Shown: one piece after another, positions 1-62,254 of the stretch | Layout of the letters: every line of letters begins with the position of its first letter | Position numbering within the stretch: position 1 is the stretch's first letter | Source: Candidatus Yanofskybacteria bacterium RIFCSPLOWO2_02_FULL_45_18 | GTDB lineage: Bacteria > Patescibacteriota > Minisyncoccia > 2-02-FULL-40-12 > GWA2-44-9 | DNA: 62,254 nucleotides | Reading direction: 5' to 3' | Assembly (NCBI GenBank): GCA_001795795.1 | Contig: MGKV01000007.1 | Coordinates: 14,553 to 76,806, forward strand | Notes under the pieces: generated by a model | Databases searched by the model: none | Told to the model about the DNA's origin: nothing | Seen by the model: only the letters and a program-made list of their open reading frames with translations | Translations under genes and position numbers: made by a program

Positions 1-114
1 CTAGTTTGTGGCCCGACCCCTGTGCAATGATGAAAAAGATGGGGGTGGGCGGAGCGGCAGTTGACGTAAAAAATAAAGGTTGCGTTATGCGGTTTATTTC
101 GGTAAGCTGGGGCG

Positions 115-816
115 ATGGAATCGTACGTAATCATTCCGACATACAACGAACGGGGTAATATCGGCCCGATATTGGAACAGATATTTTCGGTAGTTCCGGA
201 GACGTACATTTTAGTCGTGGACGACAACTCACCGGACGGGACGCAGGAGGTCGTCCGTGAGCTGCAAACCAGATACCCCAAGCTCTGGCTTTTAGCGCGT
301 CCAGAAAAACTTGGCCTAGGTAAGGCGTACGTGAACGCCTTTAATTATTTGAAAGAAAAGGAATGCGAAGGCGTCTTTGTCACGATGGATGCCGATTTTT
401 CGCATGACCCCGCGGCTTTGCCAGGGCTACTGGCCGCCGCTGAAAATCACGGCTTGGTTATCGGCTCACGCTATGTGCGGGGTGGGAGCATCGTTCATTG
501 GGAATTTTGGCGGCGGTTTCTAAGCTACGGCGCCAATTTCTATTACCGTATCATCACGCGCATCCCCGTCAAAGATTTGACTACCGGTTATACGGCGATG
601 CAGAGCCGGGCATTGTGGCAGCTAGACCTGTCATCCCTGAATGCCTCTGGGTATGCGTTCCTTTTTGAGTTAAAATATAGGTCGTGGAAGTCGGGCGTGC
701 CACTGATTGAAATTCCTATCACGTTTTCCGAACGGCGGCTGGGTAATTCCAAAGTATCAATGCATATAATCTACGAAAATTTTATCGTCCCATGGCGCTT
801 ACTATTAAAAAATTAA
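115..816 (+). CDS. GT2-family polyprenol-phosphate mannosyltransferase-like glycosyltransferase (Dpm1/Ppm1 type)
   Basis: 233-aa ORF. IIPTYNE, VVDDNSPDGT and DADFSHDP motifs are typical of GT-A family 2 enzymes. Overlaps the next ORF by 25 nt. Confidence 0.8.
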   Translation: MESYVIIPTYNERGNIGPILEQIFSVVPETYILVVDDNSPDGTQEVVRELQTRYPKLWLLARPEKLGLGKAYVNAFNYLKEKECEGVFVTMDADFSHDPAALPGLLAAAENHGLVIGSRYVRGGSIVHWEFWRRFLSYGANFYYRIITRIPVKDLTTGYTAMQSRALWQLDLSSLNASGYAFLFELKYRSWKSGVPLIEIPITFSERRLGNSKVSMHIIYENFIVPWRLLLKN

Positions 817-2165
817 TAACCAGAACGAATAAGAAAGATTTAGCCTTGCTCATCGGGATATGCGCCTTGATAATTGGTGTTTTAATATTTCAGCAGAGGA
901 TTTTTGTGCGTAATGATTTTTATGTTGCCCATCACTTTGGGGAAAATTGGCCGATGCTCAAAACGATATCGATTATTCTGGGAGCGCTTTATCTGGGGCT
1001 GTGGGCGGTTATCAGAAATACAAAAATTTCTGCAAAGAACATTCTCGTCATTGCTTCCACGGCTTTTATTTTGATAGCCGGTGTAGCCTTGGTGACCCAC
1101 CCGACGCGTTCGCAGGATTTGTATCATAGCTTATTATTAGGTAAAGGGCTTACGGAGTCTGGGTTGAATCCCTATACCACTGCGCCGCAAGACGTGGATT
1201 ATCCGTCTTGGAATTATCCGGTGCTGGCCTGGAAAGATGTCGCCATGCCTTACGGTCCCATCTGGTCAGATATTGTCATCGGTATCGCGTATGTGACGAG
1301 TTCGTTGGGTGTGGCTCTTGTTCTGGCCAAATCATTTTTTATTTTAGTACTCGCATTTTTAGGTTTTCTGCTGTTTAAGCTCGCACAGCATCAGAGCTTT
1401 ACGCGGGAGGCCGCGGCGAAAATTACTGCGCTATTTTTGCTGAATCCGTTTATCATCCAGACAGTGTTGATTGACGGCCATAGCGATATTTTGGTCGGTT
1501 TCTTTCTGATGGTGAGTTTGTATTTGTTATCCCGCGAGAAATATGGCTTCAGCATTCTGGCATTGGCGGCCGGCGGGTTGGTCAAATATTCGCCGTTTAT
1601 GATTATGTTCGCGCCCGTCTATCTGGCCATCAGGAAATATGGTTTCAAAAAAATAGGGCAATTGCTGGCCGGACTGGTTGTCTCCGTGGCCTTGGTTATC
1701 AGCGTGTATCATCCTTTTGATGCCACAATCCGCGGGATTATAAAACTCGTCTTAGGTATTAATCTGCAGGGGCTGGCGACAGAATTTTTACCGGGGACGA
1801 CCATGCTAATACAATATTTCCATATGACGCCCAGTCATTTAAGGATATTCGGCATCGTGGCTGCAATAGCAGTTCTGGTCTGGGCGTTACACAAAAAGAA
1901 GATTGCCCTGGCTTATACGATGCCGTTTATTGTGTTCTTCTTTTTCGCTACAACGTGGTTTCAGGCCTGGTATGTACTGTGGCTGATGCCGGTTATTTTT
2001 CTGGCCTGGCCGTCCGTGGCGGTGGTATTGATGACCGCATTGCTGTTGCCCATGCCGGAACTGATTTCTCCATCCATGGTATCCTATGTCGCCATGACTA
2101 TTATTTCGGTCGTTTTATTTTTCCGTTATTTGTCGCATGAGGATGGGCGCGCAGACACCCGATGA
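792..2165 (+). CDS. Polytopic membrane protein, probable GT-C type glycosyl/mannosyltransferase partner of the upstream GT2
   Basis: 457-aa ORF with many hydrophobic helices, translationally coupled to the GT2 gene. The family assignment is inferred from context only. Confidence 0.55.
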   Translation: MALTIKKLITRTNKKDLALLIGICALIIGVLIFQQRIFVRNDFYVAHHFGENWPMLKTISIILGALYLGLWAVIRNTKISAKNILVIASTAFILIAGVALVTHPTRSQDLYHSLLLGKGLTESGLNPYTTAPQDVDYPSWNYPVLAWKDVAMPYGPIWSDIVIGIAYVTSSLGVALVLAKSFFILVLAFLGFLLFKLAQHQSFTREAAAKITALFLLNPFIIQTVLIDGHSDILVGFFLMVSLYLLSREKYGFSILALAAGGLVKYSPFMIMFAPVYLAIRKYGFKKIGQLLAGLVVSVALVISVYHPFDATIRGIIKLVLGINLQGLATEFLPGTTMLIQYFHMTPSHLRIFGIVAAIAVLVWALHKKKIALAYTMPFIVFFFFATTWFQAWYVLWLMPVIFLAWPSVAVVLMTALLLPMPELISPSMVSYVAMTIISVVLFFRYLSHEDGRADTR

Positions 2166-2644
2166 AATCCGTGTATCTGATTTTGGATAATATCCGCAGC
2201 GCCCACAACGTGGGCTCTATTTTCCGTACCGCCGATGCGGCGGGCGTGGCCAAGATATATTTGTGTGGAATCACGCCCAAACCGTCGGGTGAGGGTGAAC
2301 TGCCCGTCGGCGGCCGTGCCAAAATGGAGAAAACTTCGCTGGGTGCCGAGAAAATGGTGGCCTGGGAATATGCCGCGCAATCCTGGCGGATTTTAAAAAA
2401 ATTAAAAGGGGAGAGTAGGCGAGTTATCGCATTGGAACTCTCCCCCGCCAGCAAGAATATTTTTAAATACAAAGCAAAAGCGGGGAAACCACTGGTTCTG
2501 GTTGTTGGGCATGAGCGTAGGGGTTTGTCTAAAAAAATCCTGGAATACGTGGACGATATCGTAGAGATACCCATGCATGGCAGAAAAGAATCATTAAATG
2601 TAAGCGTGGCGACCGGGATAGCTTTATACCAGTTGCTGCGCTAG
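2162..2644 (+). CDS. SpoU/TrmH-family RNA 2'-O-ribose methyltransferase
   Basis: 160-aa ORF with the motifs NVGSIFRTADAAG, VVGHERRGLS and IPMHG..ESLNVSVATGIALYQL. ATGA overlap with the previous ORF. Confidence 0.85.
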   Translation: MKSVYLILDNIRSAHNVGSIFRTADAAGVAKIYLCGITPKPSGEGELPVGGRAKMEKTSLGAEKMVAWEYAAQSWRILKKLKGESRRVIALELSPASKNIFKYKAKAGKPLVLVVGHERRGLSKKILEYVDDIVEIPMHGRKESLNVSVATGIALYQLLR

Positions 2645-2768
2645 CATTGTCCCGATTTTGTTATCCGCCCTAGCCGGAGTTATAAAATCGAGAATCCTCG
2701 ATTTTTCTACTCTACGGATGAAAAATTGGGACATTGTATCAAATAACAAAATGAGCTAATATTTGCTG

Positions 2769-2969
2769 ATGGACGAAAGGGAAATTGTAAAAACAATAGA
2801 TCCAGCGATTCAGAAAAAAATTCAAGAAGAGAAAGAAAAGCGTGGACGGGGTTGGAATGAACGAAAACAGCTTGAGATTATTGAAGATGAACCAACTGAT
2901 AAATCTCAAGATGGCGGCGAAGAACCAGATGAAAAATCTCCGGATCTCAAGACGGTTATCAAGTTTTAA
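2769..2969 (+). CDS. Small acidic hypothetical protein
   Basis: ATG at 2769 inside the track ORF 2763..2969. Highly charged 66 aa, followed by a terminator hairpin. Confidence 0.45.
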   Translation: MDEREIVKTIDPAIQKKIQEEKEKRGRGWNERKQLEIIEDEPTDKSQDGGEEPDEKSPDLKTVIKF

Positions 2970-2981
2970 GGTGCCCTAAAA

Positions 2982-3006
2982 GCCGCAGTCACCGTCTGCG
3001 GTTTTT
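2982..3006 (+). terminator. Rho-independent terminator-like hairpin
   Basis: GCCGCAG-N6-CTGCGGT followed by a T-run. Confidence 0.6.
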
Positions 3007-3010
3007 GCTT

Positions 3011-3661
3011 ATGAGATTTCCCAACAAAACTTTAGAAAAGCAACTTTTCAAATCCGGCTATCAGCTGGTTGTTGGCGTGGATGAAGTGGGGACGGGTTCT
3101 CTGGCTGGGCCAGTGGTGGTTTGCGCCGTGGCGATGACCAACACTTTTTATAATAAACATCATAAAAAACTGCGTCGCCTTCGTGATTCCAAATTACTAC
3201 TCCCCCACCAGAGAGAAAAATTTTCAAAACAGCTAATTCGCGAATCAAATCTGGCTTACGCTATTGCCTCAGCCAGCCCAAAGGTTGTTGACAAGATTAA
3301 TGTTTATCAAGCGGCGCGGAGAGCGATGAAGAGAGCTATTGTGGCCCTTCGGCCGATTCAGGGCAATAAGTACTGTCGGACGATAGTACTTATTGATGGC
3401 AAAACAAAAATCAACGGGCTCGAATTAGAACAGATGCCTATCGTTAAGGGCGACTGCAAGGTGTTCGCAATCGCCTGCGCCTCGGTTATCGCCAAGGTCC
3501 ACCGCGACAAAATGATGGTTTGCTACGCTAAACGTTATCCGGGCTATGGCTTTGAAAGGCATAAAGGATATGGGACAAAGTACCATCAAGCACAGCTTCT
3601 AAAACAAGGCCCTTGCGCCATACACAGGGAATCCTTTGCACCAGTTGCAAAATTAATCTAG
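3011..3661 (+). CDS. rnhB: Ribonuclease HII
   Basis: VGVDEVGTGSLAGPVVVCAV active-site region and the C-terminal HR.SF motif. ATG at 3011 is preferred over the track TTG at 3005. Confidence 0.9.
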   Translation: MRFPNKTLEKQLFKSGYQLVVGVDEVGTGSLAGPVVVCAVAMTNTFYNKHHKKLRRLRDSKLLLPHQREKFSKQLIRESNLAYAIASASPKVVDKINVYQAARRAMKRAIVALRPIQGNKYCRTIVLIDGKTKINGLELEQMPIVKGDCKVFAIACASVIAKVHRDKMMVCYAKRYPGYGFERHKGYGTKYHQAQLLKQGPCAIHRESFAPVAKLI

Positions 3662-3691
3662 AATGGATAAATAACCTTGTAATTTTTTACT

Positions 3692-4768
3692 ATGGCAAGA
3701 ATTGCAATTAACGGCTTCGGCCGCATTGGACGCGCGTTTTTTAAATTGGCATTGGAAAAGCCGGAGTTGGATATTGTTGCCATTAACGACCTTGGAGATA
3801 TTGAATTTCTGGCCTACTTGCTTAGGTTTGATTCGGTTTACGGTAAGTTTAAAAAATCCGTTTCAATAAAAGAAGGCAATCCTTCAATAAGTTCAGGACA
3901 AAAACAAAAGTTTTTGGTTGTAGGGGGCAAGGAAACGTTATTTTTGCAGGAAAAAGATCCTCTGAATCTGCCGTGGAAGGATTTGGGTGTTGATATTGTG
4001 GTTGAATCCACTGGTGTCTTTGAAAGCTATGAAAAGGCGAGAGTCCACATAGCGGCGGGCGCCAAAAGGGTAGTCCTGACTGCTCCGGCGAAAGACGAAG
4101 ATGGTTCGGTAAACTCACCACAAGTCGGCCCAGATGGCCGCACAGTATTAGTTGGTGTCAATGATGACCAGCTTAAAACCTGTACCATATCCTCCAACGG
4201 TTCTTGTACTACCAATTCTGTTTCCCCCGTTATGCAAATTTTGACGGAGAAGCTGGGCGTGAAGAAGGCATATCTTAACACTACGCATGGCTATACGGCA
4301 ACGCAGGTTTTGATGGACGGCTTGCCGGGTAAATCAAAGGACTTTAGGCGCGGGCGGGCGGCGGCGGCTAATATTATTCCTTCTACAACCGGCGCGACGA
4401 CGGCGGTGGCAAGGGCGATAGAATCGCTCCGCGGTAAGTTTGACGGCATATCTTTGCGGGTGCCGGTGCTGGACGGCTCAATCTCGGCCATTACTTTTAT
4501 TTCGGAAAAACCGACCACGGTTGAGGAGATAAACAATATTTTCAAAGAAGCGGAAAAAGATCCGCGCTGGCAGGGCATTCTGCGCACCACCGAAGACCCT
4601 GTCGTCTCAACTGACATTGTTGGCGATCCGTGCGCGGCCATTGCAGACCTCTCCCTTACGCGGGTGGTGGACGGCGACTTGTGTTGCGTTTACAGTTGGT
4701 ATGACAATGAGTTTGGGTATACGAATACATTGGTGCGGCATGTTATTAAAGTGGCCGCCACTTTGTAA
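3692..4768 (+). CDS. gap: Glyceraldehyde-3-phosphate dehydrogenase
   Basis: INGFGRIGR Rossmann motif, SNGSCTTN catalytic Cys motif and WYDNEFGY at the C-terminus. Confidence 0.95.
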   Translation: MARIAINGFGRIGRAFFKLALEKPELDIVAINDLGDIEFLAYLLRFDSVYGKFKKSVSIKEGNPSISSGQKQKFLVVGGKETLFLQEKDPLNLPWKDLGVDIVVESTGVFESYEKARVHIAAGAKRVVLTAPAKDEDGSVNSPQVGPDGRTVLVGVNDDQLKTCTISSNGSCTTNSVSPVMQILTEKLGVKKAYLNTTHGYTATQVLMDGLPGKSKDFRRGRAAAANIIPSTTGATTAVARAIESLRGKFDGISLRVPVLDGSISAITFISEKPTTVEEINNIFKEAEKDPRWQGILRTTEDPVVSTDIVGDPCAAIADLSLTRVVDGDLCCVYSWYDNEFGYTNTLVRHVIKVAATL

Positions 4769-4860
4769 ATTAAAAATGCAAAGTGAAAAATTAAAAATTC
4801 AGGTTATTGAAAATTTTTATAAAAATTTTTAATTTTAATCATTTTGATTTTTGAATTTTA

Positions 4861-5145
4861 ATGAAAAATTTTTTTGAAATTTTTCATAACATCGGCCCCC
4901 AATACGCCTTCATCGGCGGGGAGGACTTGCGTCGCGGCATATTGCTTAGTGTGCCCACGCTGGCAATCCTTTTGGTTACCGGCGCCTTGATATTGATTGA
5001 AGCAATCATGCAGAAAAACATCGTCAAAGGAGGATTCGGACGCTTTGTTTTATGGCTGTGCGTCAAAATTGGATTTGCCGGCCTGATTGTCAGTATAATC
5101 TACCTCGCCATCGGCGGCGTTAAATTATTAATTTCTAAGTTTTGA
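4861..5145 (+). CDS. Small membrane protein, hypothetical
   Basis: 94-aa ORF with two clear hydrophobic helices. Confidence 0.55.
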   Translation: MKNFFEIFHNIGPQYAFIGGEDLRRGILLSVPTLAILLVTGALILIEAIMQKNIVKGGFGRFVLWLCVKIGFAGLIVSIIYLAIGGVKLLISKF

Positions 5146-5149
5146 GATT

Positions 5150-5344
5150 ATGGATAATAAATTTACAGAGAAACAGGTTTTTATTTTGGTAATTGCAATT
5201 GTCGCGGGGATAGCGTTTATGGAGACAAGTCATGCTTTAGGGACTAGAGAATTCTGGAGAGAGTTTGGCCTAAAATTGTTTGGGTATGGTTTGATTGCCG
5301 AATTTAGTGTTGTATTACTGGGACAATTGCTGAATAAAGATTAA
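5150..5344 (+). CDS. Small membrane protein, hypothetical
   Basis: 64-aa ORF with two hydrophobic helices, 4 nt after the previous ORF. Confidence 0.5.
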   Translation: MDNKFTEKQVFILVIAIVAGIAFMETSHALGTREFWREFGLKLFGYGLIAEFSVVLLGQLLNKD

Positions 5345-5376
5345 GCAACGCGACGCTTTTATTGCGATATCCTTTA

Positions 5377-6276
5377 ATGTCAATACACGAGGAAAAAATT
5401 AAAGAGCTGGAGTTAAAAGCCAATGAAATCCGCCAGTCGGTGATTGAGATGCTCGTTGAGGCGGGGTCGGGGCATACGGCGGGGCCGATGGGCATGGCTG
5501 ATATTTTCACGGCGCTGTATTTTCATGTTCTAAATCACGATCCCAAGAATCCAGAATGGCCGGAGCGTGACCGCCTCATACTTTCCAACGGCCATATTAC
5601 GCCGGTGCGCTATGCCGCGATGGCTCATGCCGGATATTTCCCCATTGAAGAATTAAAAACCCTGCGTAAATTAGGCACGCGATTGCAGGGGCATCCCGAG
5701 CGGGAACGACTTCCGGGGGTTGAAACAACCTCCGGTCCGTTGGGCTCTGGTTTGGGGCAGGCCTGCGGAATCGCTTATGCGGCGCGGATGTCCGCCCCAA
5801 AGGGGCGAGGTTTCGCCTCCGAAGGAGGCGGAGATGGCACAAGATTCAGAGTTTATTGTATAATGTCAGACGGGGAGCAGGAGGCGGGAGTTACTTGGGA
5901 GGCGGCGCTATTTGCCGGAAAGAACAAACTTTCTAATCTGACCGGCATAATTGACCGCAACAATATCCAGATTGACGGCATGACCGAGAATATTATGCCC
6001 ATTGAGCCGTTGCGCGCCAAATACGAAGCATTTAACTGGCATGTTTTGGAAATTGACGGCCATAATATTGAGGAATTTGTGGACGCGGTTGAGGAGGCAA
6101 AGGCAATTTACGAAAAACCGACGGTAATAATTGCCCACACTATTCCGGGCAAAGGCATCCCCGAAATTGAGTTTGATTATAAATGGCATGGAATTCCGCC
6201 CAAACCGGAGGAAGCAAAAAAGTTTTTGGATGAATTAAGGACATTGAAAGGAAAGATAGTAAGCGAACACCAGTAG
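5377..6276 (+). CDS. Transketolase, N-terminal (TPP-binding) subunit
   Basis: GSGHTAGPMGMADIF, LSNGH and GDGE motifs. ATG at 5377 lies inside the track ORF 5362..6276. Confidence 0.9.
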   Translation: MSIHEEKIKELELKANEIRQSVIEMLVEAGSGHTAGPMGMADIFTALYFHVLNHDPKNPEWPERDRLILSNGHITPVRYAAMAHAGYFPIEELKTLRKLGTRLQGHPERERLPGVETTSGPLGSGLGQACGIAYAARMSAPKGRGFASEGGGDGTRFRVYCIMSDGEQEAGVTWEAALFAGKNKLSNLTGIIDRNNIQIDGMTENIMPIEPLRAKYEAFNWHVLEIDGHNIEEFVDAVEEAKAIYEKPTVIIAHTIPGKGIPEIEFDYKWHGIPPKPEEAKKFLDELRTLKGKIVSEHQ

Positions 6277-6353
6277 ATTAATCGACAATTGACAACAAAC
6301 AACTGACAACTTTTGTTATAAGTTGCAAGTTGCCACAGCAAGGAGGTGTCTAT

Positions 6354-6677
6354 ATGAATATGATGCATCATGGAGGTATGTGCCGATGTCCGCACCACAT
6401 AGGGGCGATGGTTTTGGGTATTCTTGCTTTTGTCGCCGGTGTTTTGTTTTTCTGGACTTCCGTCACCAGCGGTTTGGGCAAGAGTGGCATAGTTTTGGGA
6501 TTTAATGCCAACTATTACTTTATGGCGGCAATAGTAGCGGTGATTATGGCGCATAGCGCCAAGTATTGCCGGTGCTGTTATGGTATAATGAAGAATAAGA
6601 TGATGAGCGATGGCGTGTGCGCGCACGGCGAAGGCGACAAGTGCGAGCATTGCGAGAAGCCAAGTGATAGAATTTAG
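6354..6677 (+). CDS. Cys/His-rich small membrane protein, hypothetical (possible metal binding)
   Basis: AAGGAGG sits 8 nt upstream of the ATG at 6354. Begins MNMMHHGGMCRCPHH, then two TM helices, then a C-terminal CRCC...CAHGEGDKCEHC. Confidence 0.65.
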   Translation: MNMMHHGGMCRCPHHIGAMVLGILAFVAGVLFFWTSVTSGLGKSGIVLGFNANYYFMAAIVAVIMAHSAKYCRCCYGIMKNKMMSDGVCAHGEGDKCEHCEKPSDRI

Positions 6678-6798
6678 GAATTAGAATTTAGAAATTAGAA
6701 GTGAGAAAAAATTTACTTCTAGTTTCTATTCTCTAATTTCTAATCAGCCATCAGATTTATACTATTTGATTAGAAATTAGTAACCATAGATTGTTGTT

Positions 6799-7143
6799 AT
6801 GGCTCGGATAATTCTTGAAAAAACAATATTAAAGAACGCCAGAGTGAGATTTATTCTTGAACTGTTGAGTGTTTTTATCGTGGGGCTGGTCGTTGGTATT
6901 GTCTTTCTCCGGCCGACCAAAACAACCAATGGTCCGCCGGGGTATACGCCAACACCGAGCGGGCAATATTGCATACAGGTCATTACCCAGGCCTTTAATC
7001 CCCAAACCGGAGATGTAGTTGATTTCCCCACGCCCTGCGACGTGCCAAAGGGATGGGAAGTCGCACCCGCGGGATGTCATTATGAAAAAGTCGTCTGCGT
7101 TATAGCTCCATGTAAACCTGTTTTGATTTGCCCGACGCCTTAA
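6799..7143 (+). CDS. Small secreted/anchored Cys-containing hypothetical protein
   Basis: 114-aa ORF with an N-terminal TM helix followed by a Pro/Cys-containing domain. Confidence 0.55.
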   Translation: MARIILEKTILKNARVRFILELLSVFIVGLVVGIVFLRPTKTTNGPPGYTPTPSGQYCIQVITQAFNPQTGDVVDFPTPCDVPKGWEVAPAGCHYEKVVCVIAPCKPVLICPTP

Positions 7144-7171
7144 AAATTTTCAATTTTTAATTTTAAATTTC

Positions 7172-7203
7172 CAATGAATTTTCAATGTCGCATTGATTCA
7201 TTG
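7172..7203 (+). repeat. CAATG-hairpin spacer element, copy 1
   Basis: CAATGAATTTTCAATGTCGCATTGATTCATTG. Near-identical copies lie at 24067 and 47734. Confidence 0.75.
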
Positions 7204-7211
7204 ATAATTTA

Positions 7212-8219
7212 ATGAAAATTGAAAATCGTGAATTGTTAAATTTAAAGGCCAAATTAGTTGACAATCTCTTCGACAAGGAATATTTGCAATATGTCCCGAC
7301 CCGTGATGGCTATGGCAAGGGCTTGGTTGAAGCGACCGAAAGGGATGAACGGGTAGTGGCGCTTTGCGCCGATCTGACCGAATCAACGCGGACACATTGG
7401 TTCGCGGAAAAGTTTCCCGAAAGATTTGTTCAAATGGGCGTGTCGGAGCAGGCCTTGGCGGTAATCGGTTCGGGCATGGCCAATTACGGCAAGATTCCTT
7501 TCATCGCGTCATATGCGGTTTTTAGTCCCGGACGCAACAATGAGCAGATCCGCACCAACATTTGCATAAACAATGTGCCGGTCAAAATTGTCGGCGCGCA
7601 CGGGGGAGTATCGGTGGGCCCCGATGGAGCAACGCACCAAGCATTGGAAGATATCGCATTGATGCGCGTATTGCCGCGGATGGTAGTGGTGGTGCCATGC
7701 GATGCTTTTGAAGCGCAAAAGGCGACGGTGGCGGTGGCCTTTAACGGCCAGCCGAGTTATTTGCGCATCGGGCGTGAGAAATCACCCATTTTTACTACAG
7801 CCGAAACGCCATTTGAAATCGGTAGGGCGGAAATTTTTCGCGACGGTAAGGATGCCGTCATTATCGCATGCGGGATACTTTTATATAATGCTCTTTCGGC
7901 CGCCGAGGAATTATCAAAAGAAGGCATAGGGTGCATGGTTATAAATTCTCATACCGTAAAACCGTTGGACGAAAAAACCATCATTGAAGCGGCAAAAAAG
8001 TGCGGCGCTGTCGTATCGGTTGAGGAACATCAAATCGCCGGTGGACTCGGTTCCGCCGTGGCCGAGTGTCTTGCTAAAAACTACCCTGTCCCGCAGGAAT
8101 TTATCGGCATGCGGGACCGCTTTGGCGAATCAGGGAAGCCGGAGGAGCTTTTTGAGCATTTTGGTATGGGGGTCGGGGCGGTTAAAGAGGCGATTCGAAA
8201 AGTTATAAAGAGAAAGTAA
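7212..8219 (+). CDS. Transketolase, C-terminal (pyrimidine-binding) subunit
   Basis: 335-aa ORF. FVQMGVSEQ, GPDGATHQALEDIA and a C-terminal domain typical of split transketolase. Confidence 0.9.
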   Translation: MKIENRELLNLKAKLVDNLFDKEYLQYVPTRDGYGKGLVEATERDERVVALCADLTESTRTHWFAEKFPERFVQMGVSEQALAVIGSGMANYGKIPFIASYAVFSPGRNNEQIRTNICINNVPVKIVGAHGGVSVGPDGATHQALEDIALMRVLPRMVVVVPCDAFEAQKATVAVAFNGQPSYLRIGREKSPIFTTAETPFEIGRAEIFRDGKDAVIIACGILLYNALSAAEELSKEGIGCMVINSHTVKPLDEKTIIEAAKKCGAVVSVEEHQIAGGLGSAVAECLAKNYPVPQEFIGMRDRFGESGKPEELFEHFGMGVGAVKEAIRKVIKRK

Positions 8220-8271
8220 GATTGACCTGTGGATATTGAAAATTTGGGCTTTTAGTGTATAATAGCAATAT

Positions 8272-11016
8272 ATGAAAAAATATACATTTTTGGCCACCTT
8301 TTTGGCCGTTTCCGGTATTTTGATTACCGCATTTTTGCTGGGCGGCAATAGCCAGCCGGCAAATGCCCAAGCGGTTGCTCTTGAATTGAATGTTTCGGTC
8401 AGTCCGTATCCGCAGTATCCGGCCAGTCCGGTTACGATATCCGCTTCGGTTGCCGGTTCCCAAGGGCACCAGTTGCGCTATCGTTTTGACTGCACCAACG
8501 ACGGAACTTGGGATACCGAGATTACGCATGTTGCGACAACCGTTTCGGGGATATGTTACTATCCCGCGGTTGGCGGCTATGCCGCGCATATAAGCGTCCG
8601 GGATTTGGTTGACAACCGAAATGACACCACATTCGTGCAAATGGTTGTCGTGCCAACGCCGACTCATACTCCGACAATCACACCGACTCCCACAGTAACT
8701 CCGCCACCGGTTCACAATCCGAATATCCGTATTTTGGCCCCTTCTTCAGGCAAGGTTGAAAGACGCGTCCTGATAATCGGTTCCGGTTTTACCAAAGAGG
8801 ACAATTATATTGTCTTTGGTCCGGGCTATATTCCCATGCCGGAGGGTTCTTTGGTTGGGCGTATCATTGCCTTTAATATTCCAAAAGAAGTTGTATCTCC
8901 CGTTTGTTTGCCTCTCCAGCCGGAACCGTGTCCGCCAAGCCAGCGCATTGCCATAACTTCGGGTGAATACGCGGTATCGGTAACTAACCGTAACGGTACA
9001 AGCAACAGCAAAACCTTTACTGTTACTGGAGTAATTCCGCCGCGGACGGCCATCAAGGTTTTAACGCCCAATGGCGGCGAATCTTGGCTTTTGGGCAGTA
9101 AGCAAAAAATTTCATGGCAATCATTGGTTGCGTCGGCAAACAGCCGTGTTGACCAAATCAATCTTTTGCGCGGAGAAATTCCAGTTCTTAACATATTCCA
9201 ATTCCAAGAAGGCGGCGGCTTGCCCACCGTAGGTTCGCTTAATTGGCAGATACCTCAAAATCTTGTTCCGGCTGACAACTACCGCATCCAGGTAGTTATG
9301 GTTGCGGGCAGTCAAAAATTTGACGATTTTAGCGACAAACCTTTTGCGATTACCTCTGAAACCGGTATTTTAAGCGTTTATTTAAACCAAAAATTTTATT
9401 TGAAGGTTGGCCAAACCGCCGAGGTTCAGGACTACCGTAAATTGCATCTGACTTTTGACAAGGAAATACCGATCGTCTGCATTACAACGCCATGTTATAA
9501 CCAAGGCCAATTTTCCGTAAGCATTCCCTTCTTAAAAGTTCCGACGGTTACATTTAATTTGGCAGTTGGCCAGAGCCAAGAAGTGTATGGCGCGAAAGTG
9601 TCCATGTTGGCTTTGCAAAATGGCGTAGCCACTATGTTGGTGGAGGCAAAACCAATTCAGCCATCCGCAATTAAATTAATGTTCCCCAATGGCGGCGAAT
9701 CTTGGCAGGCCGGCTCAATTCAAATGATCAGGTGGAGCGCTGAAAATGTCAGCAAAGTAACTTTGAAATTAAGGCGCGATTTGACTGGCGATACGGTCAA
9801 AGGAATTGCGGAAAATCTTCCAAATACCGGCTATTATGTCTGGCAGGTTCCCCGCGATTTGCCCGGCGCTGATGATTACAGAGTGCGGGTTATCTCTGAT
9901 GGGGCATCCTCGGATGTAAGCGTGTGGCAAAAAATAGCAGATACATTTAGCAGTTCAGAGGCCGCTGAATCTGCGGTGTTGTTTGACGACAGCGACAAAC
10001 CTTTCAGTATTACCAGTCCGCAAGTTACGCCTACTGTCACTCCGACATCAACTCCTGATGTAACTGTTTCTCTCGGGGTTGTATCTCCGAACGGAGGAGA
10101 GGGTTGGATGCAGGGAGAATCTCACAAGATTAGCTGGCGGGTGTCCCAGAATCCCGATGGCGCATTGCAAAAATCGGGCATGTTCTGGAAGATCTCGCTA
10201 GTCAAGTATATCGTCTGCATTGCTTACCCATGCGTCAGTCCGGAGACCAAACTTATTGAATACGCGGTGTTGGACTTTTCCAGTCCGCAATCTTGGCAGT
10301 GGCTTCCCGTTCAAGATATTGAAGCAGGCAATTATCAGATTAAGGTCAGCTTAATGAGAGAAAAACGCTGTTTGACGATCATTAACTGTCCGAAAGAAGA
10401 AATTGTCCAAGACCTCAGCGATAACTACTTTACCATTCTTCCCCTGCCCTCAACTCCAACTCCAACTCCAACATGTACTGTAGTTGATTGTGCCGCCCCT
10501 CCTCAAGGATGTACATATCAAGGCGGCGATCCCTGCGTTTCCTGCGGTGTTTTAGTTTGTTCTTCCATTACTCCAATTCCCACACTTACGCCAACTCCAA
10601 CGGGGTGTCTTGGCGGTCCGATCGGCTGTATCCGTATCACGGTCAATTATCCCAAGGGCGGGGAAACTTGGAATAACGGCACAACCCAAACGATCAAATG
10701 GTCTTATAACGGCGCTGTTGCGAAGGTAAACGTCGGCCTTATCAGCTGGTATCCGCTATGTACTGCGGAGATTTGTCCGGAACAGCCAGTGCGTCTTTAT
10801 ACTCTTGGCCGATCTGTGGCCAATACCGGCTCATTTGCTTGGATTGTCGGTAAGGACATCAACGGTCAGACGATAAGCAGCGGTAAATATCTGGTTCAGG
10901 TGTCCGATGCGGCAAGCGGCAGATCTGACTATAGCGACGGAGCGGTTTCAATATCTCCGCTGATCCTACAGAAGTCCACTATTTTAGATTCATTCCGCCA
11001 GCTCTTGGGCAATTAG
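8272..11016 (+). CDS. Large secreted multi-domain surface protein (PT-rich linkers, four Kre9/KNH-like PNGGE(S/G/T)W repeats, PKD/IPT-like N-terminal modules)
   Basis: 914-aa ORF with a signal/anchor helix. The motif PNGGESW...I.W recurs 4 times, with PTPT linkers and a Cys-rich CTVVDCAAPPQGCTYQGGDPCVSCG segment. Confidence 0.8.
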   Translation: MKKYTFLATFLAVSGILITAFLLGGNSQPANAQAVALELNVSVSPYPQYPASPVTISASVAGSQGHQLRYRFDCTNDGTWDTEITHVATTVSGICYYPAVGGYAAHISVRDLVDNRNDTTFVQMVVVPTPTHTPTITPTPTVTPPPVHNPNIRILAPSSGKVERRVLIIGSGFTKEDNYIVFGPGYIPMPEGSLVGRIIAFNIPKEVVSPVCLPLQPEPCPPSQRIAITSGEYAVSVTNRNGTSNSKTFTVTGVIPPRTAIKVLTPNGGESWLLGSKQKISWQSLVASANSRVDQINLLRGEIPVLNIFQFQEGGGLPTVGSLNWQIPQNLVPADNYRIQVVMVAGSQKFDDFSDKPFAITSETGILSVYLNQKFYLKVGQTAEVQDYRKLHLTFDKEIPIVCITTPCYNQGQFSVSIPFLKVPTVTFNLAVGQSQEVYGAKVSMLALQNGVATMLVEAKPIQPSAIKLMFPNGGESWQAGSIQMIRWSAENVSKVTLKLRRDLTGDTVKGIAENLPNTGYYVWQVPRDLPGADDYRVRVISDGASSDVSVWQKIADTFSSSEAAESAVLFDDSDKPFSITSPQVTPTVTPTSTPDVTVSLGVVSPNGGEGWMQGESHKISWRVSQNPDGALQKSGMFWKISLVKYIVCIAYPCVSPETKLIEYAVLDFSSPQSWQWLPVQDIEAGNYQIKVSLMREKRCLTIINCPKEEIVQDLSDNYFTILPLPSTPTPTPTCTVVDCAAPPQGCTYQGGDPCVSCGVLVCSSITPIPTLTPTPTGCLGGPIGCIRITVNYPKGGETWNNGTTQTIKWSYNGAVAKVNVGLISWYPLCTAEICPEQPVRLYTLGRSVANTGSFAWIVGKDINGQTISSGKYLVQVSDAASGRSDYSDGAVSISPLILQKSTILDSFRQLLGN

Positions 11017-11031
11017 CATTTGCCGGTTCTT

Positions 11032-11069
11032 AACCAAAACTCCCCCGCCATGGCGGGGGAGTTTTGGTT
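11032..11069. terminator. Bidirectional terminator palindrome
   Basis: AACCAAAACTCCCCCGCC-AT-GGCGGGGGAGTTTTGGTT between convergent genes. Confidence 0.8.
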
Positions 11070-11077
11070 GTAATCGT

Positions 11078-11629
11078 TTAAGCTTCTTCGTTTTTTTGCG
11101 CCAGAAGCTCCTTTATTTTAGCAAGTTCCAAATTGATTATGGAGCCGATTTGAGGGTCGCTTTGGCCGTGCGCGGGGTGATAGGTCGGAAGCAATGAATA
11201 ATCACCGAAGTGAAATACTTTTCCGTGGACATTGCCCAGAGGCAGTTTCAGGCCGATGCCGCTCAACGCCATAGTGCCCAGAGTTACCACAACTTTGGGG
11301 CCGATTGTTTTTATTTCTTCTTTTAGGAAGGGGACATTGGCTTTTATCTCTTTTAGGGTCGGGACGCGATCCGGCGAAGGCCGGTACTTGAGGATGTGGG
11401 TCACGTAAACCTTGCGGGGGTCAATGTTTGCTTTTCTAAGAAATTGGTTAAGCAGTTGGCCGCTTGGTCCGGCGAATGCTTTGCCCTCCCTTTCCTCATG
11501 TTCATCCGGCGACTCGCCGACAAAAGCTATCTTTGAGCCAATCAAACCATGGCCGAAAACCAGCTTTTTACCCTTGAACTTTTTTTTCAAGGCCTCCTGT
11601 ATGTGTTGTAATGAATGGGTTTTTACCAT
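11078..11629 (-). CDS. udg: Uracil-DNA glycosylase, family 4
   Basis: GESPDEHE..GKAFAGPSGQLLN and HPA motifs. Confidence 0.85.
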   Translation of the reverse strand: MVKTHSLQHIQEALKKKFKGKKLVFGHGLIGSKIAFVGESPDEHEEREGKAFAGPSGQLLNQFLRKANIDPRKVYVTHILKYRPSPDRVPTLKEIKANVPFLKEEIKTIGPKVVVTLGTMALSGIGLKLPLGNVHGKVFHFGDYSLLPTYHPAHGQSDPQIGSIINLELAKIKELLAQKNEEA

Positions 11630-11740
11630 GGGCCTCTACATATTTAAGTTAAGATCTCATCTTACACCATTATCTTATTTTTGACAAGCGCTTAACTTGA
11701 TTGAGGAATCAAAATTTGGTATTATTCCTTTGATTAATTT

Positions 11741-11815
11741 GGGCGGCTAGTTCAGTGGTAGAACGCTGTCCTGATAAGACAGAGGTCGGAGGTTCGATCC
11801 CTCCGCCGCCCACCA
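11741..11815 (+). tRNA. tRNA-Ile (anticodon GAT), CCA encoded
   Basis: Hand-folded cloverleaf. Acceptor GGGCGGC/GCCGCCC, D stem GTTC/GAAC, anticodon stem CTGTC/GACAG with loop CTGATAA, T arm GGAGG-TTCGATC-CCTCC. Confidence 0.92.
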
Positions 11816-11861
11816 CTTATCCTCTTCTCTTTTCTTTTGTGTCCCGTTATACTTTTCTCAT

Positions 11862-12572
11862 ATGGATGAGGAGAAAAAAGGAAAATTGAATTTACCGGCT
11901 TCCAAACTGCCGGTTTACAAAGAAAAGGAAGATTTCCGCTCAACTTTTCAGTGGCGGGTTTTTCGCATAATGGCGGAGTTTGTTGATGGCTGGCAGTTTT
12001 TGGCGGACTTTCGGAATACCGTTTCTTTCTTTGGCTCCGCCCGTTTCAAAGAAGGCGAAAGATGGTATGAAGAGTCAAGGAAGCTGGGGGCTTTGTTGGC
12101 CAAGGAAGGGATAGGCGTGGTGACTGGGGGAGGGCCGGGGATCATGGAAGCCGGCAACCGCGGCGCTTTTGAAGCCGGAGGAGAGTCTTTGGGTATTAAC
12201 ATTAAATTGCCGTTTGAACAGCGTATTAATCCCTATGTCCAAAAGAGCATCGGCTTGCATTACTTTTTTGTCAGGAAAGTCATGTTGTCTTACGCGGCTA
12301 AGGCATATGTGTTTTTCCCCGGAGGATTCGGAACGTTAGATGAAGCTTTTGAGCTTTTAACACTTATTCAAACCAAGAAAATTGCGCCAGTACCATGCGT
12401 TCTTGTTGGTAAAGAATTCTGGACGCCTATGCATAAGTTTTTGAATGAGGAGATGCTCGGCAAACTAAAGGCTATTGACACGGAAGATCTTGGCTTGTAT
12501 TCTGTCGTAGATACCGCCGAAGAGGCGTTTGAAATAGTCCGCCACGCTCCACCGAGGGAGTTGTTCTATTGA
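11862..12572 (+). CDS. LOG-family (TIGR00730) Rossmann-fold nucleotide-binding protein
   Basis: GGGPGIMEAGNRGA and PGGFGTLDE motifs. Confidence 0.85.
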   Translation: MDEEKKGKLNLPASKLPVYKEKEDFRSTFQWRVFRIMAEFVDGWQFLADFRNTVSFFGSARFKEGERWYEESRKLGALLAKEGIGVVTGGGPGIMEAGNRGAFEAGGESLGINIKLPFEQRINPYVQKSIGLHYFFVRKVMLSYAAKAYVFFPGGFGTLDEAFELLTLIQTKKIAPVPCVLVGKEFWTPMHKFLNEEMLGKLKAIDTEDLGLYSVVDTAEEAFEIVRHAPPRELFY

Positions 12573-12688
12573 AGCGAAAAGTGTAAAGTGAGAAGCGCAA
12601 AGTGAAAGTGAAAAGGATAGTAAAACTCCGCGAAAGCGGAGCGTTTTTATAAGGGGGGCTAAATATGGTATAATATTAAACATAATTT

Positions 12689-12759
12689 GGGCCCGTGGTC
12701 TAGTGGCAGAACACCGCATTTGCACTGCGGAGACGGGAGTTCGATTCTCCCCGGGTCCA
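12689..12759 (+). tRNA. tRNA-Ala (anticodon TGC), no encoded CCA
   Basis: Acceptor GGGCCCG/CGGGTCC with the G3:U70 identity pair. Anticodon stem CCGCA/TGCGG with loop TTTGCAC. T arm GGGAG-TTCGATT-CTCCC. The D stem has one mismatch. Confidence 0.85.
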
Positions 12760-12781
12760 CATTTTAGAAAAGCGCAAGGAA

Positions 12782-13474
12782 TTAGAGAATCTTTGTGGTT
12801 ATATTCTTTAAGTCACTCAATTTTGACAGGATATGATCTTCGGGTATGCCGTCTTTTGCGAATGTTTCTCTGGGAAGGCCGCCCGATGTTACGGCGACAA
12901 AGTCAATGCCTGTCTTTCGAGCCACTTCCATATCGGGCCACCAGTCGCCGACAAAGAGCATATTATCGCGCGGAATGTCGGGGACAGTAGAAAAAAGCTG
13001 GTGCAAGATTCTTATGTCCGGCTTGTAATATATGAAATGAGGCGTACAACAGATGACGAAAAGAGAAGGATCGATTTTTGCGGCATCAAAACGCAATGCC
13101 AGCGAAGACAGGGAATTGTTGGTGCAGATGGCAACCAACACTTTTTCAGTACGGAACCATTTTATTGTTTCAAGCGAGCCGGCAATTGGAGGATATGGGA
13201 AATGATATTCCCTTAATCCAAACTTTTGTCTGAATTCGCGCACTTTCTCTTCGTTGGCTGACCAGACATTTCTGATGATGTCGCCAAAACGCGGAGAGCC
13301 TTTATGCAGACCTGACCGCGTGTCATTTAAAAACCTGCGCAACGGTTCAAGGGGCAAGTCCATCTGACTGGCTACAACTTCCAGATTGGTTTGGAAATTA
13401 GCCACCAGATCCAGCATTACGCCGTCAACATCCAAAATTAGAAGTTTCAATTCTTTGTCAAAGATCTTTATCAC
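12782..13474 (-). CDS. HAD-superfamily hydrolase (phosphatase-like)
   Basis: 230-aa ORF. DVDGVMLD motif I, a T/S motif II and GDWWPD motif IV. Confidence 0.75.
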   Translation of the reverse strand: MIKIFDKELKLLILDVDGVMLDLVANFQTNLEVVASQMDLPLEPLRRFLNDTRSGLHKGSPRFGDIIRNVWSANEEKVREFRQKFGLREYHFPYPPIAGSLETIKWFRTEKVLVAICTNNSLSSLALRFDAAKIDPSLFVICCTPHFIYYKPDIRILHQLFSTVPDIPRDNMLFVGDWWPDMEVARKTGIDFVAVTSGGLPRETFAKDGIPEDHILSKLSDLKNITTKIL

Positions 13475-13549
13475 TTAACACACCTCGGCAATACAAAAAT
13501 AAGGTAACACAGCCTTGCTTTGAGGGCAAGAAAGAGTTTTAATTAAACC

Positions 13550-14578
13550 ATGATCAATTCTATCGGTGTAATACTTGTCGTTGTTTCTATCGCAGCGCTG
13601 GCCATGCTGGGGGTCAATATTTACCTGATGCTACAGTCGCGCAAGAAAAAGCCGGAAGACGAGGGGCGGGTGATTTTGCACCAGCGTTTGGACTCGCTTT
13701 CAAAACTGGTTTCAGATCAGCTTGAACAAAGCCGCCAGTCCACCGAACGGGCGACCTTGAGCGTGCATCAGCAGGTAGAGGGTTTTACGCGGGGCATGAC
13801 GCAGGTGCATGAGGCGGTGCGCACGATGCAGGAATCCGTCAAAAACGTAGTATCGTTTCAGGATATTTTCAAATCGCCCAAATTGCGCGGCACATGGGGC
13901 GAGCTTTCGCTGGACTCAATTTTAAATCAGTACTTTCCGAGGGATATTTATGAGATGCAGCACTATTTCAAATCCGGCGAAGCGGTGGATGCGGTTCTGA
14001 AACTGCCCAACGGCATGCTTTTGCCGATTGATTCCAAGTTCAATTGGGAAAATTTTGAAAAAATGGTCAATGCGGGCGACGATATAAACAAAGATATCCA
14101 TCGCAAACAGTTCTACAGCGATGTGAAGAAAAAAATTGACGAGATTGCATCCAAATACATTCTGCCGGCCGAAAGCACGACCGATATGGCAATGATGTAT
14201 GTGCCGGCGGAGACGATTTATTACGAAATCATCAATCATCTTAAGGACGTTGATTTGGCGTCTTACGCTCGCTCCAAGAAAATTTTCCTTGTTTCTCCCA
14301 ACACTTTTGCGATTTCGGTTAGCGCGGTGATGCATTGGTTCAAGGATGTTGAGTTCAACAAGCAGACCAAAGAAATCATGAAAAAGCTTGACCGCATTGT
14401 GACGGACAGCGACAAACTAGCCGAGGGCTTCCGCCGTTTGGGCAAACATATATCGGATGCCTCATCCGCCTACGAAGACAACGAAAAACGCCTGACCTTG
14501 ATGGTGGACAGAGTAAAGAACGTGGTAGAGTTGGGGCAAGCTGAAGAAACTCGCGGAATTGACGCGCCGAGGGTATAG
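13550..14578 (+). CDS. rmuC: DNA recombination protein RmuC
   Basis: N-terminal TM helix, a coiled-coil region, then the GELSLDSIL...LPIDSKF...MYVPAE motifs typical of RmuC. Confidence 0.8.
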   Translation: MINSIGVILVVVSIAALAMLGVNIYLMLQSRKKKPEDEGRVILHQRLDSLSKLVSDQLEQSRQSTERATLSVHQQVEGFTRGMTQVHEAVRTMQESVKNVVSFQDIFKSPKLRGTWGELSLDSILNQYFPRDIYEMQHYFKSGEAVDAVLKLPNGMLLPIDSKFNWENFEKMVNAGDDINKDIHRKQFYSDVKKKIDEIASKYILPAESTTDMAMMYVPAETIYYEIINHLKDVDLASYARSKKIFLVSPNTFAISVSAVMHWFKDVEFNKQTKEIMKKLDRIVTDSDKLAEGFRRLGKHISDASSAYEDNEKRLTLMVDRVKNVVELGQAEETRGIDAPRV

Positions 14579-14649
14579 TTATCCACTTTTCAATTTACAC
14601 TTTTAGTTGGGGGGGTATAATTGAGGAGTATTAATTAATTTTTATAACT

Positions 14650-16584
14650 ATGGAACCTTCAAGTTCATCCGGTTCGGTTTTGAATAGCGGCAAGAGGTGG
14701 TTTTTAAAGACAATTTCTCTGGGAAAGTTTAGAATTCCCAACTACGGTTTTTGTATTTTTTTGGTTGTTTTAGTTTTCGGGGTTTATAAAGTTTACAGCC
14801 AATATGTTTTTGACTATAACAAAGGATTAGTGGCGGGCATTTCTAAGAAAATTTCTCCAACTCCTTGCCCGAAGGGAGGAAAATGTCCGGCGTATACGCT
14901 AACTCCGACCCCAACTCCGCTTCCGACGGGCGCCGCTTCTCTTGACATTGCGCTTTCTCCTCTTGCCGCCAGCGGCGCATATGTAAAAGGAACTCCAAAC
15001 GTAAATGTTGTTGCCTTTTTGCTGACTGCAGGAACTGAAGATGTGCATGTTAACGGTGTTACCTTAAACGGGTTGGCGGGGCCGTCTAATGGAAGTTTGG
15101 GTTCAAATTATGCCTCCCTTGCTTCAATGCTAGCAAACCTGCGGCTTTATGACGGATCCGGAACTCTTATTCCGGCATTAGTGACCAGCAATAACCTACC
15201 CACAACCGGCGCTGTAACTTTTGGTAATATGGACTGGGTCATCCCAACCGGAATACCAGGAACTCTTTTGTTAAAAGTTGACCTTTCCAACAACACTCCC
15301 GATGCAAACGACACTTTTTCTTTTGATTTGGAGTCCACGGCCAACATTGCGGCCTCAACAAGCACCCCGGGGGAAATCGTCAATGTTTCCGGTGCCGATT
15401 TGAATGGCTCTTCTACTGCCACAGTTGCGATTACTGTTTCAAACGGGGGTTTAATTGCGGTTTCCCAGGGTCCGGCCAGTCCGGCAAAGAGCGCAGTCTA
15501 TTGGGGTCAGACAAATGTTCCGTTCTCTCAATTTAGATTTACCGGCACCAACGAGGCTTTTTATATAGAGAAATTGACGATTGCCACGCTCGACCGCTTC
15601 GAAGCAACCGGAGCGGCCGCCAATGCCAAGACGATTTACCTGACTTACAGAAACATCGCTGGCAGTATTCTTACGGTAAGCCAATTACTATCCGGCGGCG
15701 CTTCCGCCAGTTTTGCGTGGACCGCTCCGGTGTCCGGAGGAACCGACACGAGGCCGTATATTGCCCAGAACAGCAGTTTGGATGCATCTGTGGCGGTTGA
15801 CATGAGAACGGCGGCGGAAGGCGCGTCAAGCGGAGTTAATTTTTCACTTGATTTCTCCAATACTTATAATGGCAGTCCGGCCAACGGTTTCAGGGCTATC
15901 GGAGCTTCTTCGGGCCAAGTTATTAACGGTTCTTCGCCGGGCATTACAGATGTCATGGGCGTGAATAACCAGTATGTCTATAGGGCATTCCCCAAATTAG
16001 ATATTATAGCTCTTCAGCCGCCTTATAATCTGGTCGGCAGTCCGACGGTGTTCAAGTTCTCCGTTACCGCTATGGGCCTTTCTGATTCCAAAGTATTCTT
16101 TGACAATCAAGCTCTTGGCTCCGGCTCCATTAGGTTTGAGGTCATTGCTTCGGGCGGTTATCAGAGCTCCGCTGTCAGTTCCTCATTTACGGTATACGAT
16201 GACAACGGAACGGTTATCGACACAATTACGACAAGAAACGACTTTAAGCCGTTGCCTCACGCATCTCTGTCTCTGGATTTCGGTCATACCGGCACGGGAC
16301 AGGATGTTGAAATTACCGGCGGCCAGTCCAAAACATTCAGGATTCAGTTTGATAACCCGGGCGTCCATTACGGCCATATCGGAAATTATTTCCAGCTGGT
16401 ATTGCGCGATGACGAAAACGGCCTGATCAATTGGGTAGATAATTTCACGGGTTCAATAACGAACCGTGATTCGGCATCAGTTGCCGGGACACTAAGGAAT
16501 CTTCCGATGAACGGTCCGGTATTTCAAAGACAGACGGCCAGTATTTGGGGGAAACTATTCGGCTTCATCGGAAAACTTTTCTAA
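14650..16584 (+). CDS. Large membrane-anchored extracellular protein, hypothetical (Ig-like/beta-rich, Ser/Thr/Gly/Asn rich)
   Basis: 644-aa ORF with an N-terminal TM helix, a PTPCP..TPTPTPLPT linker and a long low-charge beta-type sequence. Confidence 0.75.
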   Translation: MEPSSSSGSVLNSGKRWFLKTISLGKFRIPNYGFCIFLVVLVFGVYKVYSQYVFDYNKGLVAGISKKISPTPCPKGGKCPAYTLTPTPTPLPTGAASLDIALSPLAASGAYVKGTPNVNVVAFLLTAGTEDVHVNGVTLNGLAGPSNGSLGSNYASLASMLANLRLYDGSGTLIPALVTSNNLPTTGAVTFGNMDWVIPTGIPGTLLLKVDLSNNTPDANDTFSFDLESTANIAASTSTPGEIVNVSGADLNGSSTATVAITVSNGGLIAVSQGPASPAKSAVYWGQTNVPFSQFRFTGTNEAFYIEKLTIATLDRFEATGAAANAKTIYLTYRNIAGSILTVSQLLSGGASASFAWTAPVSGGTDTRPYIAQNSSLDASVAVDMRTAAEGASSGVNFSLDFSNTYNGSPANGFRAIGASSGQVINGSSPGITDVMGVNNQYVYRAFPKLDIIALQPPYNLVGSPTVFKFSVTAMGLSDSKVFFDNQALGSGSIRFEVIASGGYQSSAVSSSFTVYDDNGTVIDTITTRNDFKPLPHASLSLDFGHTGTGQDVEITGGQSKTFRIQFDNPGVHYGHIGNYFQLVLRDDENGLINWVDNFTGSITNRDSASVAGTLRNLPMNGPVFQRQTASIWGKLFGFIGKLF

Positions 16585-16595
16585 AATAGTTGGGT

Positions 16596-16622
16596 CGCAT
16601 CCAAGGTCTGACCTTGGATGCG
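16596..16622 (+). terminator. Stem-loop after the surface protein gene (no T-run)
   Basis: CGCATCCAAGG-TCTGA-CCTTGGATGCG. Confidence 0.4.
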
Positions 16623-16632
16623 GGATAAAAAT

Positions 16633-16812
16633 ATGGCCGATCAACAACTTATTGATTACATTAAATCTTCTTTGACACAGGGTGTGACACAAGATTCGCT
16701 TATGCAAGCTCTTACCGTCAGCGGATGGACACAAGCCTAAATTGACGAGGCGTTTTCTGTTGTTCAATTCGCGAATCAAGCGCCCAAGCCAGTAATGCCG
16801 GCGGACGCTTGA
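16633..16812 (+). pseudogene. Remnant of a small gene interrupted by an in-frame TAA
   Basis: ATG at 16633 gives MADQQLIDYIKSSLTQGVTQDSLMQALTVSGWTQA, then TAA at 16738. The same frame continues IDEAFSVVQFANQAPKPVMPADA to TGA at 16810..16812. Confidence 0.4.
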
Positions 16813-17030
16813 GCCGTGGAAGCGCTATGGGGACAAAAAGATGACCGAGCATCTGGCTTCGGCGGAAATTGTCCGCTGTAATCTGGCGAAATGAGCCGTG
16901 TTTTATCGCGGTCCTTTTTTGTCTGAAATTTTTCCCTTGCTTTTCGGCAAGTTTTTTTGTATTCTATTTTACAATAAGCTAACTCCGCTTTTAATTATTG
17001 GCCATTCGCCAATGGTTATTGGCTGAACAC

Positions 17031-19067
17031 ATGGATTACAATCTCATCGCATTTTTTGTATCAATCGGGGCGTTGGTTTTTGCCGGTTTTCTAGCGCGCT
17101 GGGTTTTGCGGCAGGGTCAGGGAACGCCGGCGATGCAGGAAGTTGCTGGCATTATCCGTGAGGGCTCTAACGCCTTTGTTAAGCGCCAATACAAGACCAT
17201 TGCTTTAATCAGCTTGGCGTTGGCGGCGGTTCTGCTTTTGGTTTACGGGTTATCCGGCCAATGGATTCACGGCTGGCAAACGGCGGGCGCGTTCATCTTT
17301 GGCGCGGCATCGTCGGCGGTGGCCGGTATTGTGGCGATGTTCGTATCGGTCAGAGCCAATATCCGCACGGCTGGCGCCTCCCAGCACGGTCTGCCATCGG
17401 CTATGCGGGTGGCCTTTCGCGGCGGCGCCGTGTCGGGCATTATTATCGTTTCCATGAGCTTGCTGGGAATCAGTATTCTCTTTTTGATATATAACTGGCT
17501 GGGATATGATATTAAGGAAGTCCCCGGCCTGATTGTCGGTTACGGCTTCGGCGCTTCTCTGGTGGCTTTATTCGCCCAGCTGGGCGGCGGTATCTACACC
17601 AAAGCGGCGGATGTCGGCGCCGACTTGGTCGGCAAGATTGAAGCTGGCATTCCCGAAGACGATCCTCGCAATCCGGCGGTTATTGCCGATTTGGTGGGCG
17701 ACAATGTCGGCGACTGCGCGGGACGCGGCGCGGACCTTTTTGAATCAACGGCGGCCGAGAATATCGGAGCGATGATACTGGGCGTGGCGCTTTACTCCCA
17801 CTTCGGCATCAAGGGGATAATGTTCCCGCTGGTGTTGAGGGCGTTTGGTCTGGCGGCAACGGTTATCGGTATTTTCAGCGCCAGTTCCAAGCATAACGAG
17901 AATCCGATGAAAAGCTTGAACCGAGGTTATTGGGTTACCAGCGCTCTGGCGGCGGTTGCCTTCTATTTCATCACTAAAAATATGCTGGGCAATATGTGGT
18001 TCTTTCTGGCCGGTATCGTGGGTCTTTTTACTTCCGTTATTTTTGTATATATCGCCCAATACTATACCGAATCGCGCTATCGGCCAGTGAAAGAGATTGC
18101 CAAGGCATCTACCACCGGCCATGGCACCAATGTTATCGCCGGTTACGCGGTGGGCCTTGAATCAACCGGCTTGACGATAATTACGATTGCGGGCGCCCTG
18201 CTTCTTTCGTTCTGGATTGGCGTGAAAAGTGGCATTCCCAACGGCGGACTTTACGGCACGGCGGTGGCAACGATGGGTATGCTGGCAACGGCGGCTTATG
18301 TTCTGGCAATGGATGTGTTTGGCCCGATCACCGATAACGCCGGCGGCATTGTGGAGATGTCGCATTCGTCGGAAGAGGTTCGCAAAACAACTGATGTGCT
18401 TGACGCGGCGGGTAATACGACCAAAGCATTGACCAAGGGCTATGCCATTGGTTCGGCGGCACTGGCGGCGTTTTTGCTGTTCTCGGCATATCTTGAGGAG
18501 GCGCGCATAACCTCGGTTGACTTGGCCAAAGTTCCGGTATTCGTCGGAGCGCTGATCGGCGGGATGCTGGTGTTTCTTTTCAGTTCTTTGGCTATCCGCG
18601 CTGTCGGCAAGGCGGCTTACTATATCATTAACGATGTGCGGGCGCAGTTCAAAGAAAAGCCGGGAATTATGGCCGGCACCGAAAAACCTGATTACGGGCG
18701 AGCGGTGGACATTACTACTCGTGGGGCCTTAAGAGAAATGGTTTTGCCGGGAGCTCTGGCGGTAGTAGTGCCGATTGCGGTGGGAATAACGCTGAAAGCC
18801 GAGGCGGAAGCGGGGTTTTTGATGGTTGGCACGATTGCCGGTATTTTGATGGCGACATTGATGAACAACGCCGGCGGAGCGTGGGACAATGCCAAAAAGT
18901 ATATTGAATCCGGCGTGTACGGCGGCAAGCGCAGTCCGGCGCATCAGGCGGCCGTTACCGGCGATACCGTCGGCGATCCGTTCAAGGACACCGCCGGCCC
19001 GTCCTTGCACGTGCTCATTAAGTTGTTAAGCACGCTGACATTGGCTTTGGCGGTATTGTTCAGGTAG
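17031..19067 (+). CDS. hppA: Membrane-bound proton/sodium-translocating pyrophosphatase
   Basis: GGIYTKAADVGADLVGK, DNVGDCAG and GDTVGDPFKDT motifs with about 16 TM helices. ATG at 17031 is preferred over the track TTG at 16998. Confidence 0.93.
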   Translation: MDYNLIAFFVSIGALVFAGFLARWVLRQGQGTPAMQEVAGIIREGSNAFVKRQYKTIALISLALAAVLLLVYGLSGQWIHGWQTAGAFIFGAASSAVAGIVAMFVSVRANIRTAGASQHGLPSAMRVAFRGGAVSGIIIVSMSLLGISILFLIYNWLGYDIKEVPGLIVGYGFGASLVALFAQLGGGIYTKAADVGADLVGKIEAGIPEDDPRNPAVIADLVGDNVGDCAGRGADLFESTAAENIGAMILGVALYSHFGIKGIMFPLVLRAFGLAATVIGIFSASSKHNENPMKSLNRGYWVTSALAAVAFYFITKNMLGNMWFFLAGIVGLFTSVIFVYIAQYYTESRYRPVKEIAKASTTGHGTNVIAGYAVGLESTGLTIITIAGALLLSFWIGVKSGIPNGGLYGTAVATMGMLATAAYVLAMDVFGPITDNAGGIVEMSHSSEEVRKTTDVLDAAGNTTKALTKGYAIGSAALAAFLLFSAYLEEARITSVDLAKVPVFVGALIGGMLVFLFSSLAIRAVGKAAYYIINDVRAQFKEKPGIMAGTEKPDYGRAVDITTRGALREMVLPGALAVVVPIAVGITLKAEAEAGFLMVGTIAGILMATLMNNAGGAWDNAKKYIESGVYGGKRSPAHQAAVTGDTVGDPFKDTAGPSLHVLIKLLSTLTLALAVLFR

Positions 19068-19133
19068 TTAAACTTTCTCGCAAAAAACCGCGGAGCCCCA
19101 AATTTTACGGATCTGACCGTGGTTTTTTTGTTG

Positions 19134-19212
19134 CCCCGTTAGAAGTCCGGCCTGCTTTTAAGCATGGCCGGCAGGCAATCTGCCTTCGGCAGGCGCATTA
19201 CTTCTAACGGGG
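19134..19212 (+). other. Three-way-junction structured element (closing stem CCCCGTTAGAAGT/ACTTCTAACGGGG)
   Basis: 13-bp closing stem enclosing two hairpins: CCGGCCTGC..GCATGGCCGG and CTGCC-TTCG-GGCAG. A related element lies at 43730..43812. Confidence 0.6.
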
Positions 19213-19249
19213 TTGTCCACAAACACCCCGTATTGCGTTTTTGCGGGAA

Positions 19250-19258
19250 TGGTATAAT
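19250..19258 (+). promoter_or_regulatory. Extended -10 promoter element TGGTATAAT
   Basis: TGnTATAAT about 20 nt upstream of the ATG at 19278. Confidence 0.5.
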
Positions 19259-19277
19259 GAGAGAGCGAATAAATTTT

Positions 19278-20018
19278 ATGGTGAAGGTTGCACAAATTAG
19301 GGACATAATGACGGCGAAGGTATTAACGGTAAAAGACACCGATACTTTAGATTACGTGGCCGGTCTTTTTGAAAAATACGACTATGACGGTTTGCCGGTA
19401 GTAGATTCGGGCGGAGTACTCAAGGGGATAATCACCGCCTATGATATGGTGGTGCAAAGTTCAGGTATGCACCTGCCGACGCTTTTCAACATCATGGACC
19501 AGATATCCGTTGATAAAGCCGACAAGGCGGCGCTAGAGGGGCACTTCAACAAATTAAAAACGGTTAAGGCCAGCGAAATTATGAACTCCAATCCCCTAAC
19601 CGTAAAGCCGGAAACTTTGGTTGAAGAAGCGGCTAAAGAGTTTGCCCAGCATCACAAAGTGAATCCTATTGTAGTGGTGGATGCCAACGGCAAACTGGCT
19701 GGCGTGGTCAGCCGTTATGACATTATCCGTTTTTTCAACGAAAAATATTTCAATCGTATTTTAGAAGCGACCGGCCACACGAATGTTTTGCAAGGCTTGG
19801 CGCGAGCCAATGTTGAGAAAGAAGTCCAGTCCACCGTAGGCGCGCTGGGCCAGTTTTTGCTGGTAGGTAAAATTCGTCCGCGCATCTGGAAGATCATAGC
19901 AATTTCCGCGTTTATCGCCGGATTTATCGGTTCAATGGCGCTAATTATCAGAATTGTCAAAAAATCCAGCCAAGAAGGTTATAATTACAAAGTAAAAATA
20001 GCCGAAAGGCTTTTATGA
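19278..20018 (+). CDS. CBS-pair domain protein with C-terminal TM helix
   Basis: Two CBS repeats (IMTAKVLTV..., IMNSNPLTV...). The start is moved to 19278 because 19164..19277 is occupied by the structured element and the promoter. Confidence 0.75.
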   Translation: MVKVAQIRDIMTAKVLTVKDTDTLDYVAGLFEKYDYDGLPVVDSGGVLKGIITAYDMVVQSSGMHLPTLFNIMDQISVDKADKAALEGHFNKLKTVKASEIMNSNPLTVKPETLVEEAAKEFAQHHKVNPIVVVDANGKLAGVVSRYDIIRFFNEKYFNRILEATGHTNVLQGLARANVEKEVQSTVGALGQFLLVGKIRPRIWKIIAISAFIAGFIGSMALIIRIVKKSSQEGYNYKVKIAERLL

Positions 20019-20031
20019 AGGGAGGTGCGTA

Positions 20032-20715
20032 ATGGAAGATAAAGTTTTGGCATCGGACATAGTTAGGACATCATTGATTACGCTGTGGAGCAATGTAGCG
20101 GCTTTTTTACCGCGGCTCATCGCGGCCATCGTGGTATTTATCATCGGATGGTTAATAGCCATGCTTTTGGCTAAAGTAGCGTATCATTTGGTCAAGGTCC
20201 TGCGTCTTGATAACGCTTTGACCAAAGTTGGTTTCAGGCGCGCGGTGGAGAAAAGCGGCTTAAATTTGGATAGTCCCAAGTTTTTCTACGAACTGGTCAA
20301 GTGGTTCTTCATGATAGTATTCTTGATGGCGGCGACTAACATTCTGGGCCTTTCCGAGGTTACGGTGTTTCTACAAAAAATCGTCCTTTATATCCCCAAT
20401 GTGATAGTGGCGGCGGCGGTGTTACTAATCGGTATTTTGCTGGCCAATTTCCTGGAAGGATTTGTGGTTGCGTCAGTAAAAGCGGCTGGTTTGGCATCAG
20501 CCAATCTTTTGGGGCTGTTAACCAAGTGGGCGGTATTCATTTTTTCACTTCTAGTGGCCTTGAGCCAGCTGAATGTGGCAGATTATATCATTAACACCCT
20601 GATCACCGGATTTGTTGCCGCGACCGCTTTGGCGTTAGGATTGTCATTCGGTCTTGGCGGAGCCAAGCATGCCGATGAAATGATAGGCCAGCTTAAGAAG
20701 AAAATAGGGGAATAG
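20032..20715 (+). CDS. Membrane protein with repeated conserved TM-helix motif (MscS-N-terminal-like)
   Basis: 227-aa ORF with GGGAGG upstream and four to five helices with internal repetition. Confidence 0.65.
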   Translation: MEDKVLASDIVRTSLITLWSNVAAFLPRLIAAIVVFIIGWLIAMLLAKVAYHLVKVLRLDNALTKVGFRRAVEKSGLNLDSPKFFYELVKWFFMIVFLMAATNILGLSEVTVFLQKIVLYIPNVIVAAAVLLIGILLANFLEGFVVASVKAAGLASANLLGLLTKWAVFIFSLLVALSQLNVADYIINTLITGFVAATALALGLSFGLGGAKHADEMIGQLKKKIGE

Positions 20716-20722
20716 ATATTTC

Positions 20723-20758
20723 AATCAAAAACATCCGCCGCGGCGGATGTTTTTGATT
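20723..20758. terminator. Bidirectional terminator palindrome
   Basis: AATCAAAAACATCCGCCG-CGGCGGATGTTTTTGATT between convergent genes. Confidence 0.8.
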
Positions 20759-20769
20759 CTAACTGATGT

Positions 20770-21339
20770 TTAGAGTCGGACGGTTTCCAACAATCTTTCG
20801 TAGATTTCTTTGAACAGGCGCGATATGGCTTCGGTTTCTTTCTTGGTAAATTTGGATAGCACAAAATCCCGCACGAGAATATTCCGCTTTGCATCCGACA
20901 GTGAACGAGCTTTTTTAAGCGTGGAGTTGGCAAGGCCGATGCGGATTCTGTAAAATTCTTTGCTTTTGACCGCTTTCATTACCGACCCCACTCCTTTGTG
21001 ACCGCCGGAACTTTTGCCAAAAGAAATTTTAAAATAACCGAAAGGGATATCCAAATCATCGTGAATCAAAATTAAATCAGTCGGCTTGATCTTCAGGAAA
21101 GTTTTAATCTTGGCGGCTGATTCCCCGCTTTTGTTTACGTAAGTATGCGGTTTGGCCAGCAAGACAGCGACTTTGTCTATTTTGCCCTTAACAGCTGAAG
21201 CATTAAATTTTTTCTCAAATTCAAAATCCGGACTGTCAATTTTTTTAGCCAGATAATCCAAGAATTGAAAACCGATATTATGTCGCGTATTTTGATATTC
21301 CGGGTCGGGATTGCCCAGACCAATGATGAGTTTGATCAT
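20770..21339 (-). CDS. pth: Peptidyl-tRNA hydrolase
   Basis: MIKLIIGLGNPD..YQNTRHNIGF N-terminus. The start is taken at the internal ATG (21339), not the track start 21390. Confidence 0.9.
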   Translation of the reverse strand: MIKLIIGLGNPDPEYQNTRHNIGFQFLDYLAKKIDSPDFEFEKKFNASAVKGKIDKVAVLLAKPHTYVNKSGESAAKIKTFLKIKPTDLILIHDDLDIPFGYFKISFGKSSGGHKGVGSVMKAVKSKEFYRIRIGLANSTLKKARSLSDAKRNILVRDFVLSKFTKKETEAISRLFKEIYERLLETVRL

Positions 21340-21441
21340 GAGGTAAGTATAAAGTAGCAAGTATAAAGTAGCAAGCGGCACAAAGAGCAAACTACATATT
21401 GAAGTAACGCCGATTTTGTGATATCCTAAAAATAATCTTTT

Positions 21442-22053
21442 ATGGACAATAGCATTAATCAGGAGCCAAAAAATAATATCTGGGGTTTGAATTTGCGCCG
21501 CGATGTCGCTTTATTTGTTTGGGAAACGGTTAAAATCATCCTAATCTCGCTTGCAATAATTCTGCCGATAAGGTATTATCTAGTCCAACCGTTTTTTGTC
21601 AAGGGCCAGTCAATGGAGGATAATTTTCAAGATGGCGACTATCTAGTGGTTGATGAAATAGGCTACCGACTGCATTCCCCTAAAAGGGGGGATGTGGTAA
21701 TTTTCCACTATCCCGGAGACCCCAGCCAATTTTATATTAAACGGATTATCGGTTTGCCCGGTGAAACGGTGAAAATAGAGAATAATCAGGTGGTTATTTA
21801 TAACGAACAGTATAAGGAGGGGTTGATTTTAAAAGAAGATTACTTAGCCGATTATCAACGCACGGATCATGGTTTGAGAATGCAAGTTGGCGCAAACGAA
21901 TTCTTTGTTCTGGGCGATAACAGGCTTCAAAGTTCCGATTCAAGATATTGGGGAGCGGTGCCCAAAAAACTCATTGTGGGCAGAGCACTGCTTCGCCTTT
22001 GGCCGTTAGACAAGATTATTAAGGTGCCGGGCGTAAATTATATATCCAACTAA
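21442..22053 (+). CDS. lepB: Signal peptidase I
   Basis: GQSMEDNF (Ser box), KRIIGLPGE (Lys box) and GDNRLQSSDSRYWG. Confidence 0.9.
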   Translation: MDNSINQEPKNNIWGLNLRRDVALFVWETVKIILISLAIILPIRYYLVQPFFVKGQSMEDNFQDGDYLVVDEIGYRLHSPKRGDVVIFHYPGDPSQFYIKRIIGLPGETVKIENNQVVIYNEQYKEGLILKEDYLADYQRTDHGLRMQVGANEFFVLGDNRLQSSDSRYWGAVPKKLIVGRALLRLWPLDKIIKVPGVNYISN

Positions 22054-22070
22054 TAGAGCTCTCGCCGAAC

Positions 22071-23357
22071 ATGGGCCGAACAAAAAAATCCAAAATTTTT
22101 CAGGCGCAGCGCGGTATGCACGATATTCTGCCGGAGGGGCAGAAATATTGGCATTATGTTTTGAAAAAAGCTGAATCCCTGATCGAAGATTATGGTTTTG
22201 AAAAAATAGAAACCCCCATTCTTGAATCTACCGGCCTTTTTTTGCGCGGGACGGGGGAGACCACTGATATCGTTGAAAAAGAAATGTACAGTTTTATGGC
22301 CAAGGGCGGCGACGACCTGACCCTGCGTCCGGAAAACACGCCGGGCGTTGTCAGGGCGTATCTTGAAAATGGCATGTCAGTTAGGCCTCACCCGATCAAA
22401 CTCTATTATTTTGGCCCGATGTTCCGTCACGACAAGCCCCAACAGGGCCGTTATCGGCAATTTTACCAGCTTGGGCTTGAAACGCTGGGCGATGACTCCC
22501 AAGCCGCCGATGCGGAGCTTATTTTTATCGGCCACAAACTTCTGGAGAGCTTTGGCCTTAAAAATCACAGCGTCCAGATTAACTCAATCGGCGACCAAAA
22601 TTGCCGCCCCGCCTATGTGAGAGCTTTACGGGACTATTACAAGATACAACTGAAAAAAGTTTGCGTTGATTGTCGCAACCGTTTTAAGAAAAATGTTTTG
22701 CGCATGCTGGACTGCAAAGAGGAGGGATGCCAGGGTATCAAAAAAGACGCGCCACAGATGATGGATTTTTTGGATGATGACTGCAAAGCTCATTTCAAAC
22801 ACGTCCTTGAATTTCTTGATGAGGCCAGAGTTCCTTATATGCTCAACCCCCATTTGGTAAGAGGTCTAGATTATTATACTCGCACAGTTTTTGAATTTAC
22901 TCCTGACGATAACCCCAGCGATGCTATCATTGCGGGCGGGCGCTATGACCGTTTGGTGGATCTTTTGGGGGGGCGCAAAACGCCGGCCACCGGCTGGGCG
23001 ATGGGTGTTGAGAGAGTCATTCTGGCAATTAAAGACAAAAATATAAATGTTCCCGAAGCGCAGTCCAAACCCAAGGTTTTCTTGGTACAACTGGGCGATG
23101 CCGCCAAGCGTAAAAGCCTCCTTTTGTTTGAAAGTTTGCGGGAGGCGGGAATTGATACCAAATCCTCAATTTCCCGGGACAGCATTAAGTCACAGTTGAG
23201 GATTGCTCACCGTCTAGGTGTGCGCTTCTCGCTTATTTTCGGCCAGAAAGAAGCTATTGATGGCACGGTGATTTTGAAAGAGATGGATACTGGAATTCAG
23301 GAAACGATTCCGCTGGAGAAGATAGTGGAGGAGATAAAAAAACGATTGAAGAAATGA
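22071..23357 (+). CDS. hisS: Histidine--tRNA ligase
   Basis: Class II motifs LRPE.T, YYFGPMFRHDKPQ.GRYRQF and GGRYD.L. Confidence 0.93.
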   Translation: MGRTKKSKIFQAQRGMHDILPEGQKYWHYVLKKAESLIEDYGFEKIETPILESTGLFLRGTGETTDIVEKEMYSFMAKGGDDLTLRPENTPGVVRAYLENGMSVRPHPIKLYYFGPMFRHDKPQQGRYRQFYQLGLETLGDDSQAADAELIFIGHKLLESFGLKNHSVQINSIGDQNCRPAYVRALRDYYKIQLKKVCVDCRNRFKKNVLRMLDCKEEGCQGIKKDAPQMMDFLDDDCKAHFKHVLEFLDEARVPYMLNPHLVRGLDYYTRTVFEFTPDDNPSDAIIAGGRYDRLVDLLGGRKTPATGWAMGVERVILAIKDKNINVPEAQSKPKVFLVQLGDAAKRKSLLLFESLREAGIDTKSSISRDSIKSQLRIAHRLGVRFSLIFGQKEAIDGTVILKEMDTGIQETIPLEKIVEEIKKRLKK

Positions 23358-23701
23358 TCTCGGATGTTTTCTGCAAAATCATAAACGGCGAACTGCCGGC
23401 GGAGAGAGTTTTTGAAGATGACGATTATCTAGTGGTTAAAGACATAAATCCGGTTGCGCCAGTGCATTGGCTGATTATGCCCAAAAAGCATTTTGAAAAG
23501 CTAGACGATTTTGGCAAAAAGGATGTGGAACTTTTAGGCGGGGCGTTGCGGTTAGCCGATAAGCTGGCGCATGAACGGGGCCTGTTGAAAGGTTACCGGC
23601 TGATAATCAACGAAGGCGAGGATGGGGGCAAACTGGTGCCGCATTTGCACATACACTTGCTGGGAGGGAAACGTTTGGGACAAAAGATCGTCCAAGACTA
23701 A
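23354..23701 (+). CDS. HIT-family nucleotide hydrolase/transferase
   Basis: The histidine triad HLHIHLLGG. ATGA overlap with hisS. Confidence 0.88.
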   Translation: MISDVFCKIINGELPAERVFEDDDYLVVKDINPVAPVHWLIMPKKHFEKLDDFGKKDVELLGGALRLADKLAHERGLLKGYRLIINEGEDGGKLVPHLHIHLLGGKRLGQKIVQD

Positions 23702-23771
23702 ATTGGAAATTGATAATTATCGACTGACCCGCCTTCGCCAAGGCTTCGGCGGGCAAGGAAGGAGGATTTAT

Positions 23772-24038
23772 ATGGTAGAAGTCCGTAGAAAACAAAATGA
23801 ATCCATCGGTGGCTTGATGCGCCGTTTCAACCGCTTGGTCCAATCAAGCGGAGTTTTGCTTAAGGCCAAAAAGTCGCGGTTTCATCAGAAAAAAAAGAAC
23901 GAGCGTAAAGAGAAAAATGCGGCCATTATGGGCATGCATTTGTCCGCCTTACGCAAACATCTTGAAAAGCTTGGCAAATACGACGACGAAACGTTTGAGG
24001 AAGAGAAGCGTAAAATGAAGCAGGAACTGGGGCTATAG
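23772..24038 (+). CDS. rpsU: 30S ribosomal protein S21
   Basis: MVEVRRKQNESIGGLMRRFNRLVQSSGVLLKAKKSRF matches the bS21 pattern. GGAGG sits 6 nt upstream. This is the internal start of track ORF 23622..24038. Confidence 0.85.
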   Translation: MVEVRRKQNESIGGLMRRFNRLVQSSGVLLKAKKSRFHQKKKNERKEKNAAIMGMHLSALRKHLEKLGKYDDETFEEEKRKMKQELGL

Positions 24039-24066
24039 AAATTTACATTTTCCATTTTCCAATTCC

Positions 24067-24098
24067 CAATGAATTCTCAATGTAACATTGGCTCATTG
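24067..24098 (+). repeat. CAATG-hairpin spacer element, copy 2
   Basis: CAATGAATTCTCAATGTAACATTGGCTCATTG. Confidence 0.75.
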
Positions 24099-24130
24099 TA
24101 AAATTGAATGGGAATTGATAATTGGTAATT

Positions 24131-24619
24131 ATGCTCAAAAACCAACTCAAGGAAGACGTGAAGATCGCCATGAAATCGGGCGATACGGTGATGCGAGGGA
24201 CGATTGCCATGTTAAACGCGGTGATTAAAAACCGCGAACTTGAAAAACGCGGTAAACTTATGAAAGCGGGCGGCGATGCCGCGACCGTTGAATCCGAGAG
24301 CCAGCTTAATGACGAGGAGGTCGTCGAAGTTATTTCTTCGGAAATTAAGAAAAGGAAGGAAGCGATGGAAACATTCAAAGTTGGAGGACGGCCCGAACTT
24401 GCCGAAAACGAGCAAAAAGAGCTTGCCGTTTTGATGCGTTATATGCCCGAACAGATGTCGGAAGACCAAATCCGCGAGGAAGTGAAGAAGGTTATCGTTG
24501 AGACAGGTGTGACTATCAAAGAAATGGGCAAGGCCATCGGCGCGGTAATGGCCAAATTAAAAGGTAAAGCCGACGGCACAGTCGTCTCGCGTATTGTCAA
24601 AGAAGAATTGTCAAAGTAG
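24131..24619 (+). CDS. yqeY: GatB/YqeY domain protein
   Basis: MLKNQLKEDVKIAMKSGD N-terminus and a C-terminal GKADG..VS..VKE pattern. Confidence 0.85.
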   Translation: MLKNQLKEDVKIAMKSGDTVMRGTIAMLNAVIKNRELEKRGKLMKAGGDAATVESESQLNDEEVVEVISSEIKKRKEAMETFKVGGRPELAENEQKELAVLMRYMPEQMSEDQIREEVKKVIVETGVTIKEMGKAIGAVMAKLKGKADGTVVSRIVKEELSK

Positions 24620-24630
24620 AACACTCCAGC

Positions 24631-24677
24631 AAAAAAGGCGGTGTCCTTGAAGAAATAAAGGACTAACCGCCTTTTTT
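24631..24677. terminator. Bidirectional terminator
   Basis: AAAAAAGGCGGT...ACCGCCTTTTTT with an inner GTCCTT..AAGGAC stem. Confidence 0.8.
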
Positions 24678-24687
24678 GTCTTTCAGA

Positions 24688-24796
24688 TTTGGCCGATTTC
24701 TTTGTCGCCAGCTCCAGGCCTCATTCACCGTACAGTCAGTACGGCTCATTTCGGGCTTCGCTTTCTCCTCGAACTCGGCCAACCTGGAGAGTTTTA
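24688..24796. repeat. ~110-nt cassette leader motif, copy A
   Basis: Shares ordered anchors and spacing with 57520..57627: TTTGG, TTCT, CCGTAC-N-AGTAC, TCGA, CTGG(A/G)GAGTTTTA. Confidence 0.55.
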
Positions 24797-24879
24797 TCTT
24801 ATAAATAATGACATCACAACTCTTATTTAGCGTTTAGCGAAAGGCGCTTTTTGTATGTATCTACAAATATGAATATATT

Positions 24880-24888
24880 TGGTATAAT
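24880..24888 (+). promoter_or_regulatory. Extended -10 promoter TGGTATAAT
   Basis: TGnTATAAT about 100 nt upstream of the SD-led ORF at 24992. Confidence 0.5.
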
Positions 24889-24991
24889 CATATATAGTTA
24901 GCATGGAGACTAACTTTAGTCTTCAGGCATTTTGAAAAAACATTGATTCGCTATCCCTTTTGGGGATAGCGCTCACTAAGGAGGTAAACTT

Positions 24992-25267
24992 ATGAGCAAA
25001 GATAGTGGTTCTTTTGGGCAAGCTGGCCACTTGTTGACATTGGTGGATCAGCCGCAACTTTCAACCGAGCAAATCCAGATCCTTGAAGGTAGCGGACATT
25101 TCACAGACCTGCTGCGAGCAATCAAGTTAGGAATCCTTTCAGAAAGGGAGACTGCTCAAAGAAGTCAACGAAATCGGTGTAGTTCTCGGATAGCAAATCG
25201 TGCTTCTGATATGTTTTCAGAACGAAATGACCGCGAAGCCCGTCAAAGGGAGGAAATATGTCTTTAG
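24992..25267 (+). CDS. Hypothetical small protein (cassette A, ORF1)
   Basis: 91-aa ORF with AAGGAGG 7 nt upstream and an Arg/Glu-rich tail. Could instead be the 5' part of a frameshifted gene. Confidence 0.45.
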   Translation: MSKDSGSFGQAGHLLTLVDQPQLSTEQIQILEGSGHFTDLLRAIKLGILSERETAQRSQRNRCSSRIANRASDMFSERNDREARQREEICL

Positions 25268-25485
25268 TGATGAGCACACCGCATGAGTCGGTCGGCTGGC
25301 TGGGGAGTTATGGAACACAGGTTGTGATATATGAGTGTGATGCTTCCAATCACACTTGCCATCGTCAGATCTCCGAATTCCTCAAATGTGAGTTTAAAGA
25401 AGGCCAGTCAGACGAAAAAAGCAGTATTATTAAATATAAGCGTCCGGTCAGAGGTTATCCGGAACGCCTCGCTGACAAGACTTGA
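25258..25485 (+). CDS. Hypothetical small Cys/His-containing protein (cassette A, ORF2)
   Basis: 75-aa ORF. Its ATG overlaps the ORF1 stop by 10 nt, with GGGAGGA upstream. Weak resemblance to the C-terminal module of the 57851 ORF. Confidence 0.45.
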   Translation: MSLVMSTPHESVGWLGSYGTQVVIYECDASNHTCHRQISEFLKCEFKEGQSDEKSSIIKYKRPVRGYPERLADKT

Positions 25486-25514
25486 GAAATCACGCGATTT
25501 TTCAAGTCTTTTTT
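25479..25514 (+). terminator. Rho-independent terminator
   Basis: GACTTGAGAAATC-ACGC-GATTTTTCAAGTC followed by T6. Confidence 0.8.
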
Positions 25515-25564
25515 ATTTTGATAAGATATCCGTAGTCAAATTAATTTCTAATTCTTAACTTCTA

Positions 25565-26056
25565 ATGGCTAACATTGATTTAGTTTTCCGCAACAAAATC
25601 GAAGATAAAAGGTGGGAGCAGGACTTTTTTGAGAAAATTATTAAGACCGCTCTAGCGGTTTTGAAGCGACCAGTGGCCAGCGACCAGCGACAAGTTTATT
25701 TGAGTATAAATTTAATAGATGAAGCCGAGATTCGGAAGCTCAATAAAAAATATCGTGGCAAAAACAAACCGACAGATGTGCTTTCCTTTGGGATGGAGGA
25801 TAATTTAAGGAAATCCCTCGACAAGCTCGGGATGAATAAATCCCCAATTGATCTTGGGGATTTATTCATATGCTTATCCATTGCCAAAAAGGAGGCAAAG
25901 GAGGAAAATATAAGCATGGAGCGTAAGCTCGCGTGGTTAACCGTCCACGGATTTTTGCATTTGGTTGGCTACGATCACGAGGGGTCTAAATGCGATGCCA
26001 CAAAGATGGTTACATTGGAAAAAAAGGTTTTGAAAGCACTTGAGGTTGAAATGTAA
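25565..26056 (+). CDS. ybeY: rRNA maturation endoribonuclease YbeY
   Basis: HGFLHLVGYDHE zinc-binding motif. Confidence 0.9.
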   Translation: MANIDLVFRNKIEDKRWEQDFFEKIIKTALAVLKRPVASDQRQVYLSINLIDEAEIRKLNKKYRGKNKPTDVLSFGMEDNLRKSLDKLGMNKSPIDLGDLFICLSIAKKEAKEENISMERKLAWLTVHGFLHLVGYDHEGSKCDATKMVTLEKKVLKALEVEM

Positions 26057-26155
26057 AATTGAAATATCAAAATGCAAAATTCAGGTTATTCAAAATTGGA
26101 AGCCAATTTTGAATTTCAATAATTTTTATTTTTGATTTTTAAATTTTAAATTTGT

Positions 26156-27391
26156 ATGTCTCGTCCCCACACCATTACCGGCATAGACATCGGCAATACC
26201 CAAGTTAAGGTCGCTATTGCGCAAATAGATCGCGATGCTTTAAAGCCGGAAATTATCGGCACTGGATTAGCGTCCTCCAACGGCTTACGCCGCGGAATGG
26301 TGGTAGATATGGAGGAGTCGGTAGCTAACTTATCGACAGCTGTCCAAAGAGCCCAAGCTGTGGCCGGTGTGCCCATAAAGTCGGCTTATCTCGCGGTAAA
26401 CGGAGCGCACATACGGGTTCAAACTTCACGGGGAGTTATTGCAGTTTCCCGCGCTGACAACGAAATATCCCAAAACGATATTGACCGTGTCATTCAGGCC
26501 GCTTCGGCGGTGAGCTTGCCGGCTAACCGCGAAGTCATCCATGTTATACCGCGTAATTACATCATTGACGGCGTTGAGGCGGTTAAGAATCCTCTGGGTA
26601 TGCGGGGCGTGCGGCTGGAAGCGGAAGTGTTTATCATTGACGGCCTTTCGCCGTATTGCCGCAGTTTAATCCGCTGTGTAAACGAAAACGGCATTGAGGT
26701 CGCCGGGCTGGTTTACGCTCCGCTGGCATCAGCCCTTTCGGCGCTTGATAAAAGCCAGAAAGAATTCGGCGTCATGCATCTTGATTTTGGTGGCGGAACT
26801 TCCAGTATGACCGTATTTGAAGAAGCGGATCTTGTCCATAGCGCCTTTCTGCCGATAGGATCAAGGCACATTACGAATGACTTGGCGGTGGCTTTGCGCA
26901 CTTCTCTGGATGTGGCCGAGAGGATTAAGCTGGAACATTGTTCAACTTCTGAAATTGAGGATCTGCGGCGTAGGGAAAATGTTGACCTTAGCCAGCTTTT
27001 GTCCGAGGATAATTTTATTATCCCCAAGAAGCAACTGGTTAAGGTGGTGGACGCCAGAACTAACGAGTTGCTGGAGATGGTTACAAACGAACTGAAGAAG
27101 ATCGGCAAGCATGGCCTCTTGCCAGCGGGGGTGGTATTAAGCGGCGGCGGTTCAAATTTGCCCGGCTTTGCCGCTCTGGTAAAAGAAGTTTTGCGATTGC
27201 CGGTTAGGGTCGCCCGATCTTCGGATTCTGAAAAAATTTCTGATACGGCCTTTACTGTCGCTACGGGACTGATTCTCTGGGGGATGGAACAGGAGTTCAA
27301 CGGTTCAAAGCCGGGAGGTTATAGTGAAGCGGCATTTGGCGGCGACGGTATTAAAAAAATTACCGGCTGGCTTAAAAACTTTATGCCCTAA
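26156..27391 (+). CDS. ftsA: Cell division protein FtsA
   Basis: Actin-fold motifs GIDIGN..VKV and DFGGGTS, adjacent to ftsZ. Confidence 0.92.
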   Translation: MSRPHTITGIDIGNTQVKVAIAQIDRDALKPEIIGTGLASSNGLRRGMVVDMEESVANLSTAVQRAQAVAGVPIKSAYLAVNGAHIRVQTSRGVIAVSRADNEISQNDIDRVIQAASAVSLPANREVIHVIPRNYIIDGVEAVKNPLGMRGVRLEAEVFIIDGLSPYCRSLIRCVNENGIEVAGLVYAPLASALSALDKSQKEFGVMHLDFGGGTSSMTVFEEADLVHSAFLPIGSRHITNDLAVALRTSLDVAERIKLEHCSTSEIEDLRRRENVDLSQLLSEDNFIIPKKQLVKVVDARTNELLEMVTNELKKIGKHGLLPAGVVLSGGGSNLPGFAALVKEVLRLPVRVARSSDSEKISDTAFTVATGLILWGMEQEFNGSKPGGYSEAAFGGDGIKKITGWLKNFMP

Positions 27392-27648
27392 AAAGAGATC
27401 TCTTTATCCATTCCGCCCACACATCAATGTAGGGGCGGGATTCCGAAGTTGCAATGTGTAGCTTGATTTGCAACTTCTCCACAGATTTATCCACAGGAAT
27501 AAAGGGCGTGCTTGCGTGCCTTTTTCTTTTATGATAAACCGTCATATACGGAAATTTTCAATTATCAGTTACCAATTTCTATTCAATTATCAATTGGCCA
27601 ATGTAATATTGTAAATTCGTTGGAAATTGTAAATTGTAAATTTGCGCC

Positions 27649-28818
27649 ATGGCTCAAATAAAACCCCCATTTGAAACATTTGCCAGAATAAAAGTTGTCG
27701 GAGCGGGCGGCTCGGGCGGCAACGCATTGGCTAGAATGATTGAAGCCAGAATTCATGGCGTTGAATTTATCGCCGTCAATACGGACGCCCAAGCGCTTCA
27801 TAATTCCAAGGCTTCCGCTAAAGTTCATATCGGCAAAAGCTTAACCAAGGGTTTGGGGGCGGGAATGAATCCGGAAGTGGGCCGACAGGCGGCGGAAGAC
27901 ACCAAGGAAGAAATACTTAATGCCCTAAAGGGCGCCGATATGGTTTTTATTACCTGTGGTTTGGGCGGCGGCACCGGCACCGGCGCCGCACCGATAATTG
28001 CCGATATCGCCAAAGATATCGGAGCGCTTACGGTAGCTGTGGTTACCAAGCCGTTTAGTTTTGAAGGCGCGCAAAGATCTCGGATTGCTGAAGATGGTTG
28101 GGCGATTTTGCGCGACAAAGTCGATTCTCTCATCACGATCCCCAATGACCGCATCCTTTCCATAATTGACCGTAAGACCCCGATGCTCGAAGCATTTGCG
28201 ATTGTTGACGATGTCTTAAGGCAGGGAGTTCAGGGAATTTCCGATCTTATTACCATTTCAGGAGTAATAAATGTTGACTTTGCCGATGTTAAAACGATTA
28301 TGACTAATTCGGGTTCGGCGCTTATGGGAATCGGACGGGCGACAGGCGATGACAGAGCGATTGAGGCGGCCAAAATGGCAATTAATTCTCCCCTGCTTGA
28401 AGTTTCAATTGACGGAGCCAAGGGGGTTTTATTCAATGTGTGCGGATCGCAGGATATGGCCATGGCCGAAATTAACGAAGCCGCTCGGGTGATTACCGAA
28501 CATATTGACCCCGATGCTAAGGTTATTTTCGGTGCCGTTGTTGACGATAGCATCAAAAAAGGCGAATTGAAGATTACCGTTGTTGCTACGGGATTTACTA
28601 ATGGCCATACACCCTCATCGCGCCCGACGCTTTCGGTAAGCCCTAATTTATTCAGCGACGCCGGTATTCGCCGGCCAACACCCCCTTTGTCAGGTATTCC
28701 GCCAGCTAATGCTGTTTCTGCGCTCGGCAACAACAAGGAAATTAAAGAATTTGTTGACTCTTCGGTGGGTGAAGACGATTTTGATATTCCAGCATTCATT
28801 AGGCGGAAGATGAAGTAA
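27649..28818 (+). CDS. ftsZ: Cell division protein FtsZ
   Basis: [10 protein letters not shown] tubulin signature and the C-terminal DIPAFIRR peptide. Confidence 0.97.
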
Positions 28819-28855
28819 AAAATCTGCCAGACGGCAGATTTTTTACTTCATCTTC
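28806..28855 (+). terminator. 23-bp perfect hairpin terminator that includes the last ftsZ codons
   Basis: GAAGATGAAGTAAAAAATCTGCC-AGAC-GGCAGATTTTTTACTTCATCTTC. Confidence 0.8.
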
Positions 28856-28997
28856 TAATTGTCAACAATTTTTAGTCTTGCGTTGAACCGTCTTTTTGTT
28901 AGATTAAAAACAGTGCGAGCATCGGCTTAAAGTTACAATAGTTATATTTGGGTCTTAATCTAGTTCCGCCATAAAGCGGAATTAATTATGCTAAATC

Positions 28998-31829
28998 ATG
29001 GATAAAACATCTGATACATCCGAAAAAGAATTGCAATTACTACCGGAATACGCCGTTGGAATCCAGCCCATGTCGGGCGGCGATTTGGATAAGGCCGGTT
29101 TTAAGTGGCCGCGCCTTTTTGGTGCGGGCCATCCGTACGATGCGATAACTTGGGAAGAACGGACTGCCAAAATAGTCAAAAGCGACGGCGTTGTTGTTTT
29201 TGAACAGCACAATGTTGAGGTTCCCAATTTCTGGTCTCAAACGGCAACCGACATCGTCGCTTCAAAGTATTTCCGCGGCCGCCTAGATTCATCGGAAAGA
29301 GAAAAAAGCATTAAGCAAATGATTGACCGTGTGGCCACGAACATCGGCAAGTGGGGTTTCAGAGACGGTTACTTTGCTTCCAAAGAAGACGCGGTCAGCT
29401 TTATTTATGACTTGGAATGGATTTTGGTCAACCAATACGCCGCTTTTAACAGCCCGGTATGGTTCAATGTCGGTGTCCAACCCAAACCGCAATGCTCTGC
29501 CTGTTTTATCCTTTCGGTTGAAGACAACATGCAGTCAATTTTAGATTGGTATAAAGATGAGGGCTGGATATTCAAGTTTGGTTCCGGTTCGGGAGTGAAT
29601 GTTTCCAAACTGCGCTCATCCAAAGAGGCGCTTTCAAAAGGCGGCTATTCTTCCGGACCGGTTTCATTCATGAAAGGAGCCGACGGCGTGGCTAATTCCA
29701 TCCGTTCCGGCGGGACAACCCGCCGCGCCGCGAAGATGGTTGTTATGAATGCCGACCATCCAGATATTAAAAATTTTATTTATTCAAAAAAGATAATCGA
29801 AGACATGACCAAAGCATTGGAACGAGCCGGTTTCAAAGATTCTATTGAGGCCGACATTTTTGATCCTTATACCTTATTGCCATATCAGAATGCCAACAAC
29901 TCGGTACGGGTGACGGATGATTTTATGAAGGCGGTTGTTAACGACGAAATGTGGGAACTGAAAGCTGTTACAAATGGTGAGGCATTGGAAAGAATCAGGG
30001 CAAGAGAGTTGCTCAAATGGTGTGCCGATGCCGCTTGGCACTGCGCCGATCCGGGCATACAATACGATACCACTATCAATAGCTGGCACACTTGTTCCCG
30101 CACCGGTCGCATCAATGCTTCTAATCCCTGCAGTGAATACATGCATCTTGATAACAGCGCCTGCAACCTCGCCTCCATCAATTTGTTCAAATTTCTGAAA
30201 GAAGGCGGAAAGTTTGACGTGGATTTGTTCAAAAAAGTAGTGGACACAATGATATTGGCGCAGGATATTATTGTTGATAACTCCTCCTATCCAACCGAAA
30301 AGATTACTCAAAATGCCAAGGATTATCGTCAGCTGGGTTTGGGGTATGCTAATTTGGGAGCGTTGCTGATGGTGTTGGGAATGCCATATGATTCTGACGC
30401 TGGCCGATTGGTTGCTGGGCAAATAACCTCGCTTATGTGCGGGGAAGCTTACCGCATGTCTGCTCTGGTTGCCGACACAAAAGGGCCCTTTGCCGGATTT
30501 AAAACTAATGCTGAACCAATGCTCGGTGTCATTAAAAAACATTTGGACGAATCCGAAAATCTTTATTCCGCTTCGCAGGAATATGGCGTCGCCGACAAGT
30601 ATCTGCAGATTGCTTCGCGGCTAGTCTGGCATGATGCCCATGACTTGAGCCGCCGTAGCGGCGTCCGCAATTCGCAGGTTACGGTTTTGGCGCCGACGGG
30701 TACCATTTCTTTCCTGATGGACTGCCGCACTACCGGAATTGAACCGGAACTGGCCCTGGTCAAATACAAAAAACTTGTCGGCGGAGGAACGCTGAAGCTG
30801 GTTAATGATTTGATGCCTCTGGCCTTGCGTCGTTTGGGCTATAGCAACAAAGAGGTGGCTGACATTGAAGAATATCTTCTGGAAAAAGAAACCATTGAAG
30901 GCGCTCCGCATATCAAAGATGAACATCTGCCGGTTTTTGATTGTTCTTTCGTGGCCGCCAACGGCTCCAGAAGCATTGGTTATATGGGCCATATCAGAAT
31001 GATGGCCGCGGCTCAGCCATTTATTTCGGGCGCAATATCCAAAACCATCAACTTGCCCGGTAACGCCACGGTTGAAGATGTGGAAAATGTTTTTATTGAA
31101 TCATGGAAGCTGGGGTTGAAGGCCATTGCTATCTATCGCGACGGTTGCAAGTCAATTCAACCGCTCAATCTTTCCAAAGACGACAAAAAAAGCGAAGCGG
31201 ACAGCCCGCTGATAGAAAGGTTCAATGGCTACAAGCGCGTTAAACTTCCGGACGAACGACCGGCTGTGACTCACAAATTCTCCGTAGGCGGTTATGAGGG
31301 TTATATGACGGTTGGCTTTTATCCCGATACTCACAAGCCCGGCGAGACCTTTTTGGTGGCGGCCAAAGAAGGCAGTACTGTTTCGGGTTTGCTGGACACC
31401 ATTGCGACGCTGGTTTCAATGTGTTTGCAGTCGGGCATTCCGCTCAAAACTTTGGTCAAAAAGTTCAAGGACCTGCGTTTTGACCCGGCTGGCTTTACCA
31501 ACAATCCCGAGATTCCCATGGCCAAGTCCATCATTGATTATATGTTTCGTTATCTAGGCGTTAAGTTTTTAAGCGCTGAAGACAAAGCCGAGATATTTGG
31601 GCCTGCCGATGCCGAAGCTTCTAATAATGAAGTGAAAGCAACCATGGTTATGTCACAAGAATTCCATACGACCGCTAACGGTGGCGGTAAAAATAAAATG
31701 GACAAAACTTTACCGCACGCTTCTGGCCAAGCCGATGCCCCAGTGTGTCAATGCGGGACGCTGATGGTTAGAGCGGGGTCTTGCTATTCCTGCCCCAATT
31801 GCTTTGCGACTACCGGCGTCTGCAATTAA
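28998..31829 (+). CDS. nrdJ: Adenosylcobalamin-dependent (class II) ribonucleotide reductase
   Basis: 943-aa ORF. NPCSEY active-site loop, TIS.LMDCRTTGIEP and a C-terminal CxxC..CxxC zinc ribbon. Confidence 0.9.
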   Translation: MDKTSDTSEKELQLLPEYAVGIQPMSGGDLDKAGFKWPRLFGAGHPYDAITWEERTAKIVKSDGVVVFEQHNVEVPNFWSQTATDIVASKYFRGRLDSSEREKSIKQMIDRVATNIGKWGFRDGYFASKEDAVSFIYDLEWILVNQYAAFNSPVWFNVGVQPKPQCSACFILSVEDNMQSILDWYKDEGWIFKFGSGSGVNVSKLRSSKEALSKGGYSSGPVSFMKGADGVANSIRSGGTTRRAAKMVVMNADHPDIKNFIYSKKIIEDMTKALERAGFKDSIEADIFDPYTLLPYQNANNSVRVTDDFMKAVVNDEMWELKAVTNGEALERIRARELLKWCADAAWHCADPGIQYDTTINSWHTCSRTGRINASNPCSEYMHLDNSACNLASINLFKFLKEGGKFDVDLFKKVVDTMILAQDIIVDNSSYPTEKITQNAKDYRQLGLGYANLGALLMVLGMPYDSDAGRLVAGQITSLMCGEAYRMSALVADTKGPFAGFKTNAEPMLGVIKKHLDESENLYSASQEYGVADKYLQIASRLVWHDAHDLSRRSGVRNSQVTVLAPTGTISFLMDCRTTGIEPELALVKYKKLVGGGTLKLVNDLMPLALRRLGYSNKEVADIEEYLLEKETIEGAPHIKDEHLPVFDCSFVAANGSRSIGYMGHIRMMAAAQPFISGAISKTINLPGNATVEDVENVFIESWKLGLKAIAIYRDGCKSIQPLNLSKDDKKSEADSPLIERFNGYKRVKLPDERPAVTHKFSVGGYEGYMTVGFYPDTHKPGETFLVAAKEGSTVSGLLDTIATLVSMCLQSGIPLKTLVKKFKDLRFDPAGFTNNPEIPMAKSIIDYMFRYLGVKFLSAEDKAEIFGPADAEASNNEVKATMVMSQEFHTTANGGGKNKMDKTLPHASGQADAPVCQCGTLMVRAGSCYSCPNCFATTGVCN

Positions 31830-31888
31830 CTCTTGTTGTGAAAAATAACTGGTTTGGTGTAAGGTGTCAGTAGTTTGTCGGAGGAGAA

Positions 31889-32093
31889 ATGAGTTACAAA
31901 GAATATGACATTGAAAATCGGTTTGTTGAGAAGTTCGGTATTTCATTCCATTTAATCAAAGTTGAGGATAGACAAGGGACGTTTTTTGCATATCCCAACG
32001 GAATTACAAACAAAAGAACAGTTTGAATATTTTGAGAATATGGCCAAGGAGATAGAATCGCTTTTGGGCCTGTTTGGTGGGGACGAGGATTGA
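31889..32093 (+). pseudogene. Small SD-led ORF apparently split by a frameshift
   Basis: GGAGGAG then the ATG at 31889 gives 45 codons to TGA at 32024..32026. The +1 frame stays open from about 31955 and reads ...HIPTELQTKEQFEYFENMAKEIESLLGLFGGDED to TGA at 32091..32093. A T6 run lies at 31982..31987. Confidence 0.4.
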
Positions 32094-32190
32094 TCGGGAT
32101 GGGCAGAAAGATTTTTTCAAAAAGCATAACTATCCGCGGTAGACGCATGTCTGCCGTTTTTGTTAGATTTATTTATTAGATTTGTTAAAA

Positions 32191-32232
32191 CCTGTCCCCT
32201 ATTTTCAGCATATGCTGAAAATAGGGGACAGG
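32191..32232. repeat. Perfect 42-bp palindrome
   Basis: CCTGTCCCCTATTTTCAGCAT/ATGCTGAAAATAGGGGACAGG. Confidence 0.9.
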
Positions 32233-32318
32233 GTGATACCGCTCCTTCTTATCAAAAAGCGAGGTGATGATTTGACGGCAGAGGAATTTTTGTTATTCTG
32301 CCGGAGAGGAGTTTAAGC

Positions 32319-32930
32319 ATGGAAAAATGGCAGAAATGGTTCCGTGACGTGAATGAAAGAAGGGTCTGTTCTTTGCAAATAAAACTTCCTGAAGGCATAT
32401 TCAAAATATTCTTTGGCGATTCGGATACACCCGAAACGCGCCAGCGGCTATTACGGACATTGGTCAATCCACTTATGGAGCAGTATCTGGAAGTTGCCGG
32501 CCAGCTCCTGTGTTCCGGCGATGCCGCTTATGCCCATTTTTCTAAAATAATGGACGCTATGGGCGGAACGGTTATTGCCATGAGTCCGGAAAACCAAGCC
32601 AATATTGAGTCCCCATCCGATGACTTTACAGTATTCGCAAGCATCCCGACTAACAAAGAAAATGAGGACAGTCCCACGATTGACGTAACGCTTAATGTCC
32701 CCCGTGACTTTGTCAAAAAAATTGTTTTTGACGATACCCATGTCGGGCGGGCGATGTGGAGTGTTGAGTGCGAACCGCTACTTCAGGCATTCGGCGGTAT
32801 TATGGGGATTCTGCTGACCTCGGGAAATTTTAAAGTGCATGCCGAACGGCTATTCGAACTTCTTGCCGAATTCGGCAAAGCTGTTGTAGAAGCCAACAAA
32901 GAATCCCCCCACCCAGTTCATGTCCAATAA
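32319..32930 (+). CDS. Hypothetical protein (orphan, 203 aa)
   Basis: SD-like GAGAGGAG upstream. No motif I can recognise. Confidence 0.65.
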   Translation: MEKWQKWFRDVNERRVCSLQIKLPEGIFKIFFGDSDTPETRQRLLRTLVNPLMEQYLEVAGQLLCSGDAAYAHFSKIMDAMGGTVIAMSPENQANIESPSDDFTVFASIPTNKENEDSPTIDVTLNVPRDFVKKIVFDDTHVGRAMWSVECEPLLQAFGGIMGILLTSGNFKVHAERLFELLAEFGKAVVEANKESPHPVHVQ

Positions 32931-32948
32931 GAGCCCCCGGCTCTTTTT
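32931..32948 (+). terminator. Short terminator hairpin
   Basis: GAGCC-CCC-GGCTC followed by T5. Confidence 0.55.
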
Positions 32949-33029
32949 GTTTTTATTTTGCAAGAAAATGAACCAAATTTGACAGCTAGACAAAATTGAC
33001 TTACTGTTTTATTAAATTAGGAGGATAAA

Positions 33030-33347
33030 ATGTATTTTGGAAATTCGTTTACAGCTAGAGATAATAAAGGCGAAGCGGTGGAAATCATGCATTGTTGCCA
33101 TTGCCCCGGCCAGGTTAATTTGTGTATTGGCGACGAATGGCGGATATTTTGCCCGTCTTGCCGGCGCTACAACGGCGCTGGCCTGCCCAAATGGGTGATG
33201 TGTTGCAACGATTGCCAGAAACCGTTGGCAGTATCGCCAGTGATTATGGGGGGCGAAGTTAAGTACGGCAGTTATTGCCTTAACTGTGGCTTTGCGCCGT
33301 CAATGCAGGACAAATGTTTTAATAATCACCCGAGTTTAGTTGGGTGA
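33030..33347 (+). CDS. Hypothetical double zinc-ribbon protein
   Basis: AGGAGG 6 nt upstream. Cys patterns CCHCP..C, CPSC, CCNDC and CLNC. Confidence 0.65.
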   Translation: MYFGNSFTARDNKGEAVEIMHCCHCPGQVNLCIGDEWRIFCPSCRRYNGAGLPKWVMCCNDCQKPLAVSPVIMGGEVKYGSYCLNCGFAPSMQDKCFNNHPSLVG

Positions 33348-33407
33348 GTATGGCAAAAGACGAGGATTCGGAGTCAAAGACGTAGATAAGCTGGGTCTAT
33401 CAGCATC

Positions 33408-33434
33408 GGGATACGCGTAGCGTATCCTTTTTTT
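33408..33434 (+). terminator. Rho-independent terminator
   Basis: GGGATACGC-GT-AGCGTATCC followed by T7. Confidence 0.75.
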
Positions 33435-33618
33435 GGCTGGTCTTGGTTTATTTTCAGCACTTTTCAGTGAGCCGCAAGGCTCTTTTTTATTTCCTAAAAT
33501 TTTGATAGTTTCTTTGAATGCATACCAGGTAGTAGAAGTTCCAGATGATTTTTACTATCTTTTCGCGGACTATTTTTTACCACAAAATACGAGCGCCTTT
33601 AGTCTACAGGTTAAAATA

Positions 33619-34809
33619 ATGGAAAATCATAAAAAGATAACTGGAACTTTCACTACCTGGCATAAGTCGCAGGTATTGTTTTATCTATTGATAGCTTTTA
33701 TTGCCGGAGTTTTTGCGGCGTCGGCCGTGGGGGTTTCAGCGATTGAAATTTCGGCATTGCTGATTTTTGGTTTGGTGGTTTTAATTTTTTCAAAACGAAG
33801 AGCTGATATCTTGCTGGCTGGCTTTCTGGTTTTAACTTTTGTTTTTGGCGCGGCGCGGTTTAACCATGCAGATTTGCCAGTCGAACAGGAAAGTCAACCA
33901 TCCGGCATCGCGGTTCTCAATATTTTAAGCTCCAAGTTTCAAGAGTCAGTTAACCAATCCATCCCCGAACCCAATGCTTCATATATCAACGGCATTCTTT
34001 TGGGCGCGCGGCAGAGTATTCCCAAAGATTTAAAAGAGGTCTTCAACCGCACCAGCACCACCCACATCCTCGCTATCTCTGGCTACAACATTACCGTCAT
34101 CGCTGATGCGGTTTTGGCGGGATTGGTATTCTGTATGCGGCGACGCTACGCTTTTTGGGTTTCGGTGGTGGTTATAATTTTATTCACTCTTTTGACTGGC
34201 GCTTCTGCGTCGGTAGTGCGGGCGGCGATAATGGGGCTTTTGTTTTTGTTTGCTTCCGGCTACGGCCGGTTGTATGACGCTAAAAATTCCATAGTTCTGG
34301 CCGGAGCAGTAATGATATATTTTAATCCGCGTGTCCTTGTCTTTAATATCGGATTTCAGCTGTCTTTTCTTGCGGTCTTGGGTCTTCTGTATATTTATCC
34401 GGTCCTCAAACACCTGACAATCAAGTGGCCGGACATATTTGAACTTAAAGAGCTGGCGCTAATGACGGTTTCGGCTCAAATTGCTGTCGCGCCGCTACTG
34501 GCCCATTATTTTAGACAATTTTCACTGGTTTCTCTGCCGGCGAATATATTGGTTTTGCCGTTTGTGCCGGCGGTAATGCTGTTGGGATTTTTGTCGGGGC
34601 TGGGCGGATTGATTTTTCTGCCGCTGGGCCAGCTTATCGGTTATGTTGCTTGGGCGCTGTCGCTCTATCAAATCAAAGTTATTCAGTTTTTGGCGGCCTT
34701 GCCGCTGGCATCGTTAAGTTTTTCTTTTGATTGGCTGTTGGTGGCGCTGGCTTGTGCGCTTTTGATATTCGCGGCATATAAGTTAAAAAATAAATATGAA
34801 ACAATCTAA
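33619..34809 (+). CDS. comEC: ComEC/Rec2 competence channel, membrane (Competence) domain
   Basis: Polytopic. THILAISGYNI and SASVVRAAIMG motifs. ATG at 33619 is chosen because the track TTG at 33433 lies inside the upstream terminator. Confidence 0.85.
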   Translation: MENHKKITGTFTTWHKSQVLFYLLIAFIAGVFAASAVGVSAIEISALLIFGLVVLIFSKRRADILLAGFLVLTFVFGAARFNHADLPVEQESQPSGIAVLNILSSKFQESVNQSIPEPNASYINGILLGARQSIPKDLKEVFNRTSTTHILAISGYNITVIADAVLAGLVFCMRRRYAFWVSVVVIILFTLLTGASASVVRAAIMGLLFLFASGYGRLYDAKNSIVLAGAVMIYFNPRVLVFNIGFQLSFLAVLGLLYIYPVLKHLTIKWPDIFELKELALMTVSAQIAVAPLLAHYFRQFSLVSLPANILVLPFVPAVMLLGFLSGLGGLIFLPLGQLIGYVAWALSLYQIKVIQFLAALPLASLSFSFDWLLVALACALLIFAAYKLKNKYETI

Positions 34810-35665
34810 GCAATTAAATTTAATTCACATAATAATCCTGATAGTTCTGGGGGTGCTGGCTTTAAACACCAGTCGCGCGGCGGGGGAGAAAGATGGCCTT
34901 TTGAAAGTTTATTTTCTGGATGTCGGGCAGGGGGATTCCATTTTTATTGAAGCGCCCAACGGCAATCAGGTTTTAGTTGACGGCGGGCCGGACGACAAGG
35001 TTTTGAGCGAACTCGGCAAAATTGTGCCATTTTACGACCATGATATTGACGCGGTCGTTGCCACGCATCCGCACGCCGACCATATTGCCGGACTTGTCGG
35101 CGTTTTGGAGCATTATCAAGTCGGCAAAATTATTGAAGCCAAAGAAGAGTACGATTCGGCGACGTATCGTGCGTGGGAGAAAGCAATCCAAGAGGAAAAC
35201 GCGGAAATCATTGAAGCTCTTGGCGGCAAAGTGCTGGACTTGGGAAATGGCGTAACCGTTACGTTGTTGTATCCGCTCGCGTCTGTTGCCGGCACCACCA
35301 CTAACAGACCTCATGATGACGCGGTTGTGGCAATGTTAAAATATAGTGATTTCAAGGTTTTGTTGACTGGCGATATGGAGGTAAAAACTGAAGAAGAATT
35401 GCTTATCCGGGGCGTTGATGTGGATGCCGATATTTTGAAGGTCGGCCATCATGGCTCCAAGACTTCTTCCGGCGGAAAGTTCTTGTCTGCGGTTTCGCCG
35501 CAACTGGCCGTAATACAGGTGGGCGCGCGTAACCGCTACCGCCACCCTTCGCCGGAAACAATCTCAAGGTTGACAGCTAATGGCATAAGGTATTATCGTA
35601 ATGATACCGACGGCACCGTGGAGATATTAAGCGATGGCCAAAACTACCAAGTCAAAAAATATTAA
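34796..35665 (+). CDS. ComEC C-terminal metallo-beta-lactamase domain as a separate ORF
   Basis: Signal/TM helix, LDVGQGDS, THPHADHIAG and VGHHGS motifs. Overlaps the previous ORF by 14 nt. Confidence 0.85.
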   Translation: MKQSKQLNLIHIIILIVLGVLALNTSRAAGEKDGLLKVYFLDVGQGDSIFIEAPNGNQVLVDGGPDDKVLSELGKIVPFYDHDIDAVVATHPHADHIAGLVGVLEHYQVGKIIEAKEEYDSATYRAWEKAIQEENAEIIEALGGKVLDLGNGVTVTLLYPLASVAGTTTNRPHDDAVVAMLKYSDFKVLLTGDMEVKTEEELLIRGVDVDADILKVGHHGSKTSSGGKFLSAVSPQLAVIQVGARNRYRHPSPETISRLTANGIRYYRNDTDGTVEILSDGQNYQVKKY

Positions 35666-36170
35666 ATCAGCTCTTGAACGGACTCTGGTGCTATTAAAAC
35701 CGGACGCTTTGGACCGCGGCATAATGGGCGAAATTATTTCTCGTTTTGAGAAGATTGGCGCAAAATTTGTCGGCATGAAGATGTTAGTGTCAGACAAGGA
35801 TACGGCTAAGTTGCATTATACCGATGACTTAGCCAAAAGGCGCGGAGAGAAAGTCAGGAAAATGATGATTGAAATGCTGATTTCCGGCCCGATTGTTGCC
35901 GTTGTATTAGAAGGCATTGACATTATTGAGGTTGTCAGAAAGATGGTTGGAGCAACCGAGCCCAAAGCGGCTTTGCCTGGCACGATTCGCGGCGATTTTG
36001 CCCACATCTCGTATCGTTATGCTGACGAAAAAAGCATTGGAATATTCAATCTTATCCACGCTTCAGATTCTCCGGAATCGGCTAAATCCGAAATTGCCGT
36101 CTGGTTCAAACCGGAAGAGTTGGTTAGCCACAAACCGGGCTATACCAAAATGACCCTGCGCGAGGACTAG
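35634..36170 (+). CDS. ndk: Nucleoside diphosphate kinase
   Basis: ERTLVLLKPD, GATEP..A.PGTIRGDF and IHASD motifs. Confidence 0.88.
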   Translation: MAKTTKSKNIKSALERTLVLLKPDALDRGIMGEIISRFEKIGAKFVGMKMLVSDKDTAKLHYTDDLAKRRGEKVRKMMIEMLISGPIVAVVLEGIDIIEVVRKMVGATEPKAALPGTIRGDFAHISYRYADEKSIGIFNLIHASDSPESAKSEIAVWFKPEELVSHKPGYTKMTLRED

Positions 36171-36412
36171 TTTTGAGATTTGATTTTTGAAATTTGAGTT
36201 TTATAATTAAGGTAGGCCTTTCGATATTTGTAAGCCTTAGGATATCATTTTCTCTAGGGAGCTCTAATTATGCGGTTCCAAGGAGGCCATTGCTTTGCGG
36301 CTATGATTTCCAACGGATTGCACTGCGGCTCCATCATTTGCAAAATGCTAGGCGCTTATTAAATATCGGGGGGCTTTTAAATTTCGTAAAAACAAACCCC
36401 CTGAATGGGGGC

Positions 36413-36970
36413 TTATGCGAAACATAATATTAGAGCGGCCTTCGCGCTGTTTACGGCGATGAATATCCAGAAATTGATTTTGAGAAGTTTTCCGGCGACA
36501 ACGGAAGCGGTATCAATTCCCGGTATTACGGGGAAAATAAAAGGGATGAATATAATATAGCGGCCGTAATGGCTGATTAGAAATTTAAGCCAGCGGTCAA
36601 CAATGCCGGCAAGCTTGTCGGCTAGCGAGGTTTGCTTGAATAGTTTTTGGCCGCCAGCGGTTCCCAGCCACGTAAGAACCGTCATAAGCGTAGTGAAAGA
36701 CCAATAGGTCAAAAATATCTCAACCGCAGGCCAACTCTCGTGCGATGCCAGAATCACAAAAAGTTCAGGACGAAAATAGAGAAAAGGATAGGTGTTCGCT
36801 CGGGCTTTGATGGCGGCGGAAAGATTAAAGTTAAAAACCCTGTCAATAAGATTTGCTCCCGACAAAATCCCTATGGCCAAAATGCGTGGGACGGCCCAGT
36901 AGATGATTAAACACGCCAAAATTATAAATACGGCAACTTTTATAATTTCCCAAGATCTTGTTGCGGTCAT
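36413..36970 (-). CDS. Small polytopic membrane protein, hypothetical
   Basis: 185-aa ORF with 4-5 hydrophobic helices. The terminator CCCCC-TGAAT-GGGGG lies at its 3' end. Confidence 0.6.
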   Translation of the reverse strand: MTATRSWEIIKVAVFIILACLIIYWAVPRILAIGILSGANLIDRVFNFNLSAAIKARANTYPFLYFRPELFVILASHESWPAVEIFLTYWSFTTLMTVLTWLGTAGGQKLFKQTSLADKLAGIVDRWLKFLISHYGRYIIFIPFIFPVIPGIDTASVVAGKLLKINFWIFIAVNSAKAALILCFA

Positions 36971-37119
36971 TGCGTCCTCTTAAATTGTTGCGGTGCTGGC
37001 TATGATATGCTCTCAAATTACTCAAGCGTCAAGGGTGGATAAGTTTTGTTGACTGTTCCTGCCGGAGTGGAATAATTGACGGAAGATAAAGCACTTTCAA
37101 AACACAGAATGGAGAGCGT

Positions 37120-38019
37120 GTGAAATTAAAAATCAGCTCAGGATTATTTGCCGCTATTTTTCTGGTTCTTATTTATCTTTTTTGGAATAACAAACTAGGC
37201 GGACCGTCACCCTTGTCAGCGGTTGACGCGAACCCAACCTCGCAAGATATTGAACAGTGGTCGGTAGAACATTTTCAGAAAGAGGGTTGGCGTATCTGGA
37301 ACAACAACCCCTCGCTGGATACTTACAGCCGCAATTTTGACAGCGGCGAGAAACGCGACGGCAATTTGCAATTTGCTCCTTGGGGTAAAGATAACTGGGG
37401 ACTTAAGGCCTATGGCTGGGGCGAGGGTGTGGGTGAGAAAGATGTTGCCCTATCCCGCCTTAAAGCGCAAGATGGAAAGTTTTATATTAAAGTAAGGCAG
37501 GAGGGCGGTTTTTACGGAAACGGAACAATGATTCAGGGTTGGAACTGGGGCAGTTGCGAAGATGTTCCGTGGCATTGCCCTCCGCCTTTGATAGCAGGAG
37601 ACAAAAAGATAGTCCTTAGCCTTGATTTGAAAATTGACAGTATTGATCCCGGCCAGTGGTACTCTCTGACCCGCTGGCTGATGATCGGGGCGACTTTTTG
37701 GTTCCGTTCGCCGGATTTGCCCAAACCGCTAGTTACAGATCTGGGATTTTATATAAACCGAAGCATCATGTTCTCCCATGAAAGCGCCAGCGGGTATCAC
37801 TATCAAAAAATGGTTGTAGCGAATAAAACGGAAGCGATTAATTGTTGGCGGCACTATGATATTGACCTGATATGGTTTATCAATGACGCTTTCCGGCGTT
37901 TCAATATTCCCGAATCAGCCAGAAAAACACTGGCTCTTCAGTCCGTGGAAATGCTGGTGGAAAGCAAAGAGTCAGGTGCGGCAATAGAAGTAGGCAACTT
38001 CGCTCTTTATTACAAGTGA
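37120..38019 (+). CDS. Secreted/anchored hypothetical protein (Trp-rich, possibly carbohydrate-related)
   Basis: 299-aa ORF with a GTG start and an N-terminal TM helix. Lies next to a glycosidase-like gene. Confidence 0.6.
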   Translation: MKLKISSGLFAAIFLVLIYLFWNNKLGGPSPLSAVDANPTSQDIEQWSVEHFQKEGWRIWNNNPSLDTYSRNFDSGEKRDGNLQFAPWGKDNWGLKAYGWGEGVGEKDVALSRLKAQDGKFYIKVRQEGGFYGNGTMIQGWNWGSCEDVPWHCPPPLIAGDKKIVLSLDLKIDSIDPGQWYSLTRWLMIGATFWFRSPDLPKPLVTDLGFYINRSIMFSHESASGYHYQKMVVANKTEAINCWRHYDIDLIWFINDAFRRFNIPESARKTLALQSVEMLVESKESGAAIEVGNFALYYK

Positions 38020-38076
38020 AAAATCCCGTCTTCTGTTTTCTGAAAGAAAAAAGAAGACGGGATTTTAATTTGAAAC

Positions 38077-39060
38077 TTATTTTATCAGAGCCATAATTTT
38101 ATCTTTTTCCAGATATCCTCCGCAAATTGAGGTATCGCCGGCGCCCCAATAAATGTTAATGCGATTGCTTCGCGGTCCCAGATCCACCGTAGCGCAGGAA
38201 AAAACAACATTGCGCACATGGCCGTAGAGTTCTTCCAGTTTTTCGGGACGCAAGACGGGGGCAGGGTGAAGATAGAGTATTTTAGAAGGGTCTTTTTTAT
38301 CCACCACCATGAAACCGAGTGTGTATCTGAAATTTGCTCCGCTTAGTCCCTTTCCCTGTTTGACATGAAAAACTATCAGCCAGCCGTTTTCAAGTTTAAC
38401 CGGTGGACCGGCAAGCCCAATTCTGTTTTGGCGCTTGACGGCATCTTGGTAGACTTGGCCGGGGGACAGCAAAATCTGACAATCGGACCAGCCGCTTTGA
38501 AGTGTCAGATCCTTGGATCGGGCTAGACAGATACAGCGGTTCTGGCGGAAGATGAGATAGGCGTATGGTCCGAAGGGTTCGCTGAAGACAGCCGCATTTT
38601 TTCTTTCACCTTTGATCGGAGCGCCCACCCATTCAAAATTCTCGAAATCACGTGTTTTCCAGATGCCGAATTTGCTCCACTTGGCGCCTCCAGCGAGATT
38701 GTAGAGCAGTGTTCCGGCAGTGGCAAAAATATAAAAACAGCCATTGACCCATTTGACGATACGGGGGTCCTCAATACCGCAGATAGTCCGGAAATTCCAG
38801 AAGTGGTTATCCCAAAATTTCAAAGCTGGTTTTTCCGATATGTTCCAGTTGACGCCATCCCAACTTTCGGCATAGCCGAGGCTGGAGAACATTCTGACTC
38901 CAATTCTGAAAAGCATCCGGAAGCGGTCTATTGCGGTATCAAAAATTACGCCGCAATTAAATATGCCACGCCAAGATCGGGGGTACCATTTTAATAAAGA
39001 CGAGGGGACGCTCGCGGGAGTAATCAGGGGATTACTGCCGAAACGCCGGATTTCTATCAT
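38077..39060 (-). CDS. Beta-propeller glycosidase-like protein (GH130/DUF377-like)
   Basis: 327-aa ORF. The GIEDPRIV motif and repeated W/G-rich blades. Family assignment is tentative. Confidence 0.55.
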   Translation of the reverse strand: MIEIRRFGSNPLITPASVPSSLLKWYPRSWRGIFNCGVIFDTAIDRFRMLFRIGVRMFSSLGYAESWDGVNWNISEKPALKFWDNHFWNFRTICGIEDPRIVKWVNGCFYIFATAGTLLYNLAGGAKWSKFGIWKTRDFENFEWVGAPIKGERKNAAVFSEPFGPYAYLIFRQNRCICLARSKDLTLQSGWSDCQILLSPGQVYQDAVKRQNRIGLAGPPVKLENGWLIVFHVKQGKGLSGANFRYTLGFMVVDKKDPSKILYLHPAPVLRPEKLEELYGHVRNVVFSCATVDLGPRSNRINIYWGAGDTSICGGYLEKDKIMALIK

Positions 39061-39153
39061 TCTCTGCTCCTAATTTTTATGAACTGACCAGAGAGTAACA
39101 CAAGAGTTGATTGTTGAAAATAGAGTAAATCTGGTAGTATATTAACGGAATAT

Positions 39154-39227
39154 CGGGCTATAGTGTAACGGTAGCACGAGTCCATGGGGTGGATTTAGTG
39201 GCAGTTCAAATCTGCCTAGCCCGACCA
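39154..39227 (+). tRNA. tRNA-Pro (anticodon GGG), CCA encoded
   Basis: Acceptor CGGGCTA/TAGCCCG with C1:G72. Anticodon stem AGTCC/GGATT with loop ATGGGGT. T arm GGCAG-TTCAAAT-CTGCC. Confidence 0.88.
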
Positions 39228-39230
39228 ATC

Positions 39231-39266
39231 AACCCTAAACCCCGCCAATTGGCGGGGTTTAGGGTT
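39231..39266. terminator. Bidirectional terminator palindrome
   Basis: AACCCTAAACCCCGCC-AATT-GGCGGGGTTTAGGGTT between tRNA-Pro and rpmB. Confidence 0.85.
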
Positions 39267-39450
39267 TGGCGACTTTGTGCAAAGTTTTGATGCAGTCGGT
39301 GCAGATCTTAACTCTCTTTCCGCCAATGCGGGCCCATTGCAAATTGGGATAACTTTTAGAACGATTGGTCGGATTATAATGTCCGCGAAGTAACTTTCGC
39401 GTTGTAACCATGATTGGTTTTTTACCGCATTGAGGGCATCGGGTAGCCAT
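39259..39450 (-). CDS. rpmB: 50S ribosomal protein L28
   Basis: MATRCPQCGKKP...PNLQ...V.C..C pattern of bL28 (zinc-ribbon type). Confidence 0.85.
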   Translation of the reverse strand: MATRCPQCGKKPIMVTTRKLLRGHYNPTNRSKSYPNLQWARIGGKRVKICTDCIKTLHKVAKP

Positions 39451-39630
39451 ATAGCGGAGTGGGCTCCCCGAAGTTGCCCGCGAGGGTTCCCGGTCCGCCC
39501 CTCATCTTGCTGGAAGCGAGATTGCTTCCGAAAGACGGCCGGAGGACTGGGATATGCGCAGGCGACGAAAAGGGAACTCTGTTGATTTACAGGGTAACAC
39601 GGAAATGATATATTTTCAATACCCCTATTT

Positions 39631-40227
39631 ATGGATACGCTTTTAGTAAAAGTCGCACAAATCATAATATTCTTATATTCGGTTGTTATCCATGAAGTAT
39701 CTCATGGTGTAATGGCAAACTCTTTAGGCGATACTACGGCCAAGAATATGGGGAGGATTACCCTAAACCCCCTCAAGCATTTAGATTTTTTTGGCTCTAT
39801 AGTTTTGCCGTTCTTAACTGGTTTTGGTTATGCGAAGCCGGTACCGTATAATCCTGCGAATCTTCCGAATCCACGGTCTGGCTCGGTGAAGATTGCATTG
39901 GCCGGTCCGCTGTCTAATGTTGCGTTGGCAATCCTTTTTGGATTGACATTGCGTTTTTTGGGAGGTTATATGGGCAGTCCGCTCCTTGTCGGATTATTTG
40001 AGTATATAGTTTTTGTTAATATCCTTCTCGCCGTTTTTAATATTTTCCCGATACCGCCTCTCGACGGGCACTGGTTGTTAATGGTATTTTTGCCCGACAG
40101 ATATTATAAGCTAAAGCAGCTTCTTTATAAATATAGTATCGTCTTCGTCATCTTTTTTGTGTTTGTTATTTTCCGCCTTATCAGCCCGGTAATTATACCG
40201 ATTTCGCGCTTTATAATCGGATACTAG
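39631..40227 (+). CDS. Site-2 protease family (M50) zinc metalloprotease
   Basis: HEVSHG HExxH motif in a TM helix, NIFPIPPLDG and a polytopic topology. Confidence 0.85.
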   Translation: MDTLLVKVAQIIIFLYSVVIHEVSHGVMANSLGDTTAKNMGRITLNPLKHLDFFGSIVLPFLTGFGYAKPVPYNPANLPNPRSGSVKIALAGPLSNVALAILFGLTLRFLGGYMGSPLLVGLFEYIVFVNILLAVFNIFPIPPLDGHWLLMVFLPDRYYKLKQLLYKYSIVFVIFFVFVIFRLISPVIIPISRFIIGY

Positions 40228-40233
40228 GCCGAT

Positions 40234-40263
40234 TTGACACTAACACTCATATTTTGTTATTAT
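40234..40263 (+). promoter_or_regulatory. Candidate sigma70-type promoter of the str operon
   Basis: TTGACA (40234..40239), an 18-nt spacer, then TATTAT (40258..40263). Confidence 0.5.
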
Positions 40264-40335
40264 CCGTAAGACCCTTGTGGTCTTATTTAGTTAAAAGTGC
40301 AAAATTTTTAATTTTTGATTTAAGTATTGGCGATT

Positions 40336-40746
40336 ATGCCCACATATAGACAACTTCTAAAAAACCCTAGAAAGACCACTAAAGCTAAAACAAAATCACC
40401 GGCTTTAATTTTTGGTTTTAACGCCTTGAAGAACCGGCCGGTGGATTACCCCGCTCCTTTTAAGCGGGGTGTTTGTCTGCAGGTCAGAACCATGACTCCC
40501 AAAAAGCCGAACTCGGCATTGCGTAAAATTGCCCGCGTCAGATTGACTAATGGTATGGAGGTAACCGCTTATATCCCCGGCATCGGCCACAACTTGCAAG
40601 AGCATTCGGTCGTGGTATTGCGCGGCGGAAGGGTTAAGGATTTGCCGGGTATCCGCTATCATATTGTCAGGGGTGTTTTGGACACTGGCGGAGTAGAAGG
40701 CCGGAAACAGCAAAGGTCCAAGTATGGAGCTAAGAGATCAAAATAA
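40336..40746 (+). CDS. rpsL: 30S ribosomal protein S12
   Basis: MPTYRQLLK..., [10 protein letters not shown] and RGG.VKDLPG.RY motifs. Confidence 0.97.
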
Positions 40747-41213
40747 TGCGGAGACCTGTCAAAAAAAGAATTGAGATAAATCCGGATATAAAATATTCCA
40801 GCGTTTTGGTTTCCAAATTCATCAACAAAATCATGATTGCCGGCAAAAAATCAATTGCCAGCAAGATCGTATATGGCGCGCTAGAAGATGCCGAGAAAAA
40901 ATTGCAGAAACCCTCGCTGGAAATATTGGAACAAGCCGTGCAGAATGTCAGCCCCTCAATACAGCTTAAGTCCCGAAGGGTTGGCGGTGCCAACTATCAG
41001 ATCCCGGTGGAGGTCAAGCCGGAACGCCGGCTGATGCTGGCGATTATGTGGATTGTCGGCGCGGCGCGGTCGCAAAAAGGCAAAGAGATGAAAGTCAGGC
41101 TTGCTGATGAATTCATCAGCGCTTTCAACAACACCGGCAATGCCGTTAAGAAAAAACTTGACACTCATCGCATGGCCGAGGCCAATAAAGCATTTGCGCA
41201 TTTTGCGTGGTAA
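40746..41213 (+). CDS. rpsG: 30S ribosomal protein S7
   Basis: Position after rpsL. GKKS.A..IVY and RRVGGANYQIPVEV motifs. Confidence 0.96.
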   Translation: MRRPVKKRIEINPDIKYSSVLVSKFINKIMIAGKKSIASKIVYGALEDAEKKLQKPSLEILEQAVQNVSPSIQLKSRRVGGANYQIPVEVKPERRLMLAIMWIVGAARSQKGKEMKVRLADEFISAFNNTGNAVKKKLDTHRMAEANKAFAHFAW

Positions 41214-41224
41214 ATTAGGCAAGT

Positions 41225-41617
41225 ATGATAGAAAGATATTTTAGAAAGGATATCAAACGAGAGATTCCAATTTTTGAAGAAAATGACCTTTTTTCTTTGA
41301 AGGAATTAAGGCGGGGGATGGTTTTTAACTATAAAGGCTACGAAATTACAATTGCTGATCCGACAGCTAAAGATACTACACCATCTCTAATTACTCTCGA
41401 CCTACTTTCTGGGAAATGGATTATTGTTCTTAACGAAGATGTTCCCTTGTCTTTGGTTGTTCCCATTCTTGAGCACGAGGTTTATGAGATAGAGCACAAA
41501 AACCATGAAAAAGCTGTTGAAATTGGAAGAATTAAAGCAGAGGAGTTGGGAGTATTGAATAATTTTTTGGAGTTTGAATATCGATGGCGGGATCATAACA
41601 ATAATTTAAAGCAATGA
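41225..41617 (+). CDS. Hypothetical AT-rich ORF inserted between rpsG and fusA
   Basis: 130-aa ORF whose stop overlaps the fusA ATG (ATGA). Contains a His/Glu cluster, [14 protein letters not shown]. Confidence 0.6.
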
Positions 41618-43716
41618 GAGATTATCCTATCGAAAAAACTAGGAATATCGGTATTATAGCCCACATAGATGCAGGCAAAACGACCGTTTCAGAGCGGGTT
41701 CTTTTTTATACCGGAATTTCTCATAAAATCGGCGAAGTGCACGAGGGCGAAGCGATAATGGATTGGATGGAACAAGAGCGTGAACGCGGCATTACTATAA
41801 CTGCCGCGGCAACAACCGTGTTTTGGGCCCCTACTGATTCATCTGGTTCGGGCGACAAAATTAAGATTAACTTGATTGATACCCCCGGGCATATAGATTT
41901 TACCGTAGAGGTAAAACGCTCTCTTCGCGTGTTGGATGGAGCGGTTGTCGTTTTTGACGGAGTTGCCGGTGTGGAGCCGCAGTCAGAAACCAACTGGCGT
42001 TATGCCGACGATTACAATGTCCCGCGGCTTTGTTTTATTAATAAGCTTGACCGGTTGGGCGCTTCTTTTGACAAATCTTTCCGGTCAATCTTGGAACGGC
42101 TTTCGCCTCATGCGGTTAAAATTCAGATTCCTGACGGCCACGAAGATAAATTTACTGGCGTTGTGGACTTGCTTGAAATGAAGTTCTATGTTTTTGAAGG
42201 CGAAAAGGGAGAAAAAGTCATCAAAAAAGAAATACCGGCAGACCTCGTGGCCGAAGCGGAGAAAGAAAGAGCGATTGCCGTTGAAAAAATTGTTGAAACT
42301 GATGACGAGGCAATGTCGCAATATCTTGAGGGGAAAGAACCCTCTTTGGAAAATCTGCGCCGGCTTTTACGCAAAGCCGTTATTGCCGGTAAAATTTATC
42401 CCGTGTTTTGCGGCTCGGCCTTAAAAAATAAAGGCGTACAACTTATGCTGGATGCGGTGGCCTATTATTTGCCGTCTCCATTAGATGTGCCGGCAGTTAA
42501 GGGCACTGAAGTAAAAACAGGCCAGGAAACAATCCGTGAAGCTCGTGACGACGCGCCGTTCGCGGCCCTAGCTTTTAAGGTTGCCAGTGATCCTTATGTG
42601 GGTCAGCTTACTTTTTTCCGCGTTTATTCGGGAGTTCTCGCGGCCGGTTCATACATTGTTAATACGACCAATGGACAACAGGAAAGAATTGGCCGCATTG
42701 TCCGGCTGCATGCCAACCAAAGGGAGGAAATAAAAGAAATCCATGCCGGCAATATTGCCGCTGCGGTTGGATTGAAGAATACTAAGACCGGCGATACGCT
42801 TTGCGCTCCGGACAGCCAGATTATTTTGGAAAGAATTATTTTTCCCGAACCCGTCATCTCTTTGCGGATTGAACCTAAGACCAAAGCCGACCAGGAAAAA
42901 ATGGGGCTTGCTTTGCATAAACTTTCGGACGAAGATCCCACTTTTCGGGTCGCTGGCGATGAAGAAACCGGTGAAACGATTATTTCCGGCATGGGCGAAT
43001 TGCACCTTGATGTTCTTGTTGACCGGATGAAAAGGGAATTCGGCGTAGGCGCCAATGTCGGCCGCCCCCAAGTTGCTTACAAAGAAACTATTTCTTCAGC
43101 CGCTGAAGCCGAGGGAAAATATATCCGTCAGTCGGGAGGACGCGGACAATATGGCCATGTTTGGCTGCGCGTTGAGCCGAAAGAACGCGGCGGCGGTTAT
43201 GAATTTGTTGACGACATTAAGGGTGGAGTTATACCGCAGGAGTTCATCGCTCCGTCCGAAAAAGGAGTTAAGGAGGCAATGAGCAAAGGTGTTTTGGCCG
43301 GTTTTCCCATGGTTGATATGCAGGTTACTTTATATGACGGTTCTTATCACGAGGTTGATTCTTCGGAAATTGCCTTCAAAATCGCCGCTTCGGCGGCATT
43401 GCGGGAAGCGACCAAAAGGGCCAAGCCGATTCTGCTTGAACCGATAATGAAAGTGGAAATAATCGTGCCGGAACAATTCTTGGGGGAAACAACCGGTGAT
43501 TTGGCCTCTCGGCGCGGGCAGATTATGAGCATTAACGACCGTAGCCCGCTTAATTTAAAAGTTATTGAGTCAAGGGTTCCGTTGTCGGAAATGTTTGGCT
43601 ATGCCACCTCCTTGAGGTCGCTGACCGAAGGGCGAGGTACTTTTAACATGGAATTTGAACTTTACGACATTGTGCCTAATAATATAGTGGCGCAAATTAT
43701 CGAAGGGAAAAAATAA
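41614..43716 (+). CDS. fusA: Elongation factor G
   Basis: [22 protein letters not shown] and NKLD GTPase motifs across 700 aa. Confidence 0.98.
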
Positions 43717-43729
43717 CAAAACCAAGAAT

Positions 43730-43812
43730 CCCGTTAGAGGTAAGCCGCCGAAGGCGGCTACCCGCATCTGCCTCTGGGGATTATTAATTGAAGATGCGGG
43801 ACATCTAACGGG
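43730..43812 (+). other. Three-way-junction structured element (closing stem CCCGTTAGA/TCTAACGGG)
   Basis: Closing stem plus the hairpins GCCGCC-GAAG-GCGGC (5 bp, the sixth 5' C unpaired) and CCCGCATC...GATGCGGG. The closing-stem sequence matches the element at 19134..19212. Confidence 0.6.
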
Positions 43813-44151
43813 ATGGACATAAAAGAATTAAAAAAATTAATAAAAAACGGCGGTTCAGCAGTGATACTTGAAAATGGCGAGCCCTCATTTGTCGTCCTTG
43901 GCTATGAAACTTACAAAAATTTGGACAGTGGAGGCGAGGAGAAGGATATTAAAATAAATCACGCAAATTCTATGCGGCACATTAAGGCGGATACGGATGA
44001 TTATCACAACTCCAATTTTTCCGAAGCGACCAGAGGCAATCTTGAGACCGAAATACTTGAGAAGTTTAATAAGGAGATAGCGGCCATAAAAAGCCAGATT
44101 GAATCGGAAGAGAAAAATTTAATTCAAACCGAAGATTGGCCTGATTTTTAA
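43813..44151 (+). CDS. Hypothetical protein with Phd/YefM-antitoxin-like N-terminus
   Basis: 112-aa ORF. GGSAVILENGEPSFVVLGYETYKNL resembles the Phd/YefM N-domain. No partner toxin ORF. Confidence 0.5.
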   Translation: MDIKELKKLIKNGGSAVILENGEPSFVVLGYETYKNLDSGGEEKDIKINHANSMRHIKADTDDYHNSNFSEATRGNLETEILEKFNKEIAAIKSQIESEEKNLIQTEDWPDF

Positions 44152-44291
44152 AGGACATGTGCGGGGTTGACTTTAACTTATAATTTGCTAAAATACTAAA
44201 ACATACTTATTTTAGTTTCTAGGTTCTAGTTTCTAGGTTTCATCATCCGCGAAAACTATAAGCTACAAGCTATAAACTATAAGCTATTCAG

Positions 44292-45494
44292 ATGGCAGAA
44301 AAATTTGAGAGGACAAAGCCGCATGTAAATGTAGGCACCATTGGCCATGTTGACCATGGCAAAACAACGCTTACCGCGTCGATTTTGCATACTTTAAACA
44401 TGCTTAAAGACGAGGGCTATTCGGCCCGTGTTGAAGCCGTAGACCAGATTGACAACGCGCCGGAAGAAAAAGCCCGCGGTATTACGATTGCCTTGCACCA
44501 CTCTCAATATGAAACTCCGAAAAGACACTATGCCCACATTGATGCTCCCGGTCATGCCGACTATATTAAAAATATGATTACGGGGGCGGCTCAAATGGAC
44601 GGCGCGGTTTTAGTCGTTGCCGCGACTGACGGTCCGATGCCCCAAACTCGCGAGCACATCTTGCTTGCTAGGCAAGTAGGTGTTCCGGCAATTATCGTCT
44701 TCTTAAATAAAGTTGACCAGGTTGATGATCCGGAAATGCTTGATTTGGTTGAGGCCGAGATTAGAGAACTCTTGAATAAATATCAATATCCCGGCGATAC
44801 CACTCCGATTATCCGCGGGTCGGCCTTAAAAGCGCTTGAGTCCAAATCCAAAGAAGATCCGGCTGTTCAGCCGATCAGGCAATTAATTGATGCATTAGAT
44901 AGTTATATTCCTGAACCGCTCAGAGATTACGATAAGCCATTCTTGATGCCGATTGAAGATATTTTTTCAATTGAAGGCCGCGGCACGGTGGTAACTGGCA
45001 AGATTGAGCGCGGAAAAATAAAGTTAAATGATGAAATTGAGATTGTCGGTTTGCGTCCTACAACCAAAACGGTTGTTACCGGCATTGAAATGTTCAACCG
45101 GCAGCTTGACGAAGGCATGGCAGGCGACAACGAGGGAATACTGTTGCGCGGCACCAAGAAAGAGGATGTTGAAAGAGGGCAGGTTTTAGCCAAGCCTAGC
45201 AGTATAACTCCGCATACAGAATTTGAAGCCGAAATTTATGTTTTAACCAAAGAGGAGGGCGGCCGGCATACCCCGTTCTTAAAAGGCTATAAACCGCAAT
45301 TTTACTTTAGGACGACCGATGTAACCGGTGAGACCTTTCTGCCCGAAGGGACCGAAATGGTAATGCCCGGCGACACGGTAACACTAAAAGTAAAATTGAT
45401 TGCTCCTATCGCCATGGAAGAAAAACAGCGGTTCGCCATTAGGGAAGGTGGCAAGACTGTCGGCGCGGGAGCGGTTACCAAAATTATCGCATAA
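44292..45494 (+). CDS. tuf: Elongation factor Tu
   Basis: [18 protein letters not shown] and NKVD motifs. Confidence 0.99.
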
Positions 45495-45557
45495 TAAGCG
45501 CTTGCCCAGCTCTTCTAGAAGGGCCGGGCGATTTGCTCTTTGTAAAGTATCGCAAAT

Positions 45558-45881
45558 ATGGCAAAAAAAGCGGATACCAATCAGAAGATACGGATAAAGC
45601 TTAAAGCATACGATAATAAGATTATTGATAAATCAGCTCGACAGATCATCGAGACGATTGAGCGTTACGGCGTGAAGCCAGTCGGCCCTGTGCCATTGCC
45701 TACTGAAATACGCAAGTATACGGTTAACCGCTCAACATTTATTGATAAAAATTCAAGGGAGCAATTTGAGATGAGAATTCATAAGCGTTTTATTGACATT
45801 CTGTCGCCAACGTCTAAAGTTATTGATGCGCTGATGAATCTGAATTTGCCGTCCGGCGTTGATATAGAAATTAAAATGTAG
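45558..45881 (+). CDS. rpsJ: 30S ribosomal protein S10
   Basis: IRIKLKAYD...GPVPLPT pattern and its position. Confidence 0.96.
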
Positions 45882-46037
45882 GATTATTGTTTCTTTATTC
45901 CCAGCCACAGATCGCTTTGGGGCTGGGGAGTAAGGTAGCAACACCTTAAACAATAATGGTTTTTATTTTATTTAAACCAGTCTAAATACAGTTAGGGTTT
46001 AGCTTTGCGTATAGGCCGGCTAAATCCGGCTTTTAAA

Positions 46038-46625
46038 ATGTCCAAATTCATATTAGCTAAAAAATTATCAATGACTCAAATTTTTGAAGAAGACGGAAGA
46101 GTGGCACCGGTTACTTTGGTTGGCGTTGAACCGAATGTTGTTACTCGCATTAAAACCGTTGGTAAAGACGGTTACCAATCGGTTCAGGTGGGGACGGGAA
46201 GTAAAAAAAACTCCGGCGGCTTTAAATATTTGCGAGAATTTAAGATTACGGAACTAAACGAACAACCGCTGAAAGAGGGGGACAAACTGGATGTTTCTGT
46301 TTTTGAATCCGGAGATATGGTCAGAGTATCCGGCGTAACTAAGGGTAAAGGTTTTGCCGGAGCGGTTAAAAGACATGGATTTAGCGGTATGCCTTCCAGC
46401 CACGGCCACAAATCCGTAAAGAGGCACATCGGCTCTATCGGCCAACGTTTCCCTCAGCACACATTAAAAGGAAAACGCATGGCGGGACATATGGGAAATG
46501 TAAATTTTACTGTCCGCGGGCTGATGATTGCCCGGATTGATAACGATAATCAAATAATCGCAATCAGGGGTGCTGTACCGGGTAATGCCGGTGGTTTGGT
46601 CAAAATTGAGAGCATCAGCAAATAA
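46038..46625 (+). CDS. rplC: 50S ribosomal protein L3
   Basis: KGKGFAG.VKRHGF and GS.G.R..P motifs. Internal ATG at 46038. Confidence 0.95.
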   Translation: MSKFILAKKLSMTQIFEEDGRVAPVTLVGVEPNVVTRIKTVGKDGYQSVQVGTGSKKNSGGFKYLREFKITELNEQPLKEGDKLDVSVFESGDMVRVSGVTKGKGFAGAVKRHGFSGMPSSHGHKSVKRHIGSIGQRFPQHTLKGKRMAGHMGNVNFTVRGLMIARIDNDNQIIAIRGAVPGNAGGLVKIESISK

Positions 46626-46642
46626 TTACCGGGCCAATTATC

Positions 46643-47290
46643 GTGCAAACAAGTTTATATAATCAAAATTGGGAAAAAGTGGGAGAAGTAACTTTGGCGG
46701 AAGATGTTTTTGGCGCAAAAACAAATCAAGATTTGGTTTATCAGGTTGTTACCTCGCAGATGTCTAATCGAAGACAGAATATTGCACACACTAAGACCAG
46801 ATCGGAAACAAGAGGCGGAGGCAAAAAACCTTGGCGCCAAAAAGGCACCGGCAGAGCCAGGCATGGTTCAATCCGTTCGCCGATTTGGAGGGGTGGCGGG
46901 GTTACTTTCGGTCCGTCCAGAGATAAAATTTTTAAAAAGAAAATTAACGAGAAAATGGCGCGAAAAGCCACTGCCGTAGTTTTATCTGAAAAATTGAGGA
47001 GCGATTCTTTGCTGGTTGTTGACAACATAACCCTCAAGGACAACAAAACCAAAGAGATGGCCGAAATTGTGAAGAATATGACTAAAGCGGTTAAGAAAAT
47101 TAAACCCAACGACAGTATCTTGCTGATAACGACCACGCCAGACGAGGGAATTAGGCGGTCTTCTATGAATTTGCCCAGAGTTAATATCGCGGAGGCAAGG
47201 AACATAAATGCCCTTGACTTACTGTCATTCAAATATGCGGTTATTTTGAAAGATGCGGTTGCTGTAATTGCTCAAAACTTAAAACGGTAA
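46643..47290 (+). CDS. rplD: 50S ribosomal protein L4
   Basis: GGGKKPWRQKGTGRARHGS motif. GTG start. Confidence 0.95.
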   Translation: MQTSLYNQNWEKVGEVTLAEDVFGAKTNQDLVYQVVTSQMSNRRQNIAHTKTRSETRGGGKKPWRQKGTGRARHGSIRSPIWRGGGVTFGPSRDKIFKKKINEKMARKATAVVLSEKLRSDSLLVVDNITLKDNKTKEMAEIVKNMTKAVKKIKPNDSILLITTTPDEGIRRSSMNLPRVNIAEARNINALDLLSFKYAVILKDAVAVIAQNLKR

Positions 47291-47296
47291 CAGACG

Positions 47297-47704
47297 TTGA
47301 TGATTAAATTATTTGGCAAAAAAAGAAAAGAAGATAAAACGACAAAGGCGGACAAAGATTTAACTATGCCCGAAACAGTGGCAGAAAAGCGGCCGGTTTT
47401 GGTGATTGACAGCTCCAAGGGCTCTCGGGCTCTCGGGGTCATAAAAGGGATTTATCTTAGCGAAAAGGCCACATTGCTTTCCGGCTATAATCAATATATT
47501 TTCAAAACTTTTGCGAATACCAATAAAAGCGAAGCAGGCAAAATGATAGAAAAACTTTTTAATGTAAAGGTAAAAGCGGTTAAAATATTAAACATGCCGC
47601 AAAAAAGAAAAGATGTCGGAAAACACTCCGGCTTCCGTGCTGGTTTTAAAAAGGCCGTGGTTGTTCTTGAAAAGGGGTATACGATAGAACAAGCCAAACC
47701 GTAA
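47297..47704 (+). CDS. rplW: 50S ribosomal protein L23 (with Lys-rich N-terminal extension)
   Basis: Position. YIFKT....K.E....E.LF.VKV..V pattern in the C-terminal 90 aa. Confidence 0.9.
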   Translation: MMIKLFGKKRKEDKTTKADKDLTMPETVAEKRPVLVIDSSKGSRALGVIKGIYLSEKATLLSGYNQYIFKTFANTNKSEAGKMIEKLFNVKVKAVKILNMPQKRKDVGKHSGFRAGFKKAVVVLEKGYTIEQAKP

Positions 47705-47733
47705 ACAATTTTCAATTTCCATGTATCAATTTT

Positions 47734-47765
47734 CATTGAATTTTCAATGTTACATTGACTCATTG
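47734..47765 (+). repeat. CAATG-hairpin spacer element, copy 3
   Basis: CATTGAATTTTCAATGTTACATTGACTCATTG. Confidence 0.75.
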
Positions 47766-47858
47766 GAAATTGTCCCGGTATCTACTGGTTATAATCAGAA
47801 GAAATCGAGGACTCTCGATAACGAAGTTACCGGAGTAAATTGATAACTGGAAATTTGT

Positions 47859-48683
47859 ATGAAGCAATATAATCCCACAACTCCGTCCAGAAGGCATATG
47901 CAAGGATATGATTTTACCCAACTAAACAAAACGGGTGCTTTCAAGCCGCTTAAAAAGGGCTTCACCCGAGCCGTGGGCAGGAATAATACGGGCAGAATTA
48001 CCAGCTTTCACCGTGGCGGCGGAGTTAAACGCTTATATCGTGGAGTTGATTTTAAACAGGATAAGTTGAACATAGTGGGAAAGGTCATTTCTGTGGAGTA
48101 TGACCCTAACCGTACATCGCGCATTGCACTTTTGGTGTATGTTGACGGAGAAAAGCGTTATATATTGGCTCCGCAGGATCTTAAGGTTGGTGACAAAATA
48201 GTTACGGCAGAAAAAACTGAGATTAAACCGGGGAACCGTATGAAACTTAAGAACATACCCCAAGGAACTCAAGTACACAACGTTGAGTTGTTTCCTGACC
48301 AAGGCGGGAAAATAGTTCGGTCAGCCGGCAGTGCCGCATTAGTTCTTGCCAGCGAGGGGGGTTATGTGCAGTTGGTAATGCCGTCTTCTGAAGTCAGGGT
48401 TATTTCCGGAGAGAGCTTTGCTTCTATTGGCCAGCTTTCAAATGCCGAGCACAATCTTATAAATCTTGGTAAAGCCGGACGTTCAAGATGGCTTGGACGT
48501 CGTCCAAAGGTCAGAGGCACTGCCATGAATCCGGTTGATCATCCGTATGGCGGAGGCGAAGGCAGGCAGGGGCGGGGCACCAGAAGGCCAAAAACCAGAC
48601 ATGGAAAAATAACCGGCGGCAGGAAAACCAGAAATCCCAAAAAAAAATCGAATAAATTTGTTTTAAGGAGAAGGAATAGGTAA
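47859..48683 (+). CDS. rplB: 50S ribosomal protein L2
   Basis: GRNN.GRIT..HRGGG and RG.AMNPVDHP.GGGEG motifs. Confidence 0.98.
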   Translation: MKQYNPTTPSRRHMQGYDFTQLNKTGAFKPLKKGFTRAVGRNNTGRITSFHRGGGVKRLYRGVDFKQDKLNIVGKVISVEYDPNRTSRIALLVYVDGEKRYILAPQDLKVGDKIVTAEKTEIKPGNRMKLKNIPQGTQVHNVELFPDQGGKIVRSAGSAALVLASEGGYVQLVMPSSEVRVISGESFASIGQLSNAEHNLINLGKAGRSRWLGRRPKVRGTAMNPVDHPYGGGEGRQGRGTRRPKTRHGKITGGRKTRNPKKKSNKFVLRRRNR

Positions 48684-48684
48684 C

Positions 48685-48770
48685 AAGAATAATAAGAATA
48701 AGCAGAATTATTAGAATTATAAGGTGCGGCCTGATAATTCCAATAATTCTAAATTCTGATAATTCTAAGT
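48685..48770 (+). repeat. AGAATAATAAGAAT spacer element, copy a
   Basis: AAGAATAATAAGAATAAGCAGAATTATTAGAATTATAAGG... with an internal inverted repeat. Ends 1 nt before the rpsS ATG. Confidence 0.75.
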
Positions 48771-48771
48771 C

Positions 48772-49125
48772 ATGAGCAGAAGTTTAAAAAAAGGTCCATA
48801 TGTAGACCAGCGATTGCTTAAGAAAATAGGCAAGCTTAGGGCTGGAGATAAGGCCGTTGTCAAAACTTGGGCCAGAGCGTCTACCATTGTTCCGGAAATG
48901 ATCGGCTTTACTTTCGGGGTGCATAATGGAAGAATTCACATACCTGTTCTGGTTACCGAAGATATGGTAGGACACAAGCTTGGCGAATTTTCTTTGACAA
49001 AGAAGTTTACCCGGCATGGGGGTCGTATGCAACGTGAGATGGAAGCGGCTCAAAAGCAAAAAGAGATAGAAGCCGCCCAAACCGTAAAAGTGGCAACGAC
49101 GACGCCGGAAGCAGAGAAGAAATAG
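48772..49125 (+). CDS. rpsS: 30S ribosomal protein S19 (C-terminal extension)
   Basis: [11 protein letters not shown] and GHKLGEF motifs. Confidence 0.96.
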
Positions 49126-49190
49126 CCATTAGCCATTAGAAATTGGGCAGAAAATCTCTAAATCCTAATAGCTAAGTCTTAATCACTAAA

Positions 49191-49715
49191 ATGACTGAAG
49201 TATCCGCACAACTTAATAGAATACGATTGGCACCTCGAAAAGTTCGAGCGGTTGCCAATTTGTTAAAAGGCAAAAGTGCCGACAACGCCCTGCGCCAACT
49301 TGAATATCTCATAAAGAAACCGGCCTTGCCTCTTGCCAAACTGATAAAGTCGGCCATTGCTAATGCTGAAAACAACTTCAATATGGTTAGGGAAAATCTT
49401 TATATAAAAAGTTTTATTGTTAACGAAGGGGTGAAATTAAAGCGTTTTAAGCCTAAAGGTTTTGGGCGGGCCGCCATGATCCAGAAGAAAACCAGCTTGG
49501 TAACCTTGGTTTTAGATGAAAAAACCCCCGGTCTCAAAAGGGATAAAAAAGTTTTCCAAGAAGACAAGAAAATTTTAACCAAAGAAGAAGAGGTCCCGAA
49601 AGGTGTTGGGGAGAAAAAACCGGAGATTAAAAGAAAAATCGGACAGAGAAGTTTGATACCGGGGCTAGGGGGACTGAAGAAATTATTTAACAGAAAGACC
49701 ACGGGGGGCTTATAG
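49191..49715 (+). CDS. rplV: 50S ribosomal protein L22 (long Lys-rich C-terminal extension)
   Basis: R.APRKVR.VA.L..GK motif and its position. Confidence 0.93.
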   Translation: MTEVSAQLNRIRLAPRKVRAVANLLKGKSADNALRQLEYLIKKPALPLAKLIKSAIANAENNFNMVRENLYIKSFIVNEGVKLKRFKPKGFGRAAMIQKKTSLVTLVLDEKTPGLKRDKKVFQEDKKILTKEEEVPKGVGEKKPEIKRKIGQRSLIPGLGGLKKLFNRKTTGGL

Positions 49716-49845
49716 GATAATGTTTAATCGTTCAATCCGTTCAATCACTCACATCCGTTCTCTCGTTTTGAACAAATAAAATGATTGAACATCTTGAACA
49801 AGCTAAACCAAGCCTGACTTGGTGAAGCGATAGAACAAAATTGTT

Positions 49846-50481
49846 ATGGGACAAAAAATTTCACCAATTTCATTAAGAATGGGAATTAACAAGGACTGGG
49901 TATCCCATTGGTTTAGCAGTCGTAAATATATTCCCTTTTTGAAAGACGAGGTTAAAATAAGAGATTTTTTCAGGGGGAAGTTGAAAAATATGGGGGTAGA
50001 TCGGATTGAAACAGAACGCGGCACGGACACATTTAATATCACAATTTTTACAGCTCGTCCGGGTTTAATAATCGGCGGAGGAGGTAGCGGCGTTGAAGAA
50101 TTGAAAAAAGCTATCTGCAAGTTGCTAAAAAAGAAAGTCGCGATCAGAATTGAGGTGCATGAGATTAAAACTCCCGAAGCTTCGGCGGCTGTAATGGCCG
50201 AGTCGATTGTTGATCAGATTGAAAAGCGACTTCCCTTTAGAAGGGTGATGAAACAGACGATAAGTAAAATAATGTCCAGCCGGGAAGTTAAGGGTGCCAA
50301 AATAAAAATAGGCGGACGGCTTGACGGGGCTGAAATAGCCAGAGTTGAACATTTGGAGGAAGGCAGTCTGCCATTGCAAACCTTAAGGGCTGATATAGAT
50401 TTTGCCAAAGCTACGGCGCATACAACCTATGGCACCGTAGGGGTGAAAGTGTGGATTTATAAGGGGGAAGTCTTCGAATAA
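49846..50481 (+). CDS. rpsC: 30S ribosomal protein S3
   Basis: MGQKISPISLR, a KH domain and GRL.GAEIAR.E motif. Confidence 0.97.
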   Translation: MGQKISPISLRMGINKDWVSHWFSSRKYIPFLKDEVKIRDFFRGKLKNMGVDRIETERGTDTFNITIFTARPGLIIGGGGSGVEELKKAICKLLKKKVAIRIEVHEIKTPEASAAVMAESIVDQIEKRLPFRRVMKQTISKIMSSREVKGAKIKIGGRLDGAEIARVEHLEEGSLPLQTLRADIDFAKATAHTTYGTVGVKVWIYKGEVFE

Positions 50482-50520
50482 TCTTGCCGCATTTGACATG
50501 TGGCATTTGACCAAGTGTGT

Positions 50521-50548
50521 CAATTGTCAATTGTCAATTGTCAATTGT
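50521..50548 (+). repeat. (CAATTGT)x4 heptamer array, upstream of rplP
   Basis: Four exact tandem units, preceded by CATTTGACATGTGGCATTTGACC at 50490..50512. Confidence 0.95.
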
Positions 50549-50551
50549 TCT

Positions 50552-50959
50552 GTGTTGCAGCCATCGCGAGTAAAACATACTAAAGTTCACGGGGGTAGAT
50601 TGAAAGAAACCACATTGCGCGGGACGACTTTAAGTTTCGGAAGCTTCGGACTTAAAGCGCTGGAAGCTTCTTGGCTAAAAGCCAGTCAGTTGGAATCAGC
50701 TCGTCGAGCCATGACTCGTTTTGTGCAGCGAGGGGGGAAAATCTGGATTAGAGTATTTCCTGACAAGCCTAGAACCGCTAAAAGTTCGGAGGTGGGAATG
50801 GGCGGCGGCCGGGGGGCGCTGTCGCATTGGGTGGTGCCGGTTGAATCAGGTAGGATACTTTTTGAGATAGATGGGTTGCCGGAGGACCAAGCTCGCGAGG
50901 CGCTGCGTTTGGGTGCCCACAAACTGCCCATTAAATGCAGGATAATTAGCCGCAACTAA
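50552..50959 (+). CDS. rplP: 50S ribosomal protein L16
   Basis: A GTG start gives MLQPSRVKHTKVHGGR, matching the uL16 N-terminus. The track N-terminal extension merely reads through the repeat array. Confidence 0.93.
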   Translation: MLQPSRVKHTKVHGGRLKETTLRGTTLSFGSFGLKALEASWLKASQLESARRAMTRFVQRGGKIWIRVFPDKPRTAKSSEVGMGGGRGALSHWVVPVESGRILFEIDGLPEDQAREALRLGAHKLPIKCRIISRN

Positions 50960-51011
50960 CTTGTTCCCGCATCAAGGGACCGATTGGCCCAGCGGCGCGG
51001 GGAGTTGACTT

Positions 51012-51197
51012 ATGAAGAAAAATGAGTTACAAAATAAGGGCCGGAATGAACTATTGTCTTTGTTGGATGAATTAAGGGGCAAGCTTTTACAGCTTGACTT
51101 TGAACGCACAGAGAAGAGGATTAAGGATTCAAGCCAAGTTAAAAAAACAAAACAAGAAATTGCTAGAGCCCTTACGGCTATTAAATCGGCAAAATAA
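51012..51197 (+). CDS. rpmC: 50S ribosomal protein L29
   Basis: 61 aa, helical L..L..EL..LR pattern and its position. Confidence 0.9.
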
Positions 51198-51457
51198 TGA
51201 TTACTGAACACAAAAAAGAAAAAAACGGGCGCATTCTCGACGGCGTTGTCGTATCTGACAAAATGACAAAAACAGTGGTAGTGGAAATTTTGCACTTGAA
51301 ACAACACCCCAAGTATAAGAAATATTTCAAAGTTACCCGACGTTATAAAACGCATGATCCGGAAAGCCGGTACCATGTTGGGGACAAAGTTATAATTCAG
51401 GAAACAAGACCGATATCAAAAGATAAGAGATGGATAGTAGTAAGCAAGGCCGACTAA
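51197..51457 (+). CDS. rpsQ: 30S ribosomal protein S17
   Basis: G.VVSDKM.KT.VV......HP.YKK motif. Confidence 0.95.
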
Positions 51458-51495
51458 TGTATAACATTTGACATGTGACATTTGACCGAATGAGT

Positions 51496-51529
51496 CAATT
51501 GTCAATTGTCAATTGTCAATTGTCAATTG
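51496..51529 (+). repeat. (CAATTGT)x4 plus CAATTG array, upstream of and into the rplN start
   Basis: Preceded by ACATTTGACATGTGACATTTGACC at 51464..51487. The final TTG (51527..51529) is the inferred start codon. Confidence 0.95.
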
Positions 51530-51892
51530 CTACAGCTTCGTTCCATAGTAAATGTTGCAGACAATAGCGGCGCCAAAAAAGTCGGTGTGTTTAAGGTGTT
51601 GGGCGGTTCAAGGAAAGATTTTGCCGAGATAGGCGACACCGTGGTGGTTTCGGTCAAAGTGGCTGAGCCCAGAAAGCTTGTAAAGAAAAAGGATGTCTTG
51701 CGCGCATTAGTGGTTCGTCAGCGGAAACCCTTCAGGCGCAAAGATGGAAGTTATGTCCGTTTTGACGACAATGCGGTTGTTATTCTTGATGGCGTTGAGC
51801 CAAAAGGCGGCAGGATTTTTGGTCCGATTCCGCGTGAGATAAAAGAAAAAGGGTTTAACACGATTGCATCACTGGCGGAGGAAGTGGTCTGA
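51527..51892 (+). CDS. rplN: 50S ribosomal protein L14
   Basis: A TTG start gives MLQLRSIVNVADNSGAKK, matching the uL14 N-terminus. Confidence 0.93.
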   Translation: MLQLRSIVNVADNSGAKKVGVFKVLGGSRKDFAEIGDTVVVSVKVAEPRKLVKKKDVLRALVVRQRKPFRRKDGSYVRFDDNAVVILDGVEPKGGRIFGPIPREIKEKGFNTIASLAEEVV

Positions 51893-51895
51893 TGA

Positions 51896-51980
51896 AAGAA
51901 TAATAAGAATTAACAGAATTATAAGAGTTAGCAGAAGTTGGCCAGATTACTCGCATTATTCTTATACTTCTGCTTATTCC
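51896..51980 (+). repeat. AGAATAATAAGAAT spacer element, copy b
   Basis: AAGAATAATAAGAATTAACAGAATTATAAGAGTTAGCAG... Ends at the rplX ATG. Confidence 0.75.
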
Positions 51981-52286
51981 ATGAAATTAAAAAAGGGAGA
52001 CAATATAATAATGTTAAGCGGAAAAGACAAAGGTAAAACCGGAACAGTGTCGGCTGTTTTGCCGAATTTAAACAAGATGGTGATTGGCGGACTTAACTTA
52101 ATTAAAAAAAATGTGCGGGCGAGAAAACAAGGACAGAAAAGCCAGATAATTTCCAAAGAGAGACCGGTCAGTATATCCAGTGTAGCTCTGATGTGCAAGT
52201 CATGCGGCAAACCAACACGCGTCGGCTTTAGCATTGCGGAAAAAAGCAAAATCCGAATTTGTAAAAAATGCGGAGCCGAAGTTTGA
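51981..52286 (+). CDS. rplX: 50S ribosomal protein L24 with C-terminal CxxC..CxxC zinc-ribbon tail
   Basis: MKLKKGD.V...GKDKGK.G KOW motif. The tail is CKSCGKPTRVGF....ICKKCG. Confidence 0.92.
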   Translation: MKLKKGDNIIMLSGKDKGKTGTVSAVLPNLNKMVIGGLNLIKKNVRARKQGQKSQIISKERPVSISSVALMCKSCGKPTRVGFSIAEKSKIRICKKCGAEV

Positions 52287-52521
52287 TGAGGCGACGCCCC
52301 TCATTAACCCCGCCTCATTTCTGGATGGCGGTCAGCGGATCAGATTGGTGACGGGGTGGAGCGGAAGTTGGATAACTAAATTCAAAATGCAAAAATTAAA
52401 ATGTCCCGACTTCATCGAGGACTCTCGACGGAATCGGAGCAAAATTAATGTCAGTGACAATTCCGCAAGCGGAATTGTCACTTTCCCGAATTTTTAATTT
52501 TTCATTTTAAATTTTATTTCT

Positions 52522-53064
52522 ATGGCCAGATTGCTTGAAAAATATGTGAAAACCGTAAAACCTGCCCTGCAGAAAGAGTTTGGTTTTAAAAATATAATGC
52601 AGATACCGAGGATTGAAAAGGTTGTCATTAACGTCGGGATTGGAAAAATTATCAAAGACGATAAAGCCGTTGATAAGGTTAGAAAAGATCTGGCCCTTTT
52701 ATCGGGCCAAAAAACCATTGCTCGAAAAGCTAAAAAGTCAATCGCCGGTTTTAAAATAAGAGAGGGCATGGAGGTCGGCTATATGGTTACCTTGCGCGGT
52801 AAGAGGATGTATGATTTTATAGATAGGTTGATTTCAATTGCTTTGCCTCGATCAAAAGATTTTCGGGGAATTGATGCCGGAAATTTTGACGAAAGAGGCA
52901 ATCTCAACATTGGCATCAAGGAGCATAACATTTTTCCGGAGATTAGTTACGAAAGCTTAAAAGATATTTTTAGTTTGCAGATTACGGTTGTAACCAAAGC
53001 CCAGAGTCGTGAACAGGCGATTGCCCTGTTGCGCGGCGTTGGGTTCCCATTACAAAAAAGTTAA
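52522..53064 (+). CDS. rplE: 50S ribosomal protein L5
   Basis: NIMQIPRIEKVVIN.G and RGKRMYDFIDRL motifs. Confidence 0.97.
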   Translation: MARLLEKYVKTVKPALQKEFGFKNIMQIPRIEKVVINVGIGKIIKDDKAVDKVRKDLALLSGQKTIARKAKKSIAGFKIREGMEVGYMVTLRGKRMYDFIDRLISIALPRSKDFRGIDAGNFDERGNLNIGIKEHNIFPEISYESLKDIFSLQITVVTKAQSREQAIALLRGVGFPLQKS

Positions 53065-53181
53065 ATATTAAATATCAAAAATCAAAATGACAGATAAAAA
53101 TTCAAAAATAAATAAAATCAGCTCGTTTGTTTTGAGATTTGATTTTTAATTTTTGAATTTGACTGAGTAAAACGAAGGAAC

Positions 53182-53367
53182 ATGCCTAAAAAATCAACAA
53201 TTGCCAGATCAAACAAAAGGCCCAAATTTTCAAGCCGGATAGTGAACAGGTGTTTTATGTGTGGACGAAAAAAAGGATATTTAAGAAAATTTGGTTTATG
53301 CCGTATAGATTTTAGAGAATTAGCTAGCGCTGGCTTGCTTCCCGGAGTAACAAAATCAAGTTGGTAA
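53182..53367 (+). CDS. rpsN: 30S ribosomal protein S14 (short, type Z-like)
   Basis: 61 aa, MPKKS.IA....[24 protein letters not shown]. The fourth Cys is replaced by Asp. Confidence 0.94.
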
Positions 53368-53404
53368 CATACAACCTTTGACACGTGACCCTTGACAGCA
53401 ATGT

Positions 53405-53438
53405 CAAATGTCAATTGTCAATTGTCAATTGTCAATTG
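53405..53438 (+). repeat. CAAATGT plus (CAATTGT)x3 plus CAATTG array, upstream of and into the rpsH start
   Basis: Preceded by CCTTTGACACGTGACCCTTGACAGCAATGTCAA. The final TTG (53436..53438) is the inferred start codon. Confidence 0.95.
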
Positions 53439-53834
53439 GATCCAATCGCCGACATGTTAATAAGGATAAAAAACGCGCAACTGGTTGCGAAAGACCACGT
53501 CGTTTTTCCGTTTTCTAAAATTAAATTTACCATTGCCACGCTGCTTAAAAATAACGGATATGTTTCCGAAGTTAACAAAAGAAAAAGAAAAGCCAAAAAA
53601 ACAGAGCACGATTTTATTGAGATTGTTTTAAAATATTCAAATGGCTTGCCGAGGTTGCAGGGTTTTAAGTTGATAAGCAAACCCTCCCGCAGAATTTATA
53701 TAAAAGCATCTCGGATAAAACCGGTACGTTCGGGATTCGGTATGGCCATTATCTCAACTTCCAAAGGAATTATGTCGTCCAAGGAAGCATGGAAAGAAAA
53801 GTTGGGAGGAGAGCACATATGCGAGGTGTGGTAA
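53436..53834 (+). CDS. rpsH: 30S ribosomal protein S8
   Basis: A TTG start gives MDPIADMLIRIKNAQ, the canonical uS8 N-terminus. Confidence 0.94.
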   Translation: MDPIADMLIRIKNAQLVAKDHVVFPFSKIKFTIATLLKNNGYVSEVNKRKRKAKKTEHDFIEIVLKYSNGLPRLQGFKLISKPSRRIYIKASRIKPVRSGFGMAIISTSKGIMSSKEAWKEKLGGEHICEVW

Positions 53835-53842
53835 GCAAAGAT

Positions 53843-53914
53843 AGAATAATAAGAATTAGTAGAATTATAAGAATTATCGGGACTTTAATCTAATAATTCC
53901 AATAGTTCATAGTT
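53843..53914 (+). repeat. AGAATAATAAGAAT spacer element, copy c
   Basis: AGAATAATAAGAATTAGTAGAATTATAAGAATTATCGG...TAATTCCAATAGTTC. Ends at the rplF ATG. Confidence 0.75.
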
Positions 53915-54460
53915 ATGAGCAAGATCGGCAAAAAACCAATCACAATTCCGCAGGGCGTCGACATCAAAGTCGATGATTCTTCGGTTTTTGCCAAAGGTCC
54001 CAAAGGCGAGATTAGGCGTAATTTGCCAGATATGCTGACTGTTTCGGTGAGTGATGGTTTGGTAACCATAAGTCCGGTCGTTGGTGCTGGCAAGAGAAGC
54101 TCGGCAATGTGGGGTCTTTACCGGTCTTTGGTGCAGAATATGTTAACCGGCGTGGCGAGCGGATTTGAAAAAACCCTTGAATTTCAGGGCGTGGGCTATA
54201 AGGCTAATATCAAAGGCAAGGGACTTGAACTAAGTCTAGGTTATTCTCATCCGATTTTTTACCAAGCTCCGGAGGGTATAAACTTTAGTGTGGAGAAAAA
54301 CAGCATTACCGTTTCCGGTGTTGATAAGGAGTTGGTCGGACAGGTGGCGGCGGATATCAGGTCCAAGCGTAAGCCCGAACCATACAAGGGCAGCGGTATC
54401 CGTTATCGCGGAGAAATTATAAAGAAAAAAGCCGGTAAGAAAGCGGTAGCGACTTCATAA
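53915..54460 (+). CDS. rplF: 50S ribosomal protein L6
   Basis: SKIGKKPI.IP.GV and GVGYKA motifs. Confidence 0.96.
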   Translation: MSKIGKKPITIPQGVDIKVDDSSVFAKGPKGEIRRNLPDMLTVSVSDGLVTISPVVGAGKRSSAMWGLYRSLVQNMLTGVASGFEKTLEFQGVGYKANIKGKGLELSLGYSHPIFYQAPEGINFSVEKNSITVSGVDKELVGQVAADIRSKRKPEPYKGSGIRYRGEIIKKKAGKKAVATS

Positions 54461-54551
54461 CGGCAAATTACAAATTACAGATTCCAAATTCCAAACAAAT
54501 TCCGATGACTGAAGTTTCAGAATTAAACCATTAGAGTTGAATTTAAAAGTT

Positions 54552-54914
54552 ATGGACATAAAGAAAAAACAATTGAATAAGGTAACGAGGCACAAGCGTG
54601 TGCGCGCTAAAATTTATGGTACACCGGGTCGGCCGCGGGTATCGGTCTTTAAAAGCAACCGGCATTTTTATGCGCAGCTGATTGACGATGTTTCGGGTAA
54701 AACATTGACGGCAATAAGCGATTTAACAATATCCAAAGCAAACAAAAAGGGCCGTAACAAGGTCAATATTGCCGGAGAACTGGGTGAATTATTGGGCAAG
54801 AAAGCGAAAGAGCTTAATATCGGCAATGTTGTTTTTGATAAGGGCAGTTTTAAATATCACGGCCGGGTAAGTATTTTTGCTGACGGATTGCGTAAATCGG
54901 GGATTAACGTATGA
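54552..54914 (+). CDS. rplR: 50S ribosomal protein L18
   Basis: RHKRVRAKI.GT..RPR..VF.S..H.YAQ..DD motif. ATG at 54552. Confidence 0.95.
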   Translation: MDIKKKQLNKVTRHKRVRAKIYGTPGRPRVSVFKSNRHFYAQLIDDVSGKTLTAISDLTISKANKKGRNKVNIAGELGELLGKKAKELNIGNVVFDKGSFKYHGRVSIFADGLRKSGINV

Positions 54915-54928
54915 TCTGATTTAATTGA

Positions 54929-55489
54929 ATGGAACAAGAATTAAACAAAACTAGTATTGGGGCCGGATCGAGCGGCGGCCGCCAAACTTTCAAAAGAGGG
55001 CGGCGATTTGGTCGGGGATTTTCCGGTGGAGAGAAACGTTCCGAATATGACCAGAAAGTGTTGGATATTGCCCGAGTGGCGCGGGTGACCAAGGGTGGAA
55101 AAAGATTTAGCTTCCGTGCCACTATTGCAATTGGCGACGGCAAGGGTAGGGTAGGCGTTGGTATCGCAAAAGGAAAAGATGTTGCGCAATCCATACAAAA
55201 AGCCGCCGAACAAGCCAAAAAGAAACTTATTGCCGTAGTAACCGTGAATAATACGATTCCATATCAGGTTGAGGCCAAATACTCCAGCGCGATAGTGTTG
55301 CTAAAACCAGCCAGGGGGGGCGTTAAGGCGGGCGGACCGGTCCGTATAATTACCAAATTGGCCGGCATATCAAGTTTAACCGGCAAATTAATCAGGCGTA
55401 CCAACAACAAGCTGAATATTGCTATGGCCACAATCGAAGCGTTAAAGAAATTAAGGACTCGATCCAAAAATCAAAGCACAAGCGAATGA
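54929..55489 (+). CDS. rpsE: 30S ribosomal protein S5
   Basis: V.RV.KGG.RF.F.A....GD..G.VG.G.GKA motif. Confidence 0.96.
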   Translation: MEQELNKTSIGAGSSGGRQTFKRGRRFGRGFSGGEKRSEYDQKVLDIARVARVTKGGKRFSFRATIAIGDGKGRVGVGIAKGKDVAQSIQKAAEQAKKKLIAVVTVNNTIPYQVEAKYSSAIVLLKPARGGVKAGGPVRIITKLAGISSLTGKLIRRTNNKLNIAMATIEALKKLRTRSKNQSTSE

Positions 55490-55508
55490 TTTTTGGTCAT
55501 CGAACCTT

Positions 55509-55643
55509 ACCCCGCACTTATCAAGGATATGCAGCTTGTTGGTTCCGTGTCAGGATGCTGTATCTAGGGTTTATCCAAATATACCCTGAATCCAGCATCT
55601 TAAACGGCTGCTGTTAAAACCCAATCCTTGATAAGTGCGGGGT
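55509..55643 (+). other. 135-nt extended hairpin at the position normally occupied by rpmD (L30)
   Basis: A 20-bp perfect closing stem ACCCCGCACTTATCAAGGAT/ATCCTTGATAAGTGCGGGGT encloses the nested stems GCAGC/GCTGC, GATGCTG/CAGCATC and AGGGT/ACCCT. Confidence 0.8.
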
Positions 55644-55705
55644 GACGAGTTTTGTAAGCAGTTCGTCTGCTCGCAGACTCACAACTCCTCACTGACAAAA
55701 TCATC

Positions 55706-56179
55706 ATGCAATTACACCAATTACAACCTAATACCTCCAGACGACGGACCAAATATATCGGTCGGGGCGGAAAAAGGGGGACAACCTCGGGTAAGGGCAC
55801 CAAAGGACAGCAATCACGCGCCGGCACCGGAATCAAGCCCGGTTTTCGTGGTGGCGACAATAGGATCTGGCAGCAATTTCCCAAACAGCGCGGAGCTTCT
55901 TCCAAACCGGGCAATGCGCGGCCGCATCACAAGCACCGCTTTTACCAGTTACGGCACGACAAAATGCCAATTTTAAATTTGGCTGACTTTAACCGGTTTA
56001 CCGACGGCGAGGTTGTTACTCCGGCGCTTGTTTTTAGGCAGGGTTTGGTAAACAATATTGATGACGGGGTTAAGGTATTAGCTGATGGCAAGCTTGGTAA
56101 AAAATTAGTCTTTGAAGGATTTGAATTTTCCGATTCCGCCAAAGAAAAAGTGGTCAAATCAGGCTCAACCATCAAATAA
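55706..56179 (+). CDS. rplO: 50S ribosomal protein L15
   Basis: GRGG.RG.TSGKG.KGQ..R.G motif. Confidence 0.95.
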   Translation: MQLHQLQPNTSRRRTKYIGRGGKRGTTSGKGTKGQQSRAGTGIKPGFRGGDNRIWQQFPKQRGASSKPGNARPHHKHRFYQLRHDKMPILNLADFNRFTDGEVVTPALVFRQGLVNNIDDGVKVLADGKLGKKLVFEGFEFSDSAKEKVVKSGSTIK

Positions 56180-57438
56180 TGTCCAAAATCCTACAAATAT
56201 TCCAGCGTCCTGACCTTCGCAAAAAGGTTCTTTATGTTCTGGCCATATTGGTGATTTTTCGTATTGTTGACAACATACCCATTCCTTCGGTAGATCCATT
56301 AAAGTTGAAGGAATTTTTTGCTCAAAATCAATTTTTCGGCTTAATCAGTGCTTTTACCGGCGGTTCCCTGTCAACTCTTTCTATCGGTATGCTTGGTTTG
56401 GGCCCATACATTACGGGTTCCATTATTATGCAGCTTTTGACGATGATTTTTCCTTCGCTGGAGCAGATGTATAAGTATGAGGGTGAAGCGGGGCGGGCAA
56501 AATTCAACCAATATTCCAGAGTACTGACCGTGCCGTTGGCGGCGCTTCAGGGTTATGGGTTTTTGACGCTGTTGGCCCGTCAAGGAATCATAGGTTCTCT
56601 TGGGACTCTTGAATGGGCGACTACAATTTTAGCGGTAATTGCGGGGAGTGTTTTCTTAATGTGGCTGGGGGAACTGATTACCGAGAAAAACGTCGGCAAC
56701 GGCGTTTCCATATTGATTTTGGCGGGTATTGTGGCGCGGTTTCCCACTGATATTAAACAAGCTCTATTTACCTACAGTTCCAGCCAATTATTTACCTATG
56801 TCGGTTTTGTGGCGATTGCCTTGGCGGTGATTGTCGGCGTTATTTATATTTCAGAAGCCCAAAGGAATATTCCGATTAACTATGCCAAGAGAATTAGAGG
56901 GAACAGAGTATTTGGCGGAGTTTCCACCTATCTTCCGATGCGCGTTAACAACGCGGGGGTTATACCCATTATTTTTGCGTTGTCTATTCTTCTTTTCCCG
57001 GGCATGATCGCCAACTTTCTTTCAGGGGCAAGTGTCCCCGTTGTTTCCCAAATTGCAACCTCGGTAGCGGCTTTTCTTCAATCCCAAGTTTGGTACTCCA
57101 TTTTTTACTTTATCTTGGTTTTTCTTTTCACCTACTTTTATACCGCTGTTACCTTTGACCCCAAATCAATATCTGAGAATATCCAAAAACAGGGTGGCTA
57201 TATTCCCGGTATCCGGCCTGGCCCGATGACAGCCCAATTTCTCAATCATTTGCTGAATCGTGTTACGCTGGTTGGCGCTTTGTTTTTGGGTCTGATCGCG
57301 GTTATGCCAAACATTGTCCGCGGCTTTACGGGCATCACATCCTTTACGGTTGGGGGCACCTCTATTTTAATCGTTGTTTCAGTGGCGTTGGAAATTATGA
57401 AACAATTGGACGCTCAGCTTAGTATGTATCAATACTAA
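56179..57438 (+). CDS. secY: Preprotein translocase subunit SecY
   Basis: 419 aa, 10 TM helices, LG..PYI..SII.QL and GGYIPGIRPG motifs. Confidence 0.97.
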   Translation: MSKILQIFQRPDLRKKVLYVLAILVIFRIVDNIPIPSVDPLKLKEFFAQNQFFGLISAFTGGSLSTLSIGMLGLGPYITGSIIMQLLTMIFPSLEQMYKYEGEAGRAKFNQYSRVLTVPLAALQGYGFLTLLARQGIIGSLGTLEWATTILAVIAGSVFLMWLGELITEKNVGNGVSILILAGIVARFPTDIKQALFTYSSSQLFTYVGFVAIALAVIVGVIYISEAQRNIPINYAKRIRGNRVFGGVSTYLPMRVNNAGVIPIIFALSILLFPGMIANFLSGASVPVVSQIATSVAAFLQSQVWYSIFYFILVFLFTYFYTAVTFDPKSISENIQKQGGYIPGIRPGPMTAQFLNHLLNRVTLVGALFLGLIAVMPNIVRGFTGITSFTVGGTSILIVVSVALEIMKQLDAQLSMYQY

Positions 57439-57474
57439 CGCATAATAAAACCGCCTAGCCCGAAGAAGATTAGG
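57382..57474 (+). repeat. 93-bp direct repeat, copy 1 (last 19 secY codons, stop, and 5' half of the terminator)
   Basis: Matches 58697..58789 at 92 of 93 positions (T at 57427 versus C at 58742). Confidence 0.97.
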
Positions 57475-57497
57475 GCTGTGGGCGGTTTTATTATGCG
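57439..57497. terminator. Long bidirectional terminator hairpin after secY
   Basis: CGCATAATAAAACCGCC...GGCGGTTTTATTATGCG with an inner TAGCCC..GGGCT stem. Confidence 0.85.
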
Positions 57498-57519
57498 CGC
57501 ATTCTTAGGGATTCTAAAT

Positions 57520-57627
57520 TTTGGATTGCTTCTGCGTTACCACTGCACTTCTCGCTCGCCGTACTTTTAGTACACCTCCTCACAATGCTCAATTACGTTT
57601 CGACCTTGGTGAAGCTGGGGAGTTTTA
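57520..57627. repeat. ~110-nt cassette leader motif, copy B
   Basis: Colinear anchors with 24688..24796. Followed by TATAAT at 57639..57644. Confidence 0.55.
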
Positions 57628-57850
57628 GCGTTCCGGTGTATAATAGATGCCCTAAAATCTCAGCCAATTATGGGGTTGCATATTGAGCTATTCTATGCTG
57701 TAATGATAGATATAGAGCCTTTAAAATGCTGTGGCAAAACCAATCTGGTGGAGCCTAAATTCCATAAGGAAGCAGCAAATGTTCCGTTCAAATCCTTCCT
57801 CGGATAAGAGGAAAATGAAAATGCGCAAGGAAGCGCAAGGAGATAAGGCC

Positions 57851-58546
57851 ATGAGTACTGAGTTTGCATCTGCCGGCTTCACTGCCGGTCAGCTCAACGC
57901 CATCGTTAAGAAGCTTGGTGGCGAAGAGAGCGGGAGACAGTTTCTCCGTGGTGGCCTGACGGTCAGTTACCAGAAGCTGGCGCAGTTTGTCGGCTTAGAC
58001 GGAAAGGTCACTTTGGAGAATTTCATGAAATGTGTGACCAGCTGGCGCGAGCAAGATGGCGTCATATGTTTCAGCGTCACTTCCGATGGGACGACTGGTC
58101 CCCAGTGGGTTGAGCGTCTCAAGAAGAAAGGTTTTCAGCTCTCGAAGTGGGCCAAGGACGTTTTAAACTCAAAAGATTTCCAGCCCACAAACGGAGTTAC
58201 GACCGAAATTGCGGTTCTGAAGGGGATGCTGTTTGAGGATGACGATCGTATCACCAAGAAAATCCGCGCTGAAGCCAACCGCCGCAAGTTTACCAAGCCT
58301 AATGCTGAAGTTGCTTGCCTGATACGCGAAATGTTCACGGATGAGGAGATTGAAGCCATGGGTTTGGTGTGGATTACTACCATGCACGAACCCATCAAGG
58401 ATTCTGATGACGATCCGCACCTCCTCATTGTGTACCGCGACGTCAGTGGTCGCTGGTTGTACGCGTATTACGACGAGCCTGACTACTTGTGGAATCGTGA
58501 CTTTGGGTTCGCATTCGTTGTCCCGCAAGTTAGTCCTCAAGACTAA
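57851..58546 (+). CDS. Hypothetical protein (231 aa) carried by the secY-adk insertion
   Basis: AAGGAG 7 nt upstream of the ATG at 57851 (inside track ORF 57731..58546). C/G-ending codon preference. Aromatic C-terminal module ...GRWLYAYYDEPDYLWNRDFGFAFV. Confidence 0.75.
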   Translation: MSTEFASAGFTAGQLNAIVKKLGGEESGRQFLRGGLTVSYQKLAQFVGLDGKVTLENFMKCVTSWREQDGVICFSVTSDGTTGPQWVERLKKKGFQLSKWAKDVLNSKDFQPTNGVTTEIAVLKGMLFEDDDRITKKIRAEANRRKFTKPNAEVACLIREMFTDEEIEAMGLVWITTMHEPIKDSDDDPHLLIVYRDVSGRWLYAYYDEPDYLWNRDFGFAFVVPQVSPQD

Positions 58547-58583
58547 GATTCTTGGAACTTTTGTTCCTTTGATCTTAGTCCTT

Positions 58584-58626
58584 AGCCCCATTCCGGGCCG
58601 CCAGCTGGCGGAATCGGAATGGGGCT
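58584..58626 (+). terminator. Strong stem-loop after the cassette ORF
   Basis: AGCCCCATTCCG...CGGAATGGGGCT (12 bp) with an inner CCGCC-AGCT-GGCGG. Confidence 0.7.
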
Positions 58627-58696
58627 AAAATTTTGCATTAAAATTGGTAGATGTGGATTTTGTGTATACATGCCACCGGCTACGGCTTGGGATAGC

Positions 58697-58789
58697 GTGG
58701 CGTTGGAAATTATGAAACAATTGGACGCTCAGCTTAGTATGCATCAATACTAACGCATAATAAAACCGCCTAGCCCGAAGAAGATTAGG
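58697..58789 (+). repeat. 93-bp direct repeat, copy 2 (pseudo secY 3' end, lacks the 3' half of the terminator)
   Basis: See copy 1. Confidence 0.97.
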
Positions 58790-59017
58790 TTGGATGCCCT
58801 GCTGGAAAATCAGGAGCTCATCCCCGAGTCCTGGAAGAAAGATGAGCAAGGCAACACTCGCTATATATTTTTCTGGGGCACCATCTATCGCCGCGGCTCC
58901 GGTGGCCGCCTATATGTCCGCTCTCTGTGCTTCCACGATGGCGGGTGGTTCTGGTACTGCATCTGCCTTGACTACGACTTCTGTGGCCTCTACCCGGCAG
59001 CTGTCTCCGCAAGTTGA
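58790..59017 (+). pseudogene. 5'-truncated gene fragment abutting repeat copy 2
   Basis: The open frame begins exactly at the repeat boundary, with no SD or ATG. Encodes ...LIPESWKKDEQGNTRYIFFWGTIYRRGSGGRLYVRSLCFHDGGWFWYCICLDYDFCGLYPAAVSAS. Confidence 0.55.
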
Positions 59018-59073
59018 TCTGGTTTTTAGCACCTGGACTCATTGATTTTTGTCCTTGAATTCATTGGTGCTTG

Positions 59074-59097
59074 GCCCGCGCTTTTCGCGGGCTTTTT
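59074..59097 (+). terminator. Rho-independent terminator
   Basis: GCCCGCG-CTTT-TCGCGGGC followed by T5. Confidence 0.8.
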
Positions 59098-59218
59098 GCT
59101 ACTCAATTTAGTCAAAAAGAAGTTCTCAACCCCGCTCTTTTTGCAAAAGGGCGGGGTCAACAGGGACTTTCCAGTACTAACCAGTGACGGGACTTTTTAT
59201 TTTTAGTATTATAAATGC

Positions 59219-59950
59219 ATGATTAACATTCCAAAAAAATGGATAGTAATCATAATCGGGCCGCCGGGCGCCGGCAAGGGCACACAGGCGGAAATGTTGG
59301 CCGATGATTTTGCGTTGTTTAATTTTGAGACGTCCAAAGTCATTGAAGAAAAAATAAAGACCGGCGATGCAAACGACCCGACTATTAAGCAGGAAAAAGA
59401 TAATTTCGAATCTGGCAAATTGGTTACGCCAGAGGTTGTTGTCGGCTGGATATCGGAGAAGATAAGAGGGCTTGCTAGCGGTGGGGTGGGTATCGTTTTT
59501 AGCGGTTCACCGCGGACGGTTTATGAGGGTGAAAAAGAGATGCCAATCTTTGACGAGCTTTATGGGCGCGAGAATGTAAAAGTTTTTAACTTAGATATTG
59601 GCGAAAGTGAATCAGTTGAGCGCAATTCTCACCGCCACATCTGTAAAGCCAACCGTCACCCCATACCCAATTTACCCGAATTTAAAGATATGAAAATCTG
59701 TCCTAAGGATGGTAGTGAGCTGGAATTGCGAAGCATTGATAACCCCGAGACAATTAAAATTAGATACCAAACATATCTTGAGGAAACCAAGCCGGTTGTT
59801 GATTTGCTTGATAATATGGGATATAAGGTTATACGTGTTGGCGGCAACCAAACCATTAAATCAGTCCACGACGAAATTATGGGCCACTTAACTGGTGAGC
59901 TCGGAGATATCAACGAACACAAAGTAGCGCTGACCTGCACCCACCCCTAA
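59219..59950 (+). CDS. adk: Adenylate kinase (long variant)
   Basis: IIIGPPGAGKGTQA P-loop, GFPR-like SGSPRT, and a LID with C/H ligands (HICKANRHP...CPKDG). Confidence 0.9.
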   Translation: MINIPKKWIVIIIGPPGAGKGTQAEMLADDFALFNFETSKVIEEKIKTGDANDPTIKQEKDNFESGKLVTPEVVVGWISEKIRGLASGGVGIVFSGSPRTVYEGEKEMPIFDELYGRENVKVFNLDIGESESVERNSHRHICKANRHPIPNLPEFKDMKICPKDGSELELRSIDNPETIKIRYQTYLEETKPVVDLLDNMGYKVIRVGGNQTIKSVHDEIMGHLTGELGDINEHKVALTCTHP

Positions 59951-59953
59951 ACA

Positions 59954-60721
59954 GTGATAAACATCAAAACACAAGAAGAGATCGCCACAATGCGTGCGGG
60001 CGGTAAAATTTTGCATGCAATCTTGTCGCAAATTGAAAATGTCGTTAAGCCGGGCATGACAACGATTATGATTGATAATTTAGCACGGAAGCTTGTCACC
60101 GACAATAATGTCCAGCCGTCTTTTCTTGGTTATGGCGGTTATCCGGCGGTAATTTGCACTTCAGTTAATGACGAAGTTGTTCATGCTGTGCCGTCCGGCC
60201 GCCTGCTTAATCCGGGCGACCTGTTAAAACTTGATTTCGGGATACTTTATAAGAATTTTCATACCGATATGGCGGTAACTTTGGTTGTCGGCGGGCAATC
60301 AACCGATGACGAAAAAACACGCAAGCTAAAAAATAAATTGACAAGCGTTACCCGCGAGGCACTAGAGCGCGGTATTCGCGAGGCGCGGCTTGGCAATACC
60401 GTCGGCGATATCGGCTGGGCAATCCAGAAATTCGTGGAGCATAACCAGTTCAATGTGGCGCGGGATCTGGTCGGCCACGGTATTGGCCGTCAACTGCATG
60501 AGCTTCCGCATGTGCCGAACTTTGGCAAGGCCGGCCACGGCGACAAATTAATTGCGGGCATGACCATCGCGATTGAACCGATAGTTCTGGCGGGCAGGTG
60601 GCAGGTTAAGAATAGCCCGGACGGACACGGTTATTTGACCAAAGACGGCAGTCTCGCCGCTCACTTTGAACATACCATAGCCGTCACAAAAAATGGACCG
60701 ATTATCTTGACCATATTTTAG
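59954..60721 (+). CDS. map: Methionine aminopeptidase type I
   Basis: VCTSVNDEVVH, D..V.....D and GHGIG...HE motifs. GTG start. Confidence 0.94.
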   Translation: MINIKTQEEIATMRAGGKILHAILSQIENVVKPGMTTIMIDNLARKLVTDNNVQPSFLGYGGYPAVICTSVNDEVVHAVPSGRLLNPGDLLKLDFGILYKNFHTDMAVTLVVGGQSTDDEKTRKLKNKLTSVTREALERGIREARLGNTVGDIGWAIQKFVEHNQFNVARDLVGHGIGRQLHELPHVPNFGKAGHGDKLIAGMTIAIEPIVLAGRWQVKNSPDGHGYLTKDGSLAAHFEHTIAVTKNGPIILTIF

Positions 60722-60746
60722 TTTCCACAGGTTATAGACATATCTA

Positions 60747-60775
60747 TTGACGGTAAGTAGAGGCTTTGTTATACT
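60747..60775 (+). promoter_or_regulatory. Near-consensus sigma70 promoter upstream of 23S rRNA
   Basis: TTGACG (60747..60752), a 17-nt spacer, then TATACT (60770..60775). Confidence 0.65.
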
Positions 60776-61644
60776 GCCACTGATAATGAATATCCTATAT
60801 AAAATTATTAATTTAAGTGGCTAATAAGCGTCTGGGGTTTCGCGCTCAAATCATGCCGCTTAAAGCGGCGTTTATATTTTATAAAGGAGTTTGCTGGGGC
60901 ATTTACAATCAATAATTGCAGCCGGTACCGGAAACAATTATTGGCGGTAAATGCAAGAATCTTGATAATTTAAGCCCGTGAGAAGTGTGGCACCGAAATG
61001 CCATCACAACCGTAGGGGTTACTTCTAAACGGGATAAAGTATGATAGCGGGTTAAGTTAATTTTAAATTTCCGTTGCGTAGCAACGGATGTGTTACTCAT
61101 TTGGAAGTCGTAACCAAGCTCTTTCGTAACGAAATTTCCAGATTTCGAGTGAAGCGAGGAAAAATTTTGATGTATACTGAACGTATATGGAAAAATTTTT
61201 CCGAAGCCATAGCCGAAATACGGGAATTGCAGTAGAAAAGGTTTGGTTACGACTTCCAACTAATAAGGGCGTATGGAGGATGCCTTGACACTAAAAGGCG
61301 ATGAAGGTCGTGGCGTGTCTGCGATAAGCTTCGGGGAGGCGACTAGCAGCCTTTGATCCGGAGATGACCGAATGGGAAAACCCCGCGCGGCAAACCCGCG
61401 CGAGCGCCGCTTTACAGCGAAGTTAAAAGTAAAAAATCAAAAGTCAAAATTTCAATTCAAAAGTTAAAAGTTTCAGACAATTTTTAATTTTAACTTGTAG
61501 TTTTGAATTTTGCATTTTGAATTTTGAATTCGCCGCAAAGCGGCGTGGCGTACCTGGCGAAGTGAAACATCTCAGTAGCCAGAGGAAAATAAATCAAAAA
61601 GATTTCCTTAATAGCGGCGAGCGAACGGGAAATAGCCTAAACCG

Positions 61645-61737
61645 TGTGGCTCACCTTTGTTGAGCCACCGCGGACTTTGCGGACTAAACGCGGAACTACG
61701 CGGACAAACTAAAAAATGTCTGCGTAAGTCGGCGTAA
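61645..61737 (+). repeat. rRNA insertion element, copy 1
   Basis: Identical over 93 nt to 62162..62254. Hairpin GTGGCTCA-N7-TGAGCCAC, then GCGGAC-type units. Confidence 0.97.
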
Positions 61738-62161
61738 AGTCAGCGTTAGTCGGCGGTGACGAGCAGAGGCGAGTCACATGGGGTAATAGGGATAGGACAC
61801 TTCTAGAATCTAGAAGATAGAATCCAGAAAGTAGAAAGAGGAGTAATCCAAATTCTATTTTCTGTTTTCTATTCTCTATTTTCTAGATAAAGAGTTACAA
61901 AGTTGGATGTTAGCAGAACGGCCCTGGAATGGCCGACCATAGCGGGTGACAGTCCCGTATGCGAAAATGTTCAACCTCTTGTTCTGTTACCTGAGTAGTC
62001 CGGGATAAGATTGTCCTGGGTGAATTTGCCCATACTACTGGGTAAGGCTAAATACTTTTAGTGATCGATAGTGAACCAGTACCGTGAGGGAAAGGTGAAA
62101 AGCACCCCGGTGAGGGGAGTGAAATAGTAACTGAAACCATATGCCTACAAAGAGCCGGAGC

Positions 62162-62254
62162 TGTGGCTCACCTTTGTTGAGCCACCGCGGACTTTGCGGA
62201 CTAAACGCGGAACTACGCGGACAAACTAAAAAATGTCTGCGTAAGTCGGCGTAA
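62162..62254 (+). repeat. rRNA insertion element, copy 2 (truncated by the window end), in the helix 25 loop region
   Basis: Identical to 61645..61737. Follows ...CCTACAAAGAGCCGGAGC. Confidence 0.95.

Follow-up and report, generated by a model that had tools for sequence, protein, structure and literature searches.

Results

The Gap Between yqeY and ybeY

The DNA analysed here, referred to as the window, is a stretch of 62,254 nt from a Candidatus Yanofskybacteria genome in which the initial annotation had recognized two loci with one common layout, the first (locus A) in the spacer between yqeY and ybeY, and the second (locus B) downstream of secY. With the limits of the genes supported by Pfam, the gap at locus A measures 945 nt, as had been reported, and the hairpin, promoter-like site, ORFs, SDs and terminator described within it are all correct in position and nature (Table 1). 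Window 24614-25564 corresponds to ~39226-40176 of MGJL01000007.1. The inverted-repeat arms of the hairpin that follows yqeY (24630-24642 and 24666-24678, 13 nt each) are 100% complementary, and the putative 5′ UTR of the two small ORFs has a folding energy of -31.5 kcal/mol (z = -4.1). The short terminator-like hairpin that lies in front of the ORF1 promoter had been overlooked. No direct repeats were found flanking the locus, nor any compositional anomaly within it except for the plus-strand pyrimidine richness of the motif that it shares with locus B.

Table 1. Features of locus A, and the copy of the structured element at locus B, in window coordinates.
Feature	Position	Strand	Remarks
yqeY	24122-24619		Pfam YqeY, 2.6e-40
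P0 3′ strand, copy A	24614..24629	-	overlaps the yqeY stop codon (24617-24619)
Hairpin P2, copy A	24630..24678		A run, GC-rich stem, T run; "bidirectional terminator" of yqeY
Long hairpin P1, copy A	24689..24782	-	the former "leader motif" read on the opposite strand
P0 5′ strand, copy A	24784..24800	-	AAGAUAAAACUCUCCAG; TA at the outer edge
Short hairpin and T run	24829..24855	+	terminator-like, 7 pairs then TTTTTG; between element and ORF1 promoter
Promoter-like site of ORF1-ORF2	24860..24888	+	TCTACA, 17 nt, TG-n-TATAAT; 10/12 positions match, TG extension
Putative 5′ UTR	24889..24991	+	strong hairpins at 24901-24928 and 24949-24971, then AAGGAGG
ORF1	24992..25267	+	91 aa, strong SD, orphan
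ORF2	25258..25485	+	75 aa, SD, orphan; 10-nt overlap between its start and the end of ORF1
Terminator hairpin (25477-25510) and T run, then TG-n-TAAGAT (25519-25527)	25477..25527	+	probably ancestral yqeY terminator and ybeY promoter box
ybeY	25565-26056		Pfam YbeY, 2.3e-37
Copy B	57440..57648	-	degenerate; secY terminator = P2, motif 57520-57627 = P1

In the closest relatives yqeY and ybeY are separated by 61-80 nt, made up of the stop codon, a hairpin, a T run, GTGATAAAAT or GTGATAAGAT, and the ATG, with a TGATAAAAT box between the yqeY terminator and ybeY. The hairpin at the end of the insert, previously assigned to the cassette as its own terminator, does exist, but it occupies the position of this ancestral yqeY terminator and it probably represents that terminator, followed by the promoter box of ybeY. 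Among the relatives at large, the gap measures 9-96 nt in most and 190-2803 nt in others, where it contains unrelated cargo including diversity-generating retroelements (DGRs): those with adenine-specific mismatches between variable repeat (VR) and template repeat (TR) lie directly downstream of yqeY in the loci L155, L122, L154 and L170, there is also a DGR in L027, and L167 retains the remnant of a reverse transcriptase (RT). Since the gap is only 61-80 nt in the close relatives, and since DGRs have settled there in others, the stretch ~24620-25476 is to be regarded as an insertion in a hot spot. In locus A itself no RT, TR or VR was detected, while the controls in the relatives were positive, and the 62-kb window contains no RT, Avd or TR.

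Homology of the Motifs at Loci A and B

The proposal that the "leader motifs" of the two loci are homologous is borne out by their alignment. Positions 24698-24796 and 57530-57627 share 62 identities in 98 columns with one 1-nt gap, and in the whole window (~3,500 windows, both strands) they are reciprocal best matches, with a score of 23 as against 15 for the next-best and a background mean of 8.0 (sd 1.4). The observed score was attained by none of 1000 dinucleotide shuffles. Beyond the motif, loci A and B share nothing (best local scores 12-14, shuffle mean 12.6). Three possible origins of the resemblance were discarded: (i) a coding one, as the mismatches are distributed 12/11/9 by codon position and no frame is kept, and peptide tblastn gave no matches; (ii) a TR/VR-type relation, as there are mismatches of all base types; and (iii) a common plus-strand RNA fold, as copy B is unfolded (plus strand, z = -0.6; minus strand, z = +0.2).

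A Branched Structure on the Minus Strand

The motif is one arm-hairpin (P1) of a hairpin-forming element of ~185 bases on the minus strand, which includes the yqeY terminator. The architecture of this element, of ~160-220 nt in total, consists of a closing helix (P0) that encloses P1, a long bulged hairpin of ~90 nt, and P2, a short GC-rich hairpin. P0 is formed by terminal inverted repeats, for example UUAGAAC...GUUCUAA with TA outside, and the ends of the element read TA-GAACGCAGYTGRC...GYCARCAAGTTC-TA. The terminator is not a landmark behind which the element would insert, as had been suggested; it is P2 itself, inside the element and enclosed by P0.

In the minimum-free-energy fold of the minus strand (24612-24802; z = -6.2), positions 24614-24629 pair with 24784-24800, and the flank duplex so formed has -12.9 kcal/mol, compared with -5.7 +/- 2.3 in shuffles (p = 0.01). 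The pairing of the motif with sequence beyond the terminator had also been overlooked. This duplex is significant in 6 of the 8 copies known, with sequences that differ among them, and the same P0-P1-P2 shape emerges from separate folds of L171, L127 and copy A (z = -6.7, -6.4 and -6.2, respectively); a hairpin, of unrelated sequence in each case, stands at the P2 position in L171, L167, L127 and L149.

The covariance model R1 recognizes P1 of copy A with 114 bits (E = 6e-24), and 22 of the 26 consensus pairs are formed there. For the family, RNAalifold gives these 26 pairs, and compensatory changes are present at 17; 87% of the cells are paired as against 72% in shuffles and 33-50% with slid partners, the covariation score is 0.51 versus 0.25, and no shuffle in 500 reached the observed values. 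The family has 17 G-U pairs versus 4 A-C pairs, and in seven of the eight copies the sense strand exceeds the antisense strand in stability, the difference being 3.6-16.8 kcal/mol. The structure and the G-U pairs thus favor the minus strand at locus A, and not the plus-strand leader of the original description. The conservation of the element also exceeds that of synonymous sites: L171 and L167 are 92% identical in it versus 74% at third codon positions of S21, and L171 and L127 80% versus 61%, and the internal loops, UUCAAGGC and AACGAAGAAG, are conserved and purine-rich. The Rfam 15 covariance models, at gathering and E-value thresholds, gave no relevant match anywhere in the window, loci A and B included, nor in L127, L149, L167 and L171, and the minus strand of copy A has no convincing promoter.

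Copies of the Element and Empty Sites

A search with HMM and covariance models, covering 80 S21-anchored and 80 DGR variable-protein-anchored loci, a sample that is biased towards the yqeY hot spot, found further copies and brought the number to 8 in ~1 Mb of Parcubacteria DNA, at varied gene junctions and in both orientations. The view that a small element recurs directly past the ends of conserved genes is thereby upheld, as further copies lie between housekeeping genes of related Parcubacteria. The element is in the spacer between S21 and yqeY on the minus strand in L167 and L171, upstream of S21 on the plus strand in L127 and L149, in the spacer between S7 and fusA in L040, and between the VR (2689-2815) and the TR (3433-3559) of the DGR in L155. 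Other copies come without cargo. Marginal matches of the covariance models in L032, in L134 and at 61112-61229 of the window (rRNA processing stem) were treated as generic hairpins. An additional 17 kb of the same contig contained no more copies, and an exact-pattern scan of viral contigs with the core of the element gave 0 matches.

The junction between S21 and yqeY is empty in L158, L166, L170 and L140, and in the first three of these the stop codon of S21 lies 1 nt away from the ATG of yqeY. In L167 and L171, ~165 nt of the element are found exactly at this junction, with TA at both ends, and a comparison of the filled and the empty site leaves a few extra bases beyond the element. TA is likewise present outside both ends in L127 and copy A, but it extends the palindrome and the surroundings are AT-rich, so that it is no proof of a target-site duplication.

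Copy B is recognized by R1 with 91.7 bits. In its P1, 16 of 25 pairs form, and three mismatches are A-C; its fold has z ~0, its P0 is not significant (p = 0.29), and of its two strands the antisense one has the better fold.

The Two Small Genes of the Insert

The two overlapping SD-led ORFs and the promoter-like site in front of them are present as annotated. Among 5.8 billion proteins, ORF1 found only itself, and ORF2 did likewise, both there and when 1.84 billion representatives were searched exhaustively with phmmer; neither gave anything above threshold in Pfam, PHROG, NCBIfam, PADLOC or PDB, neither is similar to the ORFs of the gap inserts of relatives, and single-sequence nhmmer of locus A against the 80 + 80 loci left the cargo without matches. 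The coding score of ORF1 is -0.07 (0.10 in the N-terminal half, -0.27 in the C-terminal half), and that of ORF2 is 0.164, where real genes have 0.265 +/- 0.10 and the 95th percentile of spurious ORFs is 0.145. ORF1 is predicted by AlphaFold2 to be a single long helix, with which a fold search returned only meaningless helix matches, and the prediction for ORF2 has a pLDDT of 43. There are 40 SD+ATG sites on both strands of the window, 19 of which open ORFs of at least 60 aa, and two of these 19 stand in tandem at locus A, behind a promoter with 10/12 matches. Near-clonal assemblies, when compared, differ by one non-synonymous change in each of the two ORFs. ORF1 and ORF2 are likely to be real genes.

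The 231-aa ORF of locus B, of which both had been thought to be relatives, belongs to a DGR variable-protein family. When the HMM of this family (119 members) was run against 2749 six-frame fragments, the frames of ORF1 and ORF2 ranked 313th and 287th, with negative bits; hhalign of either ORF against the family gave probabilities of 0.2-0.3%, and tblastx returned nothing. The protein resemblances that had been noted consequently have no counterpart in profile or hhalign similarity, and the idea of a frameshift-decayed paralog is refuted at the profile level, the six-frame search included. On these comparisons, ORF1 and ORF2 are species-specific orphans unrelated to locus B.

Discussion

The explanation that we favor, and to which we give about an even chance of being right, is that locus A combines an ERIC-like mobile structured element with an unrelated orphan two-gene operon, in an insertion hot spot. 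The minus strand of ~24614-24800 is an intact copy of the conserved structured element, which most likely is of the ERIC/Correia kind: small, palindromic and mobile, but non-autonomous. Such an element would land at TA in or beside stop codons, in spacers that are very short in these compact genomes, and would be retained by selection for the fold of one of its strands. At locus A, P2 would have been co-opted as the intrinsic terminator of yqeY, while the copy after secY would be an old and decaying one, which would explain the 63% identity between the motifs. The rest (~24801-25476) would be a separate, species-specific insert with a promoter, a structured 5′ UTR and two overlapping SD-led orphan genes, which would end at the probable ancestral terminator of yqeY.

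ERIC has terminal inverted repeats and flanking TA, is found at the 3′ ends of genes and has an effect on the decay of mRNA, and SPRITE is a terminator-like repeat (PMC3184786). The likeness to ERIC/IRU (enterobacterial repetitive intergenic consensus, ~127 bp) comprises an imperfectly palindromic sequence of 100-200 bp, bounded by terminal inverted repeats that have TA at both termini, the location in either orientation in spacers at the 3′ ends of genes, the presence or absence at orthologous sites, the conservation of sequence across species and, presumably, hairpins that affect the fate of the mRNA at the RNA level (PMC3184786). Unlike the single hairpin of ERIC, the element described here is branched, with P0 enclosing P1 and P2; its copy number in the DNA examined is very low, and it belongs to a different phylum, with no sequence similarity to ERIC and no known trans-acting transposase. 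Small mobile repeats are also able to bring terminator-like hairpins or promoter boxes to their neighbors (PMC3184786), and P2 of copies A and B would likewise be the terminator of yqeY and of secY. The -10-like boxes that arise from the AT-rich ends of the element are the TATAA(A)TA of the initial annotation. In those families a single genome contains tens to hundreds of near-identical copies, whereas here only the 8 mentioned were found in ~1 Mb.

Several observations count against a mobile element. Typical miniature inverted-repeat elements (MITEs) have numerous, similar copies, and in this genome there are two in the ~80 kb examined, with only 63% identity; the loci examined contained neither a transposase nor an autonomous parent with matching ends; and the conserved purine-rich loops, together with the above-synonymous conservation, fit a functional RNA gene equally well or better. 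Against the explanation as a whole there are also the lack of a convincing minus-strand promoter in copy A, the fact that a minus-strand transcript terminated at P2 would leave the 3′ strand of P0 untranscribed, and, regarding the putative expression of the ORFs, the poor coding score of ORF1 and the conservation of neither ORF anywhere.

The genomes of the Candidate Phyla Radiation are tiny and tightly packed, little is known of their non-coding elements or of how accessory genes enter them, and we know of no genetics in the group. In this context, locus A offers a conserved, covarying element of ~185 nt, outside Rfam, that would supply a housekeeping gene with its terminator and that appears and disappears at exact stop–start junctions, in a place, the yqeY–ybeY junction, which is a recurrent landing site for DGRs and orphan genes. 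Its covariance model could improve annotation, for example through fewer spurious calls of small ORFs over the element, and would provide a handle on the mobile DNA of these bacteria.

Among the alternatives, the most probable one, although we hold it to be unlikely, is that the element is an ordinary, non-mobile sRNA gene of a new class of structured ncRNA in Parcubacteria, which would have its own minus-strand promoter, would run towards yqeY or secY in convergent orientation and would stop at the bidirectional terminator shared with them, and whose varied positions would derive from genome rearrangement and duplication. The covariation, the G-U asymmetry, the strand-specific stability, the loops UUCAAGGC and AACGAAGAAG and the above-synonymous conservation all fit such a gene, strong terminators end copies A and B, and good sigma-70-like promoters can be read from the sequence on the sense strand of L127 (TTGAAA-16-TGgTATACT), of copy B (TTGGCT-16-TATTAT) and of L149. 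However, the -35 spacing is wrong (12 nt) in L167 and L171, copy A has no convincing promoter, and no U run follows P2 or P0 in L127, L167 or L171. The element is, moreover, missing in most of the 80 relatives anchored on S21, only one of the 80 DGR-anchored loci contains it, it occurs in both orientations, the exact stop–start junctions that it occupies are empty in sister genomes, and one genome contains an intact and a decayed copy. With structured bacterial sRNAs whose bidirectional terminator also serves a convergent gene it has in common the size of 160-220 nt, the covariation, the strand bias and some promoter-like boxes, but it differs from them in its sporadic presence among close relatives, its variable position and the lack of an Rfam match. 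The 6S, SRP, retron and attC readings were rejected on structure, end motifs and lack of Rfam matches. There is no single-stranded central bubble as in 6S RNA, the 5′ junction being of only 0-3 nt in the folds of L171 and L127. The attC sites of integrons have R''/R' cores (RYYYAAC...GTTRRRY) and form arrays beside the integron integrase, whereas the ends found here, TTAGAAC...GTTCTAA, fit only AAC and GTT, and the copies are single and 33 kb apart.

Distinctly less probable than the sRNA gene is a new, Parcubacteria-specific structured RNA or single-stranded DNA that would be functionally coupled to the turnover of accessory genes and would mark or create the integration hot spots, past housekeeping genes, at which DGR cassettes and orphan genes are swapped. 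The copy of L155 is situated between the VR and the TR of an apparently active DGR, and in the window the element adjoins the DGR variable-protein gene of locus B, at whose flanks there is a 93-nt duplication with one end within hairpin P2 of the element.

A functional tie of the element to DGRs themselves, which it would serve as an accessory structure, of RNA or DNA, or as a mark of integration, locus A then being the relic of a DGR cassette formerly present at the yqeY–ybeY site, seems quite improbable. The DGR cassettes of Patescibacteria use the same hot spot downstream of yqeY, adjoining it in the five loci named above, to which the RT remnant of L167 is added, the locus B ORF belongs to their variable-protein family with copy B just upstream of its gene, the L155 copy lies inside a DGR, and three of the five S21-anchored copies are within ~1.2 kb of DGR parts. 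But the sampling is biased towards the hot spot; the element was found in only one of the 80 variable-protein-anchored loci, 1.2 kb off and past two ribosomal protein genes; L171 has the element and no DGR in its locus, while L122, L170 and L154 have DGRs and no element; and locus A, unlike such cassettes, lacks VR, TR, Avd and RT and resembles none of the DGR cassettes of the hot spot in tblastx or blastn, the window as a whole being devoid of RT, Avd and TR.

We attach equally little probability to the proposal that ORF1 and ORF2 form a toxin-antitoxin pair or a similar two-gene module, for addiction or defence, which arrived in the hot spot, a reading which concerns only the cargo and is compatible with the explanation preferred here. 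What stands of the toxin-antitoxin-like geometry is the arrangement of small, adjacent, co-directional genes that overlap by 10 nt, with strong SDs and one strong promoter and terminator, in a variable locus that adjoins mobile DNA; what does not is any match to a toxin or antitoxin family, in Pfam, NCBIfam, PHROGs, PADLOC or PDB, or any recurrence of the pair, as neither gene has homologues in protein searches, the first is predicted as a single long helix and the model of the second is of low confidence.

Finally, the original reading, in which both loci belong to one cassette family with a common leader, promoter, ORFs and terminator, and ORF1-ORF2 are a frameshift-decayed paralog of the 231-aa gene, is already contradicted and retains hardly any credit: the motif is common to both loci, the accessory genes lie on the same side of it, and the SD/start region of ORF1 matches the start of the variable-protein gene of L027 in 21 of 25 nt (E = 0.06, in a tiny database), but beyond the motif neither profiles nor hhalign, tblastx or DNA comparisons show any similarity, the cargoes are unrelated and absent from the other copies, the motif is missing upstream of 79 of 80 members of the variable-protein family, and that family has different conserved flanking sequences.

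A Structured Element Common to Two Spacers

The initial annotation had proposed that the 945-nt yqeY-ybeY spacer (locus A) and the secY-adk insert (locus B) share a leader motif, and the homology of the two motifs (24688-24796 and 57520-57627) is real: in a pairwise alignment of 24698-24796 with 57530-57627, 62 of 98 columns are identical with one 1-nt gap, the two are reciprocal best matches under mild scoring among ~3,500 windows from both strands of the 62-kb stretch, and their score of 23 (next best 15; background 8.0 ± 1.4) was reached by none of the dinucleotide shuffles. Beyond the motif, the DNA of the two loci is similar at chance level only. The mismatches are without codon periodicity and no reading frame is kept, so the motif is non-coding.

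A metagenome scan anchored on the neighbouring S21 protein gave 80 relatives' loci (S21 identity 74-85%), and a profile built from the two motifs was used to find more copies, there and in 80 loci anchored on a variable protein of diversity-generating retroelements (DGRs). Read on the minus strand of the window, seven copies have in common a long bulged hairpin (P1), 17 of whose 26 pairs show compensatory changes; 87% of its cells are paired, as against 72% in shuffles and 33-50% with slid partners, its covariation score is 0.51 vs 0.25 (0/500 shuffles as high), and it holds 17 G-U pairs vs 4 A-C pairs. The sense strand folds better than its complement, by 3.6-16.8 kcal/mol, in 7 of 8 copies.

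Folded independently at full length, L171, L127 and copy A (z = -6.7, -6.4 and -6.2) are all predicted to adopt the same architecture, in which P1 and another hairpin (P2) lie within a closing helix (P0). The sequence of P0 varies by copy (GCUGG/CCAGC, GUUGAC/GUCAAC and, in copy A, CUCCAG/CUGGAG), and it is better than shuffles in 6 of 8 copies (copy A, p = 0.01). In copy A, P2 is the hairpin previously described as the bidirectional terminator of yqeY, and P0 overlaps the stop codon of yqeY with its 3′ strand, so that the element takes in both the terminator and the supposed leader. Copy A is intact, whereas copy B is degenerate, with 16 of 25 P1 pairs formed, a P0 that is not significant and a fold z of ~0. 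No Rfam family matches any copy of the element; the copies make up a new family of structured palindromes located in spacers. The initial observation is largely right, and the other signals that had been named for locus A are likewise present in the sequence (Table).

Table. Features of the window and copies of the element in relatives' loci
Feature	Position	Remark
Element copy A	~24614-24800
Hairpin with A and T runs	24630-24678
Additional hairpin and T run	24829-24855	unmentioned in the initial annotation
Promoter-like site	24860-24888	TCTACA-17-TGgTATAAT
ORF1	24992-25267
ORF2	25258-25485	10-nt overlap with ORF1
Terminator	25477-25510
231-aa ORF	57851-58546	has a 20-aa insertion; its Patescibacteria family is very large
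93-nt direct repeat	57382-57474, 58697-58789	1 mismatch
~68-nt AT-rich repeats	7142-7209, 24037-24104, 27550-27617, 47704-47771, 61444-61511
Heptamer and 9-nt arrays	50505-50554, 51480-51543, 53389-53452; also 48674-48737, 51894-51939, 53822-53885
Element, L167 and L171	S21/yqeY spacer	found with profile of two motifs
Element, L127 and L149	between preceding gene and S21	inverted; same profile
Element, L040 (DGR-anchored set)	S7/fusA spacer	same profile
Element, L155		weaker copy; same profile

Nature of the Element

Between L171 and L167 the element is 92% identical and S21 third codon positions 74%, and between L171 and L127 the values are 80% and 61%; some constraint thus acts on it. The element is also sporadic, being absent from most relatives: the ~165 nt that it occupies in L167 and L171 lie exactly at an S21/yqeY junction that is empty in L158, L166 and L170, where the yqeY ATG stands one base from the S21 stop codon. 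Five different junctions carry copies, which occur in either orientation, and the element ends in inverted repeats flanked by TA. ERIC-type and related MITE-like bacterial repeats have terminal inverted repeats, flanking TA, positions at gene 3′ ends, and effects at the RNA level, and the mobile repeat SPRITE resembles a terminator (PMC3184786). As the element's combination of traits is that described for these repeats, we favour a small mobile structured element, here co-opted as a terminator; the main rival reading is a new sRNA gene that is not mobile.

The Two Small ORFs

Locus A had also been read as a decayed paralog of the 231-aa ORF of locus B, and this is refuted: a 119-member profile of that family matches no frame of locus A, placing those of ORF1 and ORF2 313th and 287th among 2749 fragments, hhalign gives a probability of 0.2-0.3%, neither ORF has a match other than itself among 5.8 billion proteins, nor does ORF2 have one when 1.84 billion representatives are searched exhaustively, and nothing lies above threshold in Pfam, PHROGs, NCBIfam, PADLOC or PDB. 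The idea of one same cassette at both loci therefore shrinks to the motif, the remainder finding no counterpart above chance; the motif is absent upstream of other members of the 231-aa family, and the cassette-family and leader interpretations are unsupported.

ORF1 and ORF2 are probably genuine genes, given that the whole window contains only 40 sites with a Shine-Dalgarno sequence and ATG, that 19 of these begin ORFs of 60 aa or more, and that two of the 19 are this tandem, downstream of a strong promoter; the codon score is gene-like for ORF2, but not for the C-terminal half of ORF1. They form a species-specific orphan two-gene operon adjoining copy A, the toxin-antitoxin-like geometry being the sole hint at function.

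The yqeY-ybeY Junction

Locus A lies in the order hisS-HIT-rpsU (S21)-yqeY-(945 nt)-ybeY-ftsA-ftsZ. In relatives the yqeY-ybeY gap usually measures 9-96 nt, and in the closest ones consists of stop codon, terminator hairpin, T run, GTGATAAAAT box and ATG. The same layout is found at 25477-25527, which probably represents the ancestral terminator together with the ybeY promoter; ~24620-25476 is therefore inserted DNA. In other relatives the junction holds 190-2803 nt with unrelated cargo, including DGRs with adenine-specific pairs of variable and template repeats (VR/TR; L122, L154, L155, L170) and a fragmentary reverse transcriptase (RT) remnant (L167), and in a Uhrbacteria genome (L027) a DGR directly follows yqeY. 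The junction is thus a hot spot for the insertion of accessory DNA, and the site after yqeY is a recurrent DGR home in Yanofskybacteria-like genomes and one Uhrbacteria genome. Locus A has no similarity to the hot-spot DGR cassettes. Some of the post-yqeY cassettes are decaying (L154, in which the RT is frameshifted, and L167). At the S21/yqeY junction, L153 (1240-1363) and L160 (3765-3930) have in common a different spacer element, ACACAACCTCTATGC..., whose hairpin is GC-rich and whose tail is AT-rich.

The 231-aa ORF and a Possible DGR Association

The 231-aa ORF has at least 1,937 relatives of ~211 aa across Patescibacteria. In nine loci examined, the 3′ end of the family gene is repeated downstream, 153 of 173 mismatches falling at adenines of the downstream copy (TR), and within 3 kb of the gene there is an RT in 33/80 loci and an Avd-like gene in 41/80; the family is therefore a DGR variable protein. 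The window's own copy lacks a TR, RT or Avd anywhere in the 62 kb, and its VR does not differ between the assemblies seen.

Copy B is located immediately upstream of this gene, three of the five element copies of the S21-anchored set are within ~1.2 kb of DGR parts, and in L155 the element stands between VR and TR. However, the element is missing from 79/80 DGR-anchored loci and the sampling is biased towards the hot spot, so the association is a lead, not a finding. Copy B and the variable-protein gene are flanked by a direct repeat of 93 nt that combines the 3′-terminal part of secY with the first half of the secY terminator and stops within P2; this repeat resembles the footprint left by Campbell-type or site-specific integration. 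Directly 3′ of the second secY-end copy is a 75-aa ORF (58790-59017) rich in Trp, Cys and Gly, whose first 38 residues have a weak tblastn match in L077.

Other Repeats in the Window

An AT-rich repeat family of ~68 nt (AAATTTTCAATTT...CAATG...CATTG), which may be a promoter or UP-like module, occupies spacers, that of S21/yqeY among them. Two kinds of array, one of the heptamer GTCAATT and one with a 9-nt period of AGAATTATA type, each occur at three places within ~5 kb. The 5′ portion of the 23S rRNA gene contains two identical stretches of 93 nt or more (61645-61737 and 62162-62254, the second cut off by the window end). The 23S match needs 1002 nt to cover 636 model positions, which means that an insertion is present in the gene.

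Follow-up and report, generated by a model that had tools for sequence, protein, structure and literature searches.

The window analyzed here is a stretch of 62,254 nucleotides from the genome of Candidatus Yanofskybacteria bacterium RIFCSPLOWO2_02_FULL_45_18, a groundwater-type member of the Parcubacteria, and it carries the genes rpsL, rpsG, fusA, and tuf of the str operon. Between rpsG and fusA lies an ORF of 130 amino acids, here named orfX, that was singled out in an earlier reading of the sequence (the original prediction). The features of the locus are as follows.

40234..40263, plus strand: promoter-like site with the highest score (11 of 12 matches), located upstream of rpsL (consensus scan only)
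about 40336..40746, plus strand: rpsL
40746..41213, plus strand: rpsG (ribosomal protein S7), the upstream flank of orfX; ORF, with Pfam Ribosomal_S7 on the near-identical contig L002
41225..41617, plus strand: orfX; ORF call, ATG start, 130 amino acids
41614..41617, plus strand: ATGA stop/start overlap of orfX and fusA, read from the sequence
41614..43716, plus strand: fusA (EF-G), the downstream flank of orfX
43813..44151, plus strand: 112-amino acid ORF between fusA and tuf
44292..45494, plus strand: tuf

Both the ORF at the rpsG–fusA junction and the overlap of its stop codon with the fusA start codon, as originally predicted, were confirmed. The orfX start codon follows the rpsG stop codon by 11 nucleotides and has an in-frame TAG just 5′ of it. 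By tblastn against the whole genome, the fusA gene of the window is the only gene for EF-G.

The original prediction had also described orfX as richer in A and T than its neighbors on the basis of hand counts, which proved to be exact (38 G+C in the first 118 nucleotides of orfX versus 47 in the first 120 of fusA). Over the entire gene, the GC content is 0.349 versus 0.47 for rpsG and fusA, which places orfX in the lowest 2% of the ORFs of the genome. Relative to the 617 ORFs of this 627-kb genome, its GC content falls at the 1.8th percentile (mean 0.454, SD 0.041) and its GC3 of 0.313 at the 1.6th percentile (mean 0.487).

The consensus scan placed another of its best promoter matches upstream of tuf, at 44167, and yielded no strong promoter-like or terminator-like site between rpsG and orfX or between orfX and fusA. 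Because no promoter-like site stands out before orfX or fusA, co-transcription of orfX with the str operon is likely, and the rpsL–rpsG–orfX–fusA transcript likely starts at the site upstream of rpsL. An ATGA overlap is the classical arrangement for translational coupling, and this is the arrangement found at the orfX–fusA junction. Fold predictions for the junction revealed no special RNA structure (z = −0.17), and the str region of the window has no match in Rfam. The fusA start codon is not preceded by a Shine–Dalgarno-like sequence. A rough count over 615 naive, uncurated ORFs found a loose Shine–Dalgarno-like motif within 20 nucleotides upstream in only ~21% of them, and the str operon genes without such a motif include orfX, fusA, and tuf.

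orfX is a genuine gene from a rare protein family

The protein encoded by orfX is 15.5 kDa, acidic (pI 5.3), free of cysteine, and soluble. It had been described as the product of an orphan ORF, a designation that must be abandoned given that about 21 homologues exist. The resulting family of about 22 proteins, which falls into three subfamilies, is undescribed and has metagenome contigs as its only source. A search of 1.84 billion representative proteins returned six clusters, among them one copy with 98% identity and four groups with identities of 40 to 54%. A profile search of a 5.8-billion protein collection raised the total to 19 proteins, and a metagenome scan contributed further loci. 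The 98% identical copy, on contig L002 (ENA assembly ERZ27254743), belongs to the same strain, with five differences in 7090 nucleotides and identical synteny.

Twenty sequences were aligned over a core of ~100 residues, in which they are 32 to 49% identical to the window protein and share 17 invariant positions (G38, E40, P53, D59, G63, P74, P80, E83, H84, E85, Y87, E88, H94, A105, F114, F117, and W121). A maximum-likelihood tree resolves the three subfamilies, with support of 100/100 for the deepest split. Values of dN/dS within the family range from 0.09 to 0.23 (Nei–Gojobori, for pairs with unsaturated dS). Because of these values and a confident structural model (pLDDT 82.6), the orfX reading frame is conserved beyond what chance would produce. 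From these findings we conclude that orfX is a genuine gene under constraint in a rare, undescribed family.

The same data bear on the possibility that the locus is not a protein gene. The ORF might overlie a noncoding fusA leader by chance, or it might specify a leader peptide for which the amino acid sequence is irrelevant. Some relatives do have ~210 nucleotides of partly conserved noncoding sequence at this junction. However, the window is unlike these spacers and without an Rfam match, homologues with identities of 32 to 58% share the 17 invariant residues, dN/dS is low, and the fold prediction is confident. We therefore consider a nonprotein explanation effectively excluded.

Scans of orfX and seven family members against Pfam, NCBIfam, PHROG, and PADLOC produced no match above noise, and a literature search found no report of such a gene. 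PDB sequence searches gave no sequence match of orfX to any solved chain. Several candidate relationships were rejected. The matches to POTRA, PepSY, and DUF4743 are weak and below the respective cut-offs. The PDB sequence searches, for which the orfX sequence itself and the profiles A1 and A3 served as queries, gave a match to microsporidian eL14 that is a chance result (E 0.04–0.24). In the search of representative proteins, P0007, a 7221-amino acid Ig-repeat protein, reached an E value of 1.4e-06 by summation over 15 repeats and is a repeat and composition artifact.

The predicted fold carries an invariant His/Glu cluster

Structure prediction, which had been proposed together with the original prediction, places three helices after a four-strand β meander. 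AlphaFold arrived at the same model whether it was run on 7 sequences or on 20 (pLDDT 80.2 and 82.6, pTM 0.76), and three parts of the protein can be distinguished.

41225..41317, plus strand: lineage-specific N-terminal extension, residues 1–31, unconserved in alignments A1–A3 (pLDDT 42–64 over residues 1–20)
41321..41434, plus strand: four-strand β meander, residues 33–70, with invariant G38, E40, P53, D59, and G63 (DSSP on the model)
41471..41506, plus strand: E83-H84-E85-x-Y87-E88...H94 cluster, a putative metal or active site, invariant in 20 of the 20 aligned sequences

By DSSP, the strands of the model comprise residues 33–36, 39–44, 54–58, and 65–70, whereas the N terminus is disordered. 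The helices comprise residues 75–91, 94–107, and 111–129, of which the first two are modeled at pLDDT 93–97. H84, E85, and E88 reside at the C-terminal end of the first helix, and H94 opens the second.

The original prediction had noted a His/Glu cluster (residues 82–95) that could bind metal. This cluster proved to be the core that is invariant across the family (E83, H84, E85, Y87, E88, and H94), and because of this invariance a metal site is a reasonable reading. In the model, the spacing of H84, E85, E88, and H94 is compatible with such a site. Judged from sequence and model, the orfX protein probably binds metal and is possibly a hydrolase.

In zincins, the active site is formed by an HExxH helix that comes after a β sheet and provides a catalytic Glu and two metal ligands spaced by one turn, plus a third ligand downstream. 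The position of the orfX cluster corresponds to that of HExxH in zincins, but the second His is replaced by Glu in 20 of 20 members. Given this correspondence of the cluster and its downstream ligand, the protein would most likely bind metal and act as a hydrolase or in a peptidase-like manner, or it would be a pseudo-enzyme.

Foldseek searches of the PDB found no significant match to the orfX model (best E 0.2–0.7, TM ≤0.33). Zincins recur in the weak list, including MATCAP, IrrE/PprI, MMP-11, and DPP III, with the IrrE/PprI matches being nonsignificant at E 1–2 and TM 0.2–0.26. In BFVD, the best matches are mostly small phage proteins annotated as IrrE N-terminal-like, peptidase, or SprT-like (probability ≤0.97, E 0.02–0.1, TM 0.37–0.5), and those to IrrE-like proteins have probabilities of 0.94–0.97 but nonsignificant E values of 0.02–0.03 at TM 0.37–0.5.

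Two zincin families were compared in detail. Like the 90- to 180-amino acid phage proteins of the ImmA/IrrE family (Peptidase_M78, PF06114), the orfX protein is small and presents a sheet followed by an H-E helix and a downstream ligand. However, the M78 motif is HExxH...E, whereas that of the orfX family is H-E-x-x-E...H. None of seven family members matches PF06114 at E ≤ 1, A3 reaches a probability of 0.1% when compared by hhalign with four M78 proteins encoded in related genomes, and at 12 loci no XRE/ImmR-type gene lies next to an orfX family gene, although a true M78 gene in the relative L051 does adjoin one. Membership in Peptidase_M78 was therefore rejected on the grounds of profile, motif, and gene partner.

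The second family, Zincin_1 (PF06262), consists of minimal zincins that are common in small genomes. These resemble the orfX protein in size (~130 amino acids) and in having β strands and then a metal-binding helix near the C terminus. One Zincin_1 gene (L043, about 54–446) lies two genes upstream of an orfX gene of subfamily B, and none was found in 41 related genomes. However, hhalign with the L043 protein gives a probability of 0.5% and the motif helices are not collinear. Without a Pfam match, membership in Zincin_1 was likewise rejected. As modeled, the orfX protein is zincin-like in layout and lies outside every described family.

Subfamily A recurs directly upstream of fusA

The gene of the window belongs to subfamily A, whose members lie directly upstream of fusA in five of seven lineages.

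Window and L002: rpsL–rpsG–orfX–fusA, 4-nucleotide overlap of orfX and fusA
L038: rpsL–rpsG–orfX–fusA, 4-nucleotide gap between orfX and fusA
L047: rpsL–rpsG–orfX–fusA, 38-nucleotide gap
L001: orfX–fusA, preceded by a gene other than rpsG, 5-nucleotide gap
L042: 174-amino acid protein of unknown function–orfX–fusA, 11-nucleotide overlap

The remaining members of subfamily A (L036/L037 and L048) are on short contigs without fusA. The hosts of the fusA-linked genes are strongly diverged. S7 proteins of the window, L038, and L047 are 53 to 58% identical to one another, and EF-G proteins are 68 to 71% identical over at least 429 residues in three comparisons (window with L047, window with L001, and L047 with L001). 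Between these hosts the orfX proteins are 47 to 65% identical and are thus as conserved as S7. Among named organisms, L047 is most closely related to Azambacteria and other Parcubacteria MAGs, with which it shares 74 to 79% identity in S7, and no orfX was found in 80 loci from this neighborhood. Adjacency to fusA in five of seven lineages from hosts this diverged exceeds the expectation for a gene that fills a slot at random.

Contexts of subfamily B are varied and include Fic–orfX–S41 peptidase, Zincin_1–HAD–orfX, and LexA/methylase...orfX–DUF3887. Subfamily C always comes after a radical-SAM gene, with an overlap of ~50 nucleotides (L041 231–611, L045 5941–6321, and L050 1002–1385), such that the start of orfX is inside the 3′ end of the radical-SAM gene. 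This is a second conserved context of the family. Judging by its C-terminal sequence, the product of the radical-SAM gene resembles enzymes of the AmmeMemoRadiSam type (in Pfam, it matches Radical_SAM only). On L045, a DUF6485 gene comes after orfX, and DUF4013 genes are found farther downstream on both L045 and L050. L045 also encodes a ribonucleotide reductase with an intein (LAGLIDADG) and a second protein with intein and LAGLIDADG domains (55..2844 and 3406..4983).

The recurrence in subfamily A is what keeps alive the proposal, made in the original prediction, that orfX encodes a translation-associated factor, which now survives as a minority reading. In its most specific form, the orfX protein would act on or with EF-G, for example by processing, modifying, protecting, or regulating it, and for this reason the gene would be kept directly before fusA and its product made in step. 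Consistent with this, the distance to fusA stays between an 11-nucleotide overlap and a 38-nucleotide gap in the window, L038, L047, L001, and L042, and the pair holds even where the upstream neighbor is not rpsG (L001 and L042). The identity of the orfX proteins across hosts is like that of S7 and is close to that of EF-G (68 to 90%). Nevertheless, subfamilies B and C are never near fusA, nor are two members of subfamily A. Furthermore, orfX was found in none of the 104 other species of the order, yet the N-terminal 200 residues of EF-G in the relatives checked are 77 to 86% identical to those of the window. EF-G proteins of carrier genomes show no obvious special feature, and the orfX protein resembles no known partner of EF-G. 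We consider such a dedicated role unlikely, although not implausible.

FusB/FusC-type proteins, which bind EF-G, would offer a precedent for a small protein with a function tied to this factor. They are about 210 amino acids in length, have a Cys4 zinc site, and are not encoded next to fusA, whereas the orfX protein has 130 amino acids, contains no cysteine, and is encoded next to fusA. On this general description, the two are set apart. The position of orfX is also reminiscent of accessory genes embedded in the str operon, as is B. subtilis ybxF upstream of rpsL, in that a small nonribosomal gene is located inside rpsL–rpsG–fusA–tuf and is probably transcribed with the operon. A distinctive feature of the orfX family is that it recurs upstream of fusA in five diverged lineages and also occurs at unrelated loci.

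The copy of the window is divergent but intact

The phylogenetic position of the window copy raises another possibility, which is that this gene is a passenger in decay. The family would be functional elsewhere, but this copy would be under relaxed selection and would persist mainly because fusA translation now starts at the orfX overlap, so that an imprecise deletion would harm the essential fusA gene. The terminal branch of the window copy is much longer than any other in the tree (1.53 versus a median of 0.16), and at A54, A60, and R61 this copy lacks residues that the other 19 members share. Both of the differences from L002 that fall within orfX (two of the five in 7090 nucleotides) are nonsynonymous. 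The presence of the ATGA overlap without a Shine–Dalgarno-like sequence before fusA also fits this possibility. Note that the missing Shine–Dalgarno sequence says little because so few ORFs in this genome have even a loose match, and that two substitutions are too few for any test. In addition, the frame is open, and 17 of 17 invariant residues are intact, including those of E-H-E-x-Y-E...H. We consider decay of the window copy improbable.

The rpsG–fusA junction is a variable slot in Parcubacteria

The original prediction rested on the premise that the order of rpsG and fusA is nearly invariant, which fails in this phylum. Among 29 relatives from the order, the junction is ≤50 nucleotides in 9, 66 to 227 nucleotides in 14, and 312 to 575 nucleotides in 4 (range 0–575 for these 27), whereas fusA is more than 1.5 kb from rpsG in the other 2. 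In wider Parcubacteria, 18 of 73 scorable loci have ≥300 nucleotides at the junction or no fusA within reach. The overall range of junction length is 0 to >2000 nucleotides. Roughly one in four of the surveyed Parcubacteria loci has an insert at this slot; the inserts are unrelated to orfX, and many are AT-rich.

Insert loci include L008, L031, L016, L070, L123, L057, L062, L063, L076, and L132. The encoded products include GxxExxY-type proteins (L008 and L123), a four-helix-bundle protein of the 23S-IVS type (L031), a RelE/ParE-like pair (L070), and unknown proteins of 145 to 326 amino acids. Four other loci (L007, L012, L014, and L017) have spacers of 209 to 227 nucleotides upstream of fusA that are noncoding and partly conserved (ttcgttaaaa...ccata...gtatggctcg...ttttgcctcg). 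The conserved sequence, possibly a leader RNA, does not occur in the window, and no remnant of it was found within orfX. A different arrangement is seen in L031 (about 2396..2535) and L011 (about 2120..2281; both in reverse-complement coordinates), which come from different genera. Here, a truncated fusA start of 19 codons (M..AHID) is followed by an element of 80 to 110 nucleotides and then by the intact fusA start. The ends of the element are inverted repeats (GTCCCGATTT...AAATCGGGAC), and many synonymous differences separate the two fusA 5′ copies. The arrangement suggests a small mobile element next to a gene end that has been duplicated.

Distribution and composition of orfX point to acquisition

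Neither the 61 remaining species genomes of the family nor the 104 others of the order (73 of the 104 being at least 90% complete) gave a match to orfX, and a motif-pattern scan of species-representative genomes revealed no further copy. Because orfX was not found in these 104 other species, it is an accessory gene that was probably acquired. The 112-amino acid ORF downstream of fusA provides a contrast. Of 61 related genomes across the order, 55 contain a match to it, in most cases directly after fusA, and because of this distribution we regard it as a core gene of the str operon in this order. Its N terminus is weakly Phd/YefM-like (Pfam E 3.8e-4, below the cut-off), and L047 carries a similar ORF of 74 amino acids after its fusA.

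The composition of orfX is also foreign-looking in several hosts. In the window, L001, L038, and L047, its GC3 is 0.29 to 0.32 versus 0.38 to 0.57 in the flanks. Copies in low-GC hosts match the GC content of the host, and the L042 copy is like its higher-GC host, with a GC3 of 0.55. This pattern suggests that the gene spread out of low-GC genomes and has ameliorated in one of its hosts, and because of both distribution and composition we infer that orfX was acquired horizontally.

The suggestion that orfX is an insertion thus fits its patchy distribution and GC3, but nothing marks it as a selfish mobile element. The flanks of orfX contain only short repeats at the level expected by chance and no recombinase, and the spacers around orfX in five loci share neither a common sequence nor conserved boundaries. 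Around orfX, neither the 5′ end of fusA nor the 3′ end of rpsG is present in a second copy. As to co-transfer of flanking DNA, the fusA 5′ end of the window is no closer to the fusA genes of carriers than to those of relatives without orfX, whether compared at the nucleotide, third-position, or protein level. Phage, plasmid, and IMG/VR collections yielded no copies. With no such repeats, conserved boundaries, or recombinase, orfX does not qualify as a mobile gene cassette or insertion element.

A broader version of this suggestion is that orfX is a selfish or defense gene, such as half of a toxin–antitoxin system or a homing cassette, and takes advantage of the high expression of its operon. 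Its patchy distribution and foreign composition would be expected of such a gene, the same slot elsewhere harbors the RelE/ParE-like pair and GxxExxY-type genes, and one copy of subfamily B adjoins a Fic gene. However, the orfX family has no conserved partner gene, its neighbors differ between loci, and the Fic neighbor is not kept even within subfamily B. PADLOC returned zero matches, PHROG, Pfam, and NCBIfam returned none, and the hallmarks of mobility listed above are missing, as is a nuclease. On balance, we find a selfish or defensive function very unlikely.

Discussion

The explanation that we favor, with about even confidence, is that orfX is an acquired accessory gene for a small metal-binding, zincin-like protein with a function of its own. 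The gene would occupy a slot that is permissive and highly expressed, and its position would account for its coupling to fusA. By this account, a lineage would have gained orfX at the rpsG–fusA junction, which in Parcubacteria appears to tolerate such genes, and the gene would be read from the str operon transcript. Because the TGA of orfX overlaps the ATG of fusA, ribosomes that end translation of orfX could restart on fusA. The protein would bind metal and be hydrolase- or peptidase-like, or be a pseudo-enzyme derived from such a protein. Its activity is probably autonomous rather than specific for EF-G; subfamilies B, C, and two members of subfamily A reside in other contexts.

A bolder interpretation is that subfamily A represents a new small metal-dependent enzyme or binding factor that acts on EF-G or the translating ribosome through a variant H-E-x-x-E...H zincin site. 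Diverged lineages would then keep orfX at the start of fusA because the protein acts there. We regard this as improbable. All the same, a functional link to EF-G, at a similarly low probability, is the most interesting open possibility raised by this locus, and the translation apparatus of CPR bacteria is known to be atypical.

If the explanation we favor is correct, orfX would belong to an undescribed family of small proteins in which a zincin-like scaffold without confident structural relatives bears an unusual H-E-x-x-E...H site. It would also exemplify how, in CPR bacteria with their reduced genomes, accessory genes can settle in the supposedly fixed rpsL–rpsG–fusA–tuf cluster, and the recurrent placement of orfX before fusA in deeply diverged hosts would provide a testable lead toward a link with EF-G. 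Should orfX be unrelated to EF-G, it would be one more lineage-restricted accessory gene, and the finding would have value for annotation in identifying it as a real gene rather than an artifact.

Follow-up and report, generated by a model that had tools for sequence, protein, structure and literature searches.

Fold-back repeats in long spacers of the S10-spc ribosomal protein cluster of a Candidatus Yanofskybacteria bacterium look like tolerated mobile DNA

The S10-spc cluster of Candidatus Yanofskybacteria bacterium, an ultra-small groundwater organism (genome G000; other G and L numbers denote compared genomes and loci), lies in a 62,254-nucleotide stretch of DNA that was analysed as a whole (the window). 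As a sequence-only reading had described, the cluster is broken up by non-coding spacers with repeats and hairpins that fall into recurring families. All 15 long stop-to-start spacers were reproduced at the lengths it gave (Table 1), as were the five tight junctions: rplC-rplD (17 nt), rplD-rplW (9 nt), rpmC-rpsQ (-1 nt), rplR-rpsE (14 nt) and rplO-secY (-1 nt). The median junction of the cluster, 70 nt against 1-16 nt in 14 packed relatives, is far above the family norm, and 11 of the 15 long spacers fold with z of -1.8 or lower relative to dinucleotide-type shuffles. It is very improbable that this layout is an artefact, either of wrong starts, the spacers being really coding, or of repeat misassembly. 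Public gene callers do place the starts of L16, L14, L18 and S3 differently at these spacers, and (GTCAATT)n is open in all frames, but the shortened starts chosen in the earlier reading are correct, the N-termini aligning with those of relatives (rplN and rplP begin M-L-Q and rpsH M-D-P at the same aligned position). Stops occur in every frame within many, indeed most, of the relatives' repeat words, so that such arrays are not coding, and the spacers are identical in five independent public assemblies of the same strain and are therefore no assembly artefact. The start codons are, as had been remarked, largely free of Shine-Dalgarno (SD) sequences, an SD-like motif being absent before 19 of the 21 starts of the G000 cluster, but this is not a consequence of the spacers: no SD was found in any cluster examined across the family, including packed relatives with 1-10-nt junctions, although the 16S anti-SD is intact.

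Table 1. Long spacers of the S10-spc cluster in window coordinates, with fold z-scores and element assignments
Spacer	Coordinates	Strand	Length (nt)	Fold z	Description
rpsJ-rplC	45882..46037	+	156		Conserved structured leader, not a repeat element
rplW-rplB	47705..47858	+	154	-3.75	Composite fold-back element; inverted repeat I21
rplB-rpsS	48684..48771	+	88	-5.4	Family B hairpin; direct-repeat family D2, inverted repeat I13
rpsS-rplV	49126..49190	+	65	-1.2	CCATTAG words, decayed 3' arm; weak fold
rplV-rpsC	49716..49845	+	130	-4.4	GTTCAATC/TTGAAC word-array hairpin and small hairpin CCAAGCCTGACTTGG
rpsC-rplP	50482..50551	+	70	-2.65	Family A; direct-repeat families D1/D3
rplP-rpmC	50960..51011	+	52	-1.3	Hairpin CCCGC...GCGGGG, 63% G+C, without word repeats
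rpsQ-rplN	51458..51526	+	69		Family A, (GTCAATT)n array
rplN-rplX	51893..51980	+	88	-2.3	Family B hairpin; D2, I3
rplX-rplE	52287..52521	+	235	-4.2	Two modules
rplE-rpsN	53065..53181	+	117		CAAAAT/ATTTTG word-array hairpin, 21% G+C
rpsN-rpsH	53368..53435	+	68	-3.8	Family A; ends GTCAA-TTG (rpsH start TTG)
rpsH-rplF	53835..53914	+	80	-1.9	Family B hairpin; D2, D4, I14
rplF-rplR	54461..54551	+	91	+1.0	CAAATTA/CAAATTC arrays, essentially one-armed, hardly any hairpin
rpsE-rplO	55490..55705	+	216	-10.3	Family D

At least three families, plus composite ones, occur within the window. The composite element at rplW-rplB, which belongs to a genome-wide family of 12 copies, has outer arms at 47714-47732 and 47837-47855, CAATTTTC/CATTGA word arrays and an inner TCGAGGACTCTCGA hairpin (47805-47818). 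In the family B element at rplB-rpsS, 9-nt words (AGAATAATA/AGAATTATT in the 5' arm, ATAATTCYA in the 3' arm) form a stem spanning from 3 nt past the stop to 5 nt ahead of the ATG, and a further copy lies at C14:51605 of G000. Family A at rpsC-rplP combines the 5' arm CATTTGA-CATGTGG-CATTTGAC with a 3' arm of (GTCAATT)x4 that reaches the GTG start; at rpsQ-rplN the array ends GTCAA-TTG, so that the TTG start of rplN continues the repeat, and two further genomes show the same end, L108 at rpsQ-rplN and L110 at rpsE-rplO. The previously noted GTTCAATC/TTGAAC words of the rplV-rpsC spacer are indeed present, at 49730-49800, and the rpsS-rplV word class, TAGCCATTAG/CTAATGGCTA, occupies the same junction in G004 and G024. 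The rplE-rpsN element has relatives in nine spacers of nine other genomes, at five different junctions, and its words are of the same class as an insert inside the 23S rRNA gene of G000 (61404-61546). Family D at rpsE-rplO consists of a 135-nt rod hairpin with a perfect 20-bp base (55509-55528 and 55624-55643) and a conserved tail of 65 nt, GACGAGTTTTGTAAGCAG..CTCACTGACAAAATCATC, that directly abuts the ATG. It matches 14 places in six of the 41 genomes (two in G000, seven in G008, two in G020, and G004, G011 and G007, the last a weak match with E about 0.01), and in each of 12 distinct copies that were read, which precede rplO, rplP, rpsC, rplF, rpsD and other genes, the tail is flush with the start codon. 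These dispersed copies before many different genes mark it as a dispersed element and rule out the idea that the rpsE-rplO spacer is a relic of a missing L30 gene.

The view that the long spacers are all repeat fillers fails for rpsJ-rplC and for part of rplX-rplE, which appear instead to be ancestral and regulatory. The rpsJ-rplC spacer is, as judged from its sequence, an ancestral conserved leader of attenuator-like type. It measures 154-1200 nt in all relatives, packed ones included, the copy here being a shortened version of a fuller 240-296-nt form. A P1 hairpin closed by CUUUA/UAAGG shows compensatory changes in 13 of 21 aligned pairs (17 of 40 over the full leader, which has a U-tract after its 3' hairpin), and in G000 the 3' end is a terminator-like hairpin, GGCCGGCTAAATCCGGC+TTTT, directly upstream of the rplC ATG. 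Here, as in a ribosomal-protein autoregulatory leader, a covarying conserved structure adjoins the candidate regulated genes; an Rfam search gave no match for this spacer. Likeness to the E. coli S10 leader, which acts by L4-mediated attenuation (cf. Fu et al. 2013, PMC3616713), is restricted to this spacer and consists in a conserved structured RNA with a terminator-like hairpin heading the L3-L4 genes; unlike its E. coli counterpart, this leader sits after rpsJ rather than upstream of it, and the two share neither sequence nor Rfam similarity. The rplX-rplE spacer is an ancestral operon boundary, invaded later and ancestral only in part. Its G+C-rich hairpin module (52287-52373) is conserved at the same junction in two relatives (BLAST; L037 and L102), and packed relatives have a predicted TGTGTATAAT promoter there. 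The remainder (52374-52521) is a composite CAAAAT/ATTTTG-word element, with family copies at C17:15311, C18:13571 and C19:10428, that carries a TCGAGGACTCTCGA hairpin (52415-52428) and, at 52454-52481, the GTGACAATTCCGC/GCGGAATTGTCAC hairpin reported earlier as a 12-bp stem with an AAGC loop; the hairpin is there, but its stem is 13 bp and the loop is CAAG with an opened centre.

Long spacers are not a peculiarity of the S10-spc cluster, since structured spacers occur throughout the genome. Same-strand gaps in G000 have a median of about 57 nt and 53% exceed 50 nt; of 197 gaps of 40-200 nt, 46% fold with z<-2, compared with 6% among matched coding controls, and 24 hold tandem periods of 5-7 nt, mostly 7. 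The word classes of the cluster recur on many contigs, and elements also lie between convergent genes. Palindromes of at least 12 bp are found in 87 of 110 spacers, starting a median of 5 nt after the stop and ending 10 nt before the start. Part of this proximity is trivial, since whatever is inserted into a 10-nt junction will end close to both codons; shuffled spacers have short tails too.

The 21 genomes of the family are either packed, with junction medians of 1-16 nt, or expanded (31-102 nt). Of 53 non-redundant loci, 24 are expanded. Elements are absent in about half of the related genera and present, with other words, in the other half; even within one genus, G004 and G024 differ in presence or absence at no fewer than eight junctions and by exactly one 7-nt unit at another. 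Orthologous spacers are at least 85% identical in just 15 of 2769 pairs and conserved in 0 of 22 pairs at about 85% coding identity, which argues against sequence-specific regulators. A complete lack of conservation among close relatives had been named as a sign of neutral junk; sequence is in fact almost never kept, but the fold-back word-array architecture recurs. Families A, D, CAAAAT and CCCGTTAGAA..TTCTAACGGG are found at different junctions in different genera. Hints of function or of recent exchange come from two spacers shared at 97-100% identity by genomes with only 77% identical coding DNA, from related genomes in which the same junctions are occupied by unrelated sequence, from non-ATG starts being 13 times as frequent after expanded as after packed junctions (18% vs 1.4%), and from D and CCCGTTAGA elements, which leave a gap of exactly 0 nt to the ATG in all copies read.

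Two protein families correlate with the elements. All 7 expanded genomes carry Y1_Tnp, against 2 of the 14 packed ones, with two sister-pair contrasts on the tree. The best match of the single Y1 gene of G000 is NF047646, a REP-associated tyrosine transposase, which scores 66 bits where the cut-off is 80 bits. An 86-nt repeat containing a CCCCGCAC/GTGCGGGG hairpin, similar to the family D base, ends about 26 nt upstream of this gene, and the hairpins flanking the Y1 genes of relatives are not spacer words. PF05635 gives strong matches in 5 of the 7 expanded genomes and in 2 of the 14 packed ones, G000 having a truncated copy only; it is not a known transposase, to our knowledge. In G024 and G004, arms TAGCCATTAG../..CTAATGGCTA bracket a PF05635 ORF (129.7 bits), and these arm words are those of the ribosomal-protein spacers of the same two genomes. 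Identical arms around an ORF show the spacer hairpins to be gene-less versions of a larger arm-ORF-arm element; the window elements, with no ORF inside any spacer, are thus gene-less relatives of the PF05635-carrying element rather than strict members.

Intervening sequences (IVSs) of 23S rRNA, hosted by Leptospira, Coxiella and Xanthomonas, resemble the elements in part. The PF05635 IVS (Pfam family 23S_rRNA_IVP) is a palindromic insert with a long stem that may or may not contain a small four-helix-bundle ORF, matched here by the same-class insert in the G000 23S gene and by the relatives' arms around PF05635 ORFs; however, classical IVSs are described in rRNA helices and the present elements lie between protein-coding genes of operons, and we know of no classical IVS description that includes heptamer-array arms. 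The (GGGAATC)n repeats of Xanthomonas are intergenic tandem 7-nt units, with 70-75 convergent array pairs able to form stem-loops, that vary widely in length and sequence among close species (Rehm et al. 2015, PMC4692102). Intergenic 7-nt tandem units (family D1, period 7, 4-5 units), inverted array pairs and variation among close relatives are shared, but Xanthomonas has one G-rich, quadruplex-forming word per genome with no tie to start codons or ribosomal-protein operons, whereas G000 has many A/T-rich words (at least eight in the window alone, with no single dominant one) and elements that occupy the entire stretch from stop to start. In marine Beggiatoaceae, some Cyanobacteria and Bacteroidetes, TAACTGA direct repeats stand in 2-6 copies a few nucleotides upstream of starts that lack a ribosome-binding site (RBS), ribosomal-protein operons included, with indels in 7-nt steps among strains (MacGregor 2015, PMC4679880). 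The G000 arrays likewise come within a few nucleotides of RBS-less starts; TAACTGA, however, is a single word, almost always direct (one inverted case) and chosen unstructured, unlike the many words of G000, which usually have a complementary array and form a hairpin. REPINs are extragenic hairpin-forming inverted doublets of 60-120 nt, grouped in one or a few families, each with tens to hundreds of near-identical members, with RAYT flanked by the same REP (Bertels & Rainey 2011, PMC3116915; PMC3337134). The extragenic inverted doublets folding to a hairpin of about 60-120 nt and the co-occurring Y1 (RAYT-like) gene are alike, but the G000 elements have 2-12 copies per family and word-array arms, and their link to Y1 is one of co-occurrence. 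By inspection, the GTAG/CGTC end tag of REPs (PMC3733652) is absent from families A, B and others, a CGTC end being found solely in relatives' family D copies.

We consider it probable that 13 of the 15 long spacers are small non-coding fold-back repeat elements, spread by copy and paste and tolerated, the other two being ancestral. Transposition is proposed from sequence comparison, and counting against it are the small families (17 of 2-12 copies, 49 of 398 spacers clustering, with no near-identical high-copy family seen), Y1 flanks unlike the spacer words, and the lack of any visible target-site duplication, such as would accompany terminal inverted repeats in a MITE, when filled and empty sites with flanks about 77% identical are compared, the stop and junction appearing replaced. 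Selected translation devices of an SD-less organism seem an unlikely alternative. A stop-to-start helix could enforce translational coupling, RNase III could cut the helix base to give near-leaderless mRNAs, or A/U-rich heptamer arrays could, as has been proposed for TAACTGA, serve to dock S1 or a protein of the cold-shock type. Such devices would fit an architecture that recurs when sequence does not, arrays that reach the start codon, the flush ends and non-ATG enrichment described above, TAG stops that several copies place within the 5' closing arm, uneven occupancy among junctions (29-83%, p=0.0017), the RNase III gene rnc of G000 and the analogous TAACTGA repeats before RBS-less starts. 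However, in about half of the relatives these genes are expressed from 1-10-nt junctions that hold no element, elements come and go inside one genus, and the same elements lie between convergent genes, in 23S rRNA and around a cargo ORF. Moreover, sense-strand mismatches weaken the RNA helix rather than preserve it: A.C mismatches exceed G.U (41 vs 19 spacers, p=0.006), which speaks against RNA-level selection.

Growth in place without mobility, by heptamer slippage and template-switch palindrome extension in a genome without mismatch repair, is more doubtful still. MutS was detected in none of the 41 genomes, the unit-number difference between G004 and G024 is exactly 7 nt, 3' arrays are perfect tandems and 5' arms imperfect, and slippage has been cited to account for heptamer excess (PMC4692102). 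Yet packed genomes lack MutS equally, whole composite units (arm-loop-arm; the D tail of 65 nt) reappear with hardly any change at unrelated junctions and in other genera, and spacers can be identical despite 56% third-position identity.

According to the favoured copy-and-paste reading, elements built as (word)n - loop - (complementary word)n from 7-9-nt words, with a few composite families, would have colonised junctions originally of 10 nt or shorter. The co-occurring Y1/RAYT-like transposase or the PF05635 element are candidate agents of this spread, and the arms may have lengthened through replication slippage in a lineage without detected MutS. Insertion could be tolerated, on the one hand, in a family that makes no use of Shine-Dalgarno sequences and, on the other, through self-folding: where an element folds on itself, its helix base would stay no more than about 5-10 nt away from both the stop upstream and the start downstream. 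Since a terminating ribosome would have to melt the helix, translational coupling could survive insertion, and some elements may even provide the TAG stop or the TTG start. The elements thus look like fast-turnover, tolerated mobile DNA and not like regulators special to this operon.

The sequence-only reading had described an S10-spc cluster opened up by long spacers, and every spacer length that it gave was recovered from stop-to-start coordinates, as were its five tight junctions. Its start-codon choices were also correct, with RplN and RplP beginning M-L-Q and RpsH beginning M-D-P at the position used by the relatives. As a practical consequence of the spacers, public gene callers pick differing starts for the adjoining genes of L16, L14, L18 and S3, because the arrays are free of stop codons in every frame; in public annotations of the same strain (L082-L086), L16 is 119, 135 or 153 aa long and L14 is 101, 121 or 128 aa long. 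The spacers are identical in five independent assemblies of one strain and are therefore not assembly artefacts. Exact-protein look-up matched that same strain alone, with 3-4 coding SNPs and none in spacers, although two of these assemblies also have N positions and the divergence is too small to be informative, and a metagenome scan for close relatives gave no RplE identity above 72%. That the spacers are filled with hairpins was confirmed by folding, with z≤-1.8 in 11 of the 15 (rpsE-rplO reaching z=-10). The Rfam scan proposed along with that reading (E≤1, 44000-62254) placed no ribosomal-protein leader, ribozyme or any other family in any spacer. Ordinary terminators or promoters were ruled out, as consensus sigma-70 promoters were not in excess in the spacers and no intrinsic terminator was found there on the plus strand. 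The tuf-rpsJ spacer, where a hairpin is followed by a motif that also occurs in one relative, is probably the tuf terminator plus the S10 promoter region.

We compared 20 genomes of other genera from the same family, which comprise 14 with packed clusters (short junctions, medians 1-16 nt), five with expanded clusters (long, element-filled junctions, medians 46-102 nt, a group to which the window, at 70 nt, belongs) and one intermediate (31 nt), counted as expanded in the protein-association tallies. With metagenome contigs included, 24 of 53 non-redundant loci have at least five expanded junctions. The expanded relatives have the same architecture built of different words (e.g., ATGGAAY/ATCCATA, ATTACGA/ATACGTA, AAAGTTCAT/AACTTTAT), and also a 105-180-nt element, CCCGTTAGAAG...CTTCTAACGGG, that always adjoins ATG and in several copies terminates the upstream gene by a TAG inside CCCGTTAGAAG. 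The sequence conservation that was to be looked for among relatives is nearly absent: identity reaches at least 85% in only 15 of 2769 pairs of orthologous spacers from genomes of 60-90% coding identity, and in none of 22 at about 85% coding identity. Family A, however, recurs in two distant genomes, in one at the same junction and in the other at a different one, so that it is the architecture and the family repertoire, and not the sequence, that are conserved. Between two genomes of one genus, G004 and G024, element presence or absence differs at at least eight orthologous junctions, and at another the two arrays are unequal by a single 7-nt unit. Between the two (locus L037 of G004, locus L033 of G024) the rpsS-rplV and rpsN-rpsH spacers are 100% and 97% identical, in coding DNA that is 77% identical and only 56% so at third codon positions, which suggests recent spread or exchange of elements between lineages and not neutral descent.

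Element families and other features of the window and of further contigs (C12, C14, C15) of its genome
Feature	Location	Description
Family A	rpsC-rplP, rpsQ-rplN, rpsN-rpsH	5' arm CATTTGA-CATGTGA-CATTTGAC, 3' arm (GTCAATT)4-5
Family B	rplB-rpsS, rplN-rplX, rpsH-rplF	hairpin of AGAATTATA-type 9-mers
CAAAAT/ATTTTG family	rplE-rpsN and part of rplX-rplE	
TCGAGGACTCTCGA module	two spacers of the window	
Family D	rpsE-rplO	rod hairpin and conserved 65-nt tail
tuf-rpsJ spacer	window 45495-45557	G+C-rich hairpin (z=-2.2), then TTGTAAAG motif
23S rRNA insert	window 61404-61546	143 nt; CAAAAT/ATTTTG heptamer arms, G+C clamp (GCGCCGC../..GCGGCG)
Second 23S rRNA insert	window 61062-61260	about 200 nt, preceded by only the initial 12 nt of 23S rRNA; a 17-bp stem (TTGGAAGTCGTAACCAA / TTGGTTACGACTTCCAA), visible in the sequence, closes it
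Family B-type hairpin	C14:51605-51699	directly upstream of the RNase III gene
RNase III gene	C14:51164-51556, minus strand	
Y1 gene	C15:111-785 (L054)	single, RAYT-like, 224 aa, HWH motif and YVERNALRAKLV
86-nt repeat, copy at contig end	C12:5640-5729	

Two family A copies of the window end in GTCAA immediately before a TTG start, which thus continues the repeat, and the same end is found again in the distant genomes. Of 41 related genomes, 6 have matches to family D, at 14 places in all (one match is weak). In each of the 12 distinct copies that were read, the tail runs right up to a start codon, the genes so preceded being rplO, rplP, rpsC, rplF, rpsD and others. Because the family is dispersed in this way, we rejected the idea that the rpsE-rplO spacer is what remains of the missing L30 gene. 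The insert at 61404-61546 in the 23S rRNA gene and the rplE-rpsN spacer have the same build.

Structured spacers are no peculiarity of the S10-spc cluster, since gaps are long and often fold throughout the genome of the window (627 kb in 23 contigs). With crude ORF calls, gaps between same-strand genes have a median of 56-58 nt, and 53% are longer than 50 nt. Among same-strand gaps 40-200 nt long (n=197), 46% fold at z<-2, compared with 6% of length-matched coding controls, and the highest-scoring gaps outside the window hold the same word-array hairpins. Sequence families are small, with 49 of 398 spacers clustering in groups of 2-12.

Two spacers differ in nature from the others. The one at rpsJ-rplC measures 154-1200 nt in all relatives, packed clusters included, and the window has a shortened form of 156 nt. 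Its structure covaries (compensatory changes in 13 of 21 pairs of the first domain and 17 of 40 of the full leader) and its 3' end is a hairpin with a U-tract immediately 5' of the rplC ATG, for which reasons it is an attenuator-like leader, one with no Rfam counterpart. The rplX-rplE junction spans 33-92 nt in 11 of 14 packed relatives and 1-11 nt in the remaining three, and in most of those 11 an extended -10 promoter, with the sequence TGTGTATAAT or one close to it, precedes the rplE ATG by about 12 nt (loci L031-L050). The operon boundary of this family therefore precedes rplE and not rplN, before which the corresponding boundary lies in E. coli. In the window this spacer consists of a G+C-rich module that is also conserved at this place in two of the relatives and an inserted CAAAT-type element of the CAAAAT family.

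Elements of this build also carry cargo. In G024 and G004, inverted arms bracket an ORF of PF05635, the rRNA intervening-sequence protein family (129.7 bits), which in G024 has smpB and an HtrA-like protease gene as neighbours, and the words of these arms (TAGCCATTAG/CTAATGGCTA, AGAACTTAG/CTAAGTTCT) are those that fill the rpsS-rplV and rpsN-rpsH spacers of both genomes. The genome of the window has a single, truncated PF05635 copy. Orphan ORFs of the neighbouring str operon were rejected as cargo, their flanks being without inverted arms. Strong PF05635 matches occur in 5 of 7 expanded and 2 of 14 packed genomes, and the IS200/RAYT-like transposase Y1_Tnp in 7 of 7 and 2 of 14. With kin counted as independent, the Y1 split has a hypergeometric p of about 3e-4, and p=0.02 within the clade that contains all expanded genomes; two sister pairs contrast in Y1 and expansion. 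The Y1 protein of the window's genome has as its sole NCBIfam match the REP-associated tyrosine transposase, under the curated cut-off. A repeat of 86 nt, containing a hairpin that resembles family D (CCCCGCAC/GTGCGGGG), ends about 26 nt upstream of its gene, and since the identical repeat terminates this contig and another, the assembly breaks in it. Most Y1 genes of the relatives (L069-L081) are bracketed by matching G+C-rich hairpins of their own and not by spacer words. A DnaA-box-like TGTGGATAA stands beside the Y1-flanking hairpin in several relatives (G011, G013, G024, G004).

The simplest reading is that the elements are mobile or copy-pasted fold-back DNA, with arms that also grow by slippage, and such inserts would survive where they are harmless: at operon junctions, in rRNA helices and in other intergenic DNA. 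Their geometry could bear on translation. Palindromes of at least 12 bp occur in 87 of 110 expanded spacers, starting at a median of 5 nt past the stop and ending 10 nt before the start, so that folding brings stop and start as close together as in a packed junction; a terminating ribosome would have to open the helix that joins the two codons, and the folding insert could thereby preserve translational coupling. This proximity is, however, largely trivial, since any insert in a junction of 10 nt would show it, and the tails of shuffled spacers are similar. The 'unpaired tail' statistic from MFE folds was dropped as evidence of selected geometry because it separates the spacers only weakly from shuffles (a single domain in 76% vs 49%). 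Sense-strand mismatches are A.C more than G.U (41 vs 19 spacers, p=0.006) in these A/C-rich spacers, which is evidence against RNA helix stability being under selection. A functional reading is kept alive by flush ends (the distance to ATG is exactly 0 nt for D and CCCGTTAGA elements), by uneven occupancy (29% at rpmC-rpsQ to 83% at rpsQ-rplN, p=0.0017) and, over 53 loci, by enrichment of TAG stops (27% vs 9.5%) and of TTG/GTG starts (56/315, 18%, after expanded vs 8/579, 1.4%, after packed junctions; odds ratio 15).

It is unlikely, in our estimation, that the elements are portable intercistronic cassettes, a translation-initiation architecture of an SD-less CPR lineage and not mere passengers. 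The fold-back helix would then include a stop codon of its own within the 5' arm and adjoin or supply the start codon, and initiation, even at TTG/GTG, would need an upstream ribosome melting the helix or trimming by RNase III, the latter leaving a near-leaderless mRNA; this would account both for the exactly flush ends and for non-ATG starts being in 13-fold excess. That most spacers end without a Shine-Dalgarno sequence holds true, but it does not set them apart, as no SD motif was found in any ribosomal-protein cluster examined, packed or expanded. The 16S rRNA 3' end has the canonical CCTCC, and a strong SD precedes 10-18% of crude ORFs. MutS was found in none of the 41 genomes of the order, packed ones included, and its loss was rejected as a discriminating cause. 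The lack of SD motifs and of MutS would nonetheless give such inserts a permissive background.

Among the nearest descriptions to these fold-back elements are the Xanthomonas heptamer arrays in convergent inverted pairs (PMC4692102) and the TAACTGA heptamers directly upstream of RBS-less starts, those of ribosomal-protein genes included (PMC4679880). REP/REPIN-RAYT systems (PMC3116915) resemble them in element shape and in the co-occurring Y1 gene, but differ in copy number, end tags and a demonstrated cognate Y1 link, and the 23S rRNA intervening sequences with PF05635 resemble their cargo form. Such elements were not found described for CPR ribosomal-protein operons in the literature searched; they are a variant of known repeat kinds, and any function is putative.

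Few bacterial gene arrays are as conserved or as tightly packed as the S10-spc cluster, whose stoichiometric output is thought to depend on short, coupled junctions. Whole CPR genera tolerate a self-folding insert of 60-230 nt at up to 17 of 19 of these junctions, while sister genera keep 1-10 nt, a natural experiment on the weight of junction geometry where SD pairing goes unused. The elements also link three poorly explained repeat phenomena: start-codon heptamers, REP-like hairpins, and rRNA intervening sequences with PF05635 genes.

Follow-up and report, generated by a model that had tools for sequence, protein, structure and literature searches.

The spacers in front of rplP, rplN and rpsH in the window (the whole stretch of 62,254 nucleotides that was analyzed) contain three copies of one element, E1, E2 and E3, each about 60 nt in length and together far above chance expectation. 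It seems probable that these three "leaders" of the host, a Candidatus Yanofskybacteria genome, represent one family of a wider, fast-evolving heptamer-periodic hairpin class, which occupies spacers of ribosomal-protein genes in some ultra-small (CPR) bacteria, often next to TTG or GTG starts, and not a dedicated regulatory leader. The elements and the adjoining start codons are located as follows.

50490..50551, + strand: E1, occupying the rpsC (S3) to rplP (L16) spacer, with the 5' arm at 50492-50511 (TTTGACA-TG-TGGCA-T-TTGAC), the loop at 50512-50518 and the 3' arm or array (GTCAATT)x4 at 50519-50548, followed by TCT.
50552..50554, + strand: GTG start of rplP (MLQPSRVKH...), with ATG-(TTG/CTT/TTT)-CAA-CC at the same position in orthologues.
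51464..51529, + strand: E2, occupying the 69-nt rpsQ (S17) to rplN (L14) spacer, with the 5' arm at 51467-51486, the loop at 51487-51493 and the (GTCAATT)x5 array at 51494-51529.
51527-51529, + strand: TTG start of rplN, the last TTG of the E2 array, placed by orthology (MLQLRSIV).
53374..53438, + strand: E3, occupying the 68-nt rpsN (S14) to rpsH (S8) spacer, with the 5' arm at 53377-53397, the loop GCAA at 53398-53401 and the array at 53402-53438.
53436-53438, + strand: TTG start of rpsH, the last TTG of the E3 array (MDPIADML).

In the window, the 5' motif TTTGACAYGTGRCMYTTGAC has exactly three matches on the + strand (50492, 51467 and 53377) compared with 0.04 expected, and GTCAATTGTCAATTG with at most two mismatches was found 20 times compared with 0.22 expected, 18 of these matches being located inside the E1-E3 arrays. 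TRF identified period-7 arrays at 50518-50548 (4.4 copies), 51494-51529 (5.1) and 53402-53438 (5.3) with a match of 96-100%, and an alignment of the three elements has a mean column identity of 78%. All five population assemblies of the host species are identical across E1-E3 with no variation in array length, and therefore the elements are not an assembly artefact. Motif counts, TRF, alignment and orthologue starts consequently bear out what had been read from the letters alone in an earlier note, namely three copies with TTG/GTG starts and no SD sequence. The proposal that the last repeat supplies the TTG start codon holds for E2 and E3, where the array overlaps the start, but not for E1, where the array ends 3 nt upstream and a GTG follows the TCT.

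The TTGAC-N7-GTCAA hairpin described in that note is present in E1 and E2 and as TTGACA-GCAA-TGTCAA in E3, but it turned out to be only the tip of a longer hairpin of three segments (-19 to -25 kcal/mol). In this hairpin, (TTGACAN)3 forms the 5' arm and the (GTCAATT)4-5 array the 3' arm, so that the 5' motif is used in full together with about three heptamers. For E1, the RNA fold reaches -22 to -23 kcal/mol with a z value of -2.3 to -4.6; for E2 it reaches -22.5 to -24.7 kcal/mol with a z value of -4.1 to -4.8, and none of 200 shuffled E2 sequences is as stable. Family members on other contigs fold in ten out of ten cases (z -2.9 to -5.7), and the segmented stems across family members and hairpin-rich operons range from -19 to -32 kcal/mol. 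The antisense strand folds as well as the sense strand (13 vs 15 of 28 spacers, Wilcoxon p = 0.9), which points to an origin of the hairpins at the DNA level.

The proposed start codons are in agreement with the relatives, where the equivalent sequences are ATG-TTG-CAA-CCA (MLQPS), ATG-TTG-CAA-TTA (MLQLRS) and ATG-(ACA)-GAC-CCA-ATT (M(T)DPIS). The NCBI gene call also has the GTG at 50552 for rplP, whereas the JGI and ENA calls differ, and gene callers are in conflict on the starts of L16, L14, S8, L18, S5 and S3 in these hairpin-carrying genomes, which indicates that ribosomal-protein annotations and marker alignments of CPR bacteria carry wrong N-termini. GGAG, GAGG and AGGA are absent from the last 20 nt before the rplP, rplN and rpsH starts, and SD-less initiation is the norm for the ribosomal-protein operon in all relatives examined, including those with spacers of 1-22 nt. 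A comparison of six operons revealed that non-ATG starts are about nine times more common in the two hairpin-rich operons (10 of 30 starts) than in the four hairpin-free ones (2 of 53; Fisher p = 4.6e-4).

E1-E3 are only a small part of the heptamer-periodic sequences of the host, as nearly every spacer of its ribosomal-protein operon carries such hairpins, which belong to several families, and several 23S rRNA helix tips bear them as well. Representatives outside the E1-E3 family are the following.

48684..48771, + strand: hairpin of the AGAATAATAAGAATTA... family in the rplB to rpsS spacer, with related sequences at 51893-51981 (rplN to rplX) and 53835-53914 (rpsH to rplF).
47705..47770, + strand: hairpin in the rplW to rplB spacer, from the family whose core is CAATG...CATTG, with related copies at 7144-7211 and 24039-24121.
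52378..52521, + strand: A/T-rich heptamer hairpin (AAATTCAAAATG... / ...CATTTTAAATTT) upstream of rplE, with related arrays at 4769-4860, 26057-26155 and 53065-53165.
61415..61538, + strand: hairpin with heptamer arms in the 23S rRNA gene, 123 nt at position ~165 of the Rfam LSU model, where the model has 7 nt.
61787..61893, + strand: hairpin with heptamer arms (TCTAGAA.../...TTCTATT) in the 23S rRNA at model position 312.

Copies of the AGAATAATAAGAATTA family have stretches of 27-35 nt with 89-93% identity. The rRNA hairpins, which are inserted at Rfam model positions ~165, ~285, 312 and ~583, are connected to the mRNA spacers by common sequences: exact stretches of 15-17 nt in the case of 61415..61538 and a 20-nt stretch found again in the spacer at 6723-6742 in the case of 61787..61893. 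Besides the three copies of the E1-E3 family, the 62-kb window contains dozens of other period-7 arrays with differing units, many of them paired with their own reverse complement. This is also reflected in the autocorrelation of the intergenic DNA (0.321 at lag 7 and 0.294 at lag 14, compared with a background of ~0.26), whereas coding DNA has period 3 only. Most co-directional spacers of at least 45 nt in the window fold, with z values of about -3 to -11.

Searching relatives for the element, as suggested in the earlier note, gave a divided result. At the orthologous junctions the relatives L126, L127, L270 and L271 have spacers of 1-22 nt, ATG starts and no hairpin, and the distance from S3 to secY is 650-1000 nt greater in the hairpin-rich operons. 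On the other side, a copy with 92.6% identity to E2 over 68 nt was found on a Nealsonbacteria-like contig (38% GC), where it occupies the rpmJ to rpsM spacer in front of a GTG start of rpsM and is identical in six of six assemblies; relatives of this contig (84-87% S13 identity) contain a 5-nt spacer or a different insert there. At the S17-L14 and S14-S8 junctions, a non-sister Yanofskybacterium likewise has a hairpin of 69-70 nt, which is built from a different heptamer and again has TTG at its end. This architecture, shared at two junctions by two non-sister species, could have been kept by selection for a function instead of being tolerated junk. The S17 to L14 spacer is a hairpin throughout, with a length of 69 nt and GTCAATT units in the window, 69 nt and GTCGTAA units in L269, and 71 nt and CTAGTCG units in L273.

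Turnover becomes directly visible between L269 and L272, which are near-identical over 3.8 kb and differ by exactly one CGTAATG unit. Before rpsN, a 65-nt hairpin together with a GTG start in one of them is opposed to the absence of the hairpin and an ATG start in the other, and the hairpin between rpsH and rplF has been replaced. In addition, one hairpin family is found at different junctions in L269 and L273. It is thus in the DNA that inverted repeats of ~60-70 nt with arms of tandem 7-nt units originate and evolve. Their arrays grow and shrink in 7-nt steps, and complete hairpins appear, disappear, give way to others and are copied inside one CPR genome or from one to another. In the lineage of the host, heptamer hairpins have colonised nearly all stop-to-start spacers of the S10/spc operon as well as several 23S helix tips.

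We assume that E1-E3 are rather likely a mobile or slippage-driven hairpin repeat, which is tolerated at junctions that are translated without the need for an SD sequence. The element would be transcribed within the polycistronic mRNA and form a segmented stem-loop, which may bring the stop codon of one cistron spatially close to the start codon of the next, and the last one or two CAAUUGU units may remain as an A/U-rich, SD-free landing sequence. Insertions would be tolerated because the cistrons are translated without SD, probably in a way that is coupled to the preceding cistron or reinitiates behind it, and this mode of initiation may also tolerate weak UUG and GUG starts. Any function would consist in being a hairpin at a junction and not in its sequence, and no sequence-specific operator would be involved. 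Shuffled flanks pair with the start region just as well as the real flank behind the stop codon (p 0.1-0.7), and the accessibility of the start codons at the elements (0.38-0.48) is inside the range of other genes, which leaves the coupling model without specific structural support.

It is possible, but in our view unlikely, that the array itself is a functional element for SD-independent initiation or regulation, whose single-stranded CAAUUGU repeats would be recognised by the ribosome itself or by an RNA-binding protein such as S1 or a cold-shock protein, and which would coordinate the synthesis of L16, L14 and S8. The arrays are located 0-3 nt from starts that lack SD sequences, and the array side faces the gene in all four of the closest copies. 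Furthermore, ribosomal-protein genes (L18, L15, L19, S13 and S4) are over-represented downstream of family members on other contigs (about 4-5 of 11 compared with ~6% expected), which hints at a translation-related role, and an RNA-binding or initiation role has also been speculated for other heptamers including TAACTGA (PMC4679880; bioRxiv 10.1101/2022.06.06.494920). However, orthologous junctions carry a wholly different heptamer (GTCGTAA, CTAGTCG) or none, many unrelated heptamers take the equivalent position within the same operon, base pairing in the hairpin takes up about three of the 4-5 units, and the same hairpin class is present in rRNA, where no initiation takes place.

We give similarly limited credence to the idea that the hairpins are intercistronic elements for RNA processing or stability, which segment the polycistronic mRNA as RNase III-type substrates or as exonuclease barriers. 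The long segmented stems with the stabilities given above would fit this role, and so would the presence of the same class at 23S helix tips, from which RNase III excises intervening sequences in other bacteria. In Haemophilus, a heptamer repeat region in a 5'-UTR is reported with an RNase III-targeted element (PMC12721329). The lack of strand asymmetry in folding argues against this role. A role in processing is compatible with a selfish origin rather than being an alternative to it.

A more far-reaching version of the mobile repeat, which we regard as rather doubtful, is that the hairpins of ~70 nt (about ten heptamers) are a self-propagating CPR cassette that would insert precisely between stop and start, convert ATG to TTG/GTG and serve as a structural bridge, on which terminating ribosomes would reinitiate without SD in spite of the long spacer. 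If true, this would explain the recurring architecture with unrelated heptamers at the S17-L14 and S14-S8 junctions in non-sister species as well as the excess of ribosomal-protein genes and the weak starts beside the cassettes.

We consider it very unlikely that translation begins further upstream and turns the array into an N-terminal extension of the proteins (QLSIVNC repeats), or that the array is a phase-variable contingency repeat. CAATTGT is stop-free in every frame, in-frame upstream candidates exist (ATG 50498, TTG 51506, GTG 53385 and TTG 53415) and are used by some gene callers, and a one-unit length polymorphism between strains occurs in another array. Nevertheless, orthologues begin exactly at the proposed codons and, for both rplN and rpsH, L269 has an in-frame stop two codons upstream of the TTG, which excludes translation through the repeat in L269, so that the earlier placement of the starts at or behind the repeat stands. 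Changes in unit number would not shift the frame, because translation starts at or after the last unit, and E1-E3 are invariant in length in the five assemblies.

E. coli has autogenous operators in its spc (S8) and S10 (L4) operons. The reading of the elements as such a ribosomal-protein translational operator mimicking an rRNA site, for which their location next to ribosomal-protein cistron starts including rpsH could be quoted, is highly improbable and already largely refuted: Rfam matches in the window are rRNA and tRNA only and include no ribosomal-protein leader, the same element is located before three different cistrons here and before rpsM in another lineage, it is absent in L126, L127, L270 and L271 and differs in sequence in L269 and L273, it undergoes turnover between strains, and related copies of the family precede the non-ribosomal genes murA, proB, pyrB and nusB. 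With SD-less initiation as the rule of the operon and several heptamer families in spacers and rRNA, the special leader or operator of the earlier note is not supported.

Just as improbable is an internal promoter or a DNA operator for a transcription factor, despite the two TTGACA/TTGACC boxes and the position of E2 at the site of the spc promoter in E. coli: there is no -10-like hexamer at 16-18 nt on the + strand, neither the 5' arms nor the hairpins contain a promoter-like + strand site, the sole one touching an element (51520-51549, 9/12) runs from the last E2 unit into rplN, the other is on the - strand (TTGACA-17-GACAAT, 51526-51498), the scan total is near chance (32 vs 23 +/- 5), genuine promoters of the window have the form TTGACx-N17-TAnnnT, TTGACA is the mere complement of the TGTCAA arm, and the analogous elements of L269 and L273 lack it.

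A puzzling "leader" is thereby recast as an example of a phenomenon that is genome-wide. In some CPR lineages, hairpins built from heptamers have entered practically all junctions of the operon with the highest expression, and the rRNA as well, whereas close relatives are compact. The 65-nt hairpin whose presence or absence tracks GTG versus ATG in near-identical strains is a natural experiment on SD-less translation. The long-unexplained over-representation of heptamers in bacteria (Mrazek, 2007; MacGregor, 2015) is extended to CPR bacteria, and the stepwise change of such repeats by 7 nt is directly seen.

Among known systems, the direct repeats of the heptamer TAACTGA in Beggiatoaceae, Cyanobacteria and Bacteroidetes come close (MacGregor, 2015; PMC4679880). 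They mostly end ~1 nt before the start, mostly without SD, occur also inside ribosomal-protein operons, amount to 169 sets in BOGUAY and are suspected of horizontal spread (PMC4679880). E1-E3 resemble this class in their tandem 7-nt units (2-6 copies in the class), their intergenic location oriented toward SD-less starts and their occurrence in ribosomal-protein operons. In contrast, the E1-E3 array forms the 3' side of a hairpin, opposite a 5' arm of complementary heptamers, whereas only one inverted repeat has been reported in BOGUAY, and the link to TTG/GTG starts and the rRNA insertions are not described for the TAACTGA class (PMC4679880). A CPR host and many different heptamers in one genome also set E1-E3 apart. 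As the unit is CAATTGT and not TAACTGA (4/7 identical in register), we consider E1-E3 a variant and not a strict member of this class.

Heptanucleotide repeats of the STRR type in cyanobacteria were reportedly described by Mazel in 1990. In Nostoc, heptamer repeats are located near start codons, sometimes overlapping them and sometimes as inverted pairs (bioRxiv 10.1101/2022.06.06.494920; PMC4692102), and exact (GTCAATT)n arrays are also present in Calothrix, Anabaena, Microcoleus and Crocosphaera. These repeats are over-represented intergenic tandem heptamers like E1-E3, but they mostly form long direct arrays, stop-to-start cassettes of ~70 nt are not shown for them, and unlike here no link to junctions of ribosomal-protein operons or to non-ATG starts has been reported.

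The REP/BIME and REPIN sequences of proteobacteria are likewise families of short extragenic hairpins, often intercistronic, transcribed and mobile within genomes (PMC3116915), and the E1-E3 class also consists of extragenic hairpins of two inverted units in multi-copy families. A REPIN, however, is a doublet of an imperfect palindrome of ~20 nt tied to a RAYT transposase, has no 7-nt periodicity and does not abut starts (PMC3116915). A Pfam scan of ten window proteins contained no transposase, and no other machinery for mobilisation was identified. A MITE was considered and rejected, as no target-site duplication or other direct duplication flanks E1-E3 and the whole element is an inverted repeat. 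The rRNA copies of the window are similar to intervening sequences or expansion hairpins of 23S rRNA in being insertions at helix tips, but this likeness is limited to them, as the same hairpin class is located here also between protein-coding cistrons.

The earlier statement that no such ribosomal-protein leader had been described is therefore correct only in part: heptamer arrays abutting SD-less starts, those in ribosomal-protein operons included, are already known (MacGregor, 2015; PMC4679880); their occurrence as hairpins in CPR bacteria and their association with non-ATG starts seem to be new.

The three elements E1 (50490-50551), E2 (51464-51529) and E3 (53374-53438), which precede rplP (L16), rplN (L14) and rpsH (S8), are DNA repeats and belong to a class of heptamer-periodic hairpins, inverted repeats with tandem 7-nt units in both arms, which is genome-wide and of which they represent one case. 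Their description in the earlier note was accurate at the sequence level: a scan of the whole window returned exactly three + strand matches to the 20-nt 5' motif (0.04 expected) and 20 matches to the heptamer array pattern (0.22 expected). The repeat units counted by TRF were:

50518-50548, + strand, array of E1, 4.4 units
51494-51529, + strand, array of E2, 5.1 units
53402-53438, + strand, array of E3, 5.3 units

The aligned elements, which extend from about 8 nt past the upstream stop codon to the downstream start, have a mean column identity of 78%, and all three are invariant across five independent assemblies of the same population. The TTGAC-N7-GTCAA hairpin proposed in the note is present, but folding revealed that it is only the apex of a longer stem. 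The full 5' motif is also heptamer-periodic (ACATTTG-ACATGTG-ACATTTG-AC) and is predicted to base-pair with roughly three of the 3' array units. The resulting stem has three segments, with internal loops of 1-2 nt every 7 nt and folding energies of -19 to -25 kcal/mol (z down to -4.8). Because of the surplus units in the 3' arm, alternative registers are near-equal in energy; E2 folded with its flanks favored the register nearest the start (-24.7), and folded without them left the final ~10 nt unpaired (-22.5).

Scattered period-7 arrays of many different units, often with the reverse complement next to them, were found in the spacers throughout the window. The autocorrelation of intergenic DNA is raised at lag 7 (0.321) and lag 14 (0.294) compared with a level of about 0.26, which is not seen in coding DNA, and most co-directional spacers of at least 45 nt fold far better than shuffled sequence. 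At least four hairpin families recur in the window, and the junctions from rplW to rplO are almost all occupied. The 23S rRNA gene at the window end contains at least four inserts compared with the Rfam model, of 123, 124 and ~107 nt and a further one (model positions ~165, ~285, 312 and ~583), two of which are heptamer-arm hairpins that have 15-20-nt stretches in common with mRNA spacers.

This gene begins within 61253-62254, and the window has no 16S rRNA gene ahead of it; one ~125-nt insert (61650-61775) has a copy of 100% identity at a second position in the 23S gene (62167-62254 and beyond). Arrays related to the heptamer of E1-E3 are also present in other contexts. Upstream of the gene at 6330, 6279-6311 has GACAATT/GACAACT units (GTCAATT in reverse orientation); upstream of the gene at 27649, 27553-27642 has ATCAATT/ATCAGTT units (MacGregor's TAACTGA in reverse complement) and then a TTGTAAA array. 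Between secY and adk, the region 57439-59218 looks like an insertion with target duplication: it contains a 271-aa ORF (57731-58546) without a Pfam match, and the secY 3' end with its terminator-like hairpin (cgcataataaaaccgcctagcccgaagaagattagg) is present again at ~58.7 kb. There is no L30 gene in the rpsE-rplO interval, as is usual in CPR bacteria. The L5 protein of the window is 100% identical to that of Candidatus Yanofskybacteria bacterium RIFCSPHIGHO2_01_FULL_45_42.

The comparison with relatives indicated turnover of these elements. Four relatives carry no element at any of the three junctions. L269 (ENA ERZ27254752 k141_1688056, with an L5 protein named for Candidatus Yanofskybacteria RIFCSPHIGHO2_02_FULL_43_22), a second Yanofskybacterium, has hairpins of a different heptamer, with one family (CCAACGA... 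/ GTCGTAA...) at the L29-S17, S17-L14 (69 nt) and S14-S8 (70 nt) junctions; each copy terminates in GTCA(A)G-TTG, with predicted folds of -27 to -30 kcal/mol, and the TTG starts are forced by in-frame stops two codons upstream. A recent shared ancestor of these elements and those of the window is not supported, since concatenated ribosomal proteins of L269 are 65.6% identical to the window and 68.8% to the hairpin-free L127; L269 and the window organism are not sisters, and the common position and size would therefore require several losses or convergence. At the S17-L14 junction, the comparison contig L273 carries a 71-nt hairpin built from a further heptamer and has an ATG start; in L274, another contig, the spacer measures only 17 nt. 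Over 3.8 kb, L269 and the contig L272 are nearly the same in sequence; nevertheless, one array differs by one 7-nt unit, rpsN has a 65-nt hairpin and GTG in one and no hairpin and ATG in the other, and the rpsH-rplF hairpin is replaced. Heptamer hairpins change in 7-nt steps, and strains differ by their gain, loss and replacement. Sharply divergent patches lie exactly around the spacers with differing hairpins (L269 3800-4200 and 4760-4830), which points to recombination tracts or to faster change near the elements.

A Nealsonbacteria-like contig (38% GC) contains a further copy (92.6% identity with E2 over 68 nt), which occupies the rpmJ-rpsM spacer; the GTG of S13 directly follows the array. 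In relatives whose S13 is 84-87% identical, this spacer is 5 nt long or holds an unrelated insert, and the starts are ATG. The rpmJ gene of this contig has another heptamer hairpin upstream and a GTG start, which is ATG in relatives. Exact (GTCAATT)n arrays with n of at least 3 occur in more than 120 genome contigs from Cyanobacteria, Bacteroidota, Clostridia, Planctomycetota, Chloroflexota and CPR bacteria, and often adjoin variant heptamers or form inverted pairs. Searching metagenomes with the 5'-arm pattern retrieved many heptamer-arm hairpins, and ten of ten family members folded with z between -2.9 and -5.7. In low-GC, CPR-like contigs, versions of ~60-70 nt lie typically 0-10 nt from the downstream start, preceding genes for L18, L15, L19, S13, NusB, ProB, an AI-2E transporter and PyrB; the L18 and L15 copies are on the same contig and 97% alike. 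The MurA copy is in a divergent pair with a PEGA protein, and rpsD of a Patescibacteria contig is preceded by a 13-unit direct array. High-GC soil contigs contain longer versions with GGGGAC flanks and no tie to starts. A distinct high-GC family in soil metagenome contigs (L149, L187, L210, L216, L219, L222, L236, L240 and L242; 55-57% GC) comprises near-perfect hairpins of ~90 nt with the pattern (ACATTTG/ACACGTG/ACGCGTG)n ... (CACGTGT/CAAATGT)n, and has GGGGACGGGGAC and its complement as flanks. Hairpins of the class of E1-E3 are common to different CPR lineages at 93% identity, and their sites are stop-to-start spacers and rRNA helix tips. Phages were rejected as vector, as all 12 IMG/VR matches to the 5'-arm pattern were chance hits inside coding sequence without an array.

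The starts proposed in the note (GTG 50552, TTG 51527 and TTG 53436) coincide exactly with the N-termini of orthologues in five relatives. The predicted N-termini are MLQPSR (L16), MLQLRSIVNVADNSGAK (L14) and MDPIADMLIR (S8), and peptides with SIVNCQ would mark upstream starts. For window 49846-55489, the ENA, NCBI and JGI gene calls (L121-L125) yield three L16 and three L14 starts, vary also for S3, L24, L18 and S5, and all choose the internal ATG 53454 for S8. Due to this disagreement, public ribosomal-protein N-termini of these genomes are unreliable. We also confirmed that all three starts lack an SD sequence. Nearly all genes of the same operon are likewise without SD in relatives with 1-22-nt spacers, so that a missing SD is normal here and not specific to the elements; GGAGG does precede a few other window genes. 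With regard to a possible sequestration of the start codons, their unpaired probability (0.28-0.40) and that of the -12 to +12 region (0.38-0.48) are lowish and inside the range of other genes and relatives. Two hairpin-rich operons have 10 non-ATG starts out of 30, and four operons without hairpins have 2 out of 53 (p = 4.6e-4). This link is statistical, not absolute: a strict rule was rejected, as ATG is kept next to the arrays of rpsS, rplV, rplE and rplF in the window, of L22 in L269 and at the L273 and L274 hairpins. The rplD gene (L4, 46643) has an apparent GTG start behind a spacer of only 17 nt without hairpin, so that genes abutted by a hairpin are not the only ones of the operon with non-ATG starts.

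We assume that the hairpins are transcribed as stem-loops and that folding would hold stop and start close together, while SD-independent, probably coupled initiation may tolerate them, as well as UUG and GUG starts. RNA-level selection was not detectable by G-U asymmetry (sense vs antisense MFE 15:13 over 28 spacers, p = 0.9), and shuffling the post-stop flank gave no significant evidence for evolved pairing with the start codon (p 0.1, 0.24, 0.51 and 0.69). As the ~70-nt architecture recurs at the same junctions and ribosomal-protein genes are enriched, we consider a genuine structural role possible. The elements may also be sites for an RNA-binding protein or for processing. There is little support for translated extensions, for a promoter or for an operator that depends on sequence. 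The internal promoter suggested in the note was rejected, as a consensus scan identified no + strand site within the 5' arms or hairpins of E1-E3; the sole + strand promoter-like site touching an element (51520-51549) runs from the last E2 array unit into rplN. A known RNA family was rejected, as the Rfam gathering scan of the whole window matched solely the 23S rRNA and three tRNAs and no leader family.

Heptamer repeats are over-represented in bacteria, as stated in PMC4692102, which cites Mrazek 2007. They adjoin SD-less start codons, including those of ribosomal-protein operons (PMC4679880), and in Nostoc they are located near or overlapping start codons (bioRxiv 10.1101/2022.06.06.494920). 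The view of the note that no leader of such form had been described is only partly right: heptamers abutting SD-less starts are known, and the hairpin cassette is a form that we did not find in the literature. Searches for papers on how CPR bacteria use SD sequences, or on heptamer hairpins in these bacteria, gave no match, and we found no description of CPR hosts, of a non-ATG association of heptamer repeats or of their invasion of an entire ribosomal-protein operon plus rRNA. The class of E1-E3 is a variant of the known but unexplained heptamer repeats, in which the hairpin form, the CPR hosts, the invasion of operon and rRNA and the link to non-ATG starts appear to be new.
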